Source of the DNA: Chrysemys picta bellii
Lineage: Eukaryota
Length of the DNA stretch: 64,000 bases
Reading direction: 5' to 3'
Assembly (NCBI RefSeq): GCF_011386835.1
Contig: NC_088806.1
Location: 31,496,001-31,560,000 of the forward strand
The notes under the pieces were generated by a model. That model was not told the DNA's origin. It saw nothing but the letters and a program-made list of their open reading frames with translations, and did not search any database. Of the stretch, positions 1 through 64,000 are shown in pieces. Every line of letters starts with the position of its first letter. Within the stretch, counting starts at the first letter, position 1. Both the position numbers and the translations under genes were made by a program.

Positions 1-80
1 CACCAGGATCACTACGGCCAGGAAGCCCCCCACTGAGGCCCCCACGATAACAGCCACCGTCGAGTCGCGCTCCGGGGGCA
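1..80 (-). CDS. SCN2B: SCN2B exon 4 (partial): stalk and start of the transmembrane helix
   Basis: Acceptor ctgtctctgcAG at 82-81, then TG CCC CCG GAG CGC GAC TCG ACG GTG = (V)PPERDSTVAVIVGASVGGFLAVVILV. Confidence 0.95.
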
Positions 81-3000
81 CTGCAGAGACAGAGCAGGGC
101 AGGTGAGGAGGGAGGCCTGGGGGACGAGGGAGTCTGAGCAGCAGGGAAACCAGGCAGCTCCTACCAGCACCAATGGGAGTATGTTGGCAATCCAGGCCCT
201 GCCCTACCTTACGTGGGGTCTGATGGGAGGAAACGCGTGCAAGGCCCCACACACAGACAGGCCATGGGTGGGAGTGGGATGTGCTGACAGGCACGGCCTG
301 GAGATGGGAGGAGCAAGCCCCTATGTAGCCACATAAATCACACGGGCCACGGCTGGCATTGCCTCTGGGCCTGTGGGGGGAGGGCGCACTGGGACCAGCC
401 CCACAGCCAGCGGATGCTGGGAGGGGGGGTTGGGTAGTTTCCTTGATTGGAGACCCTGAAGTAACTGTCTGAGGAGGGACCATGCTGCCCAAGCAGGCTG
501 CAGATCCTCACTCTCCACAGAGCCAGGCGATCCCCACCTTGCCCCTCGCTGCAGGAGTCCGTGTCAGAGCCCAGACCGGGACTCAGGAGCGTCCGGCTCC
601 CAGCCCTTCGCCTGCCCCCATCCCCTGCGAATGCCAGTCGTCCAGCTGCTGCAGAGAGCTCCCTGGGGCTGGGAGGGAACTGGGGCACCGCGGACGCTGA
701 TCTGTGCTAACACAGACAGAGAAGGGGAACTACAGGAGGCCTCAGAGTCCCCCTCCTCCTGTCATCGCTCCTGGCCCGGTGAGGAGCCTGGCTCTGGGAC
801 CATGGCAGGGCCAATTCCCCAGGGGATGGAAACATGCCCTGACCTGTCGCACGCCCCAGAGACAGGCAGGGAGTGGCAGCTCAGCCCGCAGGTGGGGAAG
901 GCCGGGGGTCACTTCCTGGCCCCCTTGGTGACAGTCACCAGCCAGACGAGCCCGAGTCCCCACTGAACCGTCCCTGCCCACGTCGGCCCGGTGAGCTGGA
1001 GCGGCCGCGGGATGTGGGCTGGGACGGAGGGGTGGGGCAGCGTGGGTCAGAGCAGCTGCCTACACTGTACCAGCTCTGGCCTCTGCTGTCGCCACCATTG
1101 TTCAATATAAAACAGCAGCCCCGCATCCCCGTCTGCCCCCCACTCAGCGCTCCTTCCTCCCCGCTCCACTTGCCCCCCGCCCAACTCCTGCCGAGCCGGG
1201 CCGAGCCTGCTGCGCACCCACCTTCAGTGATAACCTTCAGGAAGATGCGGGCATGGCCCCGGTGCCTGTCAGGCGGGTTCATCACGTAGCAGTTGTAGGT
1301 GCCCTCGTCCTCCAACTGCACCTGGTGGAGGGTGAAGGACACGTCGTTCTTGCTGGGGTTTCCGGTGAACTCCACCCTGTTCCCGAAGCGATCCAGCCGC
1401 CAGTGCACGATCTTCATCCGGAACTGCAGGAACTGGGCAGAGATGGGGGGCGGGGCAGTGAGAACGCCAGGGGGGCTACACCCATGCTGGTGCCCACAGG
1501 CCAGTCAGAGACCACAGCACCTCACCTCCTTTCCCTGGGGCACATGCCACTCAGAGCTCAGCTCCCCTGGCCCCGCTGGGATCACCCTGCCCTCAGACAA
1601 TCACACAGCTGCCCCGAGAGCTACAGGGCCCTGAGCCTGCCGGCGGGAATGGGAGGGAGCCCTTTGTTATCACAGGCTGAGAGTGGCCACCCTGGGTCAG
1701 GGCACTGGGAGCTAGGCTGCCAGCCGGGGCCAGGGCATTGGTCATTCATGGCTATCTCCTGCCTGGGCTTTGCCCCAGCTGTAGCAGGAAAGTTTAAGCA
1801 AACCCAAGGGTCCAGCCAGCCGCTCACCACCTGGAGAGAATCCTTCATCTCTGGCCTACAACCCTCTTCTGCCTTGTTTCCGGTTAGTCTCACCCGCGGC
1901 TGGCCTGAGCAGTGGCCACACCCCAGGAAATGGGACATTCCCTCCAGACACAGAGGCCTTTAATACTCACATGGGAGTGGGATCTGCGTACCTGGATAGA
2001 CCCAGTGTTGGGTCAGCGATCCCCGTCCTCCCATACCTTCCCCTTCACCCCCAGGGAATGCTCTCAGGACCAAAGCCTGGGGCCTTGCTCTCTTTCTATT
2101 CAGTCCTTACACAGGCCTGGACTACGCTACGAACTGACATCAGCATAGCTACGTCTCTAAGCAGTGTGAAAATTCCTCCCCTTCCCCTCTGAGAGATGTA
2201 GCTACACCGACCTGACCCTGGTGTAGACAGCGCTAGGGCGACAGAAGAATTATTCCATCCACCTGGCTGCTGCCTCTCGGGGAGACCGCCTCCCGTCAGC
2301 GCAGACAGTGTCTACACTGGACAGAAAACTGCAGCTGGAGCTTCCCCTGAGCACACACTGAGACAACCTCAGAGCGAACCCCAGTCAGCAGCGGGACCTG
2401 CAGACAGGGTTGTGGGACTTGAATCTGTGTCACCAGCTCTTGACATTTTATAACAAGCCAAGTGACATTGGGGGTTTTCCTTAAAGCCCAGCTCCCAGAG
2501 TCACCGGGGCAGGAGAATCTCAGCTTTCTTTCCCTTTCTTTAAGGCAGGAAGTTCCCAGCCGCCTGGAGCAGAGAAAAGTTTGAAAACGAGACCCTGCTG
2601 GCTCCGAAAGCAGACTAGAGCCCCAAGTTAGTACTTTGGTAAATCTGATGATTTTAAGACAGTCTCATGATTTTGGGGGGCCTGGCTCATGATGTTTGAT
2701 GGTTTTGAGCTGGACCCACAAATCCCTGCAGGAGGTACTTACCAGCTCCTCGCTGCAGTTCTCACATTCCTGGTAAGTCCAGTTCAGGGAGAACAGTTTA
2801 TTCTCCACTTTGTAGCAGGAGTTGAAGGTGCAGGGGAGGCGCACGGAAGAGCCATTCAAAGCACTGATGGTCGTTTGCGCCGTGATCTCCATGCCCAGCC
2901 CACAGGGCGCTGGTGAGAAGACAGGAATGAAACAGGAGGGAGGAGAAGAAAGGAAGAAGTGAACAAATACTGAAAATTGCAAGCGCTAATGTCTGTCCCA

Positions 3001-6000
3001 CCCCTTGGGGGCTGTGGGCCTGGCCTGCTGGTGGAGCTGTCCAGGGGGCGGAGAGACCGGCAGGTACACAAACACACACATCACAGCCGCTGTGGCACTC
3101 TGGACACGGTCATAGGAAAAGGGGTTTTCCAAGGGACACTACTCAGCGCACAGCAGCGCACTGACCTCTCAGCTCCCCCCTCGCCAGTGGCAGGGTGATA
3201 ACGTACCCGCTGACTCGGACACAAAAGACAGACACAGCTTGATCCCAGATTGGCCCGTCTGCCCCTTAGGGAGAGCTGACCTGAAAGGACCTGCCTCAGT
3301 CCCTGGCTAGAGAGAGGGCTGTGTGTATGGGATAGTGGGATAACCCATCTATATGGGATTTGAACACAAGCCTCTTGCCTGGTTTAGCAACCCGTCAGCC
3401 CCATGCTCCATTGCCCTGCTGCCCGCCTCTCTCAGCCCTTCCCCACACAGCACTGACTGCAGGTGAACGCTTTTCACAGCCGCTTAAACCAGGTTTGCTC
3501 TGCAGAGGCCTGGATGAGCTGCAGGGGCCCGGATGCGGCATCAGCTGTGCAGGGCTCAGTGCCACATCCGCTGGGGAAATTGATGGCTGCGCTCATTAGA
3601 TTTCATTCCCGGCAGGACGCACTGGGGGAGTGACCAGCCCCTGCCAGCGCTGGCCTCTGGGGGCTGCAGGGAAAATGCAGATTCACTTTATTATCCCCCT
3701 TAGCTGGTGTTTGAGCAACACTCTCTGGATGGAAGTCACGCGGCCAGGCTGCCGGAGGTGCCTGCTGGCAGAGAGGGGGCAGAGCTGGTTTCTGCAGTGG
3801 AGCCCAGGCTGCAGCGCAGAAATGGAGAGATTAACACACACAGCCCTGGGGCAGCATGGCATAGCACTCCCTCTGCCTCCCACTCCCCACACACCCCCTC
3901 TCCCTGCACCCCCCACATGGCCTCGCCACGCCCCACCCTGGCTCCCACCCACTCCGTTGGCCAAATCCAGAACTGGGGAGAGCAGAGACCACAGTGGCTC
4001 ACGCTGCTCACAGCAGGGCCAGATCTGTGCGTCTCCCCTCTGCTCGCTCACTCCTCCTTTCTGACTCTCCCCTGCTCTAAGGCTCCCCCTGCCAGGCCTG
4101 TAAGGGCAGGATCCCCACTGAATTCCCCGGAGCGCCTGCAGGTCCCGGGCTGTGCTGGGAAACCCGAGGGCTGATGCCATCTGATGGCTCTGGGACCACG
4201 TGGGTCCCCCTCTCTCTGCTCTCATCCCTGCTGTTCTCAGCTCTGGTTGGGGAGTGAGCCCGGCTGTGCTGTGGGGCAGAGCCCAGCTGGCAGCTTCCCC
4301 ACCGGGACGAGCTACATGAACACTGAGAAGTTAAGCAGAGGGTAAGAGGCTGCAGGAAAGGGGCCAAGGAACTAAACTGGGGGGGCACGGGCCTTTCCCC
4401 ACTGGACAGCACACCCCAATGCAGTGCGCAATGGGAGGGGTTTGGTGTAATGAGCAGATGGGTCATTGTTCAGCATCTGGGTCACAGAAACGCACCCCCA
4501 ACCCACTCAGCAGAGGCCCAGGGCTGAACCGGCCACCCCCCAAGTTCCCCTTCCCTGCTGCAGCCTGCAGCCTGGCCCAGCACAGCTGATGCTGCATCCA
4601 GCCCTGCTCTCTGGAGAGTGACACGCATGCGGGTCTCGAGCACGGCCGAGCCAGCACCAGATTCATACACCCCCACCCCCATTGCAATGCTTGAGGCAGC
4701 CAGACCAGCGCCCCATCACAGTCAGGGGGTTGGAGACCCTGTGCGAGAAGTAGGGGCCCCTTCCCCCAGGACACAGCCCCAGCAGGAGGGTCTGACTCAC
4801 TGCGTTTATGGCTGGTGCCGGACGGGAGCCGCTCATCACCTGCAGCCGCAGGCTTTTGCCAGGCATTTCTGCCAACGCGCTTTGGCCCTCCTGGGCTGTG
4901 CTCGGCGGGGAACTGCACTGCTCAGCCCCACGGAAAGCTGGGTCTCTGCAGCCCCCCCCACACATCAGCACCCCCCCACGGGCTGCCATGGCACACAGGC
5001 CTGACCTCACACGGGGCCAGGGCAGTGTCGCTAGGAGTCGTCCTTGGAACCCAGAACCAGGCCAGGATTCATGGGAGAGGGCTGCATGTGGGTAGCAGAC
5101 AGCTGGCTGGCCTAGGCTGAGCAGGGCCTGTCTGACAATGCGGGACCAGCTTGGCATCCACTGCTGCTCTCGCTGACCTCTCACAATGAACCCGGGCGGC
5201 GGGAACCTGCTGACCGAGACGCTGGCGTAGCTGAGCTAGCTAATTTGCTCCCTGCCAGGTAATTTCTGGCGCTGGGGGGAGGGATAGCTCAGTGGTTTGA
5301 GCATTGGCCTGCTAAACCCAAGGTTGTGAGCTCAAGCCTTGAGGGGGCCATTTAGGGATCTAGGGCAAAAATCTGTCTGGGATTGACCCTGCTTTGTGCA
5401 GGGGGTTAGACTAGATGACCTTCTAACCTTGATATTGTATGAAATTGTTTCTCAGGAGAAGAAAAAAAAACAGCTGGGTTTGTGGCAGCTAGGAAACCTT
5501 TTGTCTTGTAATCTGATCACTATGAGATACCCAATCAGCAGCCCTGTAGCATCCTGCCAGGTTACTGCTCCGGGGAAGGCTGAGACGCTCCTTCCAACAG
5601 ACTTTGGAAAAGTGAGATCCAAACCAGAGCCCTGGCACCTCAATCCCACATGTGAAGAGCAGCCCTAGAGCTGACGGATTGCAGCGAAGGGGAGATCGGA
5701 AAGAGCTGAGCGCCATGGGCCGGGGAGTCTCCTCTGTGCCTATGCCTTTGGAAACTGTTCCTGCTTCTGCAGATGGCGCTTTTAAAAGATTTAAAGGTGC
5801 CGTACACAAAAAATGAAGCCCTAGCAGTTCGGCAGCTAAATACCCTACAGCACACACCACGTACAAACCCAGCCCGGGCCAGTCCAGGTCAGGGCTGCTG
5901 CGAGAGGCCGTGCTGCCAGAAGGATGCCCAGAGAGCACCCTGGTGAGTACTGGGAAAGCCAGCCCGGGCAGGAGGTGTGTCCTGGGGAGTGATTCCTGTG

Positions 6001-7721
6001 GGCTGAAGGCCAGGCTGTGGGAAGAGCCTCAGCCCGGCCTCTTGGAGAGAGGAAGGGAGGAAAGAATCCCTAGCACCAGGCCCGTGGGATCCATGGTGAC
6101 TGGGAGAGGGAAGCTGGAGCTGGCGAAGTACACATCCTGCCCCACTCCAGCTACTGCAGCAGTTGTCAAACAGGGTTCCACCCACTCGGCTCTAGGGGGG
6201 CGTGGTGCACTGACCTGGCCAGCACCAGGGCTTGGGCAGGGTTTGCAACGTGGGCTTAGGCTCAATCAGAAAAAACCTTGCCAGGTGCATTCAGTGCTGC
6301 AGGCTCTGGCCAGGCCGTGGCTGCAGACTCAGCTCATGTGGGCCCAGCCCGACACTCTGACCAGCCTGTGAACATCGTCACGCAGCGATGGTGACGAGCT
6401 CAGTGAGGGAGGTGGAGAATCCTAAACTGAGACTGGCTGGTGCCTTTCCCTGTCCGATAACCCTGAGGGCGACCTGCCCTGCTGGGACACGGAGCCCTGC
6501 CCCACGCTTTGCTCCACAGGTCTGTGGGCACGTCTGGCCATGGGGTTCTCAGAGGCACGACCCCCAGGGACCCCCCCAGGACTGTGGGAGAGACGATGCC
6601 GCGCAGTCTCTCCTTTGGGGCTCTCGGTGAAGTCAGAGGGGGTTGCGACATGCGCGCTAGCCACCTGGGGTCTGACAGTGTCACAGCTAAGGGCCCCTGG
6701 GAGAGGATACAGGGGACACCACGTGGCACACTCAGCTCCTCAGTGTAAACACTTGTATTCCTCTCCATGCAACCATCGGAGCACGCAACATGGGCTTCTT
6801 CCCCAGAGCTGATGGGCACTGCCGGGAGCCCTGCCAATGCAGAGTCCATTGATTCCCTGCTGCTGCTAGCTTTAGACTGCTTCTTTCCCGGATCTCCACA
6901 CTGCCCTGTCCCCTTACGCCCCTTTCCCCCAGTCTTGGGGGTAGCATTACCCGCAGCCTCTCCAAAGTGAACAACAGGCAGGGTTCCTAGTCACTGAAGA
7001 TGGGGAGTTGCTGTCCTTTTTCTCCTGCATTTCCCAATCTGTCTGAAAGCAAAGCCCCCCCCCCCCCCCCGAACACTACTTATGTTTTAATCTGACAGTC
7101 TCCTGCTTCCATTCCTGGCTCCATGGCAGGGCAGGGAAGCAAGGAACGGAGCCCAACAGGCCAACACGCTGCACACCCTGCTCCCCACCAGCAGCCAACA
7201 AAATGAGGGGCAGCCCCTCGATTGCATTCAAACACACACCACACACGTTTGACACTTTGCTTTTCAACCTGCCGGCTCAAAGGAGCAGCATTCCCCCTGC
7301 GCCGTTCCCCCTGCGCCGGGCACTACCCCACCTGCGCCAGGCACCCTCGGAGAGGCTGCAGAGAGCTATGCAGGCTGGCTTAGAGATGCAGACACAGCCA
7401 CGGAGCCGACTTTACAAAACGGTTCCTTTCTCATCGGTAACGTCAATAAAACCTGCCCATTAGCCCCTCTCTGTCCCCCGTTCTCATGTGGGCAGCAGCC
7501 AGCGCCGCCGTCCCTCACGCTCCCGCCGCGTCCCTTCCCCAGGATTCTGTGTGGGGCGACGACGCTGCGTTAACGGGGATGGTGCTCCCCAGCCGTGGGC
7601 TGCTGGGGCCCTGGCGGATGCCTGCATGCAAGATGTGCAATAGACACTTACCCAGAGAGACAAACAGGCTGAGCCCAGTGAGGCACCAGGTGAGCCGGAG
7701 AAGCCAAGGCTCCTTGCTCAT
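1..7721 (-). CDS. SCN2B: Sodium channel beta-2 subunit, multi-exon gene span (3' end runs off the window)
   Basis: The spliced product MSKEPWLLRLTWCLTGLSLFVSLAPCGLGMEITAQTTISALNGSSVRLPCTFNSCY...ECENCSEELFLQFRMK...YNCYVMNPPDRHRGH...VPPERDSTVAVIVGASVGGFLAVVILV is recognisably SCN2B. It keeps the FNSCY cysteine used for alpha-subunit linkage, the ECxNC pair, and the NGS/NWT/NCS sequons. Exons of 70/167/211 bp; phases are consistent. Confidence 0.97.
1222..1432 (-). CDS. SCN2B: SCN2B exon 3, second half of the IgV domain (211 bp)
   Basis: Acceptor ctgcccAG at 1434-1433, donor GTGGGT at 1221. Encodes FLQFRMKIVHWRLDRFGNRVEFTGNPSKNDVS...DEGTYNCYVMNPPDRHRGHARIFLKVITE. Confidence 0.96.
2114..2366. 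mobile_element. Degenerate PIF/Harbinger-type non-autonomous element (MITE), SCN2B intron 2
   Basis: GTCTACACT/GTGTAGAC terminal-type motifs; internal sequence resembles the element at 53028-53766. Boundaries are approximate. Confidence 0.5.
2440..2712. repeat. Interspersed repeat, inverted copy of the same family as 11015-11290
   Basis: gagaatctcagctttc and tctcatgattttgggggg are reverse complements of gaaagctgagattctc and cccccaaaatcatgaga in the 11 kb copy. Confidence 0.55.
2743..2909 (-). CDS. SCN2B: SCN2B exon 2, first half of the IgV domain (167 bp)
   Basis: Acceptor ttctcaccAG, donor GTAAGT at 2742. Encodes PCGLGMEITAQTTISALNGSSVRLPCTFNSCYKVENKLFSLNWTYQECENCSEEL. Confidence 0.96.
5277..5443 (+). 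mobile_element. tRNA-derived SINE with a CR1-like 3' tail (tortoise Pol III/SINE type)
   Basis: Head GGGAGGGATAGCTCAGTGGTTTGAGCA (A box) and GAGCTCAAGCC (degenerate B box); tail gggggttagactagatgacc resembles a CR1 3' end. Confidence 0.8.
7652..7721 (-). CDS. SCN2B: SCN2B exon 1, signal peptide (70 bp)
   Basis: GGAAA-ATG at 7721, encodes MSKEPWLLRLTWCLTGLSLFVSL, donor G|GTAAGT at 7651; phase 1 matches exon 2. Confidence 0.92.
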
Positions 7722-8837
7722 TTTCCAGGACCTTTGTGTGTGGCGAAGATTGTGGTGTTTGTTGTGGCTGCTTTTTGTTGCTGTTGGTTGGCTTTGTTTT
7801 TTTCAAGTGCACTGGGTGATTTCCAAGACACACATAATTTTAGAGCTGTTTTATTTCCCAACCTCCAATATGGCCGGCTGGAGGGTTGCTGCTATTAAAA
7901 AAAAAAAAAAAGCAGTAAATTTTATGGTTGGTGGATTCCATCAAAGGACATGGGAGGGTATCAAAATTTCCTCGGAAGCAAAGGAACATGCTCTCAGCGT
8001 CTCTCCTGCTCTGCACTCTGGGAGGTGGTTCTGGTGCCTGATCCTGTTTAAAATTGCCACCTTATCAAAGAGCAGAGTGGGTTTCCTCCTGAGCCAGTTA
8101 GTGCCTGTGATGAGGGCAGGAAGGGCTGTATTACTGCAAACTGTTAGTCTCTCTTCACCTTCTGGCCTAAGTAATCTGCAGGGTTTATTTCTCCTACAGA
8201 GACTCCCGGCATGCTCTGGTGACTACCACGTTAGCTAAGCACATACCTGAGCGATGCAGCCTGTGGTCTGGCTCAGTTTAACCCCCAGCAGGCCTGCCCA
8301 CCATGCCTTGCGTTGTGCGGACTCCGTCACCTTGGGTGTTATCTCACAGCTTCCCAAGCCCTGCCTGGCTTCCCTAGAGCAGAGAGTTACTTCCTCCTAG
8401 ACCTTGTGCAGGTGTGTTGAGTTGGAGGCAGGAGATGGGCAAGGGGCTGACTGCCCATCACGCTTTCCAGGGGAACGCCGGAGCTCTGGAATAACAGCTG
8501 CTTGGCAGTGGGGTGAGGAGAAGACCCCTGGTAGGGCAAACGCTGCCCTGGGCTCTGACAGGGTTTCCCTTGTTTTCCCCACAAAAGGAGACGGAAACGG
8601 GCTCTTTGCTGAGCCAGCAGTTCCCCTTCCCCATTATGAGGCTGTGACATCCAGGCCCTAGGCTGCAAACCGCCACCCACCTTCCTTTACATCTCCACAC
8701 CCAGCTGCTAACAACCTGAGCACTGATGTCCCAGGAGCTAATAAACCACCAGACACAGGGCCCTAGCGGCCAGCCAAGGCAATGCAGCATCTCCAGCGCA
8801 GAGCCGTGGTATGGGCTCTTACTGGGTGGGCAGAGGC

Positions 8838-8960
8838 TAGGGTGACCAGACAGCAAGTGTGAAAAATCGGGATGGGAGTGGGGGGTAATAGGCTTCTATA
8901 TAAGAAAGAGCCTCAAATATTGGGACTGTCCCTATAAAATCAGGACATCTGGTCACCCTA
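8838..8960. mobile_element. hAT MITE (123 bp)
   Basis: TIR TAGGGTGACCAGA/TCTGGTCACCCTA; perfect 8-bp TSD GCAGAGGC at 8830-8837 and 8961-8968. A second copy lies at 63647-63770. Confidence 0.9.
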
Positions 8961-11014
8961 GCAGAGGCAGGGGCAGCTTTCCTGGAAGAAAGTTCTGGGG
9001 TGAATGCAGTTCCCTTTGCTAAGGGCTGGAGAGGAACATGAGCGCTGCGATCGCCACCCACTGGCATGAAGACATGCCAGGAAAATCTCTCACGGCCTAG
9101 TGGAGACTGAAACACACGTGGGAACTCAGCTCCCACCCAGCCAGGGACTCTGAGCCTTGTTCTGCAGAGCATTGGGGAAAACGCAGCCAGGCCAGAGAAA
9201 CGACGCTGCCATCAGCATGCAAGCTCGCCACACGCTGCTCTGTCCATGCCCCAGTGCTGGCTAGCAGCCCCCTGGCTATTACAGCCCTGGGCCTCGCCTG
9301 TGCAGGGCTCTTGCTCTAACGGATCAGTTAGGTGCATGCCACCTGCGTCACGTTTCCTGTGGCCCAAGCCCACATCTGAACTCCGTTCATCACCCACCCC
9401 GGGGAGCATCAGCCACACCTGTCCGGGGCTGCCCCACTGACAGGCCATGCAGCAACGAGTCCCTCTCCTAGGCTCTGGGGGCAGAATTCTCCTCCAGCCA
9501 CATGGATGGAGCTTGCCCACCTCTGGCCTTTCTCTCCTGCAGAGCACAGCCCGCTCTGGCTCGCCGCGTGCAGCAGATGCCAGGCGGTGCCAAGACCAGG
9601 CTCAGCCCAGACAGAGGTAAATCACAGCTCCGTGTGGCCTCTGAGAACAGCTTTGGCTGCAGCAAAGGGTGCGCGCTCACTTCCCCTATCCCAGACAGCA
9701 TGACACTCACTGCTCTTCTTCCCAGTCGGTGCAGAGGGGGCAGGCAGTGAGGGCTCAGGAGAGGGCGAGCATCCGACCCGAATGGCTACCAGGTGTTCCC
9801 AGCTACTCCATGATTCATGCCATGGGCGTGTCCCGGACTGACTCTGCACCTCAACCTCAAACAGGCTGATGGGCTCTCCAGGGCCTGGCTGCTCCACTGG
9901 GACATTCACTCCCTCGGTAGGGAGCAGCATAGGGACATTCACCCAGCACCCACCCCCACCATACCTGGGACTAGCCCACCCTGCCAGCCCCTCGGTTTTT
10001 CACCAGCACTGAATTCACTGATGGGTGGGATGGGGGAATGGGATCTAATCTAACGCCCAGGGGTAAATGAGTACGGACAGGGAGGGAACTGATGCTGCAG
10101 GACCCACAAGTAACGCCCTGCACGTTGGCTCACCAGCCGGGGAGTGGAGGGAACACTCCCACGGAACACATTCCCTAACATGCGGGCCCAGCTTGGTGAA
10201 TCCCAGGCACCCGGTGGATGAGTGAGGCTTGCTGGGCAGCCCCCCGGCAGTGTAGCACTTGTGTATCCCCTGGCTCCTCCCCTCCTGGGCCTCTGAAGTG
10301 ACAGGGGCTCTAGCCTACAGCAGCACGGGAAAGGGCTTTAGTCGGTTGAAGCTGGGGAGAGTTCGTACATCATCCATGGAATGCATATGCTGGGAGAAGC
10401 CAGGGCATGGGAATCCCTACAGACACCATGTCCCAGCTGTGACATGAAAACCAGCCTGTGAGATGCAAGCACGTGGCCTTTGCTCTGAGGACAACATTAA
10501 CCTGTTCCCCTTTCCCACACAGCATAGTTCGCGTGGTGGCGTTGAGCCGTGTGCAGTAGGGAGCACAGGGGTACTGGTCCCCAGGATGTGGGAGGGTGAG
10601 TCCATCCATGTGTTCCCTACTACACAGAAATCAAAGCCGCCTCCTGAACCATGCTGTGTTGAAAAGGGAACAGGTTAAGGCCATGTGAGCAGAGGCCACC
10701 TTCACTGAGCAGGGGAGAGGTCAAACCACTTGCATGGTCAGTCCTTTGCTCACAGGAGCTCAGGTAATAAAGAGGACAGGGAGCACCCGTGTCTGAGGAG
10801 CAGGCTCCTCGTCAGGCTAACGAGGTGCTCAGCTCCGTTCCCTCCTGCCAGGCAGGACTCGGCGGACAGCAGCACTCGTGCAGGATCAGACTCCCAGCTG
10901 TGCTCAGCACCTCCTTCCTTGCCCTTATGCCGGCAACAGTCCATTGCTCAGCTCGGCAGGCAGGGAAACTGCCATGAACTGACACGCTGGCAACGTCGGC
11001 CAGCCATGCCACGC

Positions 11015-11290
11015 CCAGGCAGTCAAAAATCACAAATTGGGCCCCCAAAATCATGAGATTGGCTTAAAAGTTGTAAGATTTGGGATTGGGTTTTGGTTTC
11101 TATGCCTTCAAGTGTCTAAGCCTTTAGGTTGCACTTGGGTCACATTTTCAAGCTTTTCTTTGCAACCATGAGGGCTAGAAGCTCTCGCTTGTTAAACGAA
11201 AGCTGAGATTCTCATACAGTGACAGGACTCCCAGAGCCGGGCTTCAAGACAAACCCCAAATAGCATGAGACTCGCCCTGGAGTCAGGTTA
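11015..11290. repeat. Interspersed repeat, probably DNA-transposon derived; same family as 2440-2712
   Basis: Shares motifs in opposite orientation with 2440-2712; boundaries approximate. Confidence 0.5.
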
Positions 11291-12818
11291 GCAAAACTGT
11301 GGGACACGAACAGGGAAGCGTGTGTGTACACACACACACGGTGCAGGGCTGAGCACTGCCTCTAGTTTGTAAAGTGCCTCGTGACCCTGCTAGAGAGAAG
11401 GCACCTGAAGTATCAGATTATTCATTAAAGTACAGGATTATTATATACTAAATCACTAAGCAGATCTATTGATTGTGTAGCATGAAGTCTCCCAGCTACA
11501 ATGAATAGCCCCAGGCATTCCTGTCTGGGGCACTGTTAGCTCTGACATAACAGGCCCTTAGTCATTACCTACAGCTTTATATTTGTTTCAACTTCAATAC
11601 AAATTTGTTGGCATATTTTTTAAACCACTCACTCTGGTTCTTCTGCCTCACCAACAAAAAACGAGTGGGGTGGCAATGTGAAACAAACGACTGCAGCATA
11701 TAGCAACTTTTGCTGCATTGGCCCATGTGCCAGCGCTCAGGCTAAGAGTAGAGAGTGGTCCCCCATCCTTTCCAGGAATGGAGCGAGCCCATCTCAGATC
11801 ACTGCACGTGGAGGTGTCAAACATCTATATATAGAGCCTGGAGGGAGAGCTGGCCCCAGCAGAGGCTGTGCTCTGGGAGAAGGGTTCTAACCCCGGCGCA
11901 AGGGAAGAGACCAGGGCAGGGGAGGGAGCCGACCCGCTCAGAAATAAGGGGCTGAACCAGTCCCGTTGTTTGCTAGCAACTTGGAACCTCAGATGCAGAT
12001 TTTGTCCAGGTAGACCAGAGTAAAAGCCCCCGCCCCTGGCGTTACGGATCTGGAATATTCCTAGTTATTGCAAGTGTATAAATGAAGACACAAACACATG
12101 TAGGGGGTGGTGCTGCACATCTATTTACACACACAGAGCACTGGGTTTGCTACAGTTCAACTGAACTATTTCCCCAGGACGTCGGGTTGCTTGTTTCCCA
12201 TGTGGCTCTGGCAGAAGGTGCCAGGCTGGCAGCCTGGAGCCCGCTCGGTGCCCATGCAGCAGGCCAGCCCAGGCAGCTGCAGGGCACCCAACACCTGATC
12301 ACCCCCTCCTCCCTGTCTGGAGGTGGGACTCTCCCTGGAGTTCTCTCGCTGGGTTTTGACGGCACCGGCCAATATCCCAGCCGGAGCATGGAAGCTCTGC
12401 CACAGGGCACTGCCCGCCTGCAGAATGAGGGTGAAACCAGAGCAAAGTCCATTTACCTTCATCGCCCTCCTGTGCCCCACTCCTGGCCCGCCCCAGTTAG
12501 CAAGGAGTGCCCTCCCACTGCCCTGTCGCAGGCCAGGCCATGCTGGGCGCATGGCGCAGACGTGAAAGCAGCAGCAGCAGCCCCATCAGAGCGTGAAGTG
12601 ACCCTTTCGAAAATGTCCTCAATGAGCAGCAAGTCTACACAGCGCTGGGCACAGTGGGGCCCGGTCCTGGCTGGGGCTGGCAGGTGCTGTCACAGCACAA
12701 ATAGATTATAACCCGGACAGCGAGAGTGATACGGCCCATGCCCTGTACAGACTGAGAGGCAGCCCTGTGGCACGCTGACGGAGTGAGTAGAGTTTGTCCC
12801 TGGGGGAGGTCAATGTCC

Positions 12819-13052
12819 CTAGCTGTCGTGCCAGGCTGGGCTCAGAGGTGCTTTCCCCCCATCCAGGGCACAAGGGAATTCCTCCTCTGGGCAGTTGGAC
12901 TTTTCACAGGTTTTCTTGCTTTCTTGGGCTCCTTCATTGCACAGTCTCCCCTCATCCAGCCATTCCACTGGGATCTTCTTCCTCTGCAGCTGGACGTACA
13001 CGCTGTTCTCCAGCAGTGCAGTGCCCGCCCCATGGAAAGCAGCAGAGGGGCG
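12819..13052 (-). CDS. JAML: JAML last coding exon (cytoplasmic tail and stop)
   Basis: Acceptor tttgtcccctgcAG; phase-0 read RPSAAFHGAGTALLENSVYVQLQRKKIPVEWLD...WHDS*. Similarity to the mammalian tail is weak, so this is the least certain exon. Confidence 0.7.
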   Translation of the reverse strand, partial: RPSAAFHGAGTALLENSVYVQLQRKKIPVEWLDEGRLCNEGAQESKKTCEKSNCPEEEFPCALDGGKAPLSPAWHDS

Positions 13053-16000
13053 CTGCAGGGGACAAAGTGCAAAGCCATTAGCGCTGTCAGAGCCAGAGGG
13101 CTGTGTTAGGCCTGAGCCATACTAAAAAGGTGGATCAACCCAACTACGTCGGTCAGGTCCCGCTTTGCGTTGCCTTGCAGAGAGAGCAGATCCTGCCTTA
13201 GACAGAGAGTTCTAGAGAGTTTGCATCCAGAAGTCACCCATGATATTACATCCCCAATCCCCCATCATCTCCAAATGGGCTAGAACCCCACAGCTGGCCT
13301 GGAGGCAAACTGCCCACACTGTGCCCTGGAGTTGATATCAGTGGGGTCATGCCAGTGCATGGCAGGCCCTGTGTTTTGAGGAGACCCTGGTCTCCTCTCC
13401 TGCCCCAGCTGCTTGGACCTCCTGACACAAAGCTCACCATGGTAATGTAGGTCGTGTCCGTTCTGCTCCCCAGCTCTGCCTCCTGCCCAGCCTGGAGCAT
13501 CTCAGCACAGAGTATGAGGGAGTAAATGCCTTCCTGCCAGGAAGATCAGAAAGAGACTCAGGCCCTGCGTGGCCTGTGACATGCCCGTTCCAGAGGCTCA
13601 TTTCAGCTGGTGAGCTCTCCAGAGCAGAACCAGGCAGCCTCTGTTTTGAGAGTTCCCAGCATCTGGTGGGCAGGATGATAGACAAACGCTGAATAGCTCA
13701 CCGGAGGGCCCAGCTCTGCTCCAAACTCCTCGGCCTGCTCCCCTCCCCACCCACTCAGACATGCTGGGCAAGGGGTGAAGGGGTCACTTGCCAACAGCTG
13801 TATCAAAGCAGCCACCAGGGTAACCTGCATTACAGTAAATAAAGTGCATGCTGGCCAGCGGAGTCCCCAGCCTGGCAGACTGATGCCCACTAACTTGTGA
13901 CAACCACCAACACCAGATGCTGCAGAGGGAGCTGTGTAAAGCCCTCAATACACATCCAATGGGGCAGTCCTCTCCTCTGGGGGGAAACACCTTCCTGACC
14001 CCAGTGAGCAGCTCATGCTCTGAAGCATGAGGATTGAGCACATTGATCAGCTTATCCTAGCTAGTGTCACTGCAGAGGCGACCCTTGTGCTGGCTAGGAT
14101 TCATACTAAACTCCTTGCCTTCATAGTACCTAGCGTCAAAAAAACCTTGCATCCTCTGATGAAAGCTGAACAAATAGATACAATGTTAGACAAAGTAAAG
14201 GGCCGGTTTATTCCTAATGGGACCCCCACAAACCCTGGGAATGAAAAGTCCTCACCTCCCACTGAAGTCTATTCATCTGTGGGTGTTCAGGGCCTCTGTA
14301 TCTTTAAGGCCAAAACAACACTTTACCCTTCTCTGGTGTTTGTCATCTGAGGACATCAAAGCACTTCACAGACATTCATTAATGAAGCCTCATGCATGTT
14401 AAGGCAGGATCATGTTCCCCATTTTGAAGACAGGGAAACTGAGGCACAGAAGTGACATGACTTGCCAAGGGGGCTAAAGTGGAACTAGAATCCCAGAGTC
14501 CTGGTTCCCATTGCCCCAGCCTAACCACTAGCTTACACTCCCTGCACTGCCCTTCCACTAGTTATATCGCACACAGTCGTCTGTTCTACAACGTAGCAGC
14601 TCTTCTCCCACGTCCCTCCGACACCACGATAAATCCTACACCAGTCCTGGGCTGCAACAGCAACAAAGCGGCTGGGACAGACCTTGTCCCCGGCCCCAAA
14701 CCTTCTGCTTTGAAAATAAAGCTCTCGCCTCTGCCTGGGCATTCAGGGAGCAGCAGGAGCCCATTAGCTCACTTTGCTCCATGGACATTCTCTCCTAATT
14801 AGGAGTCAGGGCAGGATGGAATTATCTGGGGTTAATTCCAATCACCTCCTAACTCACGCCAATTATACAGCAAAACAAAGGCCAGGCTTTCCTTACTGCC
14901 GTAGGCGTGTGTGAACAGGCGCATTCAGTGCCTGGGGCAGGCTGGATAGCAGCTCGGCTGTCCCGAATCCTCCTTTTATTTCAGGAACTACCCTCCAGAT
15001 TCTGGCGTTTCCCTGTGACAGGGTCCGGCAGCATTAGCCCCACTCAGCTTGGCAAGCAGAGACTGAGCTCTCACCTCTCCTTTATCCCGGCTGCCGTCGT
15101 CCCGACTCCTCGACAGGGGCCCGCTCTCCATAGGTCTGGAAGGAATGTCAATTGCATGCAGGTGAAGAGCTGTGCGGGCTCCCCCAGGAGCCGCCATCTC
15201 CACCCATCCCCTCCATAGCTGAGGGTGTTAATTCCAGAGCTAGTGCCTGGCTCTGTCTGCATTTCCCCTGACACTCTGGCCTTCCCATTGGTCAGGAACC
15301 CTTGGCGACAGAAAGGAGCAAGGAAAGGCCAAGTCCACTGCTCAGCCATTCCATACCGGTGAGTCTGGGCTTCTGCCCATGCTCAGGTGTGGAGGGACTC
15401 TCACTCTGAGTGACTGGCCTTGCATCTACCCCACACACCTTGGCCTCGCTGCAGCCTGTGGTGCACAGAAGTGCTCCAGCCCCATCTGCAATTGCTACAG
15501 CCAGGTGCAGCTCCCCCCATCCGCCTGGGCCACGCAGGGGCACATGGGCCAGGCTATTTGGGACCCCAGCACTCTGCCTCCCATCCCTATCAGACAGGAG
15601 ATCTGTCTGTGGAACCAGGGCAATGTGGGATCAGGCATGTCAAGAAGAGGACACCCCCTACCCTCCCTGCCAGTGCTCCTAGAAGAGGCGGGTTCGGCAG
15701 GGACCGAAGGAGCACGGTGTGGAACCCCGGGAGCAGCCCTGCACTGGTGAGAGAGGAGAGGGCAGGGCAAGCCCATCAGACACAACTGAGCCACCAGGGG
15801 GCAGCAGAGGATAGTGTGTGTGGTCACCCCAAGCTGTCACAGGCCAGGATTCCCCAGGTGCTGAAATTCACCCGCATCCCACCAGCAACCCCCTCTCCCA
15901 TCCTGGCCTGTGGCAGGAGATAACCACCAGGCAGGATGATGCCACACCCGCCCTGCAGCCGTGGGAGCCAGGACCTGTTACCTCTGCTTCTGGAGAAACT

Positions 16001-19000
16001 TCTTCAGCCCCAATCCCAACAAGAGGGCCAGGAAGGTGGTCGCACAGACATAGCCCAGGATGGCCCCCCAGCCACTGCTACCGGAGCTCTCAGAGTACTG
16101 GGCCCCGGCAAATCCGGACCCTTGGGGGGAGAGAGACACATGCTGCAGGGTTAGCGATGTCTCTGCCCCAGCACACTAGCCACCAGGAGTCAGTCTCTGC
16201 CCAGCCCATGCTGACGGATGCCCAATACTGGGAGGGGCACATCACCCCCAAAGGCATCCAGGGGAGGTGGCTGTCTCCTCCCCTTTGTAACAGATTGGTG
16301 AGTTCCCACAGGACTGGGGCAGAGATCCGTTCCCAGGGAGCATAGCACGGAGCCGGGCGGCTGCACAAACCCGGGGATTTCTGCCCCAGTTCTCACACTT
16401 GGTGGCAAACCGGCCCTGGTGAGCCAGCACCACACTCCTGCTTGCACATCACTGTGACTGCATAGGGCTGCAGACAGCATGACCCATGGGGCCCTCCCAA
16501 CACAGACCCATCCTGGGCCAGGCCAGACAGTAGCTGGCACTAGAGACGGAAGGGCAGGGAGGCACTTGGCTTGGGGAAGGGGAGGCTGCCCCAAGCAAAG
16601 GGGTGAACCGGTGAGGCTGCTGTGAAATTGACCGATAGCAATGGGGGGCGCATACCTCTCCGTCCAGCAGAGGCCACATGCAGCACCGTGTAGTTTTTGA
16701 AGACGCTGCTCCGCCCAAACACCCGGATCTCGCAGGTGTACGTCCCACTGTCGTCCGCCTGTACATCCTGCAGCCTCACAGAGCCGTTCTTGCGGGCCAC
16801 ATCCCCCAGCCACTGCACTCGGGGCCGGAAGCGTCCCACAGGAACGCTGTGGTTACTGTAGTAGTAGAAGACCATCTCCTCCTGCAAGGGGATATGGCTC
16901 GTCATGTGACCAAGATAAGGGTGACATGTGATTGGATGCCAAGACACTCCCAAGTGTGAACTTAGTTCCTCTGAATATCCTCCCCGTCTGCTGCTCCGCC
17001 TGGCACCCCCACCCATACGCCTCATCCTGCCCTGGCGGGACGCTCTTCCGGGGTGAGCGGTATCACAGCCTAGGTCCCACTGGCTCTCTGCTGAAAGGCC
17101 CAACAAGGGGTCAGTCAGTCCCAGTTGATATGGTGGATTCTGTAACTTGAGCACCTAGGAACTGGGCTGAGGTGCATCAAAATCGCCTCACCCAGCGACC
17201 TCGGCGCAGCCGTCGGCCGGGAACAGCCTCTCTCCCGCCCAGCGACCTCGGCGCAGCCGTCGGCCGGGAACAGCCTCTCTCCTGCCCAGCGACCTCGGCG
17301 CAGCCGTCGGCCGTGAACAGCCTCTCTCCCGCCCAGCGACCTCGGCCGTGAACAGCCTCTCTCCCGCCCAGCGACCTCGGCGCAGCCGTCGGCCGGGAAC
17401 AGCCTCTCTCCCGCAGCGACCTCGGCACAGCCGTCGGCTGGGAACAGCCTCTCTCCCGCAGCGACCTCGGCACAGCCGTCGGCTGGGAACAGCCTCTCTC
17501 CCGCAGCGACCTCGGCACAGCCGTCGGCTGGGAACAGCCTCTCCCCCCTGGGCTGAGTTGGATTTCCAGCTCCCTTAGAAATTGCTGCTCTCTCTAAGCT
17601 GGATGGGATGAACGCTATCTCGGCCCCCAGGCGTCCCATTTGCCCTGGACCTGGGGTGCTCCCCTGGGCCTTTCCCGGCGATTGGACTCACCACCTGAGT
17701 ACTGTTTTCCGGCATATGTATCCAGTCCACTTTGGTCACATTCCAGTCCCCTGGCACCAGGCTTTGGAAGAAACATTCCAGCAGGACAGAGTCCCCTAGG
17801 CGAGCCTTCAGCTTGGGGCAAGTGATGACCCGGCCAGCCAACACGCCACCGTTCTCTGCAGGCACCAAGGAAGGAAGAGGGATGAGCCCAGAACTGAAGA
17901 ATCCAGCACAGTGCAGAGAACAGCAGTGCTGCCTGGGCCTGCTCATCCTCGAGACATCCCTTCCAACCCAGAGACCAACCCCCTCCCCGCATCCAGCCTG
18001 GCAGACCCTGCTCCCTTCCCACAGGCAGGGCCCTTCCCCACCCTCTGACTGCACAAAATGCTGCACTCCTAAACCAGCTCCTTCACAAAACGTCACCAAG
18101 ACCTGGGGAGCCAGGGCAGTTCCTTCCCGCCAGAGGGAGGGTCCATGCAGCTGTTCCACTGCCAGAGCCAGCCCTGGGGCCAAGTCTCCCCAGGCTGCTG
18201 GTAGAGTCATAGAGCCTCCCGACCGGGACATCAGAGCCAGCAGAGCGGGCTTTCCTTCTCTGCCCTCCCAGCAGCACCAGAGCGGGAGCCCTCGGACCGG
18301 GTCGGTGGAGGTGAGGGGCATTTCAAAGGACTGGAAGCAACGTCACGTGCAGGCCCACTGCTTTGCACACGTCACAGCTTGTTACGCCCAGACTGGGGCC
18401 TTGTCCCTCCACAGCCTGAAGCCAGGGTGATGCCATGATGGCCTGCTGCTAACCTGGCCTCTGGGAAGTGGGCAGAGCTGAGGATGAAGTGCTAGGTCTG
18501 CTATTGCCCCCCTAATGGGCATGGCCTCCCCTAGGGCCATGCTTCCGATTCACGCCTCGTACCCTCCATGGCAAGGGCCCGTGGTGCAGCCAAGACACAA
18601 ACTAAATGCTTCTGGCCCAGCCATTCCTCAGGACAGGCTCATTGCCGCGAGCCCCCAGCACTGCTGCCCTGGCACCTCGCCCTGGGAAGATCCCTTTTAC
18701 CAAGTCTTAGGGGTGGAGGGGTGTCAAAAACTGCACCCCAGGATTCATACTGGGCTTGCGCCAGCTGGGACAGGACGAGGCCACTTCGCTCTGCTCCACG
18801 GCGGCAGTCTTAGCGCTGCCAGTCCAGACATTCCAGCTAAGCCGGGCAGTGCAGCCCCACAGGGCCGGTTCTCCCAGCAGGGGAATCCCAGCCTCACTTC
18901 CTGTCGGCGGAGGCACGTCTGCATGGAACAGGCAGTAGGAAATCACTCCTCGCACGAGCCCCAGCCATGTTGCTCTTTTGAAGCAGAGGGCTCTGGTTCC

Positions 19001-19793
19001 TCATGAATGGCTTTCGTGTACCACTGCCTATCACAGAGTATCTGAGCACTCACACTCTAACGCAGTTCCCCTCCCAGCCCCCCAGGGAGGCAGGGCAGGG
19101 CTATTATCTCCATTGTGCAGAGGGAAACTGACACAGAGACTAAGTGACTGGCCCAAGGTCCCATAGGAAGTCTGTGGCAGAGCAGGGATTTGAACCCAGG
19201 TCCCTAGGTCTTAAACTAGTGCTCTGACCACTGGACTGGCCTTGCATCCTTGTGACGAGGATCATTCCAGCACCCTGAGCCTGGCATAGCACCAGGGCAT
19301 CGGCTGCATTTTGTGTGTGAATGTCCGTTCTCACAGCGCTTCCCTGTTTGCTTCCCCACCCCCGGCCCTGAAGCTCTCAGACCCAGCTGGCTGTGTCCTC
19401 GGCTTGTTTGCACAAGCAGTGACACAGCTATTGCTCAGAAGGCTGCTGGAGAACCCTGGCAGAGGAAACGAATGGAGCCGCGTCAGCATGTCCCGGCCTA
19501 CGCTGGCACAAAGCGCAAGCTGGAGACCCGAGGCACAGGAGGGGTACATGACTTGCCCCAGGCCACACTGACTCAGTAGCAGGCCTAGAAGAGTTCCAGG
19601 CTCCCAGACCCATGAGCTCCCTCACAGTGGATGGCCTGGGCTCTGAAATTCGCTGTCATGGGGATCTCTAAGCAAAGGGAGGGGAAAGCAGGCAGTGTTT
19701 CCAGGGGTGCAGGCGAGGGGGGCAAAAGCAGGATCTCCGCTTACCCAGTGACATCAGTATCCGCATGAGCGTCAGGGCAAGTACCATTCTCAT
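12819..19793 (-). CDS. JAML: Junction adhesion molecule-like (JAML/AMICA1) orthologue, 7 coding exons, 322 aa, single IgV domain
   Basis: Syntenic position between SCN2B and MPZL3. Similarity to human JAML: EMVFYYYSNHSVPVGRF vs EYVLYYYSNLSVPIGRF; YTCEIR; TM GYVCATTFL vs GIVCATILL; IYSLI...TYITM vs IYSPI...TYMTM. CDS 49+164+226+139+61+96+234 = 969 nt with consistent phases. Confidence 0.9.
13438..13533 (-). CDS. JAML: JAML cytoplasmic exon with YxxM motif (96 bp)
   Basis: Acceptor tcttcctggcAG, donor ATG|GTGAGC; encodes EGIYSLILCAEMLQAGQEAELGSRTDTTYITM. Confidence 0.88.
14340..14531 (-). mobile_element. MIR/CORE-SINE-like relic
   Basis: cccattttgaagacagggaaactgaggcacagaagtgacatgacttgccaag resembles the CORE domain. 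Confidence 0.7.
15075..15135 (-). CDS. JAML: JAML juxtamembrane cytoplasmic exon (61 bp)
   Basis: Acceptor attccttccAG, donor GAG|GTGAGA; phase 2 to 0 links the flanking exons; encodes (R)PMESGPLSRSRDDGSRDKGE. Confidence 0.8.
15791..15804 (+). promoter_or_regulatory. Candidate CTCF-binding site in a JAML intron
   Basis: CCACCAGGGGGCAG matches the CTCF core consensus CCASYAGRKGGCRS. Motif only. Confidence 0.5.
15982..16120 (-). CDS. JAML: JAML transmembrane exon (139 bp)
   Basis: Acceptor tctctccccccaAG, donor AG|GTAACA; encodes (G)SGFAGAQYSESSGSSGWGAILGYVCATTFLALLLGLGLKKFLQKQ. Confidence 0.9.
16656..16881 (-). CDS. JAML: JAML IgV second-half exon (226 bp)
   Basis: Acceptor cccttgcAG, donor G|GTATGC; encodes EEMVFYYYSNHSVPVGRFRPRVQWLGDVARKNGSVRLQDVQADDSGTYTCEIRVFGRSSVFKNYTVLHVASAGRR. 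Confidence 0.93.
17194..17545. repeat. CpG-rich minisatellite, about 8 units (47,47,47,35,45,45,45, partial)
   Basis: Unit agcgacctcggcgcagccgtcggccgggaacagcctctctcccgccc, starting at 17194, 17241, 17288, 17335, 17370, 17415, 17460 and 17505. Confidence 0.95.
17692..17855 (-). CDS. JAML: JAML IgV first-half exon (164 bp; alternative donor would end it at 17695)
   Basis: Acceptor ggtgcctgcAG; encodes (E)NGGVLAGRVITCPKLKARLGDSVLLECFFQSLVPGDWNVTKVDWIHMPENSTQV; donor GTG|GTGAGT. Confidence 0.88.
19020..19236 (-). mobile_element. MIR/CORE-SINE-like relic
   Basis: agggaaactgacacagagactaagtgactggcccaaggtc...gggatttgaacccagg. Confidence 0.7.
19745..19793 (-). CDS. JAML: JAML signal-peptide exon (49 bp coding; preceded by a splice acceptor, implying an upstream non-coding exon)
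   Basis: ctctcccctttttAG AGTGAA ATG; encodes MRMVLALTLMRILMSL; donor G|GTAAGC at 19744; phase 1. Confidence 0.85.
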
Positions 19794-22629
19794 TTCACTC
19801 TAAAAAGGGGAGAGACAAGTTAACACCAGCTGCATGGGCCCCTGCTCTCTCCAGGGGATGCACAGCACCTTAGGCACAGCCTTGGCCCAAGCTTTAACAA
19901 GACGCACACCTGAACCATGGCAAAGCAGGTGCCAGGTGGCAGGGGACTTTCTGGTGACTGCGCTATTGCGTTGGTACAAACTCCCTTTAGGTGACAGGCA
20001 GGGCTAGAAACCACCCCAGTGAAACCCCAGAGAGTAGAGCTCCCACCTTCGGGAGCAGTTCCCTCCATCACTCTGTCTAGTAATTGTATCACAGCCACAT
20101 CCCAGCCTATCGCCCACAAGAAGGTGATTCGGAGATGAACTAGGTTGCTGGACTGACACTTCCTTTGCTTTCACTGAGATGGATTGACCTATAAATCCCT
20201 GAGGCTGAGGGAGTAGTTTAATGAATCCACCAAGTCCCAGCCATTACAACACTCTTTGAAAACCAAGAGGCAGCTGTCAGATACGTTTCTGGTTTGAGAC
20301 AACTCTGAGCTATGTGAAGGGGAAGTTGACGAGAGCTCATGCTCTGGTTTTAAAATTTCCTTTTGTGTAATGAACTTTGAGCTTGGTTTGAGGCCTAAGG
20401 TTTCTGTAGAAATAGGAGGTGGTTAGGTTGGGTTCGTTCACAGATGCTGAGGGAGGTAATAGGAAGTAAGTGTTTGTCTGAAGATTAAGGCGTCTGGATT
20501 GTTAATATCAGCATAATCTCCCTGTTAAAGAGTGCTCCGGAAAAGTCTGAGCCCCCCTCAATGCGGTCAGATCACACAGTAACACCTTTAGTCACTAGCA
20601 ACAAGGGCTGATTTCAAACAGTGTAAACCTCTATAAGGAGAACTTCTTTTGGGACCCCTGAAATGTCCCATTTTTTACTAAATGAATAAAAAATTGTAAT
20701 AATGACTGAAAGTTTGTTCCAGCTGCATTTCTGCATCAGACAGAATTAGCTCTGTGTTTACAGGCACAAATCAGTGGAAGAAGCATTCAGTGTGACACTG
20801 TGTTCCAAGCGAAGAGAAAAGCTGAATGAATGCAGGTACACTCAGAGCTGCGCTTTTGCTCAGCATCTGATGAACTCTTTAAGAACAAGAAGTTCTTGGG
20901 AAAAAATCCTCCAGTCTGTGAAATACACACGAGTGTCGCTATTGCCAGCTTTGGATTCAACAGTAAGAATAGCAAACTAGACACATACAACACATGCACA
21001 GTCTCTTGTGTGAGAATTTTGTTACTCTAAAAACTGTCACCACTAAATCAGCCTGTTTTTTATTTTGAAAATCTTCTCCCTTTCTGTCTCTCATTCCTGC
21101 GGCCCTGGACAAGCCAGTGCCCCTAAAACAAATTTCAATATGATTTTGAGATGGGGTTTATCAATCCCCAAGAAACAGGGATGCTAATGAAAAGGAGCTA
21201 GAGTAAACCTGCCTCGTGTAGTAGATTTAAAGTAAAGTCGTGTTTATTCCTGACCGCTCTCAGAGAATAAAAATCACTGCTTTCAGCACTGGTGCAGTAG
21301 GAAGCAACGAGTGACCAGTCCGAGGTATTTAGATGGCAAGGATGGCAAGCTCTGTGAGGCAGAGACTGTCTCCTTTGTGCTCTGCAGAGCTGAACACCCA
21401 AACAACAGTAACCAGTGAACATGGATGGTACACACCTGGGGATGTAAGAGAGAGTGTGTTGGCTGTATGCATGTGCTATGGAATGGTCTGAAATGATAAA
21501 ATGCTGGGATAGTACAAAACCAATCGGGAGAGGAAAATTCCACACCCAGTCTGCGGATCCTCACTACAAAGGATTTCACCTCTTCTCACAGACAGACATC
21601 GCTGCAGATTTCTTTTCCTCATGCAACTGTAGTTGCACAGCTCCGTGAAAACTGATAAAGCCCCTGCAGCTCCCGGAATGGAACCCAGAGCCATCACCAG
21701 CTGCCAATGATGCAAAATTGCTTTTGAGATTGAGAAATGAAGACTTTCCAAGCTGCTCAAGTGCTTGGCTAAATACAATGGTATAAATGGACCCTGCCTT
21801 CCATTGTCCTCTGTGTGTTTGTAGAATCAAAGTCCAGCTAGCAGTAGCAAGGACCTCTGTAATTCTCCTTGCTTGTGCTTCTCAGTAAAGAAATGTTTGT
21901 AAAAAGAATTAAGTATTTAGAATCTGCCTATTACAGTTCTGCCTGAGAGGTCTAGCCTGCACTCAGGGCTTGCTTGGAGCATGTGTTGTACATACGTATG
22001 ATAAACAAAGCAAAACTTCATGCACACAGCTCCAAAATCCCTGGCTGCAGCATTCCCAGTGCAGGTTGGTCACGCTCCTCCTAATTCTCATGTGGGGCTA
22101 GATTGTCATAACAACCTCTCCAGTTAAGCACTTAAATAGGGGACAAGTTTCCAGAAGTGCTCACTATCCAGCAGTTCCTATCGTGACACTTATGGACAGA
22201 GTTTCAAAACATCTCAGCACCTAACAGGCCCCCAATCACTGAGCTCATTGGAGAATCTGACTCTTAGCATCACCAAATCCTCCATGTATTTATTACCTTA
22301 TTACTCAGAATCCCATCACTGACTCAGTTTAAGTATTTCCGCACAGCAAATCTGGCAGCAGGTGCTGTGTGTTGCAACTGACAATGGAGTTAGCTCATTG
22401 GGGTTCTGTCAAGTACATTATGACACTAAGATATCACAATCCTTCCATGGTATAATTGTCCCTCGCAAGAACCTTAACTCAATGGATTTGGAACCAACAG
22501 TGCCCTTCTGTTCTCCTGCTATTGAGCACTGGGAGCTTTCAGCTGCTAGGTAGCTGAGCTCAGAGCATTTAAACATTCCCGACCTCTGCTCTCAGAAAGA
22601 AAATGAATACAAATTATTCAGACACTCAC

Positions 22630-22720
22630 CAGAGAGTTTGTAGCAGACCTCCAGCTTCTCACGCAAAGTGTCCTCCGCTGACTAATTCAGAGACCTACAG
22701 AGCTTCTATGATGGCCTAAG
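22630..22720 (-). other. Candidate non-coding first exon of JAML (only the donor is located; 5' end unknown)
   Basis: Strong donor CTG|GTGAGT at 22629, the best match seen upstream of the ATG exon acceptor. No transcript evidence. Confidence 0.3.
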
Positions 22721-23359
22721 CGAATCAGATGCTTGAGGTTGCACGTGCGGGATTTATAACGTAGTCTGTTTCAGATCTATTTGTTCCATTTGCAGGGAGA
22801 TGGTCGCTTTAAAGTTAAAAGGGGAAGGTGCTAACAATCAGAAGGCAGACAGGGTTTTGGTGAACAAAGGGGAAGAGGATTGTAGACAGATACTTGTAGA
22901 TACACACAGCACTCACATTACCAGAGGAAAACCTGCTAATCACTACTTAGAACGTGCCTGAAATCCAAACTTTTAATCACAGCAGACCGCTCCAATCAAA
23001 TTTACTAAACATATCCTCTTAATGGGGCCACAGATCCTCAAAATTCAGCTCCCTGGCCTCCCCTTACTCTTAGCCTGAGCTCCTGGGACAAAATAAGTTA
23101 TAAAATAACCAGCTCAAGGAGGGATGAGGCTCAGAACCCCAACGCAGACGGTCGCTGTATGAATAGTATAGCCCAGCTTATGTCTTTGTGCCAAGAAGCC
23201 GCTATTTAAATGCTAACTTTTATGAAGTCATGTGTTTGATGTCATGCCACTCGCTTTACTGTTTAGATTCTGACTGGAAAGGCAGGATACTTGGCATACA
23301 CAGTTATCTGCTCTGTTGACAATTACCTTCCCCACCCTGACTCCCAATTTCAACAGCAC

Positions 23360-24346
23360 TGTAATCGGGGTCCTAGTGGGGAGCCAACTATGGTCACTCA
23401 ATTAGGGTGAACTGCAAAGAATGGGGCAGATAATCCTCATAAAACTGGTGGATATTCCAATACTTAGATTTACCAACCAGCACAAAACAGCTTCTTTATT
23501 ACCTTACTGGTTACTCAGAAGTTCAAACACCACAGTTCCCTCAGGCCCCCATCCAGGTGCACACGTCAAGTATGGTGAAAATTTCTGTAAAACTTATTTC
23601 CTCATATAAAAAAAAGGGTTCTACCAATCCCAAAGGATCTGACACATTAACTCCCAGGTTAATGAATATTCCAGATCTTACCCAAATACACGCTACAGCC
23701 CATTCTTATTAAACTAAACTTTATTAAAAAACAAGAGAGAGTCTGTTAAAAGTTCAATACGCATACAGACATGAGTTCAATTTATTGAGGTTCAGATTCA
23801 TAGCAGAGATGGTGAGCTTTGTAGTTGCAAAGAGTTCTTTCAGAAATAGTTCATAGGTCCAATGTCCAAAATCATATTCAGGGCATACCAGCATAATTGG
23901 GACCTCAATCTTGTGCCTCAAACTTCCCCTGATGAAGCCTAAGCAGATCTGTGATGACAGAATCAGGACCCAATGATCTTTTGTACAATTTCATGTCTTT
24001 TGACAAGTTGGAGTTCAAAAGGTAATTAGCATGACTTTGAAGGAGGTCCATCACCAGTACTTAGCTGTAGAATTAACATAAAGCCATTTGCTTGTTCCTC
24101 CACCATTCACAGATTATTTTCTATACATTTCAAAAAGAGAGATGACTACAGAGATATCCTGTGTTTAAAATTTATTTAAATGATAGGATGTTCTTTTGAC
24201 TTGAACTATCAGAATACAGCACAGACAGGGACTGTGGATTACATCTTGACCCTACTCATACATATGTAAATACACAAAAACACAAGTTATCTCCCCATGT
24301 CTTGAGTTTTTGCAGGATGTTTAACCCTTTCTGGCCATGCGTCACA
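23360..24346. mobile_element. Solo LTR (about 987 bp; Gypsy or ERV type)
   Basis: TG...CA termini (tgtaatcggg...catgcgtcaca); 5-bp flanks AGCAC (23355-23359) and AACAC (24347-24351) are a TSD with one mismatch; AT-rich; no internal ORF. Confidence 0.7.
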
Positions 24347-27300
24347 AACACAGATCCTGCTTCACTTCTTTCCCTACATGGGTGTTGTTACACTGCTGGT
24401 GCGATCCATCCAGAGCTGGATTTCCATAGAGCTGACAAAGTAAGAGCCAAATTTTACTCTGACACACAGAGCAAAGCCACGAGCTTCAGGAAGTTAGTAT
24501 CCCTTTGTACCAGCGTAATCGAGCACAGGATTTGGCCATTGTTTGTAAATGCTTTGGCCTCCCTTGCAGTGAAAAGTTCTGTAGAAACATGAGGTTATTT
24601 CTGCAAAGCACTGAGCAGTTAGCTACTGCCCAGACCATAAAACCAGTTCCCTCTAGCTTGCCAGTAACTTTTGGTTTGGACAGTCACTGCGTCACTAGTA
24701 AGTGCAAACTTATAAAAACCCTTTAGCTACGGAAGGGGAAAATTCTTATCATTGTGCGTTGTGGTCAAGGCAGCTACCAGGAGCCGGCCCTGAATACCAT
24801 GTTGCTATGCTACTTAAAGACACAGCCTCTGGACTAGACAGTCAGATTCATATGGCACTACAGCTTACACCCCATTGATGGGCTACATAGCACCATGCGG
24901 ACAATGAGACACCCGTGCCAGAGTTTGTGGATGGGGATTGGAATATGTGGTCTCTCTTCTATTTAAATCTGCTCCTAAGCATATTTCCCATCATCACCAT
25001 GACTCTTCCTTAACCCAACAGCGATCAGTCAAGCCAGATAGCTTCACAAGCTCCTCTTCAAACTCAGCCATGTGTCTGCCTATTTCTAGCCAAATAAAGA
25101 AAAACGTGGCCTGGAATGAAACAAAATGATATATTGGCCATGACACAGCAGCGCATCTACAGCGAAAGGGATCATCCAGCTAATGCCACACAGAGAAAGC
25201 AAGTGGGATAGCGGAGATGAATGTCACTGCCTCCCCCCTCCTCTCTCTTTCTTATTGGGCAGGGTTGGTGAAAGAAGATACTCCACCCCTTGCAGACTAT
25301 GGGGCAGCAGTGAGGTGGCCAGCCTGCCGGCAGCTTCGTAATTCCCCATTCACCACTTGCACATGTAAAAGTTCAAACTCACTCCTGAAGTTACAGCAAA
25401 TTTTGAGCTGCAGAGTATTATGGCAACTCCGCCAGGCCCCAGCCCAATGGGTATAGCAGGTGGGACAAGGCTCTTTACAATACTCTCATTGAACGAGAGA
25501 CTGGGATCTTTAAACCTGCCTGCTGTTGTGTAAATGCAGGCACCAAATGCTTAGGCTTACAGGCAATCAGAGGCACAGGCAGACTGCCGGAATGAGGCAA
25601 GCCACTTCTCAGTTGAACAGCAAAGGAAGGGCTAAGACAAGATACAACTCTGTTCCCAGCTAATTCAATGGTAACACGCCCAGACTTGCACAGAAGCAGG
25701 AGGGGCACCCAGAAACCCAAGAGTTCCACAGGCAACATCAGAGTTGTGTGCCGAGGTGCAGTCCCTGCAGAGGGGGACGCACGCAGGAAGACGCCTGCCT
25801 CTGTTGGTCAGTCTGGGAGCTGTACTGGGTATCCCATGCAGCCCTCAATGGATAGAAGCTATAAAATGGACTTCCTGAGATGGCAATAAGTGGTAAGTAT
25901 TGCTCAGCCTGCCCTGGAAACATAAGAATACAGAGCCTCGTATGTTATCCACACTGCTCCTTGTCCCACAGGACTCTGCTGCTCACTACAGAGACAGGTC
26001 AGAACTACAACAGGAGACAATACTATGAGCATAGCACCTCTGTCCTCACAATACTTATTGTTGGAGCTGCGGGTGGAGGAAAAGTCAGGAGAATTTTCTC
26101 CCCCTGAAGCGCTCAGTGATTACCCAGCCAAGCAATGCACTGAGCCCTCCCTGGATAATGTGCATTAGTATTTGCTAATATACTGATGCACTGTTCACCT
26201 CATTCTGCAACTTCAGAGCCTCTCGGTAGTTTCCTCTATCCACCCATGAATTTCACAAGACTCACTAGACACCTCCCGGCCTGTCTATGATGAAAGCAGC
26301 TACAGATGGAGGCATTTCACTTTATGGACCAGGGAAGCTCTCTGCACCATTCTCCTCCACTCTCAGCTCCATAACACTTGTAGAAGAGAAAATAAAATGT
26401 GACAAGTGCGACGGCTAACAGTGTCCATCAATGTTCAGTGCAGGCAGATGCTGTCTGCCCTGCTCAGCACAAGAGAGTCAGCCACTGCAGCATTAATGGT
26501 CACTTTTGCCATTTCGAAGCCCACTGAGCAGAAGTTTGTTCAGCTGTTTCTCAAGGTCTGAGCCTATGAAAAGGGGAGGAATTTGGTGGTTTTTACAATA
26601 GAGCCAAAGGGTTCTTCCCTTAGACATTGCCCTGAGATGGTGGTCCAGGCAGACGGAGCTGGGGGCACCCTAGCCACTATTTGCCATTATTAGAGGAGAA
26701 ATAGCCACAAATTAGTCACACTTCATTTTTTTACAAAGAACTTCATTCTAGGCACAGAATTATCTGGTGCTGCAGATTGCTGGGTAATGAAGATTCAAAG
26801 CAAATAATACCAGGGTTTCATTACAATGCAGCTGGCAGCTTTTTAAAACCTTAGCTGAAAGGAGGGGAGGCACAAGATGGTTATTCCATCATTATAAGGC
26901 AGATGACACCAGGAAGCAATGAAAAAGCAGCAAGCTCCTTTCAGCCCACACTCAGATATGTCCTTTGCCCAGTGGGCCAAATCCAGCCCTCAGTTATGCT
27001 GGTGTAACACTTTAGCACGGCTGCACCAGTGTAACACAAGACACTTTTGCTAGATGTGTCTCAAGACCACCTGCTTAAGGCGCTACCTCTCACTCCTAAG
27101 CAGCCTGTGCTGTAGGCAATTTCAACGTAAGGAAACTGGAAGACAGTCATGTGACATAGGGAACAATGCGACAGACACAAACTCTACACCAGAGAATGTG
27201 CTGAGTCAGATTGTTAGGAGAGAATGGGCTTGTTTAATTGGAAGCACTGTGGTTTCTTTAAATTGAAAACTATATTTCAGGTTTATCTGCCTCTGCCTTA

Positions 27301-27526
27301 AGATATTGCCAAGTGGGTTTTGAATACAAAAGACTTACTTTTTTTTCAATAAATAACAAGATTTTAAAATCATCATTCCTATGGCTGAATAAAAGTTGAT
27401 TCTCCCATCTCAGAATTCTTCTCCCAACGCGCCAAGAGCCACTGGGTATCCAAGGGTCCTAGTGGCCTTCTGGAAGGGATTTTCAATACTGCACATTCTC
27501 CCTTCTTCTGCAGCTTTGGCCTTCCA

Positions 27527-27553
27527 TCAGTACGGTTCCTCCTCATCCGTGTC
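27527..27553 (-). CDS. MPZL3: MPZL3 exon 6, coding part (DTDEEEPY*)
   Basis: Acceptor ctttctgtccAG; GAC ACG GAT GAG GAG GAA CCG TAC TGA, compare human DSDYEETY*. Confidence 0.88.
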   Translation of the reverse strand, partial: DTDEEEPY

Positions 27554-30500
27554 CTGGACAGAAAGTATTGGGAGAGCGAGATTAGGCACGAAGACATGAA
27601 ACAATTCAGATGTTCAGCACAGACATGAGCTGGGCCAGTTCAGACAAGAGATTAAGTGTTTCCCAGAAGCTGCTCATTTTGAAAAAGCCAGCACTCCTGC
27701 AAAGGCCTTAGGCCTAGTGTCTCTATACGAGTCTGCAGTCAAATCCTTCTGGCATGTCACTGAGGAGCCCAGTTAAACTGGCACTGCAAGAAATTCACGT
27801 GGAGCAGGTTTAAGAGAAGTAACAACCAAACCTCAAGCACAAGGCACCTGCCACACCAACCCCCAAGCACTAGCTTCCTTTGAAAGCACCACTCCCTACA
27901 GAGAACCGATCCAGAACAGCTCAAGCAGCCATTTCCTTCCTGCAAAATCTCCACACGAGACTGGAGAGCCCCCAGCCTGGTGCGTTTAAAAGAAAAGCAC
28001 ATGCACTCAGTGCCTGTAAACGGGCTTGTGGGCAGCCACACAGCACTGCTAATGCATCTAAATCCTACTGCTGAAGTCTGCCTCTGCTCCTAGCAACCCC
28101 ATGCCTTCAGATCCCCAATATCTTACATTAGTGACCATGATAATCTGGCACTTTCTCGCCTTATGGTGACCTCAGGTCATTGTTCTGACACAATAGGAGG
28201 CGCAAACGTACCTGCCTTATCAGCAAAAACCTCCACTGGTTTCCCACCCCTTTCATGATCCAAGTGCAAGCAGCTTCCTTGGTTTTGCTGTGTGTGACTG
28301 ATTTTACAATTGAAAATATTTTCAATATTTAAAGATGAACAGAAAAACACGTCACATCAGCATCACTGAGACAAGGCGCCTCCTAGAGTGCTAAATATTC
28401 TGTTGTCAGCTAAGAACAACTTCTCAAATGACTGATGAAACAGTCAACATGAAATTAACAGGATTAAATCAAACTAAACTAAACTTTACTGAGCGATCAG
28501 AGGAAACTATCAGATTAATCCCTCCTTGTTTTAAAAAACTCTACACATTTGATCAAGCCTCTCTCATTGATCCCAACTGTCTCCATTCCTTTGCCTGCTG
28601 CCTCCAGCAAATACCACCTGCTTCAGTCCTGTCCCTGTACACAATCTCACCACTGTGTGCGAGGGAACCTTCTCCACTACTTCACCCGTCATCTGCAATA
28701 GCCTCCGTCTCCCACATCAACACCAACTTTTCAAAAAAAAAAAAAAAAAAAAAAAACTTTCTGCTTTCTCCCCATGTGCCCCTGGTTTGACCCATGGTAA
28801 GTGGAGCAGATTAGGCGACTACATGAGACAGAGACATGGCAGTGAGGGTTGTAGGCTTATTCCCCAGCTCTGTAGCACACTGGGAAGGACACGCTAAGAA
28901 TGCTCCCTCGAATCACGCACATCAGGGCGCGTGTACTGGGATGTAACGTGCCTTTGGCTGTGCTTGTTCAATGCAGCACGAGGAAGCTTGGATATGCTTT
29001 CCAACAAGGCAAGTGCAGAGGATGGAAGGAGAGTTTAGAAGTTCCAGTACAATAAGTTTAAAACCAAAGCCACTGCAGGTACTAGAAGAGGTTGGTGATG
29101 GGGTGATAGCAAGTGAACAGAAATAGAAGCAATAGAAGGCACAGAAACCAGAGAGTTGAAAAAGGGTTCTGTTGTGACCAGAACAGCATGAGTATGGAGA
29201 TTTCTAATCAAAAATACCCAAGCTAACCCAAGTCTGCATGCTACCACCTTTGGAAGAAAGTAAAATGGAGGTATGCGTTTCTGCCTCCAGCCTCTCCATC
29301 TCTGCACTGCTTACCCAACAGACACAGCCTACTAGCCCTGCTCCACCTTTGGAGTAAAGAGACTCACCACAGTCTCTGCAGGAAAGGGGCAGCTGAGTGA
29401 GTTAAGAGGTTAAAGCACTGGTTTTTCAGCACTGGAAACTTGGGGTTTGATCTGGATTAAGTCTCACGTGAAATGAATTTGGTGGGTCTCAAGCCAATCG
29501 CACGCACCCAATAATGCAGCACTTTCTACATGGAAAGCACTGAAAGGCATCAGCTGAGCTGTGTGAAGAGCTCACACTAAGCTCTCGGGCACTATCCCTG
29601 GCTCTAGCTACTGCTCTCAGCCCTCACTCTCATGAGAGCTAACAGTGATACAAACACTTACAAGAATGCTTATTTGCACTTACCACACACTGCAAACACC
29701 ATGGGCCCATCCTCCCCAGGCAGGTGCCCTGCTCCGTGGGCTCAGGCCTGCAGAAAAAGCACAGTGTTAGGTCAACGTGTCTCCCACTCACGCCCCAATA
29801 CAGCCCCGAGACTGGGATTGTTTTCTAACACACCGGTCACTTTCCCAGTCCCTTTGACTAATTCATCAGAAATGCCTTCTCTATAATTATGTTTTAACTA
29901 GCAAAGCAGAAGACCAGAATGTTAGGCTCTTTATTTCAAAGGTTTGGCCATTTGATTTAGGTTTGCCATGCAAACTCCTCCAGCTGTCTTTTCATCACAC
30001 TATTAACCACAGAAATTGCTGTTTGGCTGGAAAGTTTCAGCTGCCATTAATCAAAATATTTTAGTTAAAAAGACTGTGAATTTAATTCTGACTTGACATC
30101 CCAGAAGAACAAAGTAGTGCATTTACAAGGGAGCCAGTTAGTATTAGAATAGTGGGTTTTTGTGATACAGACATTCGGACTGAGACCCTCCACACAGCTT
30201 ACTGATCTGGACTGGGTTAAATCTGGCGATGGAAGTGAAAGGCTCTCTATCTCAACAAACAGTTTAGCTCAGCTGCCCCACAAAGAGGATGTACAGCACA
30301 CATTTCACTCAGTTACTTTCCCACAAGGTGTTTTCAGAGACTAACTACCAGCTGACTTGTTCCCATTGACAATGAAGTCTCACTGACAGAACCCCAGATG
30401 CTGTGGGTTGAGATGTGGGAGGACAGAAAAAATCCAACCACGACCCCAGGCCAGAGGGGAAATGGGGATTAGGTTCAATGTAAAACTTACTCATCAGAGA

Positions 30501-33500
30501 CTTCAATGGATGATTTCTTATAGCCAGATTTTTTTCTATGCTTTAGGACTCCAAATTTCCTTCCCATCCTCACCAGCAGCAGAATGACCACAATGGCAGA
30601 GGGGAGGAACACTAAGATGGATAGCAACACTGCTGAAGTTAGCTGGAAAGAAAAGCCTGCAGGAGAGAGAGAGAGAATAGCAGTAGAATATGGCTTTGTT
30701 TTATCTCTATGGCAAATATTAATCCAGCACACAGCATCCTGGCCTTTTTTATAAAAAGCACAGGGCTTGCTGGGGTTAAAGGAACTTGTGACAAAGTCCG
30801 GTCAGGGAACTCAAATTCAGAACTAGACTCCTCCCATGGAGGGGAGGACAAAGATTACATCTATCTGGCTGCAGTGAAGGAGCACAAGTTAGGCTATGTC
30901 TACACTGGCAACTGAATGACAAAACTTTTGTCTTTCAGAGGTGTTAAAAAAAACACCCCCCCAAAAGACAAAAAAGTTTTTGCCAACGACAAGCACCGGT
31001 GTGAACAGCACTTTGTCAGCAGGAGCACTCTCCTGCCAACAAAGCTAACCCATTCGTTGGGGTTAGAAGGTTTTGTCGGCAGGAGAACCAACAAACAGCA
31101 GGTACACGGTGTGACTTTTAGCAGCACGGCTGTAGCAACACAGCTGTGTCGCTAAAAGCTGTGTAGTGTAGACACAGCCTGAGAGCAGCACATTCAAAGC
31201 CAAGTGAGAGGGGAGTCGCATCAAACTGATGGACACACCCAATCCGCAAGCCCAAGGACCGCTCTCTCATACAGGGTAGATGAGGCATTTGCCTAAGGCA
31301 GCTATTCGTTAATGTTTGTGAAACGCCAAGTCACTGTTAAGATATCCGCTCCCAGCAATGCTACCCGATTAATGCTGTACCCTCTGCGGTGGGAATCCGG
31401 GACTGCCAATCTTGTGTACTGAGCCTCTGCTGAGGGATGCCCATCACCTCCACTCCCACCTCCTGTCCCCTGTACATGCGCTGACCCCCAATGAAGTTTG
31501 GGATGATCTGAACTCCTAAGACAGACACCAGGGTAGATGCCTGCTCTTAGGAAAATGCTGCTGGCTTCTTCCGTCTCCATGCAGGACAGACACAACCTTA
31601 AGTTTTCACCAAAAGATCACACACCAAACTGCATGGATCTCAATTTATCTAGCTGGAAAGGAGAGGGGCTGAGCTGATGCCCTGGTTGCATTTAAATCTG
31701 TAGTTCCAGGAAAGCTAGACACCAGATCTGGTGCTTGGACTCCAAAGATTTCTGGCAAAACAGGAATGCACTCATGATATATAAATAGGGAGAATATTGC
31801 CATGCTAGAGACTTACCCCTGTGTGTGACTGTCAGCTTGGTCTGGGGGATGTTGTGGTGCACATCCGGGGGATTCTTCACAGCACAGGTGAACGTCCCAT
31901 TGTCATTCATCGTCAAGTTTTGGATAGCAATGGAGGCATCACCTTTGGCAACGTTCCCAACCCATGAAATTCTGTCTCTGAATGTTCCCACTACAGCTGG
32001 GTATGCAACAGACTGATAATGAAAAATCTGAAGGGGGAAGACAATAATTGTTCCAATAAGTCATTTTCCAAAAAGGAGAGAGAAAAAACCTCCTTTCGGA
32101 GAGTAACGGAACCAAAATGAACGACCCTTTCACAGGCATCCCACCTCAGATACACCAGGGGCTCACAAACCCACAACGCTGGGCACTATTGCACCAGCTT
32201 TTCAGATCTTTTTATATTTTTACCTAGGGGGAAGAGAGAGGGTGGAAATGCATGTCAGGGTCTTCCATATCCATGATACAGCCCCGAGGATCTCCCTTCT
32301 TGCCCACCAGTCTCCAGGGCTCGCATCAGAGTCACCATCATCTTTCTGACTATGGAGGATCTAAGAAGAGGATGCTCTGGTGCAGTGGTTCTCAACCTGC
32401 GGCCCGCTTACAGCCCAATCAGCACACAGCTGTGGCCCATGTGACATCCTCAGGGCCATACAAGTAATATATATTTTGTGTGGATGTGGCCCACATAACA
32501 CATAGAAAGCTGCATATGCGGCCCACAATGGTAAATAGGTTGAGAACCACTGCTCTGGAGGTTAGGGTACTATCCTGCGACTATGTGACCGTGGGCAAGT
32601 CACTTAGTTATTCTCTGCCTCGGTTTCCCAACTGTCAAGTAGGGATAATAGCACATCACTACCTCGCAGGGGTGTTGTGAGGATAAATACATTAGGATTG
32701 TGAGACACGATGGTAATACCTGAGACAGACAGCTTTTCAAGATAATCAGTTAAAGCAACAAGGTGGGTGAGGTAATCTTTTACTGAACCAACTGTCGTTG
32801 GTGAGACACACAAGCTTTCGAGCCACACAGAGCTCTTCTGCAGGTCACGGCTACAAATACACCGCATGCAATCAGTTCCTTGGTCATCTGGCAGTGCCAG
32901 TCCAGAAATGTAGTGCTCCCTCCCCAGCTCTTTGTAAAGCACTGGAACCTTGTCACAGGCATGGCATGACTGAATGCTGCAGCTCTGCAGATCTGACTTT
33001 AGTTCACAAAATAGTGCTAACTTCCCTTCAGTTCACTCCTGCTGGCTGGCCACAGGGGACTTACCAGAGCCTATTTCACACAGACACCACCGCATCCTTC
33101 CAGTTGCAACCTACCATTCCCAGGAGCTCAACCTCAGCTGAGCAGAGGAACTCACTGATGATTTACACAGAGAATGAGACATTTATGAACGGATTTTACA
33201 TCTATGCACCTGTGACTGGATTTCATACCACTGCCAACAATAACTGGTAAGAGCCCATAAATCCTTTAGGACCATCTGTCATCATCAGTGCCTGCAGACT
33301 GGCTCTCCACACACACCGCTGCCACTCCAAGATAAGTTATACCTGCATTCTGCCACATGGCAAAGCTGCCACGGTATGTTCTGCACGGGAAGCTTTCCAA
33401 ACCACGTGATCCCCAGTGCATTTATATGGATGCCTAGTTTGCAATGCGACAGTCATCTCTTAGGGTTCTAATACTTTGCATTTACATGGTACCATTCGGC

Positions 33501-36500
33501 CCAAAGGATTTCAAAGAAATTCAACCTATTTATATACAGCAGCACTGAAATGCAGTCACATCTGCAGTGGAAGGTGATAACCAAAGAGCCCACCACACAG
33601 CAGAGAAGCACACTGAGACGAACACTGACTTTTTACACAAAATGCCACGGGATCTTCAACCGTCCCACAGAGTTCTGCCCAGCTGCAAGAAAGATTCTTT
33701 GGGACACTCATCTGCAAGCACTTACTGTCTCCGTACGACCACCTGTGAGGGGCTGGTAACTCCAGTCTACAGTCAGCTTCTGAGTTATGGGAGAGACGGA
33801 ACTGAATGAGCATTTCAGGGTCACCTGTTCATCAACAAAAGCTTGTACTTCAGGATCCACTTTAATTTCCAATGAAAGAGCATTGCAGACACCTGGTGAA
33901 ACGAGCCCCAAAGAGAAAGATTAGATGGGAATTTTTGTAAGGGACACAAGTGAGATAGCAAAGCCGCCCCAGTGAAGAACTGATGGCTGTCTGAATCTGC
34001 ACATACATCTATCCCATCCCCTTGCACCCACCCAACCCCTATTGTTCCGAGGTCACTACCAAAGCCCTCCATTACCCAGTCAAGGGGATAAACAAGCCAA
34101 AGAGTAGGTAATCGAACGCAACTGGACCAGAGGGAAGGTCCAAAGTGCCAACTTCAGGGCTCTTCTTCTCATTAATAAATCAGCACACAGTCCCTCTCCT
34201 GAAGTTCTGTTCTGCATTTGCTCATGCCTGTCTTCTTTATTTTGTAAGCTGTTTGGTGCTGAAAACATGCTTCTTTTTAAGTTTGTAAAGCGCTATATAA
34301 GTTTATGGCATTACAGAAGTGTTGTCCATAATAAATACAAAATAGGGAGACTTGAAAACAAATTACGGTATTTTTTCCAGAAATGTAAACAAGTCTTAGT
34401 CCAACTGCCTGGACTGTAGAGCGAAGGAAGCAAAGGGAGGTGGGAAAAAGTCACAACTGTCAAGAATTGTAGCCAGGGTCTCAGAAAGTCTGATGGGGAA
34501 AAACCATTGGCAAGTGAGTTTATCAAAGGACTTCAAAAAGGGATTTGTTCCATCATCATAAAAACATGGTAAGAAGATAAGAATGGCCATACTGGCTCAG
34601 AATAATGGTCCATGCAGCCCAGTATCCTGTCTTCTGACAGTGGCCAATGCCAGGTACTTCAGAGGGAATGAACAGAACAGGCAATGATCAAGTGATCCAT
34701 CCCCTGTCATCCACTCCTAGCTTCTGGCACTCAGAGGCTAGGGACACTCAGAGCATGGGGTTGCATCCCTGACCATCCGGGCTAATAGCCATTGATGGAC
34801 CTATCCTCCATGAATTTATCTAGTGCTTTTTTGAACCCTCTTATACTTTTGGCCTTCACAACATTCTCAGTGATGAGTTCCACAGGTTAACTGTTTGTTG
34901 CGTGAAGAAGTAACTAGTCATTCAGAAGACACTAAAAATTAACACTTAGACCATGTAGCACTTTTCACTCAAACATCTCTAAGAGCTTTACAAAGGTGAA
35001 TGGGAATCACTCAGCACAGTTACAGATGAGGAAACTGAGGCCCAGACAGGTGAAGTGATTTGCCCAAACAAGTCACTGACAGAGACAAGGATCGAACCCA
35101 GATGGCCTGACTCCCATTCTAGTGCTCCCCGTCCCCATATCCATTTCTATTGCTACAAATACCTCTAAATGATGGAGTGTCTATAGCCAGGGCCCAAACA
35201 CCGGCATCAGGGGAGGCTCTGCTCCCTAGACAAAGCCTGGACATTTCAACGGCACTTATGCACCATTTCAAATGCTAAGGCTGCACCTAACGCAAGGCCC
35301 TCACTCGCCCCCACCTACTGCTGATGGATCCAAGCTGGGAACTGGTGTGTCCAGGTGACTCAGAAAGCTTGCCGGGGTGCAGCTGGGTTACTGTTACTCA
35401 ATCACTTCTGGGACACCCCATCTGAAGTTACTTACGCTCCCCACCCCAAACGTCTCACTCTTCTCTTTAACTGCCCCAAAACCCTCTCTGCCTCTAAAAC
35501 ACTGGGGGAGGAGGGGAAGACTAGTCACACCCTCCACCAAAACAGAACCCCCTAAAATAGTTCCCCTAAATGTACAAACCACAGATGTACCCTCCATCAG
35601 GCTGCCCCAAACACGCTGCCAACCCCACAATAATCCTCTTTCGATTAATCCCACAGACACACCCCTCCCAAATTCCTGCATCCCTCAACCAAACCCCCTT
35701 CTTCACCTGTCCCACAAATCCAGCTCCTGCCCCCATGTCTGGTCTTTCCACCTCCAACCTGGACCACCAGACACACCCCCAACCCCACAAGTCGCCATAG
35801 CCCTCCATCCACAACCCCTAGTCCTACAGCCCTCCTCAGTTCCACCCCATCATCCCCAATCTCACAGACCCACCCCTGGCCCCAACTCCTCATCCACCCC
35901 CCAACACCCCCAACCCCACAGACCCACCCCCAGTTTCCCTAGGCCCCCCATCCCCACACAGTCACCCCCAGTTCCCCTGGGCCCCCCATCCCCACAGACC
36001 CACCTCCAGTTCCTCTGAGCCCCCCATCCCCACAGACCCACCCCCAGTTCCTCTGAGCCCTCCAACCCCACAGACCCACCCCCAGTTCCCCATAGCCCCC
36101 ATCCATGCCCCGGTCCTCCTGCCCCCCCCATCACCCCCCAACCCCACAGACCCACCCCCAATTCCCCTGGGCCCCCATCCCCACAGACCCACCCCCAGTT
36201 CCCCTGAGCCCCCATCCCCACAGACCCACCCCCAGTTCCCCTGGGCCCCCCAACCCCACAGACCCACCCCCAGTTCCCCTGGGCCCCCCAACCCCACAGA
36301 CCCACCCCCAGTTCCCCTGGGCCCCCCAACCCCACAGACCCACCCCCAGTTCCCCTGGGCCCCCCAACCCCACAGACCCACCCCCAGTTCCCCATAGCCC
36401 CCATCCATGCCCCGGTCCTCCTGCCCCCCCCATCACCCCCCAACCCCACAGACCCACCCCCAGTTCCCCTGGGCCCCTATCCATGCCCCGGTCCTCCTGC

Positions 36501-36653
36501 CCCTCCCCCCCATCACCCCCGCTCCACAGACCCACCCCGGGCCCCCCGCCCATCACCCCAGCCGGAAGCGGAGGGCCCCGTCCCCGGCCCGCGCTCACCG
36601 GACAGAAGCAGGAGCCCCAGCCGGAGGAGGCCGCCGGCCGCCCAGGCCCGCAT
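27527..36653 (-). CDS. MPZL3: Myelin protein zero-like 3, 6 coding exons, 229 aa
   Basis: SLEIKVDPEVQAFVDEQVTLKC...IFHYQS...FRDRISWVGNVAKGDASI...KNPPDVHHNIP...LLSILVFLPSAIVVILLLVRMGRK...SGYKKSSIEVSDE...DTDEEEPY* closely matches human MPZL3. Exons of 55/167/211/166/64/27 bp. Confidence 0.96.
29684..29747 (-). CDS. MPZL3: MPZL3 exon 5 (64 bp)
   Basis: Acceptor gctttttctgcAG, donor GTG|GTAAGT; encodes (E)PEPTEQGTCLGRMGPWCLQCV; phase 2 to 0. Confidence 0.88.
30491..30656 (-). CDS. MPZL3: MPZL3 exon 4, transmembrane (166 bp)
   Basis: Encodes (G)FSFQLTSAVLLSILVFLPSAIVVILLLVRMGRKFGVLKHRKKSGYKKSSIEVSD; donor GA|GTAAGT. Confidence 0.95.
30892..31179. mobile_element. PIF/Harbinger MITE
   Basis: TIR GGCTATGTCTACACT / AGTGTAGACACAGCC; 3-bp flanks TTA and TGA, a degenerate TWA-type TSD. 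Confidence 0.85.
31817..32027 (-). CDS. MPZL3: MPZL3 exon 3 (211 bp)
   Basis: Acceptor cttcccccttcAG, donor G|GTAAGT; encodes IFHYQSVAYPAVVGTFRDRISWVGNVAKG...TKLTVTHR. Confidence 0.96.
32383..32552. mobile_element. hAT MITE
   Basis: TIR CAGTGGTTCTCAAC/GTTGAGAACCACTG; 8-bp TSD CTCTGGTG/CTCTGGAG (7 of 8). Confidence 0.85.
32560..32720 (+). mobile_element. MIR/CORE-SINE-like relic
   Basis: gtgaccgtgggcaagtcacttagttattctctgcctcggtttccc...gttgtgaggataaat. Confidence 0.7.
32758..32846 (-). mobile_element. Penelope-like pseudo-LTR fragment (second family) with a decayed hammerhead motif at 32809-32846
   Basis: Minus strand GAC-CTGCAGA-A-GAGC(TCTGTGTG)GCTC-GAAA-GCTT-GTG has the same architecture as the other hammerheads, but the core and stem I are mutated. 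Confidence 0.6.
33490..33670. mobile_element. Ancient SINE relic, AmnSINE1/Deu-like
   Basis: cactgaaatgcagtcacatctgcagtggaa...aatgccacgggatcttcaa; paralogous to 59340-59545. Family name from recall. Confidence 0.45.
33726..33892 (-). CDS. MPZL3: MPZL3 exon 2 (167 bp)
   Basis: Acceptor tttcaccAG, donor ACA|GTAAGT; encodes (G)VCNALSLEIKVDPEVQAFVDEQVTLKCSFSSVSPITQKLTVDWSYQPLTGGRTET. Confidence 0.95.
34570..34912 (-). mobile_element. CR1 LINE 3' fragment
   Basis: Terminal taagaagataagaatggccatactggctcaga; homologous to 53189-53651. Confidence 0.85.
35010..35125 (-). mobile_element. MIR/CORE-SINE-like relic
   Basis: acagatgaggaaactgaggcccagacaggtgaagtgatttgcccaa. Confidence 0.65.
35860..36560. 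repeat. C-rich (G-rich on the transcribed strand) 38-bp minisatellite with higher-order structure, MPZL3 intron 1
   Basis: Unit ccccccaaccccacagacccacccccagttcccctggg (period 38, e.g. 36261, 36299, 36337), with a recurring spacer ccatccatgccccggtcctcctgccc. Confidence 0.9.
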
Positions 36654-36900
36654 CCCGGCAGCCGCTCGCTGTGTTTACGGCGCAGCCAGCACGGGCCTAC
36701 CTGGCGGAAGGCAGGGCAAGGCCGAGGTGAGGCCAGACCGGAAGTTAGGCTGCCCGAAGGGCCGGGCGTGCAGGCGCAAGATGGCCGCCCAGGCTGTTTC
36801 CATGGCAACGGGCCTGGCCCCAGCACTGGCTCTTTGCGGAGGGGGCAGCAGCACCCACGTACGAGCCGCCGATAGTGCTGGCCAGGGGCTCCTCCACCCC
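36540..36900. promoter_or_regulatory. CpG-island promoter of MPZL3 with ETS, YY1 and RFX motifs
   Basis: ACCGGAAGT at 36737-36745; CAAGATGGCCGCC at 36777-36789; GTTTCCATGGCAAC at 36796-36809; dense CpG. Confidence 0.65.
36599..36653 (-). CDS. MPZL3: MPZL3 exon 1, signal peptide (55 bp)
   Basis: ATG CGG GCC TGG... encodes MRAWAAGGLLRLGLLLLS; donor G|GTGAGC; lies in a CpG-rich island; phase 1. Confidence 0.88.
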
Positions 36901-37019
36901 AGCCTGAGCACCAGGCATGTGCCCTGGGCACCCAGGGGTCTGGGCAGGTCTCTGGCTGGTCTAGCCCCGCCCCCGTCCTGTCCTAGCCTCGCCCCTGCCC
37001 CTCCCACTTTCCGCACCCC

Positions 37020-39590
37020 TCAGAGCCCCCAACCCTCCCCCCGCTCCTTGTCCCCTGACTGCCCCCTCCTGGGACCCCTGCTCCTAACTGCCCCCCAGGA
37101 CTCCACCCCCTACCTAAGCCTCCCTGCCTCTTGTCCCCTGACTGCCCCCTCCTGAGACCCTCCCCCCATCCTAACTGGCCCCCTAGGAGCCTACCCCCTA
37201 CCTGCCCCCTGACTGCACCAACCCTTATCCACACTCCCACCCCCAGACAGACCCCTGGGACTCCCACGCCCCATCCAACCGCTCCCCACCCCCTGACAGC
37301 CCCCCCCCCAGAACTCCCAACCCATCTAAACCCCTCTGCTCCCTGTCCCCTGACTGCGATTCCTCTCCCCACCCCTGCCCCCTGACAGCCCCCCCCCAGA
37401 ACTCCCAACCTCCCCCCCGCTCCTTGTCCCTTGACTGCCCCCTCCTGGGACCCCTGCTCTTAACTGTCCCCCTAGGGTTACCATACGTCCTCTTTTTCCC
37501 GGACATGTCCGGCTTTTCGGCAGTCAAACCCCCGTCCAGGGGGAATTGCCAAAAAGCCGAACATGTCCGGGAAAATGGCGGCTCCGCTCCTCCCCGACTC
37601 TTCGGCTCTGTTTAAGAGCCGGGCTGCCCGAGGCCCCCGTGCCTCCGGACCCTGCGCCGCCGGAGCCCGGGAGGGGAAGTGCCTGGCTGGGGGCGCAGGG
37701 TCCGGAGGCATAGGGGCTGCCCGAAGCCGGTAGCGCTCGGGCAGCCCGGCTCTTAAACAGAGCCGAAGAGGAGCAGAGCCTCCAGCCGCGGCGGCTCTGC
37801 TCCTCTTCGGCTCTGTGTAACTGACACAGTGTAAGTTACGCAGAGCCCCCGCGGCTGGAGGCTCTGCTCCTCTTCGGCTCTGTTTAAGAGCCGGGCTGCC
37901 CGAGCGCTACCGGCTTCGGGCAGCCCCCGTGCCTCCGGACCCTGCGCCGCCAGAGCCCAGGAGGGGAAGTGCCCGGCTGGGGGCGCAGGGTCCGGAGGCA
38001 TAGGGGCTGCCCGAAGCCCGAGCGCTACCGGCTTCACGGTTTGCCGGGCAGCCTCCAGACCCTGTGCCCCCGGCTGGGCGCTTCCCCTCCCGGGCTCCAG
38101 CTGCGCTGGGGAAGCGCCGGCTGGGGGCGCAGGATCTGGGGGCTGCCCGGCAAACCCTGAAGCCGGTAGCACTGGGGCAGCCCTTTCCGCGTGGCTGGGA
38201 GTGGAAGGGAGGAGGGGGCGGAGTTAGGGTGGGGGAAGGAGCGGAGTTGGGGCGGGGCTAGGGGTGGGGAAATGGGCAGGGCCAGGGCCTGTGGAGGGTC
38301 CTCTTTTTTTATTTATGAGATATGGTAACCCTATGTCCCCCAGAACCCCACCCCCTACCTAAGCCTCCCTGTTCCTTGTCCCCTAACTGCCCCCTCCTAA
38401 GAACCCCCCCCATCCTAACTGCCCCCCAGGACCCTACCCCCTACCTGTACCCTGACTGCCCAAAATCTTACACCCCAAACCCCCAGACAGACCCCCCCCG
38501 AACTCCCGGACCCCCCCCCCGTCTCTTGACTGCCCCCTCCAAAACCTCCCTGCCCCTTCTCCGACCCCCTGTCCCCTTGTTGTTGGCCTTCGCCTAACGT
38601 CTGTTAAGAACGCAGGGGAGGGAGGCTCCGGGCACCCAGCCACTCCACTCCAGAGGATGGCCCAAGCAACAGAAGGCTGTCATTCAAACAGTTTGATTTT
38701 TAGTGTGGCTACAATAAGCAATGTGACGTTGGCCTTCCCTCCTCTCCTACCCCATCCGGGCTACCTTGTCTGTTATCTCTTTTTTTTTTTTAATTAATAA
38801 AGAAAGAATGCATGGTTTCAAAACAATAGTTACTTTATTTTGAAGGGAGGAGGGTGGTTGGCTTACAGGGAATTAAAATCAAGAAAGGAGGCAGGTTTGC
38901 ATCAAGAAGAAACACACACAGCTGTCACACCGAAGCCTGGCCAGTCTGAAACTGGTTTACAAAGCCTCTCTGATGCGCAGCGCGCCTTGCTGTGCTCTTC
39001 TAATCGCCCTGGTGTCTGGCTGCTCAAAATCGGACGCCAGGCGATTTGCTACAACCTCCCACCCCACCATAAACGTCTCCCCTTTACTCTCACAGATATT
39101 ATGGAGAACACAGCAAGCAGCAATAACAATGGGAATGTTGGTTGCGCTGAGGTCTGACCAACAGCACCAGCGAGCTTTTAAACGTCCAAAGGCACATTCT
39201 ACCACCATTCTGCACTTGCCCATGCTTGCTGTGGTATGGCGTCTGCACGAACCATAACCCAGGAAAAAAGGCACAAAACGATTGTCTGCCGTTGATTTTA
39301 TGGAGGGAGGAGTGACTGACGACATGTACCCCAAACCACCCACGACAGTGTTTTTGCCGCATCAGGCATTGGGAGCTTAACCAGAATTCCAATGGGTGGC
39401 GGAGACTGCGGGAACTGTGAGATAGCTACCCACAGTGCACTGCTCCGTAAGTTGATGCTATCCACGGTAGCGAGGACGCACTCTGCCGACTTAATGCGCT
39501 TAGTGTGGACATAGCAATTGACTGTATAAAATCGATTTCTAAAAATTAACTTCTATAAAATTGACCTAATTTCGTAGTGTAGATATACCC
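37020..39590 (-). mobile_element. Internally deleted, left-truncated PIF/Harbinger element with a transposase C-terminal remnant (about 38957-39245)
   Basis: CRMVVECAFGRLKARW...IPIVIAACCVLHNICE is DDE_Tnp_4/HARBI1-like; terminal GGGTATATCTACACTACG ends at 39590. The N-terminal catalytic region is missing. Left boundary, in C-rich subrepeats, is uncertain. Confidence 0.8.
37473..38333. mobile_element. hAT non-autonomous element (GC-rich, internal repeats), nested in C-rich repeat sequence
   Basis: TIR TAGGGTTACCATA/TATGGTAACCCTA; perfect 8-bp TSD TGTCCCCC at 37465-37472 and 38334-38341. Confidence 0.92.
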
Positions 39591-41081
39591 TTAGGTTAGT
39601 GTGTTAATACTCTTCTTTTATCCAAACGCTTTCTCACCGTCATGAGGTGGGGGCATTGTGTCAAAAACCTCATTGCATAGTTTCATTAAATGACATCACT
39701 GCATCAAAATGTCATCATCTGGCAATGTAATGTCACAATATGATGTGTTTTCATAGGCCTCCAAAGCTAATTTTTGAGCCTCTCACAAGCACAAAACAAG
39801 TGGCAATCGTGTACAATAAACAGTGTGCAGAAATATATTCTGAGATGCAACTGGTGTTCTCAAAACTAGGAACATAAAGTTATAAATTAGTTTGGGTCCT
39901 CAGCAGAGGAAATTATTATATGCTGGACAGCATGTAGCTATGATTCAAATGAGAAAGCATCTAGGATAAACCAGATTGTAGTGCAACTGGTAAGGTGGGT
40001 AGGACAGTGAAGGAATATTGGATTGAAATGGATACAGTGAGATGAAAGGCAAACAGTATTTCTTTAAAGATGACTCTGGATTTACTTCCTTTCATGAGAT
40101 GGCAGTCACTGACAGCAAAATGAATGTGCTCAGGTATCCCTCACAAGTAACCTAGTCTTTGCAAACATTGGAGCTTGAGTGATAGATTGTAGAGGAAGAG
40201 TTGCCAGGAGGCAGGGCATATGAGTAGGGAGGGAAGATAAGGAGAAATGTTGTATCTGTAGCATCTACCTTCCCCACTCATCAAATAAAATAGCACTAGC
40301 TGGATTCCGAGATTAAGCAAGGTAGGTAGATAGATCCTACTTAATTTGCCTAGGCCTTACAATACTATTTTGAAGACCTGTTTGCTCTAAACCTGCACCA
40401 ACTTCCCTTGGGAGTTCAATTTATTTAAGTATTTGTGGGTCAGTAGCTTTCTAATCTCATGCCTCAAGCCACCCTTCCTTCAGAACCACACTTGTTCTAG
40501 AGCCCGGTCCAAGAGTCTTAGTTTATGCCTTTTTCAGCCCAACAGTTGCAGGAAGACCTAATGAGTGCACTCTGGCGGGACTGGATATCAGCAGGAAGGC
40601 CCTGCAAAATAAGTGTATTATACAAAGGGATCTGAGGAAGGTTACTTAGTGGATAAAAAGCTGGTCCTGATATAAGAGGCACTGTGCAAGTCAGCACATG
40701 GGAATAAACACAGGAAGTAGTTGAGAGATGTTCAAAGACCCTTGGCCATCAACTTTCAACTGAGCTCTGGAAAATTACTATGCAGGAACAGCCCAGTCTG
40801 GTACGGTAGCCCCAGGTGCCTATCACAATCACCACTTACGAAAGGGATCATTATTGAGCAAAGCAAAGTGCTCCCTTCCAAAGGAAATGAATGCATTTCT
40901 GCCTCCCACAAGCAAGCAACCCAGGGACTCCTGCATGTCAGTGCTCTGCACAGTTAACTAGTCCAGTCTCCCAAAGAAAATAATTCATTTTAAGTTATAT
41001 TTATGGTAGGGTCTTGTAAAAAAACAAAAACACTTTCTTCTGGCGTTGTGGAAAGTTCATACTAAACATACCCACTATGCA

Positions 41082-41817
41082 GTGTAGTTGTAGCATGTTG
41101 GTCCCAAGATATTAGAGAAACAAGGTGGGTGAGGTAATATCTTTTATTGGACTCTTGTCTCTCTCACCAACCAGGGCCGACTCTAGCTTTTTTGCTGCCC
41201 CAAGCAGCAAAAAAAAAGTGCCGCACAACCCCCACCCCAGCTGAGTGCCGCACCGCCCCCCCCCCCAGCCAAGCACCGCCGGAACCCCCCCAGAGCACCG
41301 CCCCCCGCGCCACCCCCCCGCCGAGCGCCACGCGCCGGAGTCCCCCCCCTGCGCCGAGCGCCGCCGGAACCCCCCCCCCCACGAGTGCCGAGCCCCACGA
41401 CGCCCCCCCCTGCCGCCGAGCGCCGCCGGAGCCCGCCCCCGCCCCCTGCCAAGCACCACCGGAACCCCCCTCCAGCACCGCGCCTGCGCCGCACCCCCCC
41501 CGAGCGCCGCGTGCCGGCCCCCCCCCCCGAGCCCCACGCTGCGCCACACCGCCGGAGCCCGCCCCCGCCGGAACCCCCTTCCAGCGCCGCGCCCACACCG
41601 CCCCCTCGCCGAGCCCCGCGTAACCGGAGCCCGCCCCCCCCCCAGCGCCGCGCCGCCGGAGCGCCCCCCCGCGGAATGCTGCGCCGCGCTCCACCCGCCG
41701 CCCCTTACCAGGTGCCGCCCCAAGCATGTGCTTGGGTGCCTGGTGCCTGGAGCCAGCCCTGTCACCAACAGAAGTTGGTCCAATAAAATATATTTATTTG
41801 ACCCACCTTGTCTCTCT
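41082..41817. mobile_element. Fold-back mini Penelope-like element (second family) hosting a hAT insertion
   Basis: Inverted arms agagaaacaaggtgggt...ttttattggac and gtccaataaaa...acccaccttgtctctct; homologous to 32758-32846; flanks ACTATGCA/ACTATGTA form a TSD (7 of 8). Confidence 0.65.
41172..41761. mobile_element. hAT non-autonomous element with a GC-rich internal low-complexity tract
   Basis: TIR CAGGGCCGACTC/GAGCCAGCCCTG; perfect 8-bp TSD TCACCAAC at 41164-41171 and 41762-41769. Confidence 0.92.
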
Positions 41818-44599
41818 ACTATGTACTGTGGCATCCATTGTTTTCTTACCATAATGAACTTGTGCAGTAAACCATCTAGTTTTTCAATTAAAAACAGGCA
41901 AGTAGGACATGCTTTAATACTAAAAATGGTTTATTTACATACAATGACTTGAAAAGCTCATTTAAAATAAGTTACAGTACAAAAGAATATCTGTCTGCAC
42001 AGATGGGACACAGCCCCTTACTTACTGTAGTTTCTCTGTGCTGAAACAAGTTTTGCAGCAAAAAAAAAAATGAAAATATCAAACGTGTCGATAACTAAGC
42101 AGCTGTTTGATTAGTATAAAAATGCTCATGCACATCATCTAGATACTTCCCATGAGTCTTGATCCTACAAGTTGTTCCATGTGAGCAGCCCCTGCACCCA
42201 ACCAGAGCCCTGTTGAAGTAAATGGGTCTCCTCTCTCTTGAAGGGGTCTGCCCAAGCAGAACAGCAGGCAGGATCAGGGCCTTGAAATTGACAAGCAGAA
42301 TTAGACAATTATGTTTGCAGAAGAGGAAGTAGAGAAACTATGGAACGCAGAATGAAGGTAATACTGCTCTAAAAATTGCTATTAAAATGAGTAGCTGAAT
42401 ACAGATGGTACGTTCAACTATAGGATGTGGGTTTCCACAGCTGTGTCCGATAATTCAATTTAATCTGCAGTCAGTTCATTTGAAGATCCAAAATAGTAAC
42501 AGTACAGACTCCATAGCTGTGACTTGCACTAGACCCTCTATATGATTTTGGGACTTGGAGGACAGAAACAAATTTTGGGTCAAATGACATTTGGAGAGTT
42601 TGGCTAAGCTGGGTTTACCTATATTAATGTCTTGTGTCCAATGTTTTGTTTTTAGTTTGAAGTGAGATTGAACTCTGTACAAATACGCTCCTTCCCCAAC
42701 TCACTGCTCCAATCCTTCTTTCCTTGAAGTCAATGGGAGCTTCGCAGGACCGGAGCCTTTTTAGCCCATGGTGTGAAATGTTCCTCCTTGGAATCCTGCT
42801 GTAACTGTATGTGGATCCCAGTTCCAAAGTTAGAGTTGTTCAATGAGGGCATAGAAAGGGTATAAGATCCGAGAGGAGAACAGTAGCTACAGCAGGAAGA
42901 AGCTGTTGGCAATTCATTTCTGCATTGGTTGCTGCTTCTTATATGCATTCCAGTGCCACAGCGTTGTGCTGCATACAAGCTTACTTATATTGCAACAAAA
43001 TGTTATCCTTTAGTCACTTAGGGGTGTACATTAAAACTCCTCTTTTATCCAAATCATCATCACTCATTGTCAGGATATGGGGGCACCTATTCCATTGTGT
43101 CAAAAAACAGAACAACTGTGTGTTGAGGACAGGCTGGTTTGCAGTTTCTCTAGGCTTACATTGGGGTAGTTATATGGTCACAGCTTCTGACGGTCCACAA
43201 AACGAATTTATTTATGATACCCATGATAGGAAAAGAAAACAAATGAACTGAGATAATATAACAAGCATTTCACAGGCAGGGCCATAAAAACAAAACTACT
43301 TGTTAAACAAACAAGCTCATATTTTGATTTAATGCCAATTAAATACAGAAACAACTCCGAGGTGTTGATTATTTGTGTTTTTTATTTTAAACTGAGATTT
43401 GCAGCAGCACTGAATCTGATGTGCTCACCACATATTTAGTAATAAGATGTGCTACTAGTAACCTGGAGCAGTAATTAGCATTGAGACAAATTCCTTGTGC
43501 AGCAATTTGCATATCTAAAAAGGGAGCTACTTGCATCACTGAGAGGTATCAGTGCTGCTTTGGACCTCCCAGAATCTTGATACAATGGAACCAAGCCATC
43601 GAACTTTGATATGAAATAAAACTTTACTGTGATTAGGCACAGCTGGTAGTGTTTATTTAGGAGAGATTCTAGGCTGGAACAGAAGTGGCTGTTGCAAGCC
43701 AAACTTGAAGGGCATCTACAAACTGTGCATAGGTCCTGGGAAACAACGAGGGGTGCTGAAGGTCAGGACTGAGGTGAATCAATAGAAATGAGTTCGGGGG
43801 AACCAGGTCTGGAACAGCAAAGGGAAGTCCGGATTTTGGTGCATCAGTAGAATAGGAATGGGCAGAGACTGCCATAGAATCTGCCCTCACTGCAGCTGAT
43901 AATAGGCAGGGTTCTCAATCTGTCACTTTCAGACACACTAAGTCACCTAAAATGTCAAACAAAGTCAAACTGAAAAATGCATCCACTTCTAAATACCATT
44001 CCAGCCAAAGAAACGGCACACGATCCAAAACTGTAACACTTTCCACTTGGCGTAACAATGGGATCAAAACCCCGTTCTTGCAATAAGCTGTCCCTGTGAT
44101 CAAACTGTCTCATCATTCTTCTTATTAGAAACATTTAAAGAGCTTGTGAGAAAGGAAAAATAGTGCAAACCAAATTTAAGAATTAAAGCGAGAACGAATA
44201 AGAGTGTGGCAAGCACAGACAGTTTGCAATGGGAATGGGTTAACCACTGCACATTTTCATTCAGAGTGACTATCATTCTTCCCCCCCATTTTCTTTTCTA
44301 CAAATATGGTGGGGGGCGAGGGGGTTGTTTTGTGGGGAGGGAGGGAAAAACAGTACAAAAAAGTTCAAAAAAATTAAAGGCATTTTTCCAACTTTCTTCC
44401 ACAGACCAAAATGAGAATTTTGAAAATTCTGTTCCTGAATCTTTTAATTTCTTATAGTTCTCTTGGGATTTTTCCTCTTCAACAGAGCGAATCAAATGAA
44501 ATTCTGCAAAGGACGTACATTTCTCCAAATGGCTACAATGGGATTGAAGACCAAAGACAACTTCACTGTTGATAGGACAAGTTTCCCTGCGTTGTTTCA

Positions 44600-44763
44600 A
44601 TGGAAGGAAATAAGATCTCACACTGTATTTTAACCCCACCGTCTTGCCGTGGCACAGATTTTAAGGTGAACAGGGATACCACAGTTGCAGCATCAGACAT
44701 CTGTAATTCAGCTTTGTTCTAACATCTGAAATCACAAGGATTAGCCATCTGCTTCTGAAACTT
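44600..44763 (-). other. Candidate start of the MPZL2 non-coding terminal exon (3' UTR; distal end undefined)
   Basis: Strong acceptor tttttttccttcccgtagcttctcccctgcAG at 44765-44764, downstream of the post-stop donor. Confidence 0.5.
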
Positions 44764-45334
44764 CTGCAGGGGAGAAGCTACGGGAAGGAAAAAAAAGACA
44801 ACATATTACTACAACATTCTTGGGACTTAAAATAGTGAAGGCAGATGATGATATCAAAAAGTGGGAAGGTAAAATGATGTATAAATGCACCAGCAGAGCC
44901 TATTAGTAGCAGCAGGAATGTTCTTCCTGTAATGGCCTTAAAACAAGGAAGGCAAAGGGAATCTAAAAGCACAGATGAAAATGGCACTCTTATTTATCCA
45001 CAAAACAGCTACATACTGGGTAGCACCTGTTCAAGCTTCCTTACCAATGAGCATCAACCCTGACCTGGAGAAACCTCCTGTAGGGTTGAGAGGGAAGTTC
45101 TGTCTCCATTGCCTATTCAGGCCTTGTTCGGTCTCTGAGGCTGCCAACGAGGAAGCCAGTCAGTACTAATGGTGACTACGGCAGTAGCAGTTTTTGTAAT
45201 GTGGATACCATCACCTGTCTGCTAGGAACTTACCTGAAACTTACCCACTCATTTCACACAGGTCATGGAACAGCCACGTAAAAAACCCTCTTCAAAACCT
45301 GCAGCGGGTCAGAAAGCTGTTAGAAAGCACTTAC

Positions 45335-45427
45335 CTGCACTGGATGTACTCTTTAGTCAGAGAACCTTAGTCTTCTAATGGGACAGCTACCTTCTCTTCT
45401 GAACTCTTCAGCTTCTCCTTTTCCGTT
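45335..45427 (-). CDS. MPZL2: MPZL2 exon 5 (coding 45367-45427, then 32 nt of 3' UTR up to a donor)
   Basis: Acceptor ggcttttctAG; encodes (L)[19 protein letters not shown]; donor CAG|GTAAGT at 45334. Confidence 0.9.
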
Positions 45428-48400
45428 CTAGAAAAGCCGAAAGCAGCCATCAGACCCCCTGCCCAACTGCCCCGGGTTCTGAGTCACAAGGAGGTAATAA
45501 GCAGGGATTCTAGAAATCCGTTTGCCTTGGAAAAACATGAAATTTGGTTTGTTTGTTTTTTTAAAACAATCTTTAGTTTTTACTTTTTTGAAAAAAAATA
45601 AAAACTATTAATTAAATTTTAGTGAAGTGACAGCAGGAACCCCGCTGCCCAGGGCGTTTCATTTTACGCACAAAAAAACACGGATTTTTATATTTTTTTA
45701 AATAGGAGAATTCTGGGGTTTTTTTATCACTGAAAACTAGACTCCCTGGCAATAAGCCTGTTAAGTGGCAGGTCCACAGACAGCTCCTGGGGTCTGCACT
45801 AGGGCGGAAGGGAGAATCTATCATTCGGATTTCAATTGGCTGTGACCCCTTCCCCAGAGGTATCCCTGCATAGGTGACACATCCCTCAGTCCCACTGTCA
45901 GCACAGCAGCCCCCTTGATATATCCTTGACCCATTCGCACTCTGCTAAATACCAGTTTGTGTTTGGCTGGAAAAGAAAATACCAGTCGTAGCACTACATG
46001 ACCCACCCAAAGGTCCAGAGGGATGGAGGTGAATAGCGGGGATGGAGTCAACAACCCCTGGAGATCCAGAACAGCACTAATCTCCACTGGTGCCCCAAAT
46101 TTGTTCCCAACGCATCTCCCCAGGTGCCCCAGCTGGCTAGCCAGCCGGGAGAGCACAGGGTACAGTAACTCTATACGCTAGAAGACATGGTTTCCTCTAG
46201 GTTCCTTTATTTGCATGGCAAGTTCATTACATTAGTTGGTTACATGTGTTTAGGCCACAGCATAGCTGTATGTTCCTGTAAATTGCACAGTAACTCAATC
46301 ACAGCTGGTTAGACATGATCCCAATCACTGCCCCACTTTCACCACCTAAACCTTTCGGACAATGGGTCCATTGTGATCAAGTCTTTTAATGCCACTACCC
46401 ATAACACTGCATTCAGCCTTCACTCTGGTCCCCCTGCAAACTGCTCACTAAACCCCAACACATCACCCAGCTGCAATGCCTTTAACTACAGAAACAACGA
46501 GGAATCCTTGTGCCACCTTAGAGACTAACAGATGTATTTGGGCATAAGCTTTCGTGGGCTAAAACCCACTTCTTCAGATGCATGGAGTGAAAAATACCGT
46601 AAACAGAATATATATTATAGCACGTGAAAAGGACTCCTCATTGTTTTTGCTGATACAGACTAACACGACTCCCACTCTGAAACCTTTAACTACAGAGTAT
46701 CTTGAGAGCCATGAGACAAGCAAATGCTGTGGCCACCAGCTCCTTTTTACAGCGTTCGGATACTGACCCTTCCTACCAACCTGTAGCTGTTCAGTTTTAA
46801 GTGGCTGTAAGCATTCCTGCTCCCTTCTAGCAAAGAAGCTAGTTAAATTCCTTCGGAGCTGTAGTTACACTTGATCAGAAAGTAATGAGTATTTGATGTA
46901 CCCCTTGGTTTAGCAAACAGAAGCTAGGGTTTCTCCTAATCACACAGGACATATCCTCTGTATCAGCCACTACTCCATGGTGCTGTGCTTATCCTTAGAC
47001 CAGGCAGAGCAAGCTTCCCCCACACAGACATCTCCACAGTTGGCTTCTATCCTGACTTGATGGACCCCCTCCAGGGATAAGAGGAGGAGCTCATTTACTC
47101 TGTGAGCTCCCTGGTGTGACTACCAACAAAGGGGCCAATTATTGCCAGTTGATGGTAGGTTTTGCACTATAGACTCTTGGCTGCCCCCGTGCTAGGCACT
47201 GGCCAGACCCCTATGAAGATATTTTGAGGTTTCCCAGAAGCCCCTGTCCTTACAGTTCTGTCTCCACCATCTCAGTGCTCTTCTCTTGCTGTCTGTTCCG
47301 ATAGTGTCGCCAGACAACTACCATTATCACCACAATGATCATCAGAGCACAGGCAGACCCTATGACCAGAGCCAGGATGTGGATTTCCGAGAAATGCACT
47401 GCACAGAAGAGAAACAGGTGAGAGAGAGGGGAGCTTGGTTGGGAAGGGACTTAGCAGAGGGCTGGGAGTCAGGAACTCCCGAGTTCAGTCCTTCCTCACC
47501 CACATCCCTTATTGCATTAATTTACTTTCCTGATACCTCCCCTTGGTAATCCCTTTCCCTTCGTGCATTCCCCCACACTTGGTAGGAGATCATCCTTGTG
47601 CCAGTTCCCTGTACAGCTAACTTCATATTGACCACGACAGTGCCCCGGGCCACGTACCTTGCTGCACAACACGGAGTTGGATTTCGCCAATCGTGCCATC
47701 AACATCTGGCGGGTTCTTCACCTGGCAAGTGAACGTCCCATTGTCAGTGGGATTCAAGTTCCAGACGACGATGGAAGCATCGTTCCGGTCAATGTTCCCA
47801 TCCCAAGTAACTCGCTCTTTAAACCGCCCACTGGTTGGGGGATAGGGCTCCTCATAGTAGTAGAGCACCTGGATGGTCAGAGAGGAAGCTTCATCATTAC
47901 TGTGCAGTGAGACTGCGCCCTGCCCTGGGGAGGAGCAACCTGCCTGTCTGGAATTGTGCTCAAGCCCATTCTGCAAATGCTCAGAGCATTTATAAAACAG
48001 GCAGGACAGGGATCCCGGTGTCTCCATCTCAGTTTGGGGGCAAGAGAGGCAGCATGGATGGAAAGCAGCCATGCAAAGAAGCCTAGACAAGCATGGTGGG
48101 ATGGGACTGAGGGGACACGTCCCCCTCAAATTCTCTCTCCCCTGTTGATGTCTCCTTCACAGTGGCTGCAGGTGTCCTGCACCCTGACCCCATTTTCTCA
48201 CCTCTGAAAGCAGCTGCAACTTCACATTCACCAGGGGCCAGTAGGGAGCCAGCAGGGCCCCCAGGTAGCACAGGCTGGAGAAGGTGCGTGGCTCGGGCAG
48301 GCAGGCAGCTGTGCTGCGTCAGCCTCTCACAGCAGAGCTCAGAGACCATCTGACCCCTCAGGGGGGATCCCTCCTGGGGCACACCAGGTTCAGGCTGGCC

Positions 48401-51400
48401 CTCTCCTGACACCAGTGCTGAAGCTGTGTTACATGCATCGAACCATGGCCCTTGCTGACGTACTTCCCCTCCCACTGTGGCCAGGCAAAGTCACAAGCCA
48501 GACCTGTGGCTTCAGCAGGGACACAGGACCAAATCAAGCTGCGATGTAAGCAGGTGCAGCTGCACTTGGCCCCCAGCATTTAACCCTACACCTAAACCCT
48601 ACACCAAAACTACCTAAAAATGGTTCCTCTAGCCAGGTTCGATGGCCAGCAAAGATAGGACCTGAAACCAAAACTCACTGCAGAGGGGAATTAGTCAAAA
48701 GAATCTTTTAATCAGTTAAAGTCAGAGTCACCTACCCCACATGCCTCTGCTAATCTGTATTCCCTACCCACACCCTCTATTGTAAGTTACACTCCCATTG
48801 CAGCAAGTTCTATGCAGCGGGAGAGGCTTGTATGAGCAATACCTTATCGCTCAACTGGAGCATACTGGTCCCACTTACAGACTCATGAGAGTTCATTCCC
48901 TGGGGCTGGAAGTTCCAGGTCACCGTCACACGCTGGCTAACTGGGTTGGAGCTGGAAAAGGTGCATTTTAAGCGTACATTGGTCCCATTCAGAGCTTCTA
49001 CTTCCCTGGAAGTGTGAACTTCCACAGCTGCCACAGGCCAGAGTGCTGCAGGAAAAACAGGATGGAAATTAAAAAAAAAAACGCTACAGTCTAAAAGAAA
49101 GCACCTCACCCTTTCTTGTCCACATTTAGGGTTTCTGTTTGGGGGTTTATTAATTTAATTGGGCGGGGGGTATTTTTAGCAATTGGAGTTTTAGGTAGAT
49201 GTCCAAAAATTGCAGGGGAGGAGTTTCAGGGCTCTCTATATATAGTGTGTGTAATGAGCAATCTTGGTAATGTTCCCTAGTGCACTTTAATTTAATACAG
49301 TTACAAACAGCACTAGATTAAAGCACACTAGGAAATCTTTCATGTTCCCTGGCAGGGTCTACACAGACCAACTGATGTGCAACACATTAATGTTCTTTAG
49401 AAAGCACACCTGTGTAGAATGCACTACCCTATTGTGTAGATGAGCCCTTAGATACAAGGAACCATTTCCAGTCTATTTCCATGTTTGTGAATAAACACCA
49501 ATTTCATTCTTTGTGTGTCAGGGGTCTTTTATCAATATGTATCAGTTAAAACCAAAAACCAGAAGCCCTATCCACTCAATCTGGGCTGGTGCCTGCCCTA
49601 TCAGCTCCTGTTAATAAATTACATTAAGAATCACAACAAATAGATTTAATTGATAATGATCTTGCATGTATAGAATCTGAAGGAGCCCAAAGTGCTTCAC
49701 AGACTTCATCAGCTGATACACAAACACAGCACAAGGATGACATCAGGGTGGAGTTGTTCCTTCTGTCCTTGGGTAGGGCTTGGCAGCACTTCTCTATGGG
49801 AATGGAGGAGAGCTTGATCCAAACATGGCTTTTGGTCCCCAGTGCTTTGTACTGGGGAGGCATGGGCTGCTGTAGTTCACGGCACTGGAAATGGTCCTTT
49901 TTTCCACATTTATAGACAACGATGCTTGCCCAGCAGTGCCTAAAGTCAGAGGGACTTCTGTGTGTGCACAGTTTCAGAGTAGCAGCCGTGTTAGTCTGTA
50001 TCCGCAAAAAGAAGAACAGGAGGACTTGTGGCACCTTAGAGACTAACAAATTTATTAGAGCATAAGCTTTCGTGGACTACAGCCCACTTCTTCGGATGCA
50101 TATAGAATGGAACATATATTGAGGAGATATATATACACACAGACAGAGAGCATAAACAGGTGGGAGTTGTCTTACCACCTCTGAGAGGCCAATTAATTAA
50201 GAGAAAACAAACTTTTGAAGTGATAATCAAGCTAGCTCAGTACAGACAGTTAGATAACAAGTGTGAGACTACTTACAAGGGGAGATAGATTCAATGTTTG
50301 TAATGGCTCAGCCATTCCCAGTCTTTATTCAAACCGGAGTTGATTGTGTCTAGTTTGCATATCAATTCTAGCTCAGCAGTTTCTCGTTGGAGTCTGTTTT
50401 TGAAGTTTTTCTGTTGTAATATAGCCACCCGCAGGTCTGTCACTGAATGACCAGACAGGTTAAAGTGTTCTCCCACTGGTTTTTGAGTATTTTGATTCCT
50501 GATGTCAGATTTGTGTCCATTAATTCTTTTGCGTAGAAACTGTCTGGTTTGGCCAATGTACATGGCAGAGGGGCATTGCTGGCACATGATGGCATATATC
50601 ACATTGGTAGATGTGCAGGTGAACGAGCCCCTGATGGTATGGCTGATGTGATTAGGTCCTATGATGATGTCACTGGAATAGATATGTGGACAGAGTTGGC
50701 ATCGGGGTTTGTTACAAGGATAGGTTCCTGGGTTAGTGGTTTTGTTCAGTGATGTGTGGTTGCTGGTGAGTGTTTGCTTTAGGTTCGGGGGTTGTCTGTA
50801 AGCGAGGACAGGTCTGTCTCCCAAGATCTGTGAGAGTAAAGGATCATCTTTCAGGATAGGTTGTAGATCTCTGATGATGCGCTGGAGAGGTTTTAGTTGG
50901 GGGCTGAAGGTGACAGCTAGTGGTGTTCTGTTATTTTCTTTGTTGGGCCTGTCTTGTAGGAGGTGACTTCTGGGTACTCGTCTGGCTCTGTCAATCTGTT
51001 TTTTCACTTCAGCAGGTGGGTATTGTAGTTTTAAGAATGCTTGATAGAGATCTTGTAGGTGCTTGTCTCTATCCGAGGGATTGGAGCAAATGCGGTTATA
51101 TCTTAGGGCTTGGCTGTAGACAATGGATCGTGTGGTGTGTCCTGGATGGAAGCTGGAGGCATGTAGGTAAGTGTAGCGGTCAGTAGGTTTCCGATATAGG
51201 GTGGTATTTATGTGACCATCGCTTATTAGCACAGTAGTGTCCAGGAAATGGACCGCTTGTGTGGATTGATCTAGGCTGAGGTTGATGGTGGGATGGAAAT
51301 TATTGAAATCATGGTGAAATTCCTCAAGGGCTTCTTTTCCATGGGTCCAGATGATGAAGATGTCATCAATGTAGCGCAAGTAGAGTAGGGGCGTTAGGGG

Positions 51401-54400
51401 ACGAGAGCTAAGGAAGCGTTGTTCTAAGTCAGCCATAAAAATGTTGGCATATTGTGGGGCCATGCGGGTACCCATAGCAGTGCCGCTGACTTGAAGGTAT
51501 ATATTGTCCCCAAATGTGAAATAGTTGTGGGTGAGGACAAAATCACAAAGTTCAGCCACCAGGTTAGCTATGTTACAACAGAAAAACTTCAAAAACAGAC
51601 TCCAACGAGAAACTGCTGAGCTAGAATTGATATGCAAACTAGACACAATCAACTCCGGTTTGAATAAAGACTGGGAATGGCTGAGCCATTACAAACATTG
51701 AATCTATCTCCCCTTGTAAGTAGTCTCACACTTGTTATCTAACTGTCTGTACTGAGCTAGCTTGATTATCACTTCAAAAGTTTGTTTTCTCTTAATTAAT
51801 TGGCCTCTCAGAGGTGGTAAGACAACTCCCACCTGTTTATGCTCTCTGTCTGTGTGTATATATATCTCCTCAATATATGTTCCATTCTATATGCATCCGA
51901 AGAAGTGGGCTGTAGTCCACGAAAGCTTATGCTCTAATAAATTTGTTAGTCTCTAAGGTGCCACAAGTCCTCCTGTTCTTCTTTTTGTGTGTGCACAGCA
52001 TCTGTTTGCAGAGCAGCAATATACAGCCCTGTAATTCCATGACAGACATTTTAGAAGATCTACAGAAGAATTCTTCCATTGACCTAGCTACTGCATCTCA
52101 AAGTAATTTTCCCTATGTTGATACTCACCCCTTCTTGTCAGCTGTTGGGAATAGCCCACTTCCACCTTGATTGAATTGGCCTTGTTAGCACTGACCCCCC
52201 CACTTAGTAAGGCAATTCCCATCTTTTCATGTGCTGTAATATATATACCTGCCTACCATGCATCTGATGAAGTGGGTTTCAGCCCATGAAAGCTTGTACA
52301 TAAATAAATAAATTTGTTAGTCTCTAAGATGCCACAAGGATTCCTCGTTGTTTTAGTACCGTGACAGAATACCACTTCTGTTGCTGTAGCAAGTGTCTAC
52401 ACTACAGCAGCTGTGCCACTGTAATGTTTGTGGGGTAGACACAGCCTCAGTATCTGGGACACATTCCAGCTGGGGTGATCACATTCTGCTTCTCTCAGTT
52501 CCCCATGCAGTCCCAATTGGAAAGAATATTCCTTATCGCCTCTTGTGTAGCACTGCTAAGTGCTGTTAAGCAGCTACTACGTCCTACTCCAGACAGGGTG
52601 GGTGACGTCACTTCTTTACACAGTTTGTATTTATTACATTAAGCATTTCATGCACCGCAGGATGAATGGTGCTCAATGAATGCAAGGTGTCCCTGCTTGG
52701 GAGCATGCACAGCCCCTGCTAATATTGTTCCACAGTTACTGCCACCACAGCTGCTTGGTGGTGGTTTGGGGGGTGGGTTTCTGTATCTCATTCAGGACGA
52801 AAGGTAACCTTTGTAAGGATATCTCAAAGAAACATCAGTAGTTAACCAAACCGCCCCAGCTGCAGTTTATGAAAACAGGTTAACTCTACTAGGGCTACTA
52901 GGAAAGAGAAAAGGGGACTGGAAAGAGAGCAGAGAGAGAAGATGAAAAGGCTAACTCCTAGGGAGGCCTTTCAGCTTTGGAGTCCTGATTCTGCTCTTGC
53001 TCACACCACCGTAACTGCAATGATAGAGGCCATGTCTACACTACATGAACTACAGCCCCACAGCTACAGCACTGCAGCGACGTTGTAGGAGGCACCTCCT
53101 ACAATGACAGGAGGGTTTTCCATCATCTAGGATATCCACCTCTCCAAGCAGCGGTAGCTAAGTCAACAGAAGAATTCTTCCGCTTACCTAAGAACATAAG
53201 AATGGCCATATTGGATCCGACCAATGGTCCATTTAACCTAATATCTGGTCTTATAACAGTGGCCAGTGTCAGATGCTTCAAAGGGAATGAACAGAACAGG
53301 GCAATTATTGAGTGATCCATCCCGTTGTCCAGACCCAGCATCTGGCAGTCAGAGGCTTAGGGACACCTGGAGTGTGGGGCTGTGACCCTGATCATCTTGG
53401 CTAACAGCCATCAATAAAACTATCCTCCATGATATTATCTAATTCTTTTTTGAACCCAGTTATATTTTTGGCCTTCATAACATCCCACAGCAAGGAGTTC
53501 CACAGGTTGACTATGCATTGTTTGAAGTAGCACTTCCTTATGTTTGTTTTCAGCCTGCTGCCTATTAATTTCATAGCATGACTGCTGGTTCTTGTGTTAT
53601 GTGAAGGGGTAAAGAACACTTTCCTATTCACTTTCTCCACCCAATTCATGACCGAGCCACATCTACACCGGTGTTAGATGTAGCACAGTGCTCAGGTAGG
53701 TGACTTTTTCCCGTAGCCTGGAACACTGGAGCTATGCTGACCTAACCTTTAAGCGTAGAGGAGGCCTAAGTGACATTACTTCTAATTTATACCAGTGTGA
53801 GATCAGAATCTAATCAAGTTAGTTGCTAGAATCAAGCTAAAAGGGTTAAGCTATGTCAATAGAGGTGTTAAGGGAGATTTCACTTGAGTTAAGCTAAACC
53901 AATTGAGCTAACAATTGAAAAAGCAAAAAAACACCTTTTTTGGCATGGAGAGAGGGCTTAAGTGACTGGTCACTCCGACACCACCTGCATATTGCAGGCT
54001 GTGAACCTCGCCCACACTCCTGTAATAGACCCCTTCCCTAAATACACCTCCCTGACAGCAGGGTGACACCAATGAAACCAATCAGGAAACTCCGAGATAA
54101 GGCTGACATCAACCCTCGCCCCCCCAGCACATCGCTAGGGCACGCAGCACACACAGTGTTGGAGGAAATGTGAGAGAACTGTGGGGCCAATGTTACTTCC
54201 GTCTTAATTAATGTAGTGCCAACACTATACTCTGCCCTGCACAGGGCACAAAGAAAGCCAGTCCCTGCCCCAGAGAACACAAAGGACAGACCCTGAGCAG
54301 TCAAGACACAGTGCTGCCAACTCTTGAAATGTTATTTCAAGGCTCATTATAAGTGGTTTTTTTTTCTGGAAAAGGCCCAACTGCTGGAATCAGGTTATTA

Positions 54401-56081
54401 CCTGAAAATCTCGGCTTTCATTGACAAGAGAAAAGTTTCCAGCCCTTGCGGTTTCAGAGAGAAGCCTGACAAACATGATCCCTTCTGCCCCAGCACCAGA
54501 CGACAGGTAAAAGCACCCCAAACTTCTGATCTTTACATCTCACCGTTCTCCCTGAGGCCTGACATGCATGTGGTTGGCAATGCTGTGACATACTGGATAT
54601 CCAGAAGTCAGTGGGGGTGGGGAGGGGAGTTGATTTTACTTTTCATAACAATTATAAACTCTTGTTGTGGGCACCTTGGAAGAAGAGGGTTTGAGTGGGG
54701 GCAGACAGTGGCTTGTGAGGAGGGACAGAGAGACTCTTCCCCCCAAAGTGGGCAGCAGGGGAAAATGCCCAGAGATGGGAGATAACTCGAGGAGGGCTGT
54801 AGTCTCACCTGAGGGAAAGAGGTGTTACTCATCCCGAATGCCCACACAGTACAACACAGCGGCTTCACACAGCAACTGCCTTTGCCTTCGCTAGCTGCAA
54901 AACCCACGGAGCCTCCAGCTCACCAGCGAGGCTCACAACAGGGAGACCTCCCCCCCTTCTGACCTAAATTCACCTCTTCCCAGCCTATTGTCCAGGAAGC
55001 TTTTTCCTGCAGAAAAGCACAACATTCACCTGGGGTTGCAGAACATGGTTTTTACGCTAAGGAATGCAGCCCACCTTGCATTATGAGCTTTATTTCCCAT
55101 TGCCCTCTACGCTACTGTATTCGGCAGTATCTGGTGAGGCTCTGAAATATCCAGAATGTAATTCAAAACCCTGGAATCTGGGCTCTTGCCATCCTCCTCA
55201 CTCAATTTCCAAAAAAATAAAAATAAATTAAAACAAACAAACAAAAAAACACCACAACAAACCATGCCATTTCCCATCTATGTTCATCTTCTTGAAACCA
55301 GGACCTCATTCAAAAGAGGGAACACCTCAAATATTTTTTCAAAGTTTTGCATTTGAAAATCTCTTTTTGGCAAAGATCGGCTTTTGCAGCTAAGTGAAAA
55401 CCACCATTTTGAAAAAACACCTTAGTGCAAACTTGGGCTGTAGGTGTAAATGTTTTTCACAACCGATCACAGAAAAGCCTGTGTGCATGCACACGTGCTG
55501 GAAGTGAAGTGACAGAAGCAATGTAAAACCACACGGGGTCTATGGACCAAATTCTGGATCTCTTTGCGAATGTAAACCCTGTAAAATTCCACTGAAGTCG
55601 GGGGTATTTATTCCAGATTTACACAGCTGCAATGGATCTGAAACCTGACCGGTCTCTTTAATAATCTCTTTTTAACAAAAGTGGTGAAAGCAGGGCAGTT
55701 CAAAGAGTAAAGTCCTCCTGGCTGGAGCAGGGACTGAGAGGAAAGAGCGTGTAACCCGAGCTCAGAATGCTCAGGCCTCAGTCTCTAGCTGGAACACACC
55801 TGAACCTGTTTGTCCAGGACCTGAGTCCATACGCACAGTCACCCATGTAACTCTCAGCAAAATCAGCCCCCAAAGACACTCAGCCACGGAAAGAAATGCC
55901 AGAGTTCTCCAGGCCCTGACTTTAGGAGGGAGGGAACTGGAAGAATAGGAGGGTCAAGCAAAGGAGGCAGCTGAGGCCAAAGGGGAAAACGCCCGATTAA
56001 TTCCTTACCTAGGAGCTGTCCCCCAAGGAAGAGCACAGCCCCCATCCAGCTGGGGCCATGCACGGGGGGTGGCAGGTCCAT
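45367..56081 (-). CDS. MPZL2: Myelin protein zero-like 2 (EVA1), 5 coding exons, 218 aa
   Basis: [32 protein letters not shown]...[20 protein letters not shown]...[27 protein letters not shown]...[21 protein letters not shown]...KVAVPLED* matches human MPZL2. Exons of 73/167/211/145/61 bp. Confidence 0.96.
46493..46682. mobile_element. 190-bp mini Penelope-like insertion with an inverted 3' end, MPZL2 intron 4
   Basis: Perfect 14-bp TSD CCTTTAACTACAGA at 46479-46492 and 46683-46696; arms aacaacgaggaatcc / ggactcctcattgtt are inverted; ends in ...ctctgaaa like the 49972 element. Confidence 0.88.
46542..46581 (-). ncRNA. Minimal type-I hammerhead ribozyme motif, canonical core
   Basis: GCAU-CUGAAGA-A-GUGGG(UUUUAG)CCCAC-GAAA-GCUU-AUGC: stem I GCAU/AUGC, stem II of 5 bp, palindromic AAGCUU stem III. 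Confidence 0.8.
47254..47398 (-). CDS. MPZL2: MPZL2 exon 4, transmembrane (145 bp)
   Basis: Encodes (V)[47 protein letters not shown]; donor CT|GTAAGG. Confidence 0.95.
47658..47868 (-). CDS. MPZL2: MPZL2 exon 3 (211 bp)
   Basis: Encodes [24 protein letters not shown]...EIQLRVVQQ; donor G|GTACGT. Confidence 0.96.
48879..49045 (-). CDS. MPZL2: MPZL2 exon 2 (167 bp)
   Basis: Acceptor tttttcctgcAG, donor TCT|GTAAGT; encodes (A)[55 protein letters not shown]. Confidence 0.96.
49229..49447. mobile_element. PIF/Harbinger MITE, degenerate
   Basis: GGGCTCTCTATA...TGTAGATGAGCCC termini; TCA/TTA flanks. Confidence 0.6.
50060..50099 (-). ncRNA. Minimal hammerhead motif (CCGAAGA core variant) in the Penelope pseudo-LTR
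   Basis: GCAU-CCGAAGA-A-GUGGG(CUGUAG)UCCAC-GAAA-GCUU-AUGC. Confidence 0.7.
51893..51932 (+). ncRNA. Minimal hammerhead motif, inverted twin of 50060-50099
   Basis: Identical sequence on the plus strand. Confidence 0.7.
52131..52354 (+). mobile_element. Penelope-like 3' UTR fragment with a decayed hammerhead (52260-52299)
   Basis: GCAT-CTGATGA-A-GTGGG(TTTCAG)CCCAT-GAAA-GCTT-GTAC, then aatttgttagtctctaag...ccacaaggattcctcgttg; stem I is mismatched. Confidence 0.75.
53028..53766. mobile_element. PIF/Harbinger MITE interrupted by a CR1 fragment
   Basis: GGCCATGTCTACACT...AGCGTAGAGGAGGCC termini; the two halves rejoin across 53189-53651. Confidence 0.7.
53189..53651 (-). mobile_element. CR1 LINE 3' fragment (ORF2 C-terminus and 3' UTR)
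   Basis: [12 protein letters not shown]...[16 protein letters not shown]...GFKKELD is the CR1 ORF2 C-terminus; terminal taagaacataagaatggcc. Confidence 0.9.
56009..56081 (-). CDS. MPZL2: MPZL2 exon 1, signal peptide (73 bp)
   Basis: agtATGg (strong Kozak); encodes [24 protein letters not shown]; donor G|GTAAGG; aligns with human MYGKSSTRAVLLLLGIQLT. Confidence 0.85.
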
Positions 56082-56704
56082 ACTCCAGAGACTGAGCAGG
56101 GAGATAAGGGAATTTCTCCGAACTGGGGGAGAAGGGAGCTCCCAGGAGTCCTACTGCCAGACACGCCACTAGCGAGAACTCCTTGCCTTGCCCTTCCCTC
56201 CCTGCCAGGGCAGCTCTCAACAGGCGGTGCTGCTCCTGCCTGAGTCACTCCCAGAGCGGCCCCAGCCTGGGAACTAAAAGTGGATCCACCACAGCTCTGT
56301 GCACAAAGCAGGCGGATTTTCCTTTCCCCTCTGTGTAGCAATCATCACTCCGCCCAGCTTCCCTCCTCCTCCCACTGGGAACCAGCCCTCTGGTTTTGGG
56401 TTGTTTGTTTTGTTTTTTTAGGCAGATTTGCTCCTAGAAGAAAGTCAGCCCCAGGGTATTTACATACAGCAGAGAGCAGGATAGCGTGTCCCTGGCAAAG
56501 CAGAGTCAATATACAGGGTGCAGTCTCCATGGCAGCAATACAGAGCCCAGCAAGCCCTGCCACGGTTCCCTTTGCTCAGAGGGATCGTGTCCCTCTACGT
56601 GTACCCATCCCGCTAGGGCCGTGGTTCTCCAACTTTTGTACTAGGGGCTGTGAAGCTGAGTTCATTAATGTTTGTAAAGGGCTTTGAAATCCTTAGCCCA
56701 AAGT

Positions 56705-56798
56705 AAAAAAAACAGGAGTACTTGTGGCACCTTAGGGACTAACAAATTTATTAGAGCATAAGCTTTCGTGGACTACAGCCCACTTCTTCGGATGCATA
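56705..56798 (-). mobile_element. 94-bp Penelope-derived insertion, essentially a hammerhead (56756-56795) plus downstream sequence
   Basis: Near-identical to 50010-50100; perfect 8-bp TSD CCCAAAGT at 56697-56704 and 56799-56806. Confidence 0.85.
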
Positions 56799-58199
56799 CC
56801 CAAAGTGTTCTCGTTAAACCAGAGATTACACCATTTTCCAAACCACCCCAGCCCAGGGCTTGCATGGACAGGGCTCTGGCATCCTTCCCTGGCACTCAAA
56901 CACCACAAGGAAACAGGAAGAGATGTTTTTCCCAGCAACATCTCAATGAAGCGTGATAGACACAAACACTAATTCCCCCCTTGTCAGTATTAGAGGAATG
57001 TAAATCACTTTCCAACTCACGGTGGTTGGGACCAGAAGTAGTTACTGTCTGATGTTCTATGGCCTGTGTGAAGTCAATTGGATGTCTCAGTCCAGTTCCT
57101 AGTGCCCAATCCTCCACACGGCAGGTGGAAATCTGAGTCACGACTGGCACTGACTTGCTGACAGGCACAGGACTGAATGGACAGTGAGACCAAACTCCCC
57201 TCTCGCTCCAAGGGGGAGCCCCTGTAGCTCAGTGCTCAGGCACATTGCCAGAGGCAGCGTGAGGGAAACCTTGCCCGCCTGCCGCCTGTGCCATAACATA
57301 CTCATTCCCCGAAAGGGCAGAACTAGAGGCAAGAGCCAGGAGACTAGGCAGGCTGATAATGAGAGGACTGGAGCAGGGGCTCTCAGATTTTTCCATAGTA
57401 GGAACCACATCCTCATCAAGAGGTTCTCTTGGGGACACCTCCCCATCACCATCCCCGAGCATCCTTGCTGGAAATGACTGAACCTTTTATGCAACTGAAC
57501 ATCTGGAAACAAAGGGAGAATCCCAGCACCATGTGCCCAGCCCGCTCTCTGCAGACCAACAGCATAGCTGGTCTAGAGGGCCTCAGTCCTAAAGCACGGT
57601 ACATTTCTAGTTCAAAGAGTAACCGGTCCCTGTCCAGTCCACTCTGCACAGCATGTCACCAGACTTTCCCTCAGTTGCTATTCTGAGAACATTCTCTCCA
57701 TTTCTTTCACTTCTACAAACCACACTTATTGGTGGTTTTTTGTTTGTTTGCATGGTGGGACATTGGTTTCCTGCCACCATCTTTGCTGCAGTGCAAACAC
57801 TCAGTTTAGGTCACTGTCAGAAAATGTGCTGAAGGTGGTGTGTGTGTGTGTGTGATGCACCTATTCAGTCACACAACAGCTACGAGTTACGTCCTGGGAC
57901 AGAGCACACAGGAGTGTTTTGGACAGAAGCAAGCTGGAAGGCAAAGGGTACATGAAAACGGCTTGGCTCCTGTTTGCCATAGGAAGTGGAAAGGGAGTAC
58001 TTTTCAAGGGAGCTCAAGTCAAGTACACAGTAGTGATTTTATGATGAGCTGCAAAGCTTGGGGAAAGTTTCTGCAAGGCCTTGGAGGAGGTTAAATGAAA
58101 ATGAGCATGAGCGGAAACAGAGCAGGAAAGACGACAACCAGCAACGGGGAAACCCTTTCCCTAGCTCCAATGTACGATGGAGAGCACATCTACCTGTGA

Positions 58200-58410
58200 G
58201 AGCAAGGGACTGGGCACTAAAACTCCTGGTCCTATTCCCTGTACTGCAGCTGAGGGTATGACCTTGGGAAGTTACTCCCCTCCTCTGTGCCTCAATTTCC
58301 CCTCTAAAATGGGAGATCATGTTGACTTGCCTCTGGGGATTGTGGGAGTTGATTACTATTTGTGAAATGCTTGGAGATCCCTGAAGAAAAGATGCTATAT
58401 TAGTGCCAAG
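58200..58410 (+). mobile_element. MIR/CORE-SINE-like relic
   Basis: gaccttgggaagttactcccctcctctgtgcctcaatttcccctctaaaatgggag. Confidence 0.7.
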
Positions 58411-59339
58411 GGTTATTTCTGATCCTAAACATGCTCCGCTCACTACTGGGTCAGGGAGGGCAGGCTGTGCCCCCACCTGCTGTTTGAGGTGCAGTCCCAA
58501 GGAGCCCTTCCAGGCCTGTCTCTGTCTCAGGTACATATATGGCTCTCCTCAGCAGCACCCACGCAGGGCCTCACAGATGTGCCCAGGGTGTTGTGCCAAA
58601 GGAGGGAATTTGATAAGCGTTGCATAGCCCTCCCTGGTGTGAGGAAGTGTGTGCCAGGACATAGGAAGAGGCCCAGCTTTACCCATGTTCATGCAAGTTT
58701 GTTCTTGCAGACCCAAGTCATCAATTCACAGCTAAGCAGCAGCAGGGGAAACTGAACACAGCTGCTGCCCTGCCCCAACCTGGAGCCACCAGTCTAGTGG
58801 GTGAGCTGATTACTGCAGGGACACCTCATGGGATAGGACGTGCCAGAGGGGGCCAGTCGTTCTCATTTATGTTCGTTCTGCAGAACCCACAGCACCTAGG
58901 CTCCTGATACCACTGCAGGTTGGTCTAGAATTACTGTGCAGAGGAATGTGGCTTGAAGTCAGGCCTGAACTTGCAGCAGTTTGGCAACAGGCATCTGTTT
59001 TTAACCCTTCACTTTTGCCAGGCAGAGGCAGCTAGTCCACTCCCATTCCACAGACGCGCTGGCTTCCCGTTTTCAGGGGGTGCTGACCCATGGGGATCGC
59101 AGGGTAGTGGTTTCAGTGTAGATGTTTGGGCTCACGTAGGCAGGGAGAAGCACTGGGCAGGGCATGAACAGAACCACGGTGTGGACAGCATGAGATAATC
59201 TGTGACAACACCTCTTAGAGACCACACTCCCTGTGGGAATTGATGCTTTTGCACCATGTCCCTGGAAATGTAGCTTTTTCTAGTTGTTCCTAGAGAAAGA
59301 AAAACATACTAGTGCCTTGATTATCAGCGGGCGGGGTCA

Positions 59340-59545
59340 TATTTCTATAGCACCTTACATCCAAGCACTTTACAAACCCCAGAAAGACAGCACCAGAGAA
59401 ATGCAGCCACCTCTGGGGTGTAGCGTAGCAGCTAGGAACATAGCAGTGGGAAGGATGGGATGTTTGGACCTAGGATCCTGGAGCAAGGCCCTTTCTCTTC
59501 TTATGAAAACTGCCCAGGGGGATCTTTAATGTCCACGCAGACAAC
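59340..59545. mobile_element. Ancient SINE relic, AmnSINE1/Deu-like
   Basis: gaaatgcagccacctctggggtg...gggatctttaatgtccac; paralogous to 33490-33670. Confidence 0.45.
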
Positions 59546-60615
59546 CCATCAGCTCCTGCTCAAACAAGTCAGCCTCACTGCCCTCCCACGGCTGGGAACA
59601 GAGCCCAGGAATCCTTGTTCCTGGTTCCCTGCTCCTTCAAGCAGCTGGACTCCACTGCCTTTGACTGAAATATTAAAAATCGTTTAAAACAGAGTAGGGA
59701 AATCCTGGCAGTGTGTCCAGGCAGGTCTCCAGCAGGCAGGGCATGTCCCACAGATAAAGAGTGCAAGGCAGATTAGGAGACAATGACTAGTCAAGAGACT
59801 GAATTTCAAACCCAACAAAGAGCCTTCAGAGAAGGCTGGACAATGGCAGATGATTCACCCACTCTCCTCACCCCCTCTCAGTTCCTGTTCCTGGGCAGCA
59901 GCCCTCATTGGCCAGCCCCTGTCTTTCATTCACACTTTGATGGGAGAAGCACAAAAGCCCCAACATTAATTAACCTTTTCTGCAGACCATGAAAGCCAAG
60001 GCCCTGCTCTTCCTGTATTTCCTGAGAGGTGGGTGGGACTCAGCCAGACATTTCCAGTGCTGGAGTCAATCTCTTTGCTTACTTAGCAAGCGCAGTGGTC
60101 TCTCCCACAGCTTGGCCCTTTGAAGATCACACTTCAGTCTAACAAAGAGTCCAAGCAAGCTCTAGTCCAAGGACCTTACAGCAAGTCCTGCCTCTGTCTC
60201 ATGGGTCTCTCACCCCATACCGCCATGGGTTTCACCCCACGTTCCTCAGAGGCTGGCAGGGGAACTCAGGCCCTCCCTCTATGCTGGTGTCCAGCCCAGG
60301 GACCCTGTAGCTGGCAGTTAAAGTCTCCTCCCTCTGACTCCTAGGCTGCTTCCCATCTCTTCTGTTCCCCACAGAGTGACTGTAACCCCTGTCTTTGTCT
60401 TTAGCTGATTTTTGATGCAGCAGCCTCATCATACAGCTCCTTCCTATTGCAAACTACCTGGCTTTATAATGACTATGACCCAGTCCCTCCCCAGCTGGGC
60501 TTCACCATCAATTAACTGCTCTCTCCAACCAGGTATGTTAATTGGCCTCTCAGGCCCCCATTAGCCCCTTCCGGGCCTGTGTGGGGTACACACCCCATCA
60601 CAGGGTCAACCCCAG

Positions 60616-61147
60616 GATGACTGAGCCACCAGTGTGAGGCGGCTGTGAAAAAGGCAAATGCGATGTGAGGCTGTATCAGGTGAGGTATTTCCAGTAGAGC
60701 TAGAAAAGTATTAATACCATTGCACAAGGACTGGTGAGACCTCATCTGGAGTCCTGCACACAGTTCTGATCACCCATGCTCCAGAAAGAAGAATTTAAAC
60801 TAGAACAGGTGTGAAGAAGAGCTACACGGATGATGAGGGGAATGGAGGGCCTGTCTTATGAGAGGAGCCTTCTTCTGCAGAGTATGGATGCGGGTCATTG
60901 CCAGGATTATCTATGTGTATCCCATTTCCCTGCCATTGCAGAGGTCTTGGGCACTGGTGCACTTCAGTCCCTCCTGTTCTCTGCCTGTGGCATGTAATAG
61001 TCTATTTTCCTGAGGGCTGTAATACTTTGGTCTCGTTTCAGTTGTTGGGTTCATTGTGCAGGTGCTGGATGGTGCTGGTGGCCTGTCACGTACAGGAGGT
61101 CAGAGTAGATGATTAGGTGGTTCCTTCTGGCCTTAAACTCTGACTCT
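60616..61147 (+). mobile_element. CR1 LINE 3' fragment, internally deleted
   Basis: Decayed ORF2 (HQCEAAVKKANA...LVRPHLE...RRATRM), followed by a 3' UTR ending ccttctggccttaaactctgact. Confidence 0.85.
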
Positions 61148-61727
61148 TGCAGTACTTTTATTAACCTCCAACAGCCTGTGCAATGTCCAGGGGGGCTGAA
61201 AGCCAGGGGTTTAGCTCACCTGTCTGTACTCGCAATAAAGGCAATTCACAGTGTTAGTATCACAGACAGCCACCCTGGGCCAATGGGGGCGGCTGGGCCT
61301 GGCTGGAAGCTTATGGGAAGAGTCCGTTCTTAATCTGCAGCGTCTCCTGTCTAACCTTTCGCCGGCTCAGCAAGTCTGATCAGGATCACGCCCCAGGCGC
61401 TGCTGGTTAAAGAGAAGCCCTGAGTGCAATTTTGAAAGAAGATGACATAAATAAAATTTCCACTAGCTACAAATAGCATCTCATTACAGGTAGTGCAGCA
61501 AGCCCAACATAGTCATAGTTCCCTGGAGCCTTTAAATAATGAATTTCCAGGAAAAAAAGAAGAACCTGAGCTGGATTTCCCAAGCCAGCTGGGGCTGGAG
61601 TCTGGGCATATCTGCTGGGAGGAGGAGCAAAGCCAGATACAGGAAGGGCTGTGAGAGGAGATTATGAACTGGTCTCTGTGCCCCTGATGATATGATACAT
61701 CCCCTGGTCTGGCTTCTGTGGCCATTA

Positions 61728-62218
61728 GAGGTGTGTCTACACTAGCCTTTTTCCTTACAATCTCCTTGCACTCTCACAGCACCCATGCAGCGCCACCAGG
61801 GGCAGCCAGAGAGAGCGCTAACGTTTGAAGCCCTGTACCAGGTAACTCTGTTTGGAGCAGGTCCAGGCGACACATGAAGATGTCGGCACCTTGCCCTCAG
61901 TAACGCCCCCAAAGGTGTAGCTGCACCAGTGTTAGCAAGGAGGGGAAATGTCAGGGTGACAAGGTCAGCGTAGAAGGCCTGGGCTTCACCTACAACTTAG
62001 GTCAGGGTAGCTACATCGCTCAGAGCTGTGAACAATTTCAACCTCCCCCGCAGTGTAGTCACAGCTTGGTCAAGGAAAGAATTCTTCAGTTGACCTAGCT
62101 ACAGTGGATTTACTAGAGTGAGGGAGAAACCCTTCCTTCGCTGTAGCGTCTACGCTTTAGTGCTACAGTGGCGCAGCTGCAGCCCTGCGGCGCTTTGCTG
62201 TTGTAGTGTCGCATACCC
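61728..62218. mobile_element. PIF/Harbinger-type MITE, degenerate
   Basis: ggtgtgtctacactag at the left, gtagtgtcgcataccc at the right, with internal ctgtagcgtctac motifs. Confidence 0.5.
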
Positions 62219-63224
62219 TGAGGATTGGCCTCTCCCCAGCCCTTGGAGGAGGAGAACTGTGCTCCCGTGGGCTCCCCTGGGATGTCCAGATTTGGAAAGA
62301 AAGAGAGTTCCCCGGGCCCTAGCAGGCTACACGGGAGAGGAGAGGATGTTGAAGACGTAGGCGCCCCCCCTGGTGGAATTGTGTGGCTCTTACACTGATG
62401 ATAAAACACAGACATCTCAACTTCCCCAAACCCACAGCTTCCAATGCTGCCTTTGTTCGCTTGGCTCTCTCCCTCCCAGGCAGATCCTACACTAGCTTCC
62501 AGGCTCTTTAACGTGCGGGGGTCTTTGGGACAAGATTTGACAAACTAACGTCCCAGCTGCCCTTGGCAGCTTTTACAGGAGAAGGGGTTTATCTCAACAC
62601 CCCCTTCCATCTGCATTGTGCTGGCTGCTGTTCGGCCCTGTAAACATGAAAAATGAATGTTACTGGAAATAGGCAAATATAAATTCAGGTTTGCAACAGA
62701 AGTATAAATACCAAATGAAAATACGGGCTTGCTTTGAAATCCCACACCGAGCTGCTTGCATGAAAGTGAGACAATGAGCAAAACAGTCAAACAAGTTCCT
62801 GTTTGGAGCAGATTGGCAATTCCAGCCTTGACCCTCCTGAGCCCTAGACTGTCCCAGGGCCAAAGCCAGAGCTGTCGCACATGGAAGAGGAGCCTCTTTA
62901 CAGTTAATAGAACAACTGATGCATGTTAAATAACCCAGTGGAATTCTTCCCTGAGGCTGAGCCCCTGAATCCTGCACTAGGGTCACTGTCTACTGGATGC
63001 AGCGCTCTCCTCCCCCGTGCGTGCTCGTTCATCAACGATCATTTTATCAGCACCGGATAAATGGATGCACTTTGGGGGAAGCTTCATGTAAAGCATCAGC
63101 CAGGACATTTCACTCCTCAACGCTGTTCTCCAGGCTCACTTCTTTGGGTGGGGGGGGACACCCTGCTTCCATGGACAGGGTTCTTGGCAGCTGGAGCGAG
63201 GAGTCACCGAGGGTCTGAGCTGAT

Positions 63225-63349
63225 TAGGGGTGCCAAGTTTGCTTGGACGTATTCCTGGAGGTTTCATCACCTGACATGATCTTTAATCAAAGATTCATCT
63301 TTAATTCCTGGAGACTCTCCTGGAAAATCCTGGAGGGTTGGCAACCCTA
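63225..63349. mobile_element. hAT MITE (older)
   Basis: TAGGGGTGCCAA / TTGGCAACCCTA termini; flanks GAGCTGAT/GATCGGAT match at 6 of 8. Confidence 0.65.
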
Positions 63350-63646
63350 GATCGGATGCTTATCCCCTGCCCTGCCCCAGGTCCCATAGGGCTGTCACTA
63401 GGGGATCCAGCTGAATCATGTGCATAGACAACAGGGACTGGAGGGGGCTAAAAACCAAAACCGATTTTGGGATTGCATTAGTCACTAAAGGAAACACTGT
63501 GTGTGGAACAGAAGTTCCTTTATCTCACTTTGTTAAAAATGAACAAATTTAATCTGGTACAAAGCTGCTCATTGCAGCGCTATTCAAGAGCTATTAGTAT
63601 ATTAATTTTTTAACTCTAGCCCCCAAATAAAAAAGTTAGCTACACC

Positions 63647-63770
63647 TAGGGTGACCAGATGTCCCAATTTTATAGGGACAGTACAGATTTTTGGGTCTTT
63701 TTCTTATATAGGCTCCTATTACCCCCCACCTCCTATCCTGATTTTTCACATTTGCTGCCTGGTCACCTTA
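63647..63770. mobile_element. hAT MITE, same family as 8838-8960, opposite orientation
   Basis: TAGGGTGACCAGA / CCTGGTCACCTTA; TSD GCTACACC/TCTACACC (7 of 8). Confidence 0.88.
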
Positions 63771-64000
63771 TCTACACCCCTGTGCATGACCAGGGCCCAG
63801 GTTTGTTGCTTTTCTGCTCTGGGCAAGGAGCTGCCGCTCTGTTAGTCACAAATTCTACCACTAGAGGGAGAAGAGCCACCATCTCCAGCTCATAGTGAAC
63901 TTTCCTGCGTGACGAACAGGGTGCGTTTTCTCATTCTGTAATCAGCCAGCGGGCCAGGAGATTGGGAAATGGACACAGAGCCCTGCCCCACCACATCACA

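Follow-up and report, generated by a model that had tools for sequence, protein, structure and literature searches.

The question raised by this locus is whether the turtle JAML gene codes for only one V-set immunoglobulin (Ig) domain and, if so, whether turtles have lost the second domain of mouse and human JAML or keep an older form of the gene. The window, that is, the whole 64-kb stretch of Chrysemys picta bellii DNA analysed here, contains no N and carries on its minus strand an eight-exon gene, located between SCN2B and MPZL3/MPZL2, which is the turtle orthologue of JAML. The neighbours were recognized by minus-strand pairs of V exons that are SCN2B-like (938-1504 and 2668-2985), MPZL3-like (31695-32060 and 33711-33920) and MPZL2-like (47626-48156 and 48813-49154). 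This placement from SCN2B to MPZL3/MPZL2, all on one strand, is the one expected of a JAML orthologue, and SCN2B-JAML-MPZL3-MPZL2 is also the gene order in the human genome. The best PDB sequence match of exon 4 was mouse JAML (3mj6, 1.9e-27), with 57 bits against its D1 and 38.6 bits against its D2, and the top three Foldseek hits were 3mj7, 3mj9 and 3mj6, with MPZ and MPZL1 next in rank. In the domain tree, the turtle domain clusters with JAML domains, apart from the MPZL2/MPZL3 outgroup clade (100/95). The cytoplasmic tail contains a YxxM motif (TTYITM, at the end of exon 7), a putative PI3K p85-docking site that the representatives of platypus, marsupials, eutherians, lungfish, shark and gar have as well. 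Neither the gene nor the protein has the two V-set domains of mouse and human JAML; a single V-set, a short stalk and a V domain encoded on two exons correspond to the MPZ/MPZL architecture. As judged from tree and synteny, which put the gene as JAML, this likeness is one of architecture and not of orthology.

The exon map was built with the help of Logan contig L001, a spliced transcript of 1643 nt from a related turtle, which aligns to the window in 8 blocks at 91-98% identity. Exon 1 (22635..22688) is a 5' leader, matched by L001 block 1-54 at 98%. An upstream ORF (MREKLEVCYK...) opens there in the relative's transcript, whereas the corresponding window codon is Leu, not Met, and 22666-22635 translates to LREKLEVCYK. 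Exon 2 (19745..19799; L001 block, splice context) provides the start codon and the signal peptide MRMVLALTLMRILMSL and leaves in phase 1 at TGG/gtaagc, in agreement with the N-terminus of the RefSeq protein P0001. An alternative signal exon at 25738-25678 was dropped, since L001 uses 19799-19745. The first V-set half, strands A to C', is encoded by exon 3 (17692..17855; ig HMM 1.7e-19, L001 block), which enters in phase 1 after tgcag/, carries the Cys of strand B (in LLEC) and the Trp of strand C (in VDW), and leaves in phase 0 at GTG/gtgagt. Intron 3 contains a non-coding tandem repeat of about 45 bp in 8 copies (17191..17547; TRF score 525, 90% matches) that is missing from L001. The second V-set half (EEMVFYYYSN...DDSGTYTCEIR...VLHV) is encoded by exon 4 (16656..16881; Pfam V-set 8.6e-15, ig HMM 1.6e-42), with phase 0 in and phase 1 out; its end reads GACGGAGAG/gtatgc and splits a codon after the first base. 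Intron 4 (16121..16655, 535 bp, gt...ag, no N) is spliced out in L001. Exon 5 (15982..16120; splice context, translation) follows ...ccccaag/ in phase 1, its GG completing a Gly codon, and leaves in phase 2. This exon, which provides the Ser/Gly-rich stalk and the transmembrane helix, codes for SGFAGAQYSESSGSSGW, a hydrophobic span and then the stop-transfer sequence KKFLQKQ; the Chrysemys protein as modelled by AF2 has a disordered stalk and a helix across residues 163-189. The cytoplasmic part is encoded by exon 6 (15075..15135, PMESGPLSRSRDDGSRDKGE; L001 block, splice context, translation), by exon 7 (13438..13533; L001, splice context) and by exon 8 (12188..13052; L001 block 796-1643, translation). 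Exon 7 is a 96-nt phase 0-0 cassette (EGIYSLILCAE...TDTTYITM) and the site of the YxxM motif; it is skipped in RefSeq isoform X2 (P0001) and kept in P0003 and P0006. Exon 8 encodes the tail end (RPSAAFHG...NSVYVQLQRKKIPVEWLDEG...WHDS; ORF 12819..13001, stop at 12821-12819) and the 3' UTR.

Turtle JAML codes for one V-set Ig domain, as a sequence-only reading of this DNA had claimed; exon phases, splice sites, the RefSeq model, the relative's transcript and the HMM scans all agree on this. The V-set pair (17855-17692 and 16881-16656) connects straight to the stalk/transmembrane exon (16120-15982) with compatible phases and canonical splice sites, and the exon ends are those that had been proposed, phase 1 on leaving at 16656 and phase 1 on entering at 16120. 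A look at transcripts had been suggested for this junction: L001 splices 16656 directly to 16120, and the RefSeq isoform X2 of Chrysemys picta bellii (P0001) has the same join (...VASAGRRGSGFAGAQYSES...). The junction evidence therefore consists of a relative's transcript at 91-98% identity and of annotation models, and a one-domain Chrysemys model is already present in RefSeq. Six-frame profile scans with HMMs of the sauropsid JAML Ig domain, eutherian D1 and eutherian D2, from which 19170-19205 was excluded, matched only the half-exon pair of JAML and those of the adjacent genes MPZL3, MPZL2 and SCN2B. No D1, D2 or ig HMM match was obtained in any of the six frames of intron 4 (16121-16655), in line with the statement that this 535-bp intron has no Ig-like frame, or in the remaining JAML introns; the best stray match in these scans had an E value of about 0.7. 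Searches with exons A and B by tblastn likewise gave no match inside intron 4. Window exons were searched one by one, and whole-protein steps were run on database proteins (P0001, P0006 and others).

It is extremely improbable that a second turtle Ig domain was overlooked, whether on an alternative exon, through an assembly collapse of intron 4 or in another JAML gene. The 36 bp at 19170-19205 lay outside the scans and genome coverage was that of the 64-kb window, but a half-domain exon takes about 160-230 nt, well above 36 bp, and there is no other Ig-like frame in 12188-22688. When L001 was compared with the whole window, no match fell within 19170-19205. Moreover, the models of at least ten turtle species and two Logan transcript sets are all one-domain, and no two-domain turtle protein was found, either by a search with an upper length of 569 aa or by a profile search of 1.84 billion representatives without a length limit. 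The DNA runs, which contain 0.88-0.92 of the region's words, also speak against an overlooked domain.

Outside eutherians, one-domain JAML is the ordinary form and not a turtle peculiarity; two domains mark the eutherian form, not the gene family. The domain HMM found one domain in all non-eutherian proteins tested (25/25) and two in all eutherians (11/11), the latter sample representing all four superorders. A single V-set domain was present in five turtles, two crocodilians, four birds and the tuatara, in the platypus and six marsupials, and in lungfish, coelacanth, sharks and ray-finned fishes (gar, bowfin, tarpon). JAML models in nine marsupial species have 219-289 aa and a single domain, and eutherian models have about 330-415 aa and match several Ig-type Pfam families; the sloth and aardvark proteins have two V-set stretches apiece. 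At the gene level, the platypus and Tasmanian devil loci contain one split exon pair and no D2 relic, and the aardvark locus contains two split pairs (D1a, D1b, D2a, D2b). No squamate or amphibian JAML came up in the searches, so the sample covers neither lineage. Four sauropsid entries with two Ig domains (P0022, P0077, P0112 and P0114) were rejected as read-through chimeras, their first Ig being of MPZL3 or MPZL2 type, and the human JAML entries P0331, P0335 and P0346 were excluded from every comparison.

This distribution bears on the idea that turtles lost D2, one of the two explanations offered by the sequence-only reading. Such a loss, in turtles or in all sauropsids from a tandem pair already present before the amniotes, is very unlikely. 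The higher score of exon B against mouse D1 than against D2 (57 and 38.6 bits) is a point in its favor, since D1 orthology combined with a lost D2 would produce it too. All sampled sauropsids and fishes have one domain, and the single domain of platypus, marsupials, lungfish, coelacanth, gar, bowfin, tarpon and sharks would imply many independent losses; the window holds no relic, and placing D2 outside the amniote domains was rejected by the AU test, although only at the borderline (p = 0.048). The turtle had been regarded, wrongly, as the unusual case; it is the eutherians that form the derived lineage.

The other explanation, a duplication of the split-V exon pair in the mammalian lineage that leaves the one-domain form ancestral and MPZL-like, fared better, except for its timing. 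The aardvark D2 has its own split pair, as expected for a copy of such a pair, and the later origin of D2 is supported. A mammalian-stem origin is not, because the platypus and the nine marsupial species are single-domain as well, and the presence of D2 is a feature of the eutherians, for which the best tree gives a stem origin. In the maximum likelihood (ML) tree, which was computed from a domain alignment of only 115 columns, eutherian D1 and D2 group together in a clade (99/96), with the marsupial domain as its sister (99/88) and the platypus domain as the next branch (92/92). Identity to eutherian D2 decreases from D1 of the same species (58.8%) to the marsupial domain (50.9%) and the turtle domain (39.7%). 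Thus, the most likely origin of D2 is a tandem duplication in the eutherian stem lineage, later than the marsupial split. The AU tests leave two other placements standing, D2 outside marsupial + D1 (p = 0.34) and D2 outside all mammalian single domains + D1 (p = 0.23), so the eutherian-stem timing rests on the ML topology and parsimony.

An older D2, from the therian or mammalian stem, with loss of the pair in marsupials and, for the mammalian stem, also in monotremes, is accordingly the alternative compatible with these two AU results, and the longer D2 branch in the ML tree (0.25) might distort the placement of D2. We nevertheless consider it unlikely, given that D1 and D2 come together in the ML tree to the exclusion of the marsupials, that D2 is nearer to D1 of the same species than to the marsupial domain, that the Tasmanian devil and platypus loci are free of a D2 relic, and that one or two additional losses would be required; in this case, too, the turtle would have the ancestral form. 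We hold it to be highly probable that the turtle gene is the JAML orthologue, that the one-domain MPZ-like form is ancestral in vertebrates and that D2 is a later duplication, most likely on the eutherian stem. It is also probable that D2 and the compact D1-D2 ectodomain are a placental innovation that arose by duplication of a two-exon V module bounded by phase 1, the other jawed vertebrates sampled having the MPZ-like one-domain form. In the literature, we found no statement on where D2 arose or on JAML domain number outside eutherians.

The turtle gene encodes a type I membrane protein in which a signal peptide is followed by a single V-set Ig domain, about 25 residues of flexible Ser/Gly stalk, a transmembrane helix and a YxxM tail. 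Later tandem copying of the two-exon V module very probably gave the D1-D2 ectodomain of mouse and human, and such a duplication is frame-neutral because the module starts and ends in phase 1. Mouse and human JAML bind CXADR/CAR via the membrane-distal V domain (PMC9041367; title of PDB 3mj7). By analogy with mouse D1, the turtle protein might contact CXADR in trans via its sole V domain, after which PI3K would dock on the phosphorylated YxxM motif to give a signal. Compared with eutherians, the gap spanned by JAML and CXADR in turtles would then be shorter by one Ig domain, and a putative change in the geometry of the JAML-CAR contact caused by the shorter ectodomain is plausible.

The direction of change matters for the study of JAML: the turtle gene is an ordinary annotated orthologue and eutherians are derived. 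According to a 2025 review (PMC12237671), the JAML ectodomain is unusually large for the JAM family, about 255 versus about 210 residues, and it is unclear what this means for function. Natural one-domain JAMLs of marsupials, monotremes, birds and reptiles could show whether D1 suffices for CXADR binding and PI3K signalling, and what D2 contributes. If our reading is true, the role of D2, whether in spacing, rigidity, cis contacts or otherwise, is a eutherian add-on that could be dissected with one- and two-domain orthologues. Caution is also warranted in two respects: structural models of mouse and human JAML should not simply be applied to non-eutherian species, and public databases hold mis-named or chimeric JAML/MPZL entries, which the domain comparison exposed.

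Compared with known systems, the closest counterpart of the turtle gene is eutherian JAML/AMICA1 (3mj6, 3mj7 with CAR, 3mj9), with which it has the SCN2B-JAML-MPZL3-MPZL2 neighbourhood in common. The turtle V-set is 43-54% identical to eutherian JAML D1, the V domain is divided over two exons in both, and both have a transmembrane helix and a YxxM tail. They differ in that the turtle protein has one V-set, followed by about 25 residues of disordered stalk where eutherian JAML has the D2 of its compact D1-D2 unit. The tail end of turtle JAML (...VYVQL...IPVEW) is common to the sauropsid and platypus models, whereas tail ends differ from the turtle in one marsupial (P0157) and two eutherian-type (P0124, P0125) sequences. 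Non-eutherian JAML models in RefSeq/UniProt (among them Chrysemys, Gopherus, Alligator, Dromaius, Ornithorhynchus, Sarcophilus, Protopterus, Latimeria) all have one V-set, a stalk, a transmembrane segment and a tail, as does the window gene. The Chrysemys RefSeq model has an identical exon 4 and equal exon joins, and its protein differs from the window in a few residues; for example, the signal peptide has L in the window in place of P, and ITCPKLK has C in place of R. These differences point to another individual or a close relative as the source of the window. MPZ (P0), MPZL1/2/3 and the sodium-channel beta subunits form the beta/MPZ subfamily (PMC10506104), which turtle JAML resembles in its single membrane-distal V-set, its short stalk and its V domain on two exons. 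The members of that subfamily are separate paralogues, the MPZL2 and MPZL3 domains being the outgroup of the JAML domain tree, and the MPZL2-type models P0190 and P0166 and the MPZL3 half of P0022 were seen by eye to have no YxxM tail segment of JAML type, in contrast to the turtle gene.

Reading of the region 15700-18200, with its pieces translated singly, placed JAML on the minus strand and recovered the three exons that the sequence-only reading had described. Exon 3 (17855-17692) follows the acceptor tgcag, is entered in phase 1, encodes NGGVLAGRVITCPKLKARLGDSVLLECFFQSLVPGDWNVTKVDWIHMPENSTQV and leaves in phase 0 at GTG/gtgagt. Exon 4 (16881-16656) follows ttgcag, encodes EEMVFYYYSNHSVPVGRFRPRVQWLGDVARKNGSVRLQDVQADDSGTYTCEIRVFGRSSVFKNYTVLHVASAGRR and stops one base into a codon at GAG/gtatgc; exon 5 (16120-15982), after ccaag, completes this Gly codon with GG and encodes a Ser/Gly stalk, a hydrophobic span and KKFLQKQ before AG/gtaaca. 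Exon 4 matched the Pfam V-set at 8.6e-15 and mouse JAML (PDB 3mj6, 3mj7, 3mj9) at 1.9e-27, with 57 bits for the first V-set domain (D1) and 38.6 bits for the second (D2). The two-exon V module is in phase 1 at its start and at its end, and therefore its gain or loss would be frame-neutral. Intron 3, which separates the two V halves, is taken up in large part by a GC-rich tandem repeat (17191-17547; about 45 bp x 8 copies, 90% matches) that gives long spurious ORFs on both strands, e.g. 17115..17639. The exon at 17692-17855 encodes ITCPKLK in the window and ITRP in the Chrysemys RefSeq and other turtle models read; the Cys is an additional one near the V-domain start, also present in crocodilians (TCPEL). 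Further differences from the Chrysemys RefSeq model are a L/P change in the signal peptide and two stalk residues, so the window comes from an individual other than the RefSeq one.

A word search with the exon 4 region within its surrounding ORF gave the RefSeq Chrysemys isoform X2 (P0001, 290 aa; 100% identity over exon 4), models of nine further turtle species and two Logan-assembled proteins of 338 aa each (contigs of 1.6-2.2 kb), all of which read ...VLHVASAGRRGSGFAGAQYSES... or a close variant. One Logan contig from a relative turtle (L001, 1643 nt) could be aligned to the window as eight collinear blocks with identities of 91-98%: 22688-22635, 19800-19745, 17855-17692, 16881-16656, 16120-15982, 15137-15074, 13535-13438 and 13053-12188. 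Trimming to gt/ag sites gave exons 19799-19745, 15135-15075, 13533-13438 and 13052-12188 on the minus strand. Since seven introns are skipped at canonical sites, L001 is RNA-derived, and the proposed junction of 16656 to 16120 is thus demonstrated in a close relative. The ORF of this transcript begins in exon 1 (L001:1-54, window 22635-22688) with MREKLEVCYKLSE, then MRMV...; in the window this start codon is a Leu codon, and the product of the gene studied here therefore probably lacks the 13-residue N-terminal extension.

A second Ig domain was sought throughout the window. Using the exon peptides, tblastn found only three other V half-exons (32027-31875, 47868-47716 and 1390-1283). HMMs built for eutherian D1, eutherian D2 and the Ig domain of sauropsid JAML were then run against every stop-to-stop fragment in six frames, except at 19170-19205 in JAML intron 2, whose 36 bp are too few for a half-domain exon of about 160-230 nt. 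Significant matches in the window came from JAML's own two half-exons and otherwise only from half-exon pairs in three neighbouring genes, identified by sequence and order as MPZL3, MPZL2 and SCN2B. No Ig match fell in the 535-bp intron 16121-16655 or any other JAML intron (best stray E ~0.7), in agreement with the earlier view that this intron carries no Ig-like frame. The window has an N count of 0.

The sequence-only reading had offered two explanations, a D2 duplication in the mammal lineage or a D2 loss in turtles. A protein search with Gopherus JAML (candidates of 179-569 aa) found JAML of turtles, crocodilians, many birds and tuatara, and Pfam gave one V-set stretch per genuine sauropsid model checked. 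The sampling was widened with a profile built from twelve sauropsid JAMLs, for which 1.84 billion representatives served as targets; once names had been looked up, it contributed platypus (four isoforms, 293-308 aa), African lungfish, coelacanth, two sharks, a ray, gar, bowfin, paddlefish and tarpon. All of these matched over one stretch, apart from the lungfish protein, which had a second; a domain HMM found one Ig domain in each of the nine added proteins scanned, lungfish among them. Searching with a marsupial protein gave nine marsupial species with one V-set domain (219-289 aa), and eutherians of about 330-415 aa with several Ig-type Pfam families. By Pfam count, sloth and aardvark have two stretches, and platypus, lungfish and six marsupials have one each. 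Overall, the domain HMM found one domain in 25/25 non-eutherian proteins tested and two in 11/11 eutherians (Xenarthra, Afrotheria, Laurasiatheria, Euarchontoglires); human JAML entries were left out of all comparisons. One-domain JAML is not peculiar to turtles. With one domain also in crocodilians, birds, tuatara, platypus, marsupials and fishes, a loss in turtles is very unlikely, and on this sample the turtle state is almost certainly ancestral. Squamate and amphibian JAMLs were missing from the protein-search matches, though tuatara, lungfish and coelacanth were found; this could reflect loss, strong divergence or missing annotation.

Several database entries call for caution. The sauropsid "two-Ig" entries P0022, P0077, P0112 and P0114 have a first domain of MPZL3 or MPZL2 type and were rejected as read-through chimeras of neighbouring genes. 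Among these chimeras, the 518-aa Limosa 'JAML' joins MPZL3 to JAML; Crocodylus 'MPZL2' and single entries from Melopsittacus and Coturnix are read-throughs of the MPZL2/3-JAML type. Three mis-named entries score as JAML orthologues: Emydura 'MPZL3 X2', Heliangelus 'MPZL2 X3' and Aphelocoma 'myelin P0-like' (P0013, P0029, P0052). The tuatara model (P0058 / P0126) is missing the C'-strand segment (EEMVFYYYSN...), which every other JAML conserves, and has a long non-homologous N-terminus, and is therefore probably an annotation or assembly defect.

The duplication itself is supported by gene structure. The aardvark locus has four half-exons (D1a 6011-6220, D1b 7677-7994, D2a 13072-13392, D2b 16619-16879) before a TM exon at ~20119; thus D2 has a split pair to itself, as would follow if the two-exon module had been duplicated in tandem. 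The N-free platypus and Tasmanian devil loci each have one split pair with the TM exon next and no further match. In an ML tree (50 domains, 115 columns, LG+C20+F+G4, rooted on MPZL2/MPZL3 domains), eutherian D1 and D2 form one clade (99/96) with D2 monophyletic (100/99); the marsupial single domain is sister (99/88), then platypus (92/92), with sauropsid domains outside. Mean identities agree with this tree: 58.8% for D1 and D2 of the same species, 59.7% and 50.9% for marsupial against D1 and D2, 42.0% for platypus against D2, and 48.4% and 39.7% for turtle against D1 and D2. AU tests were weaker than the tree: placing D2 outside marsupial+D1 (p = 0.34) or outside all mammalian domains (p = 0.23) was not rejected, and outside all amniote domains was borderline (p = 0.048). 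The timing therefore rests on ML topology, presence/absence parsimony and the finding of no relics at the platypus and devil loci, and on these grounds D2 very likely arose on the eutherian stem. The idea of a mammal-lineage duplication of the split-V pair is thus supported in its mechanism, and its node most likely moves to the eutherian stem, since platypus and marsupials have one domain.

RefSeq and UniProt already include the turtle one-domain model, together with models for birds, crocodilians, platypus, marsupials, lungfish and coelacanth; turtle JAML is an ordinary gene, correctly read. Our literature search found no paper that discusses how many domains JAML has outside eutherians or where D2 came from, and a 2025 review describes the large JAML ectodomain as unexplained (PMC12237671). 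The worthwhile by-product is the polarity, D2 being gained by eutherians.

JAML binds CXADR and sets off a PI3K cascade in mouse and human (PMC9041367). The turtle tail carries TTYITM (YxxM) on a 96-nt phase 0-0 cassette exon (13438-13533), with NSVYVQL and KKIPVEW further along, and might recruit PI3K through YxxM. This exon is absent from RefSeq isoform X2 (P0001) and UniProt A0A8C3I7E1 (P0002) reads through its donor; therefore the PI3K-type motif may be present in some isoforms and absent from others. An AlphaFold2 model of Chrysemys residues 1-190 (19-sequence alignment) has a single V-type sandwich, modelled with confidence (blocks 31-120, pLDDT 80-94); its stalk is disordered (residues 129-165, pLDDT <50), and residues 163-189 form a TM helix. 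By analogy with the JAML-CAR complex (PDB 3mj7), turtle JAML would engage CXADR via its sole V domain, and the contact would be shorter by one Ig domain than in eutherians. Foldseek ranked JAML crystal structures top for the turtle model (40% identity over 109 columns), followed by MPZ, MPZL1 and Nav beta-2.
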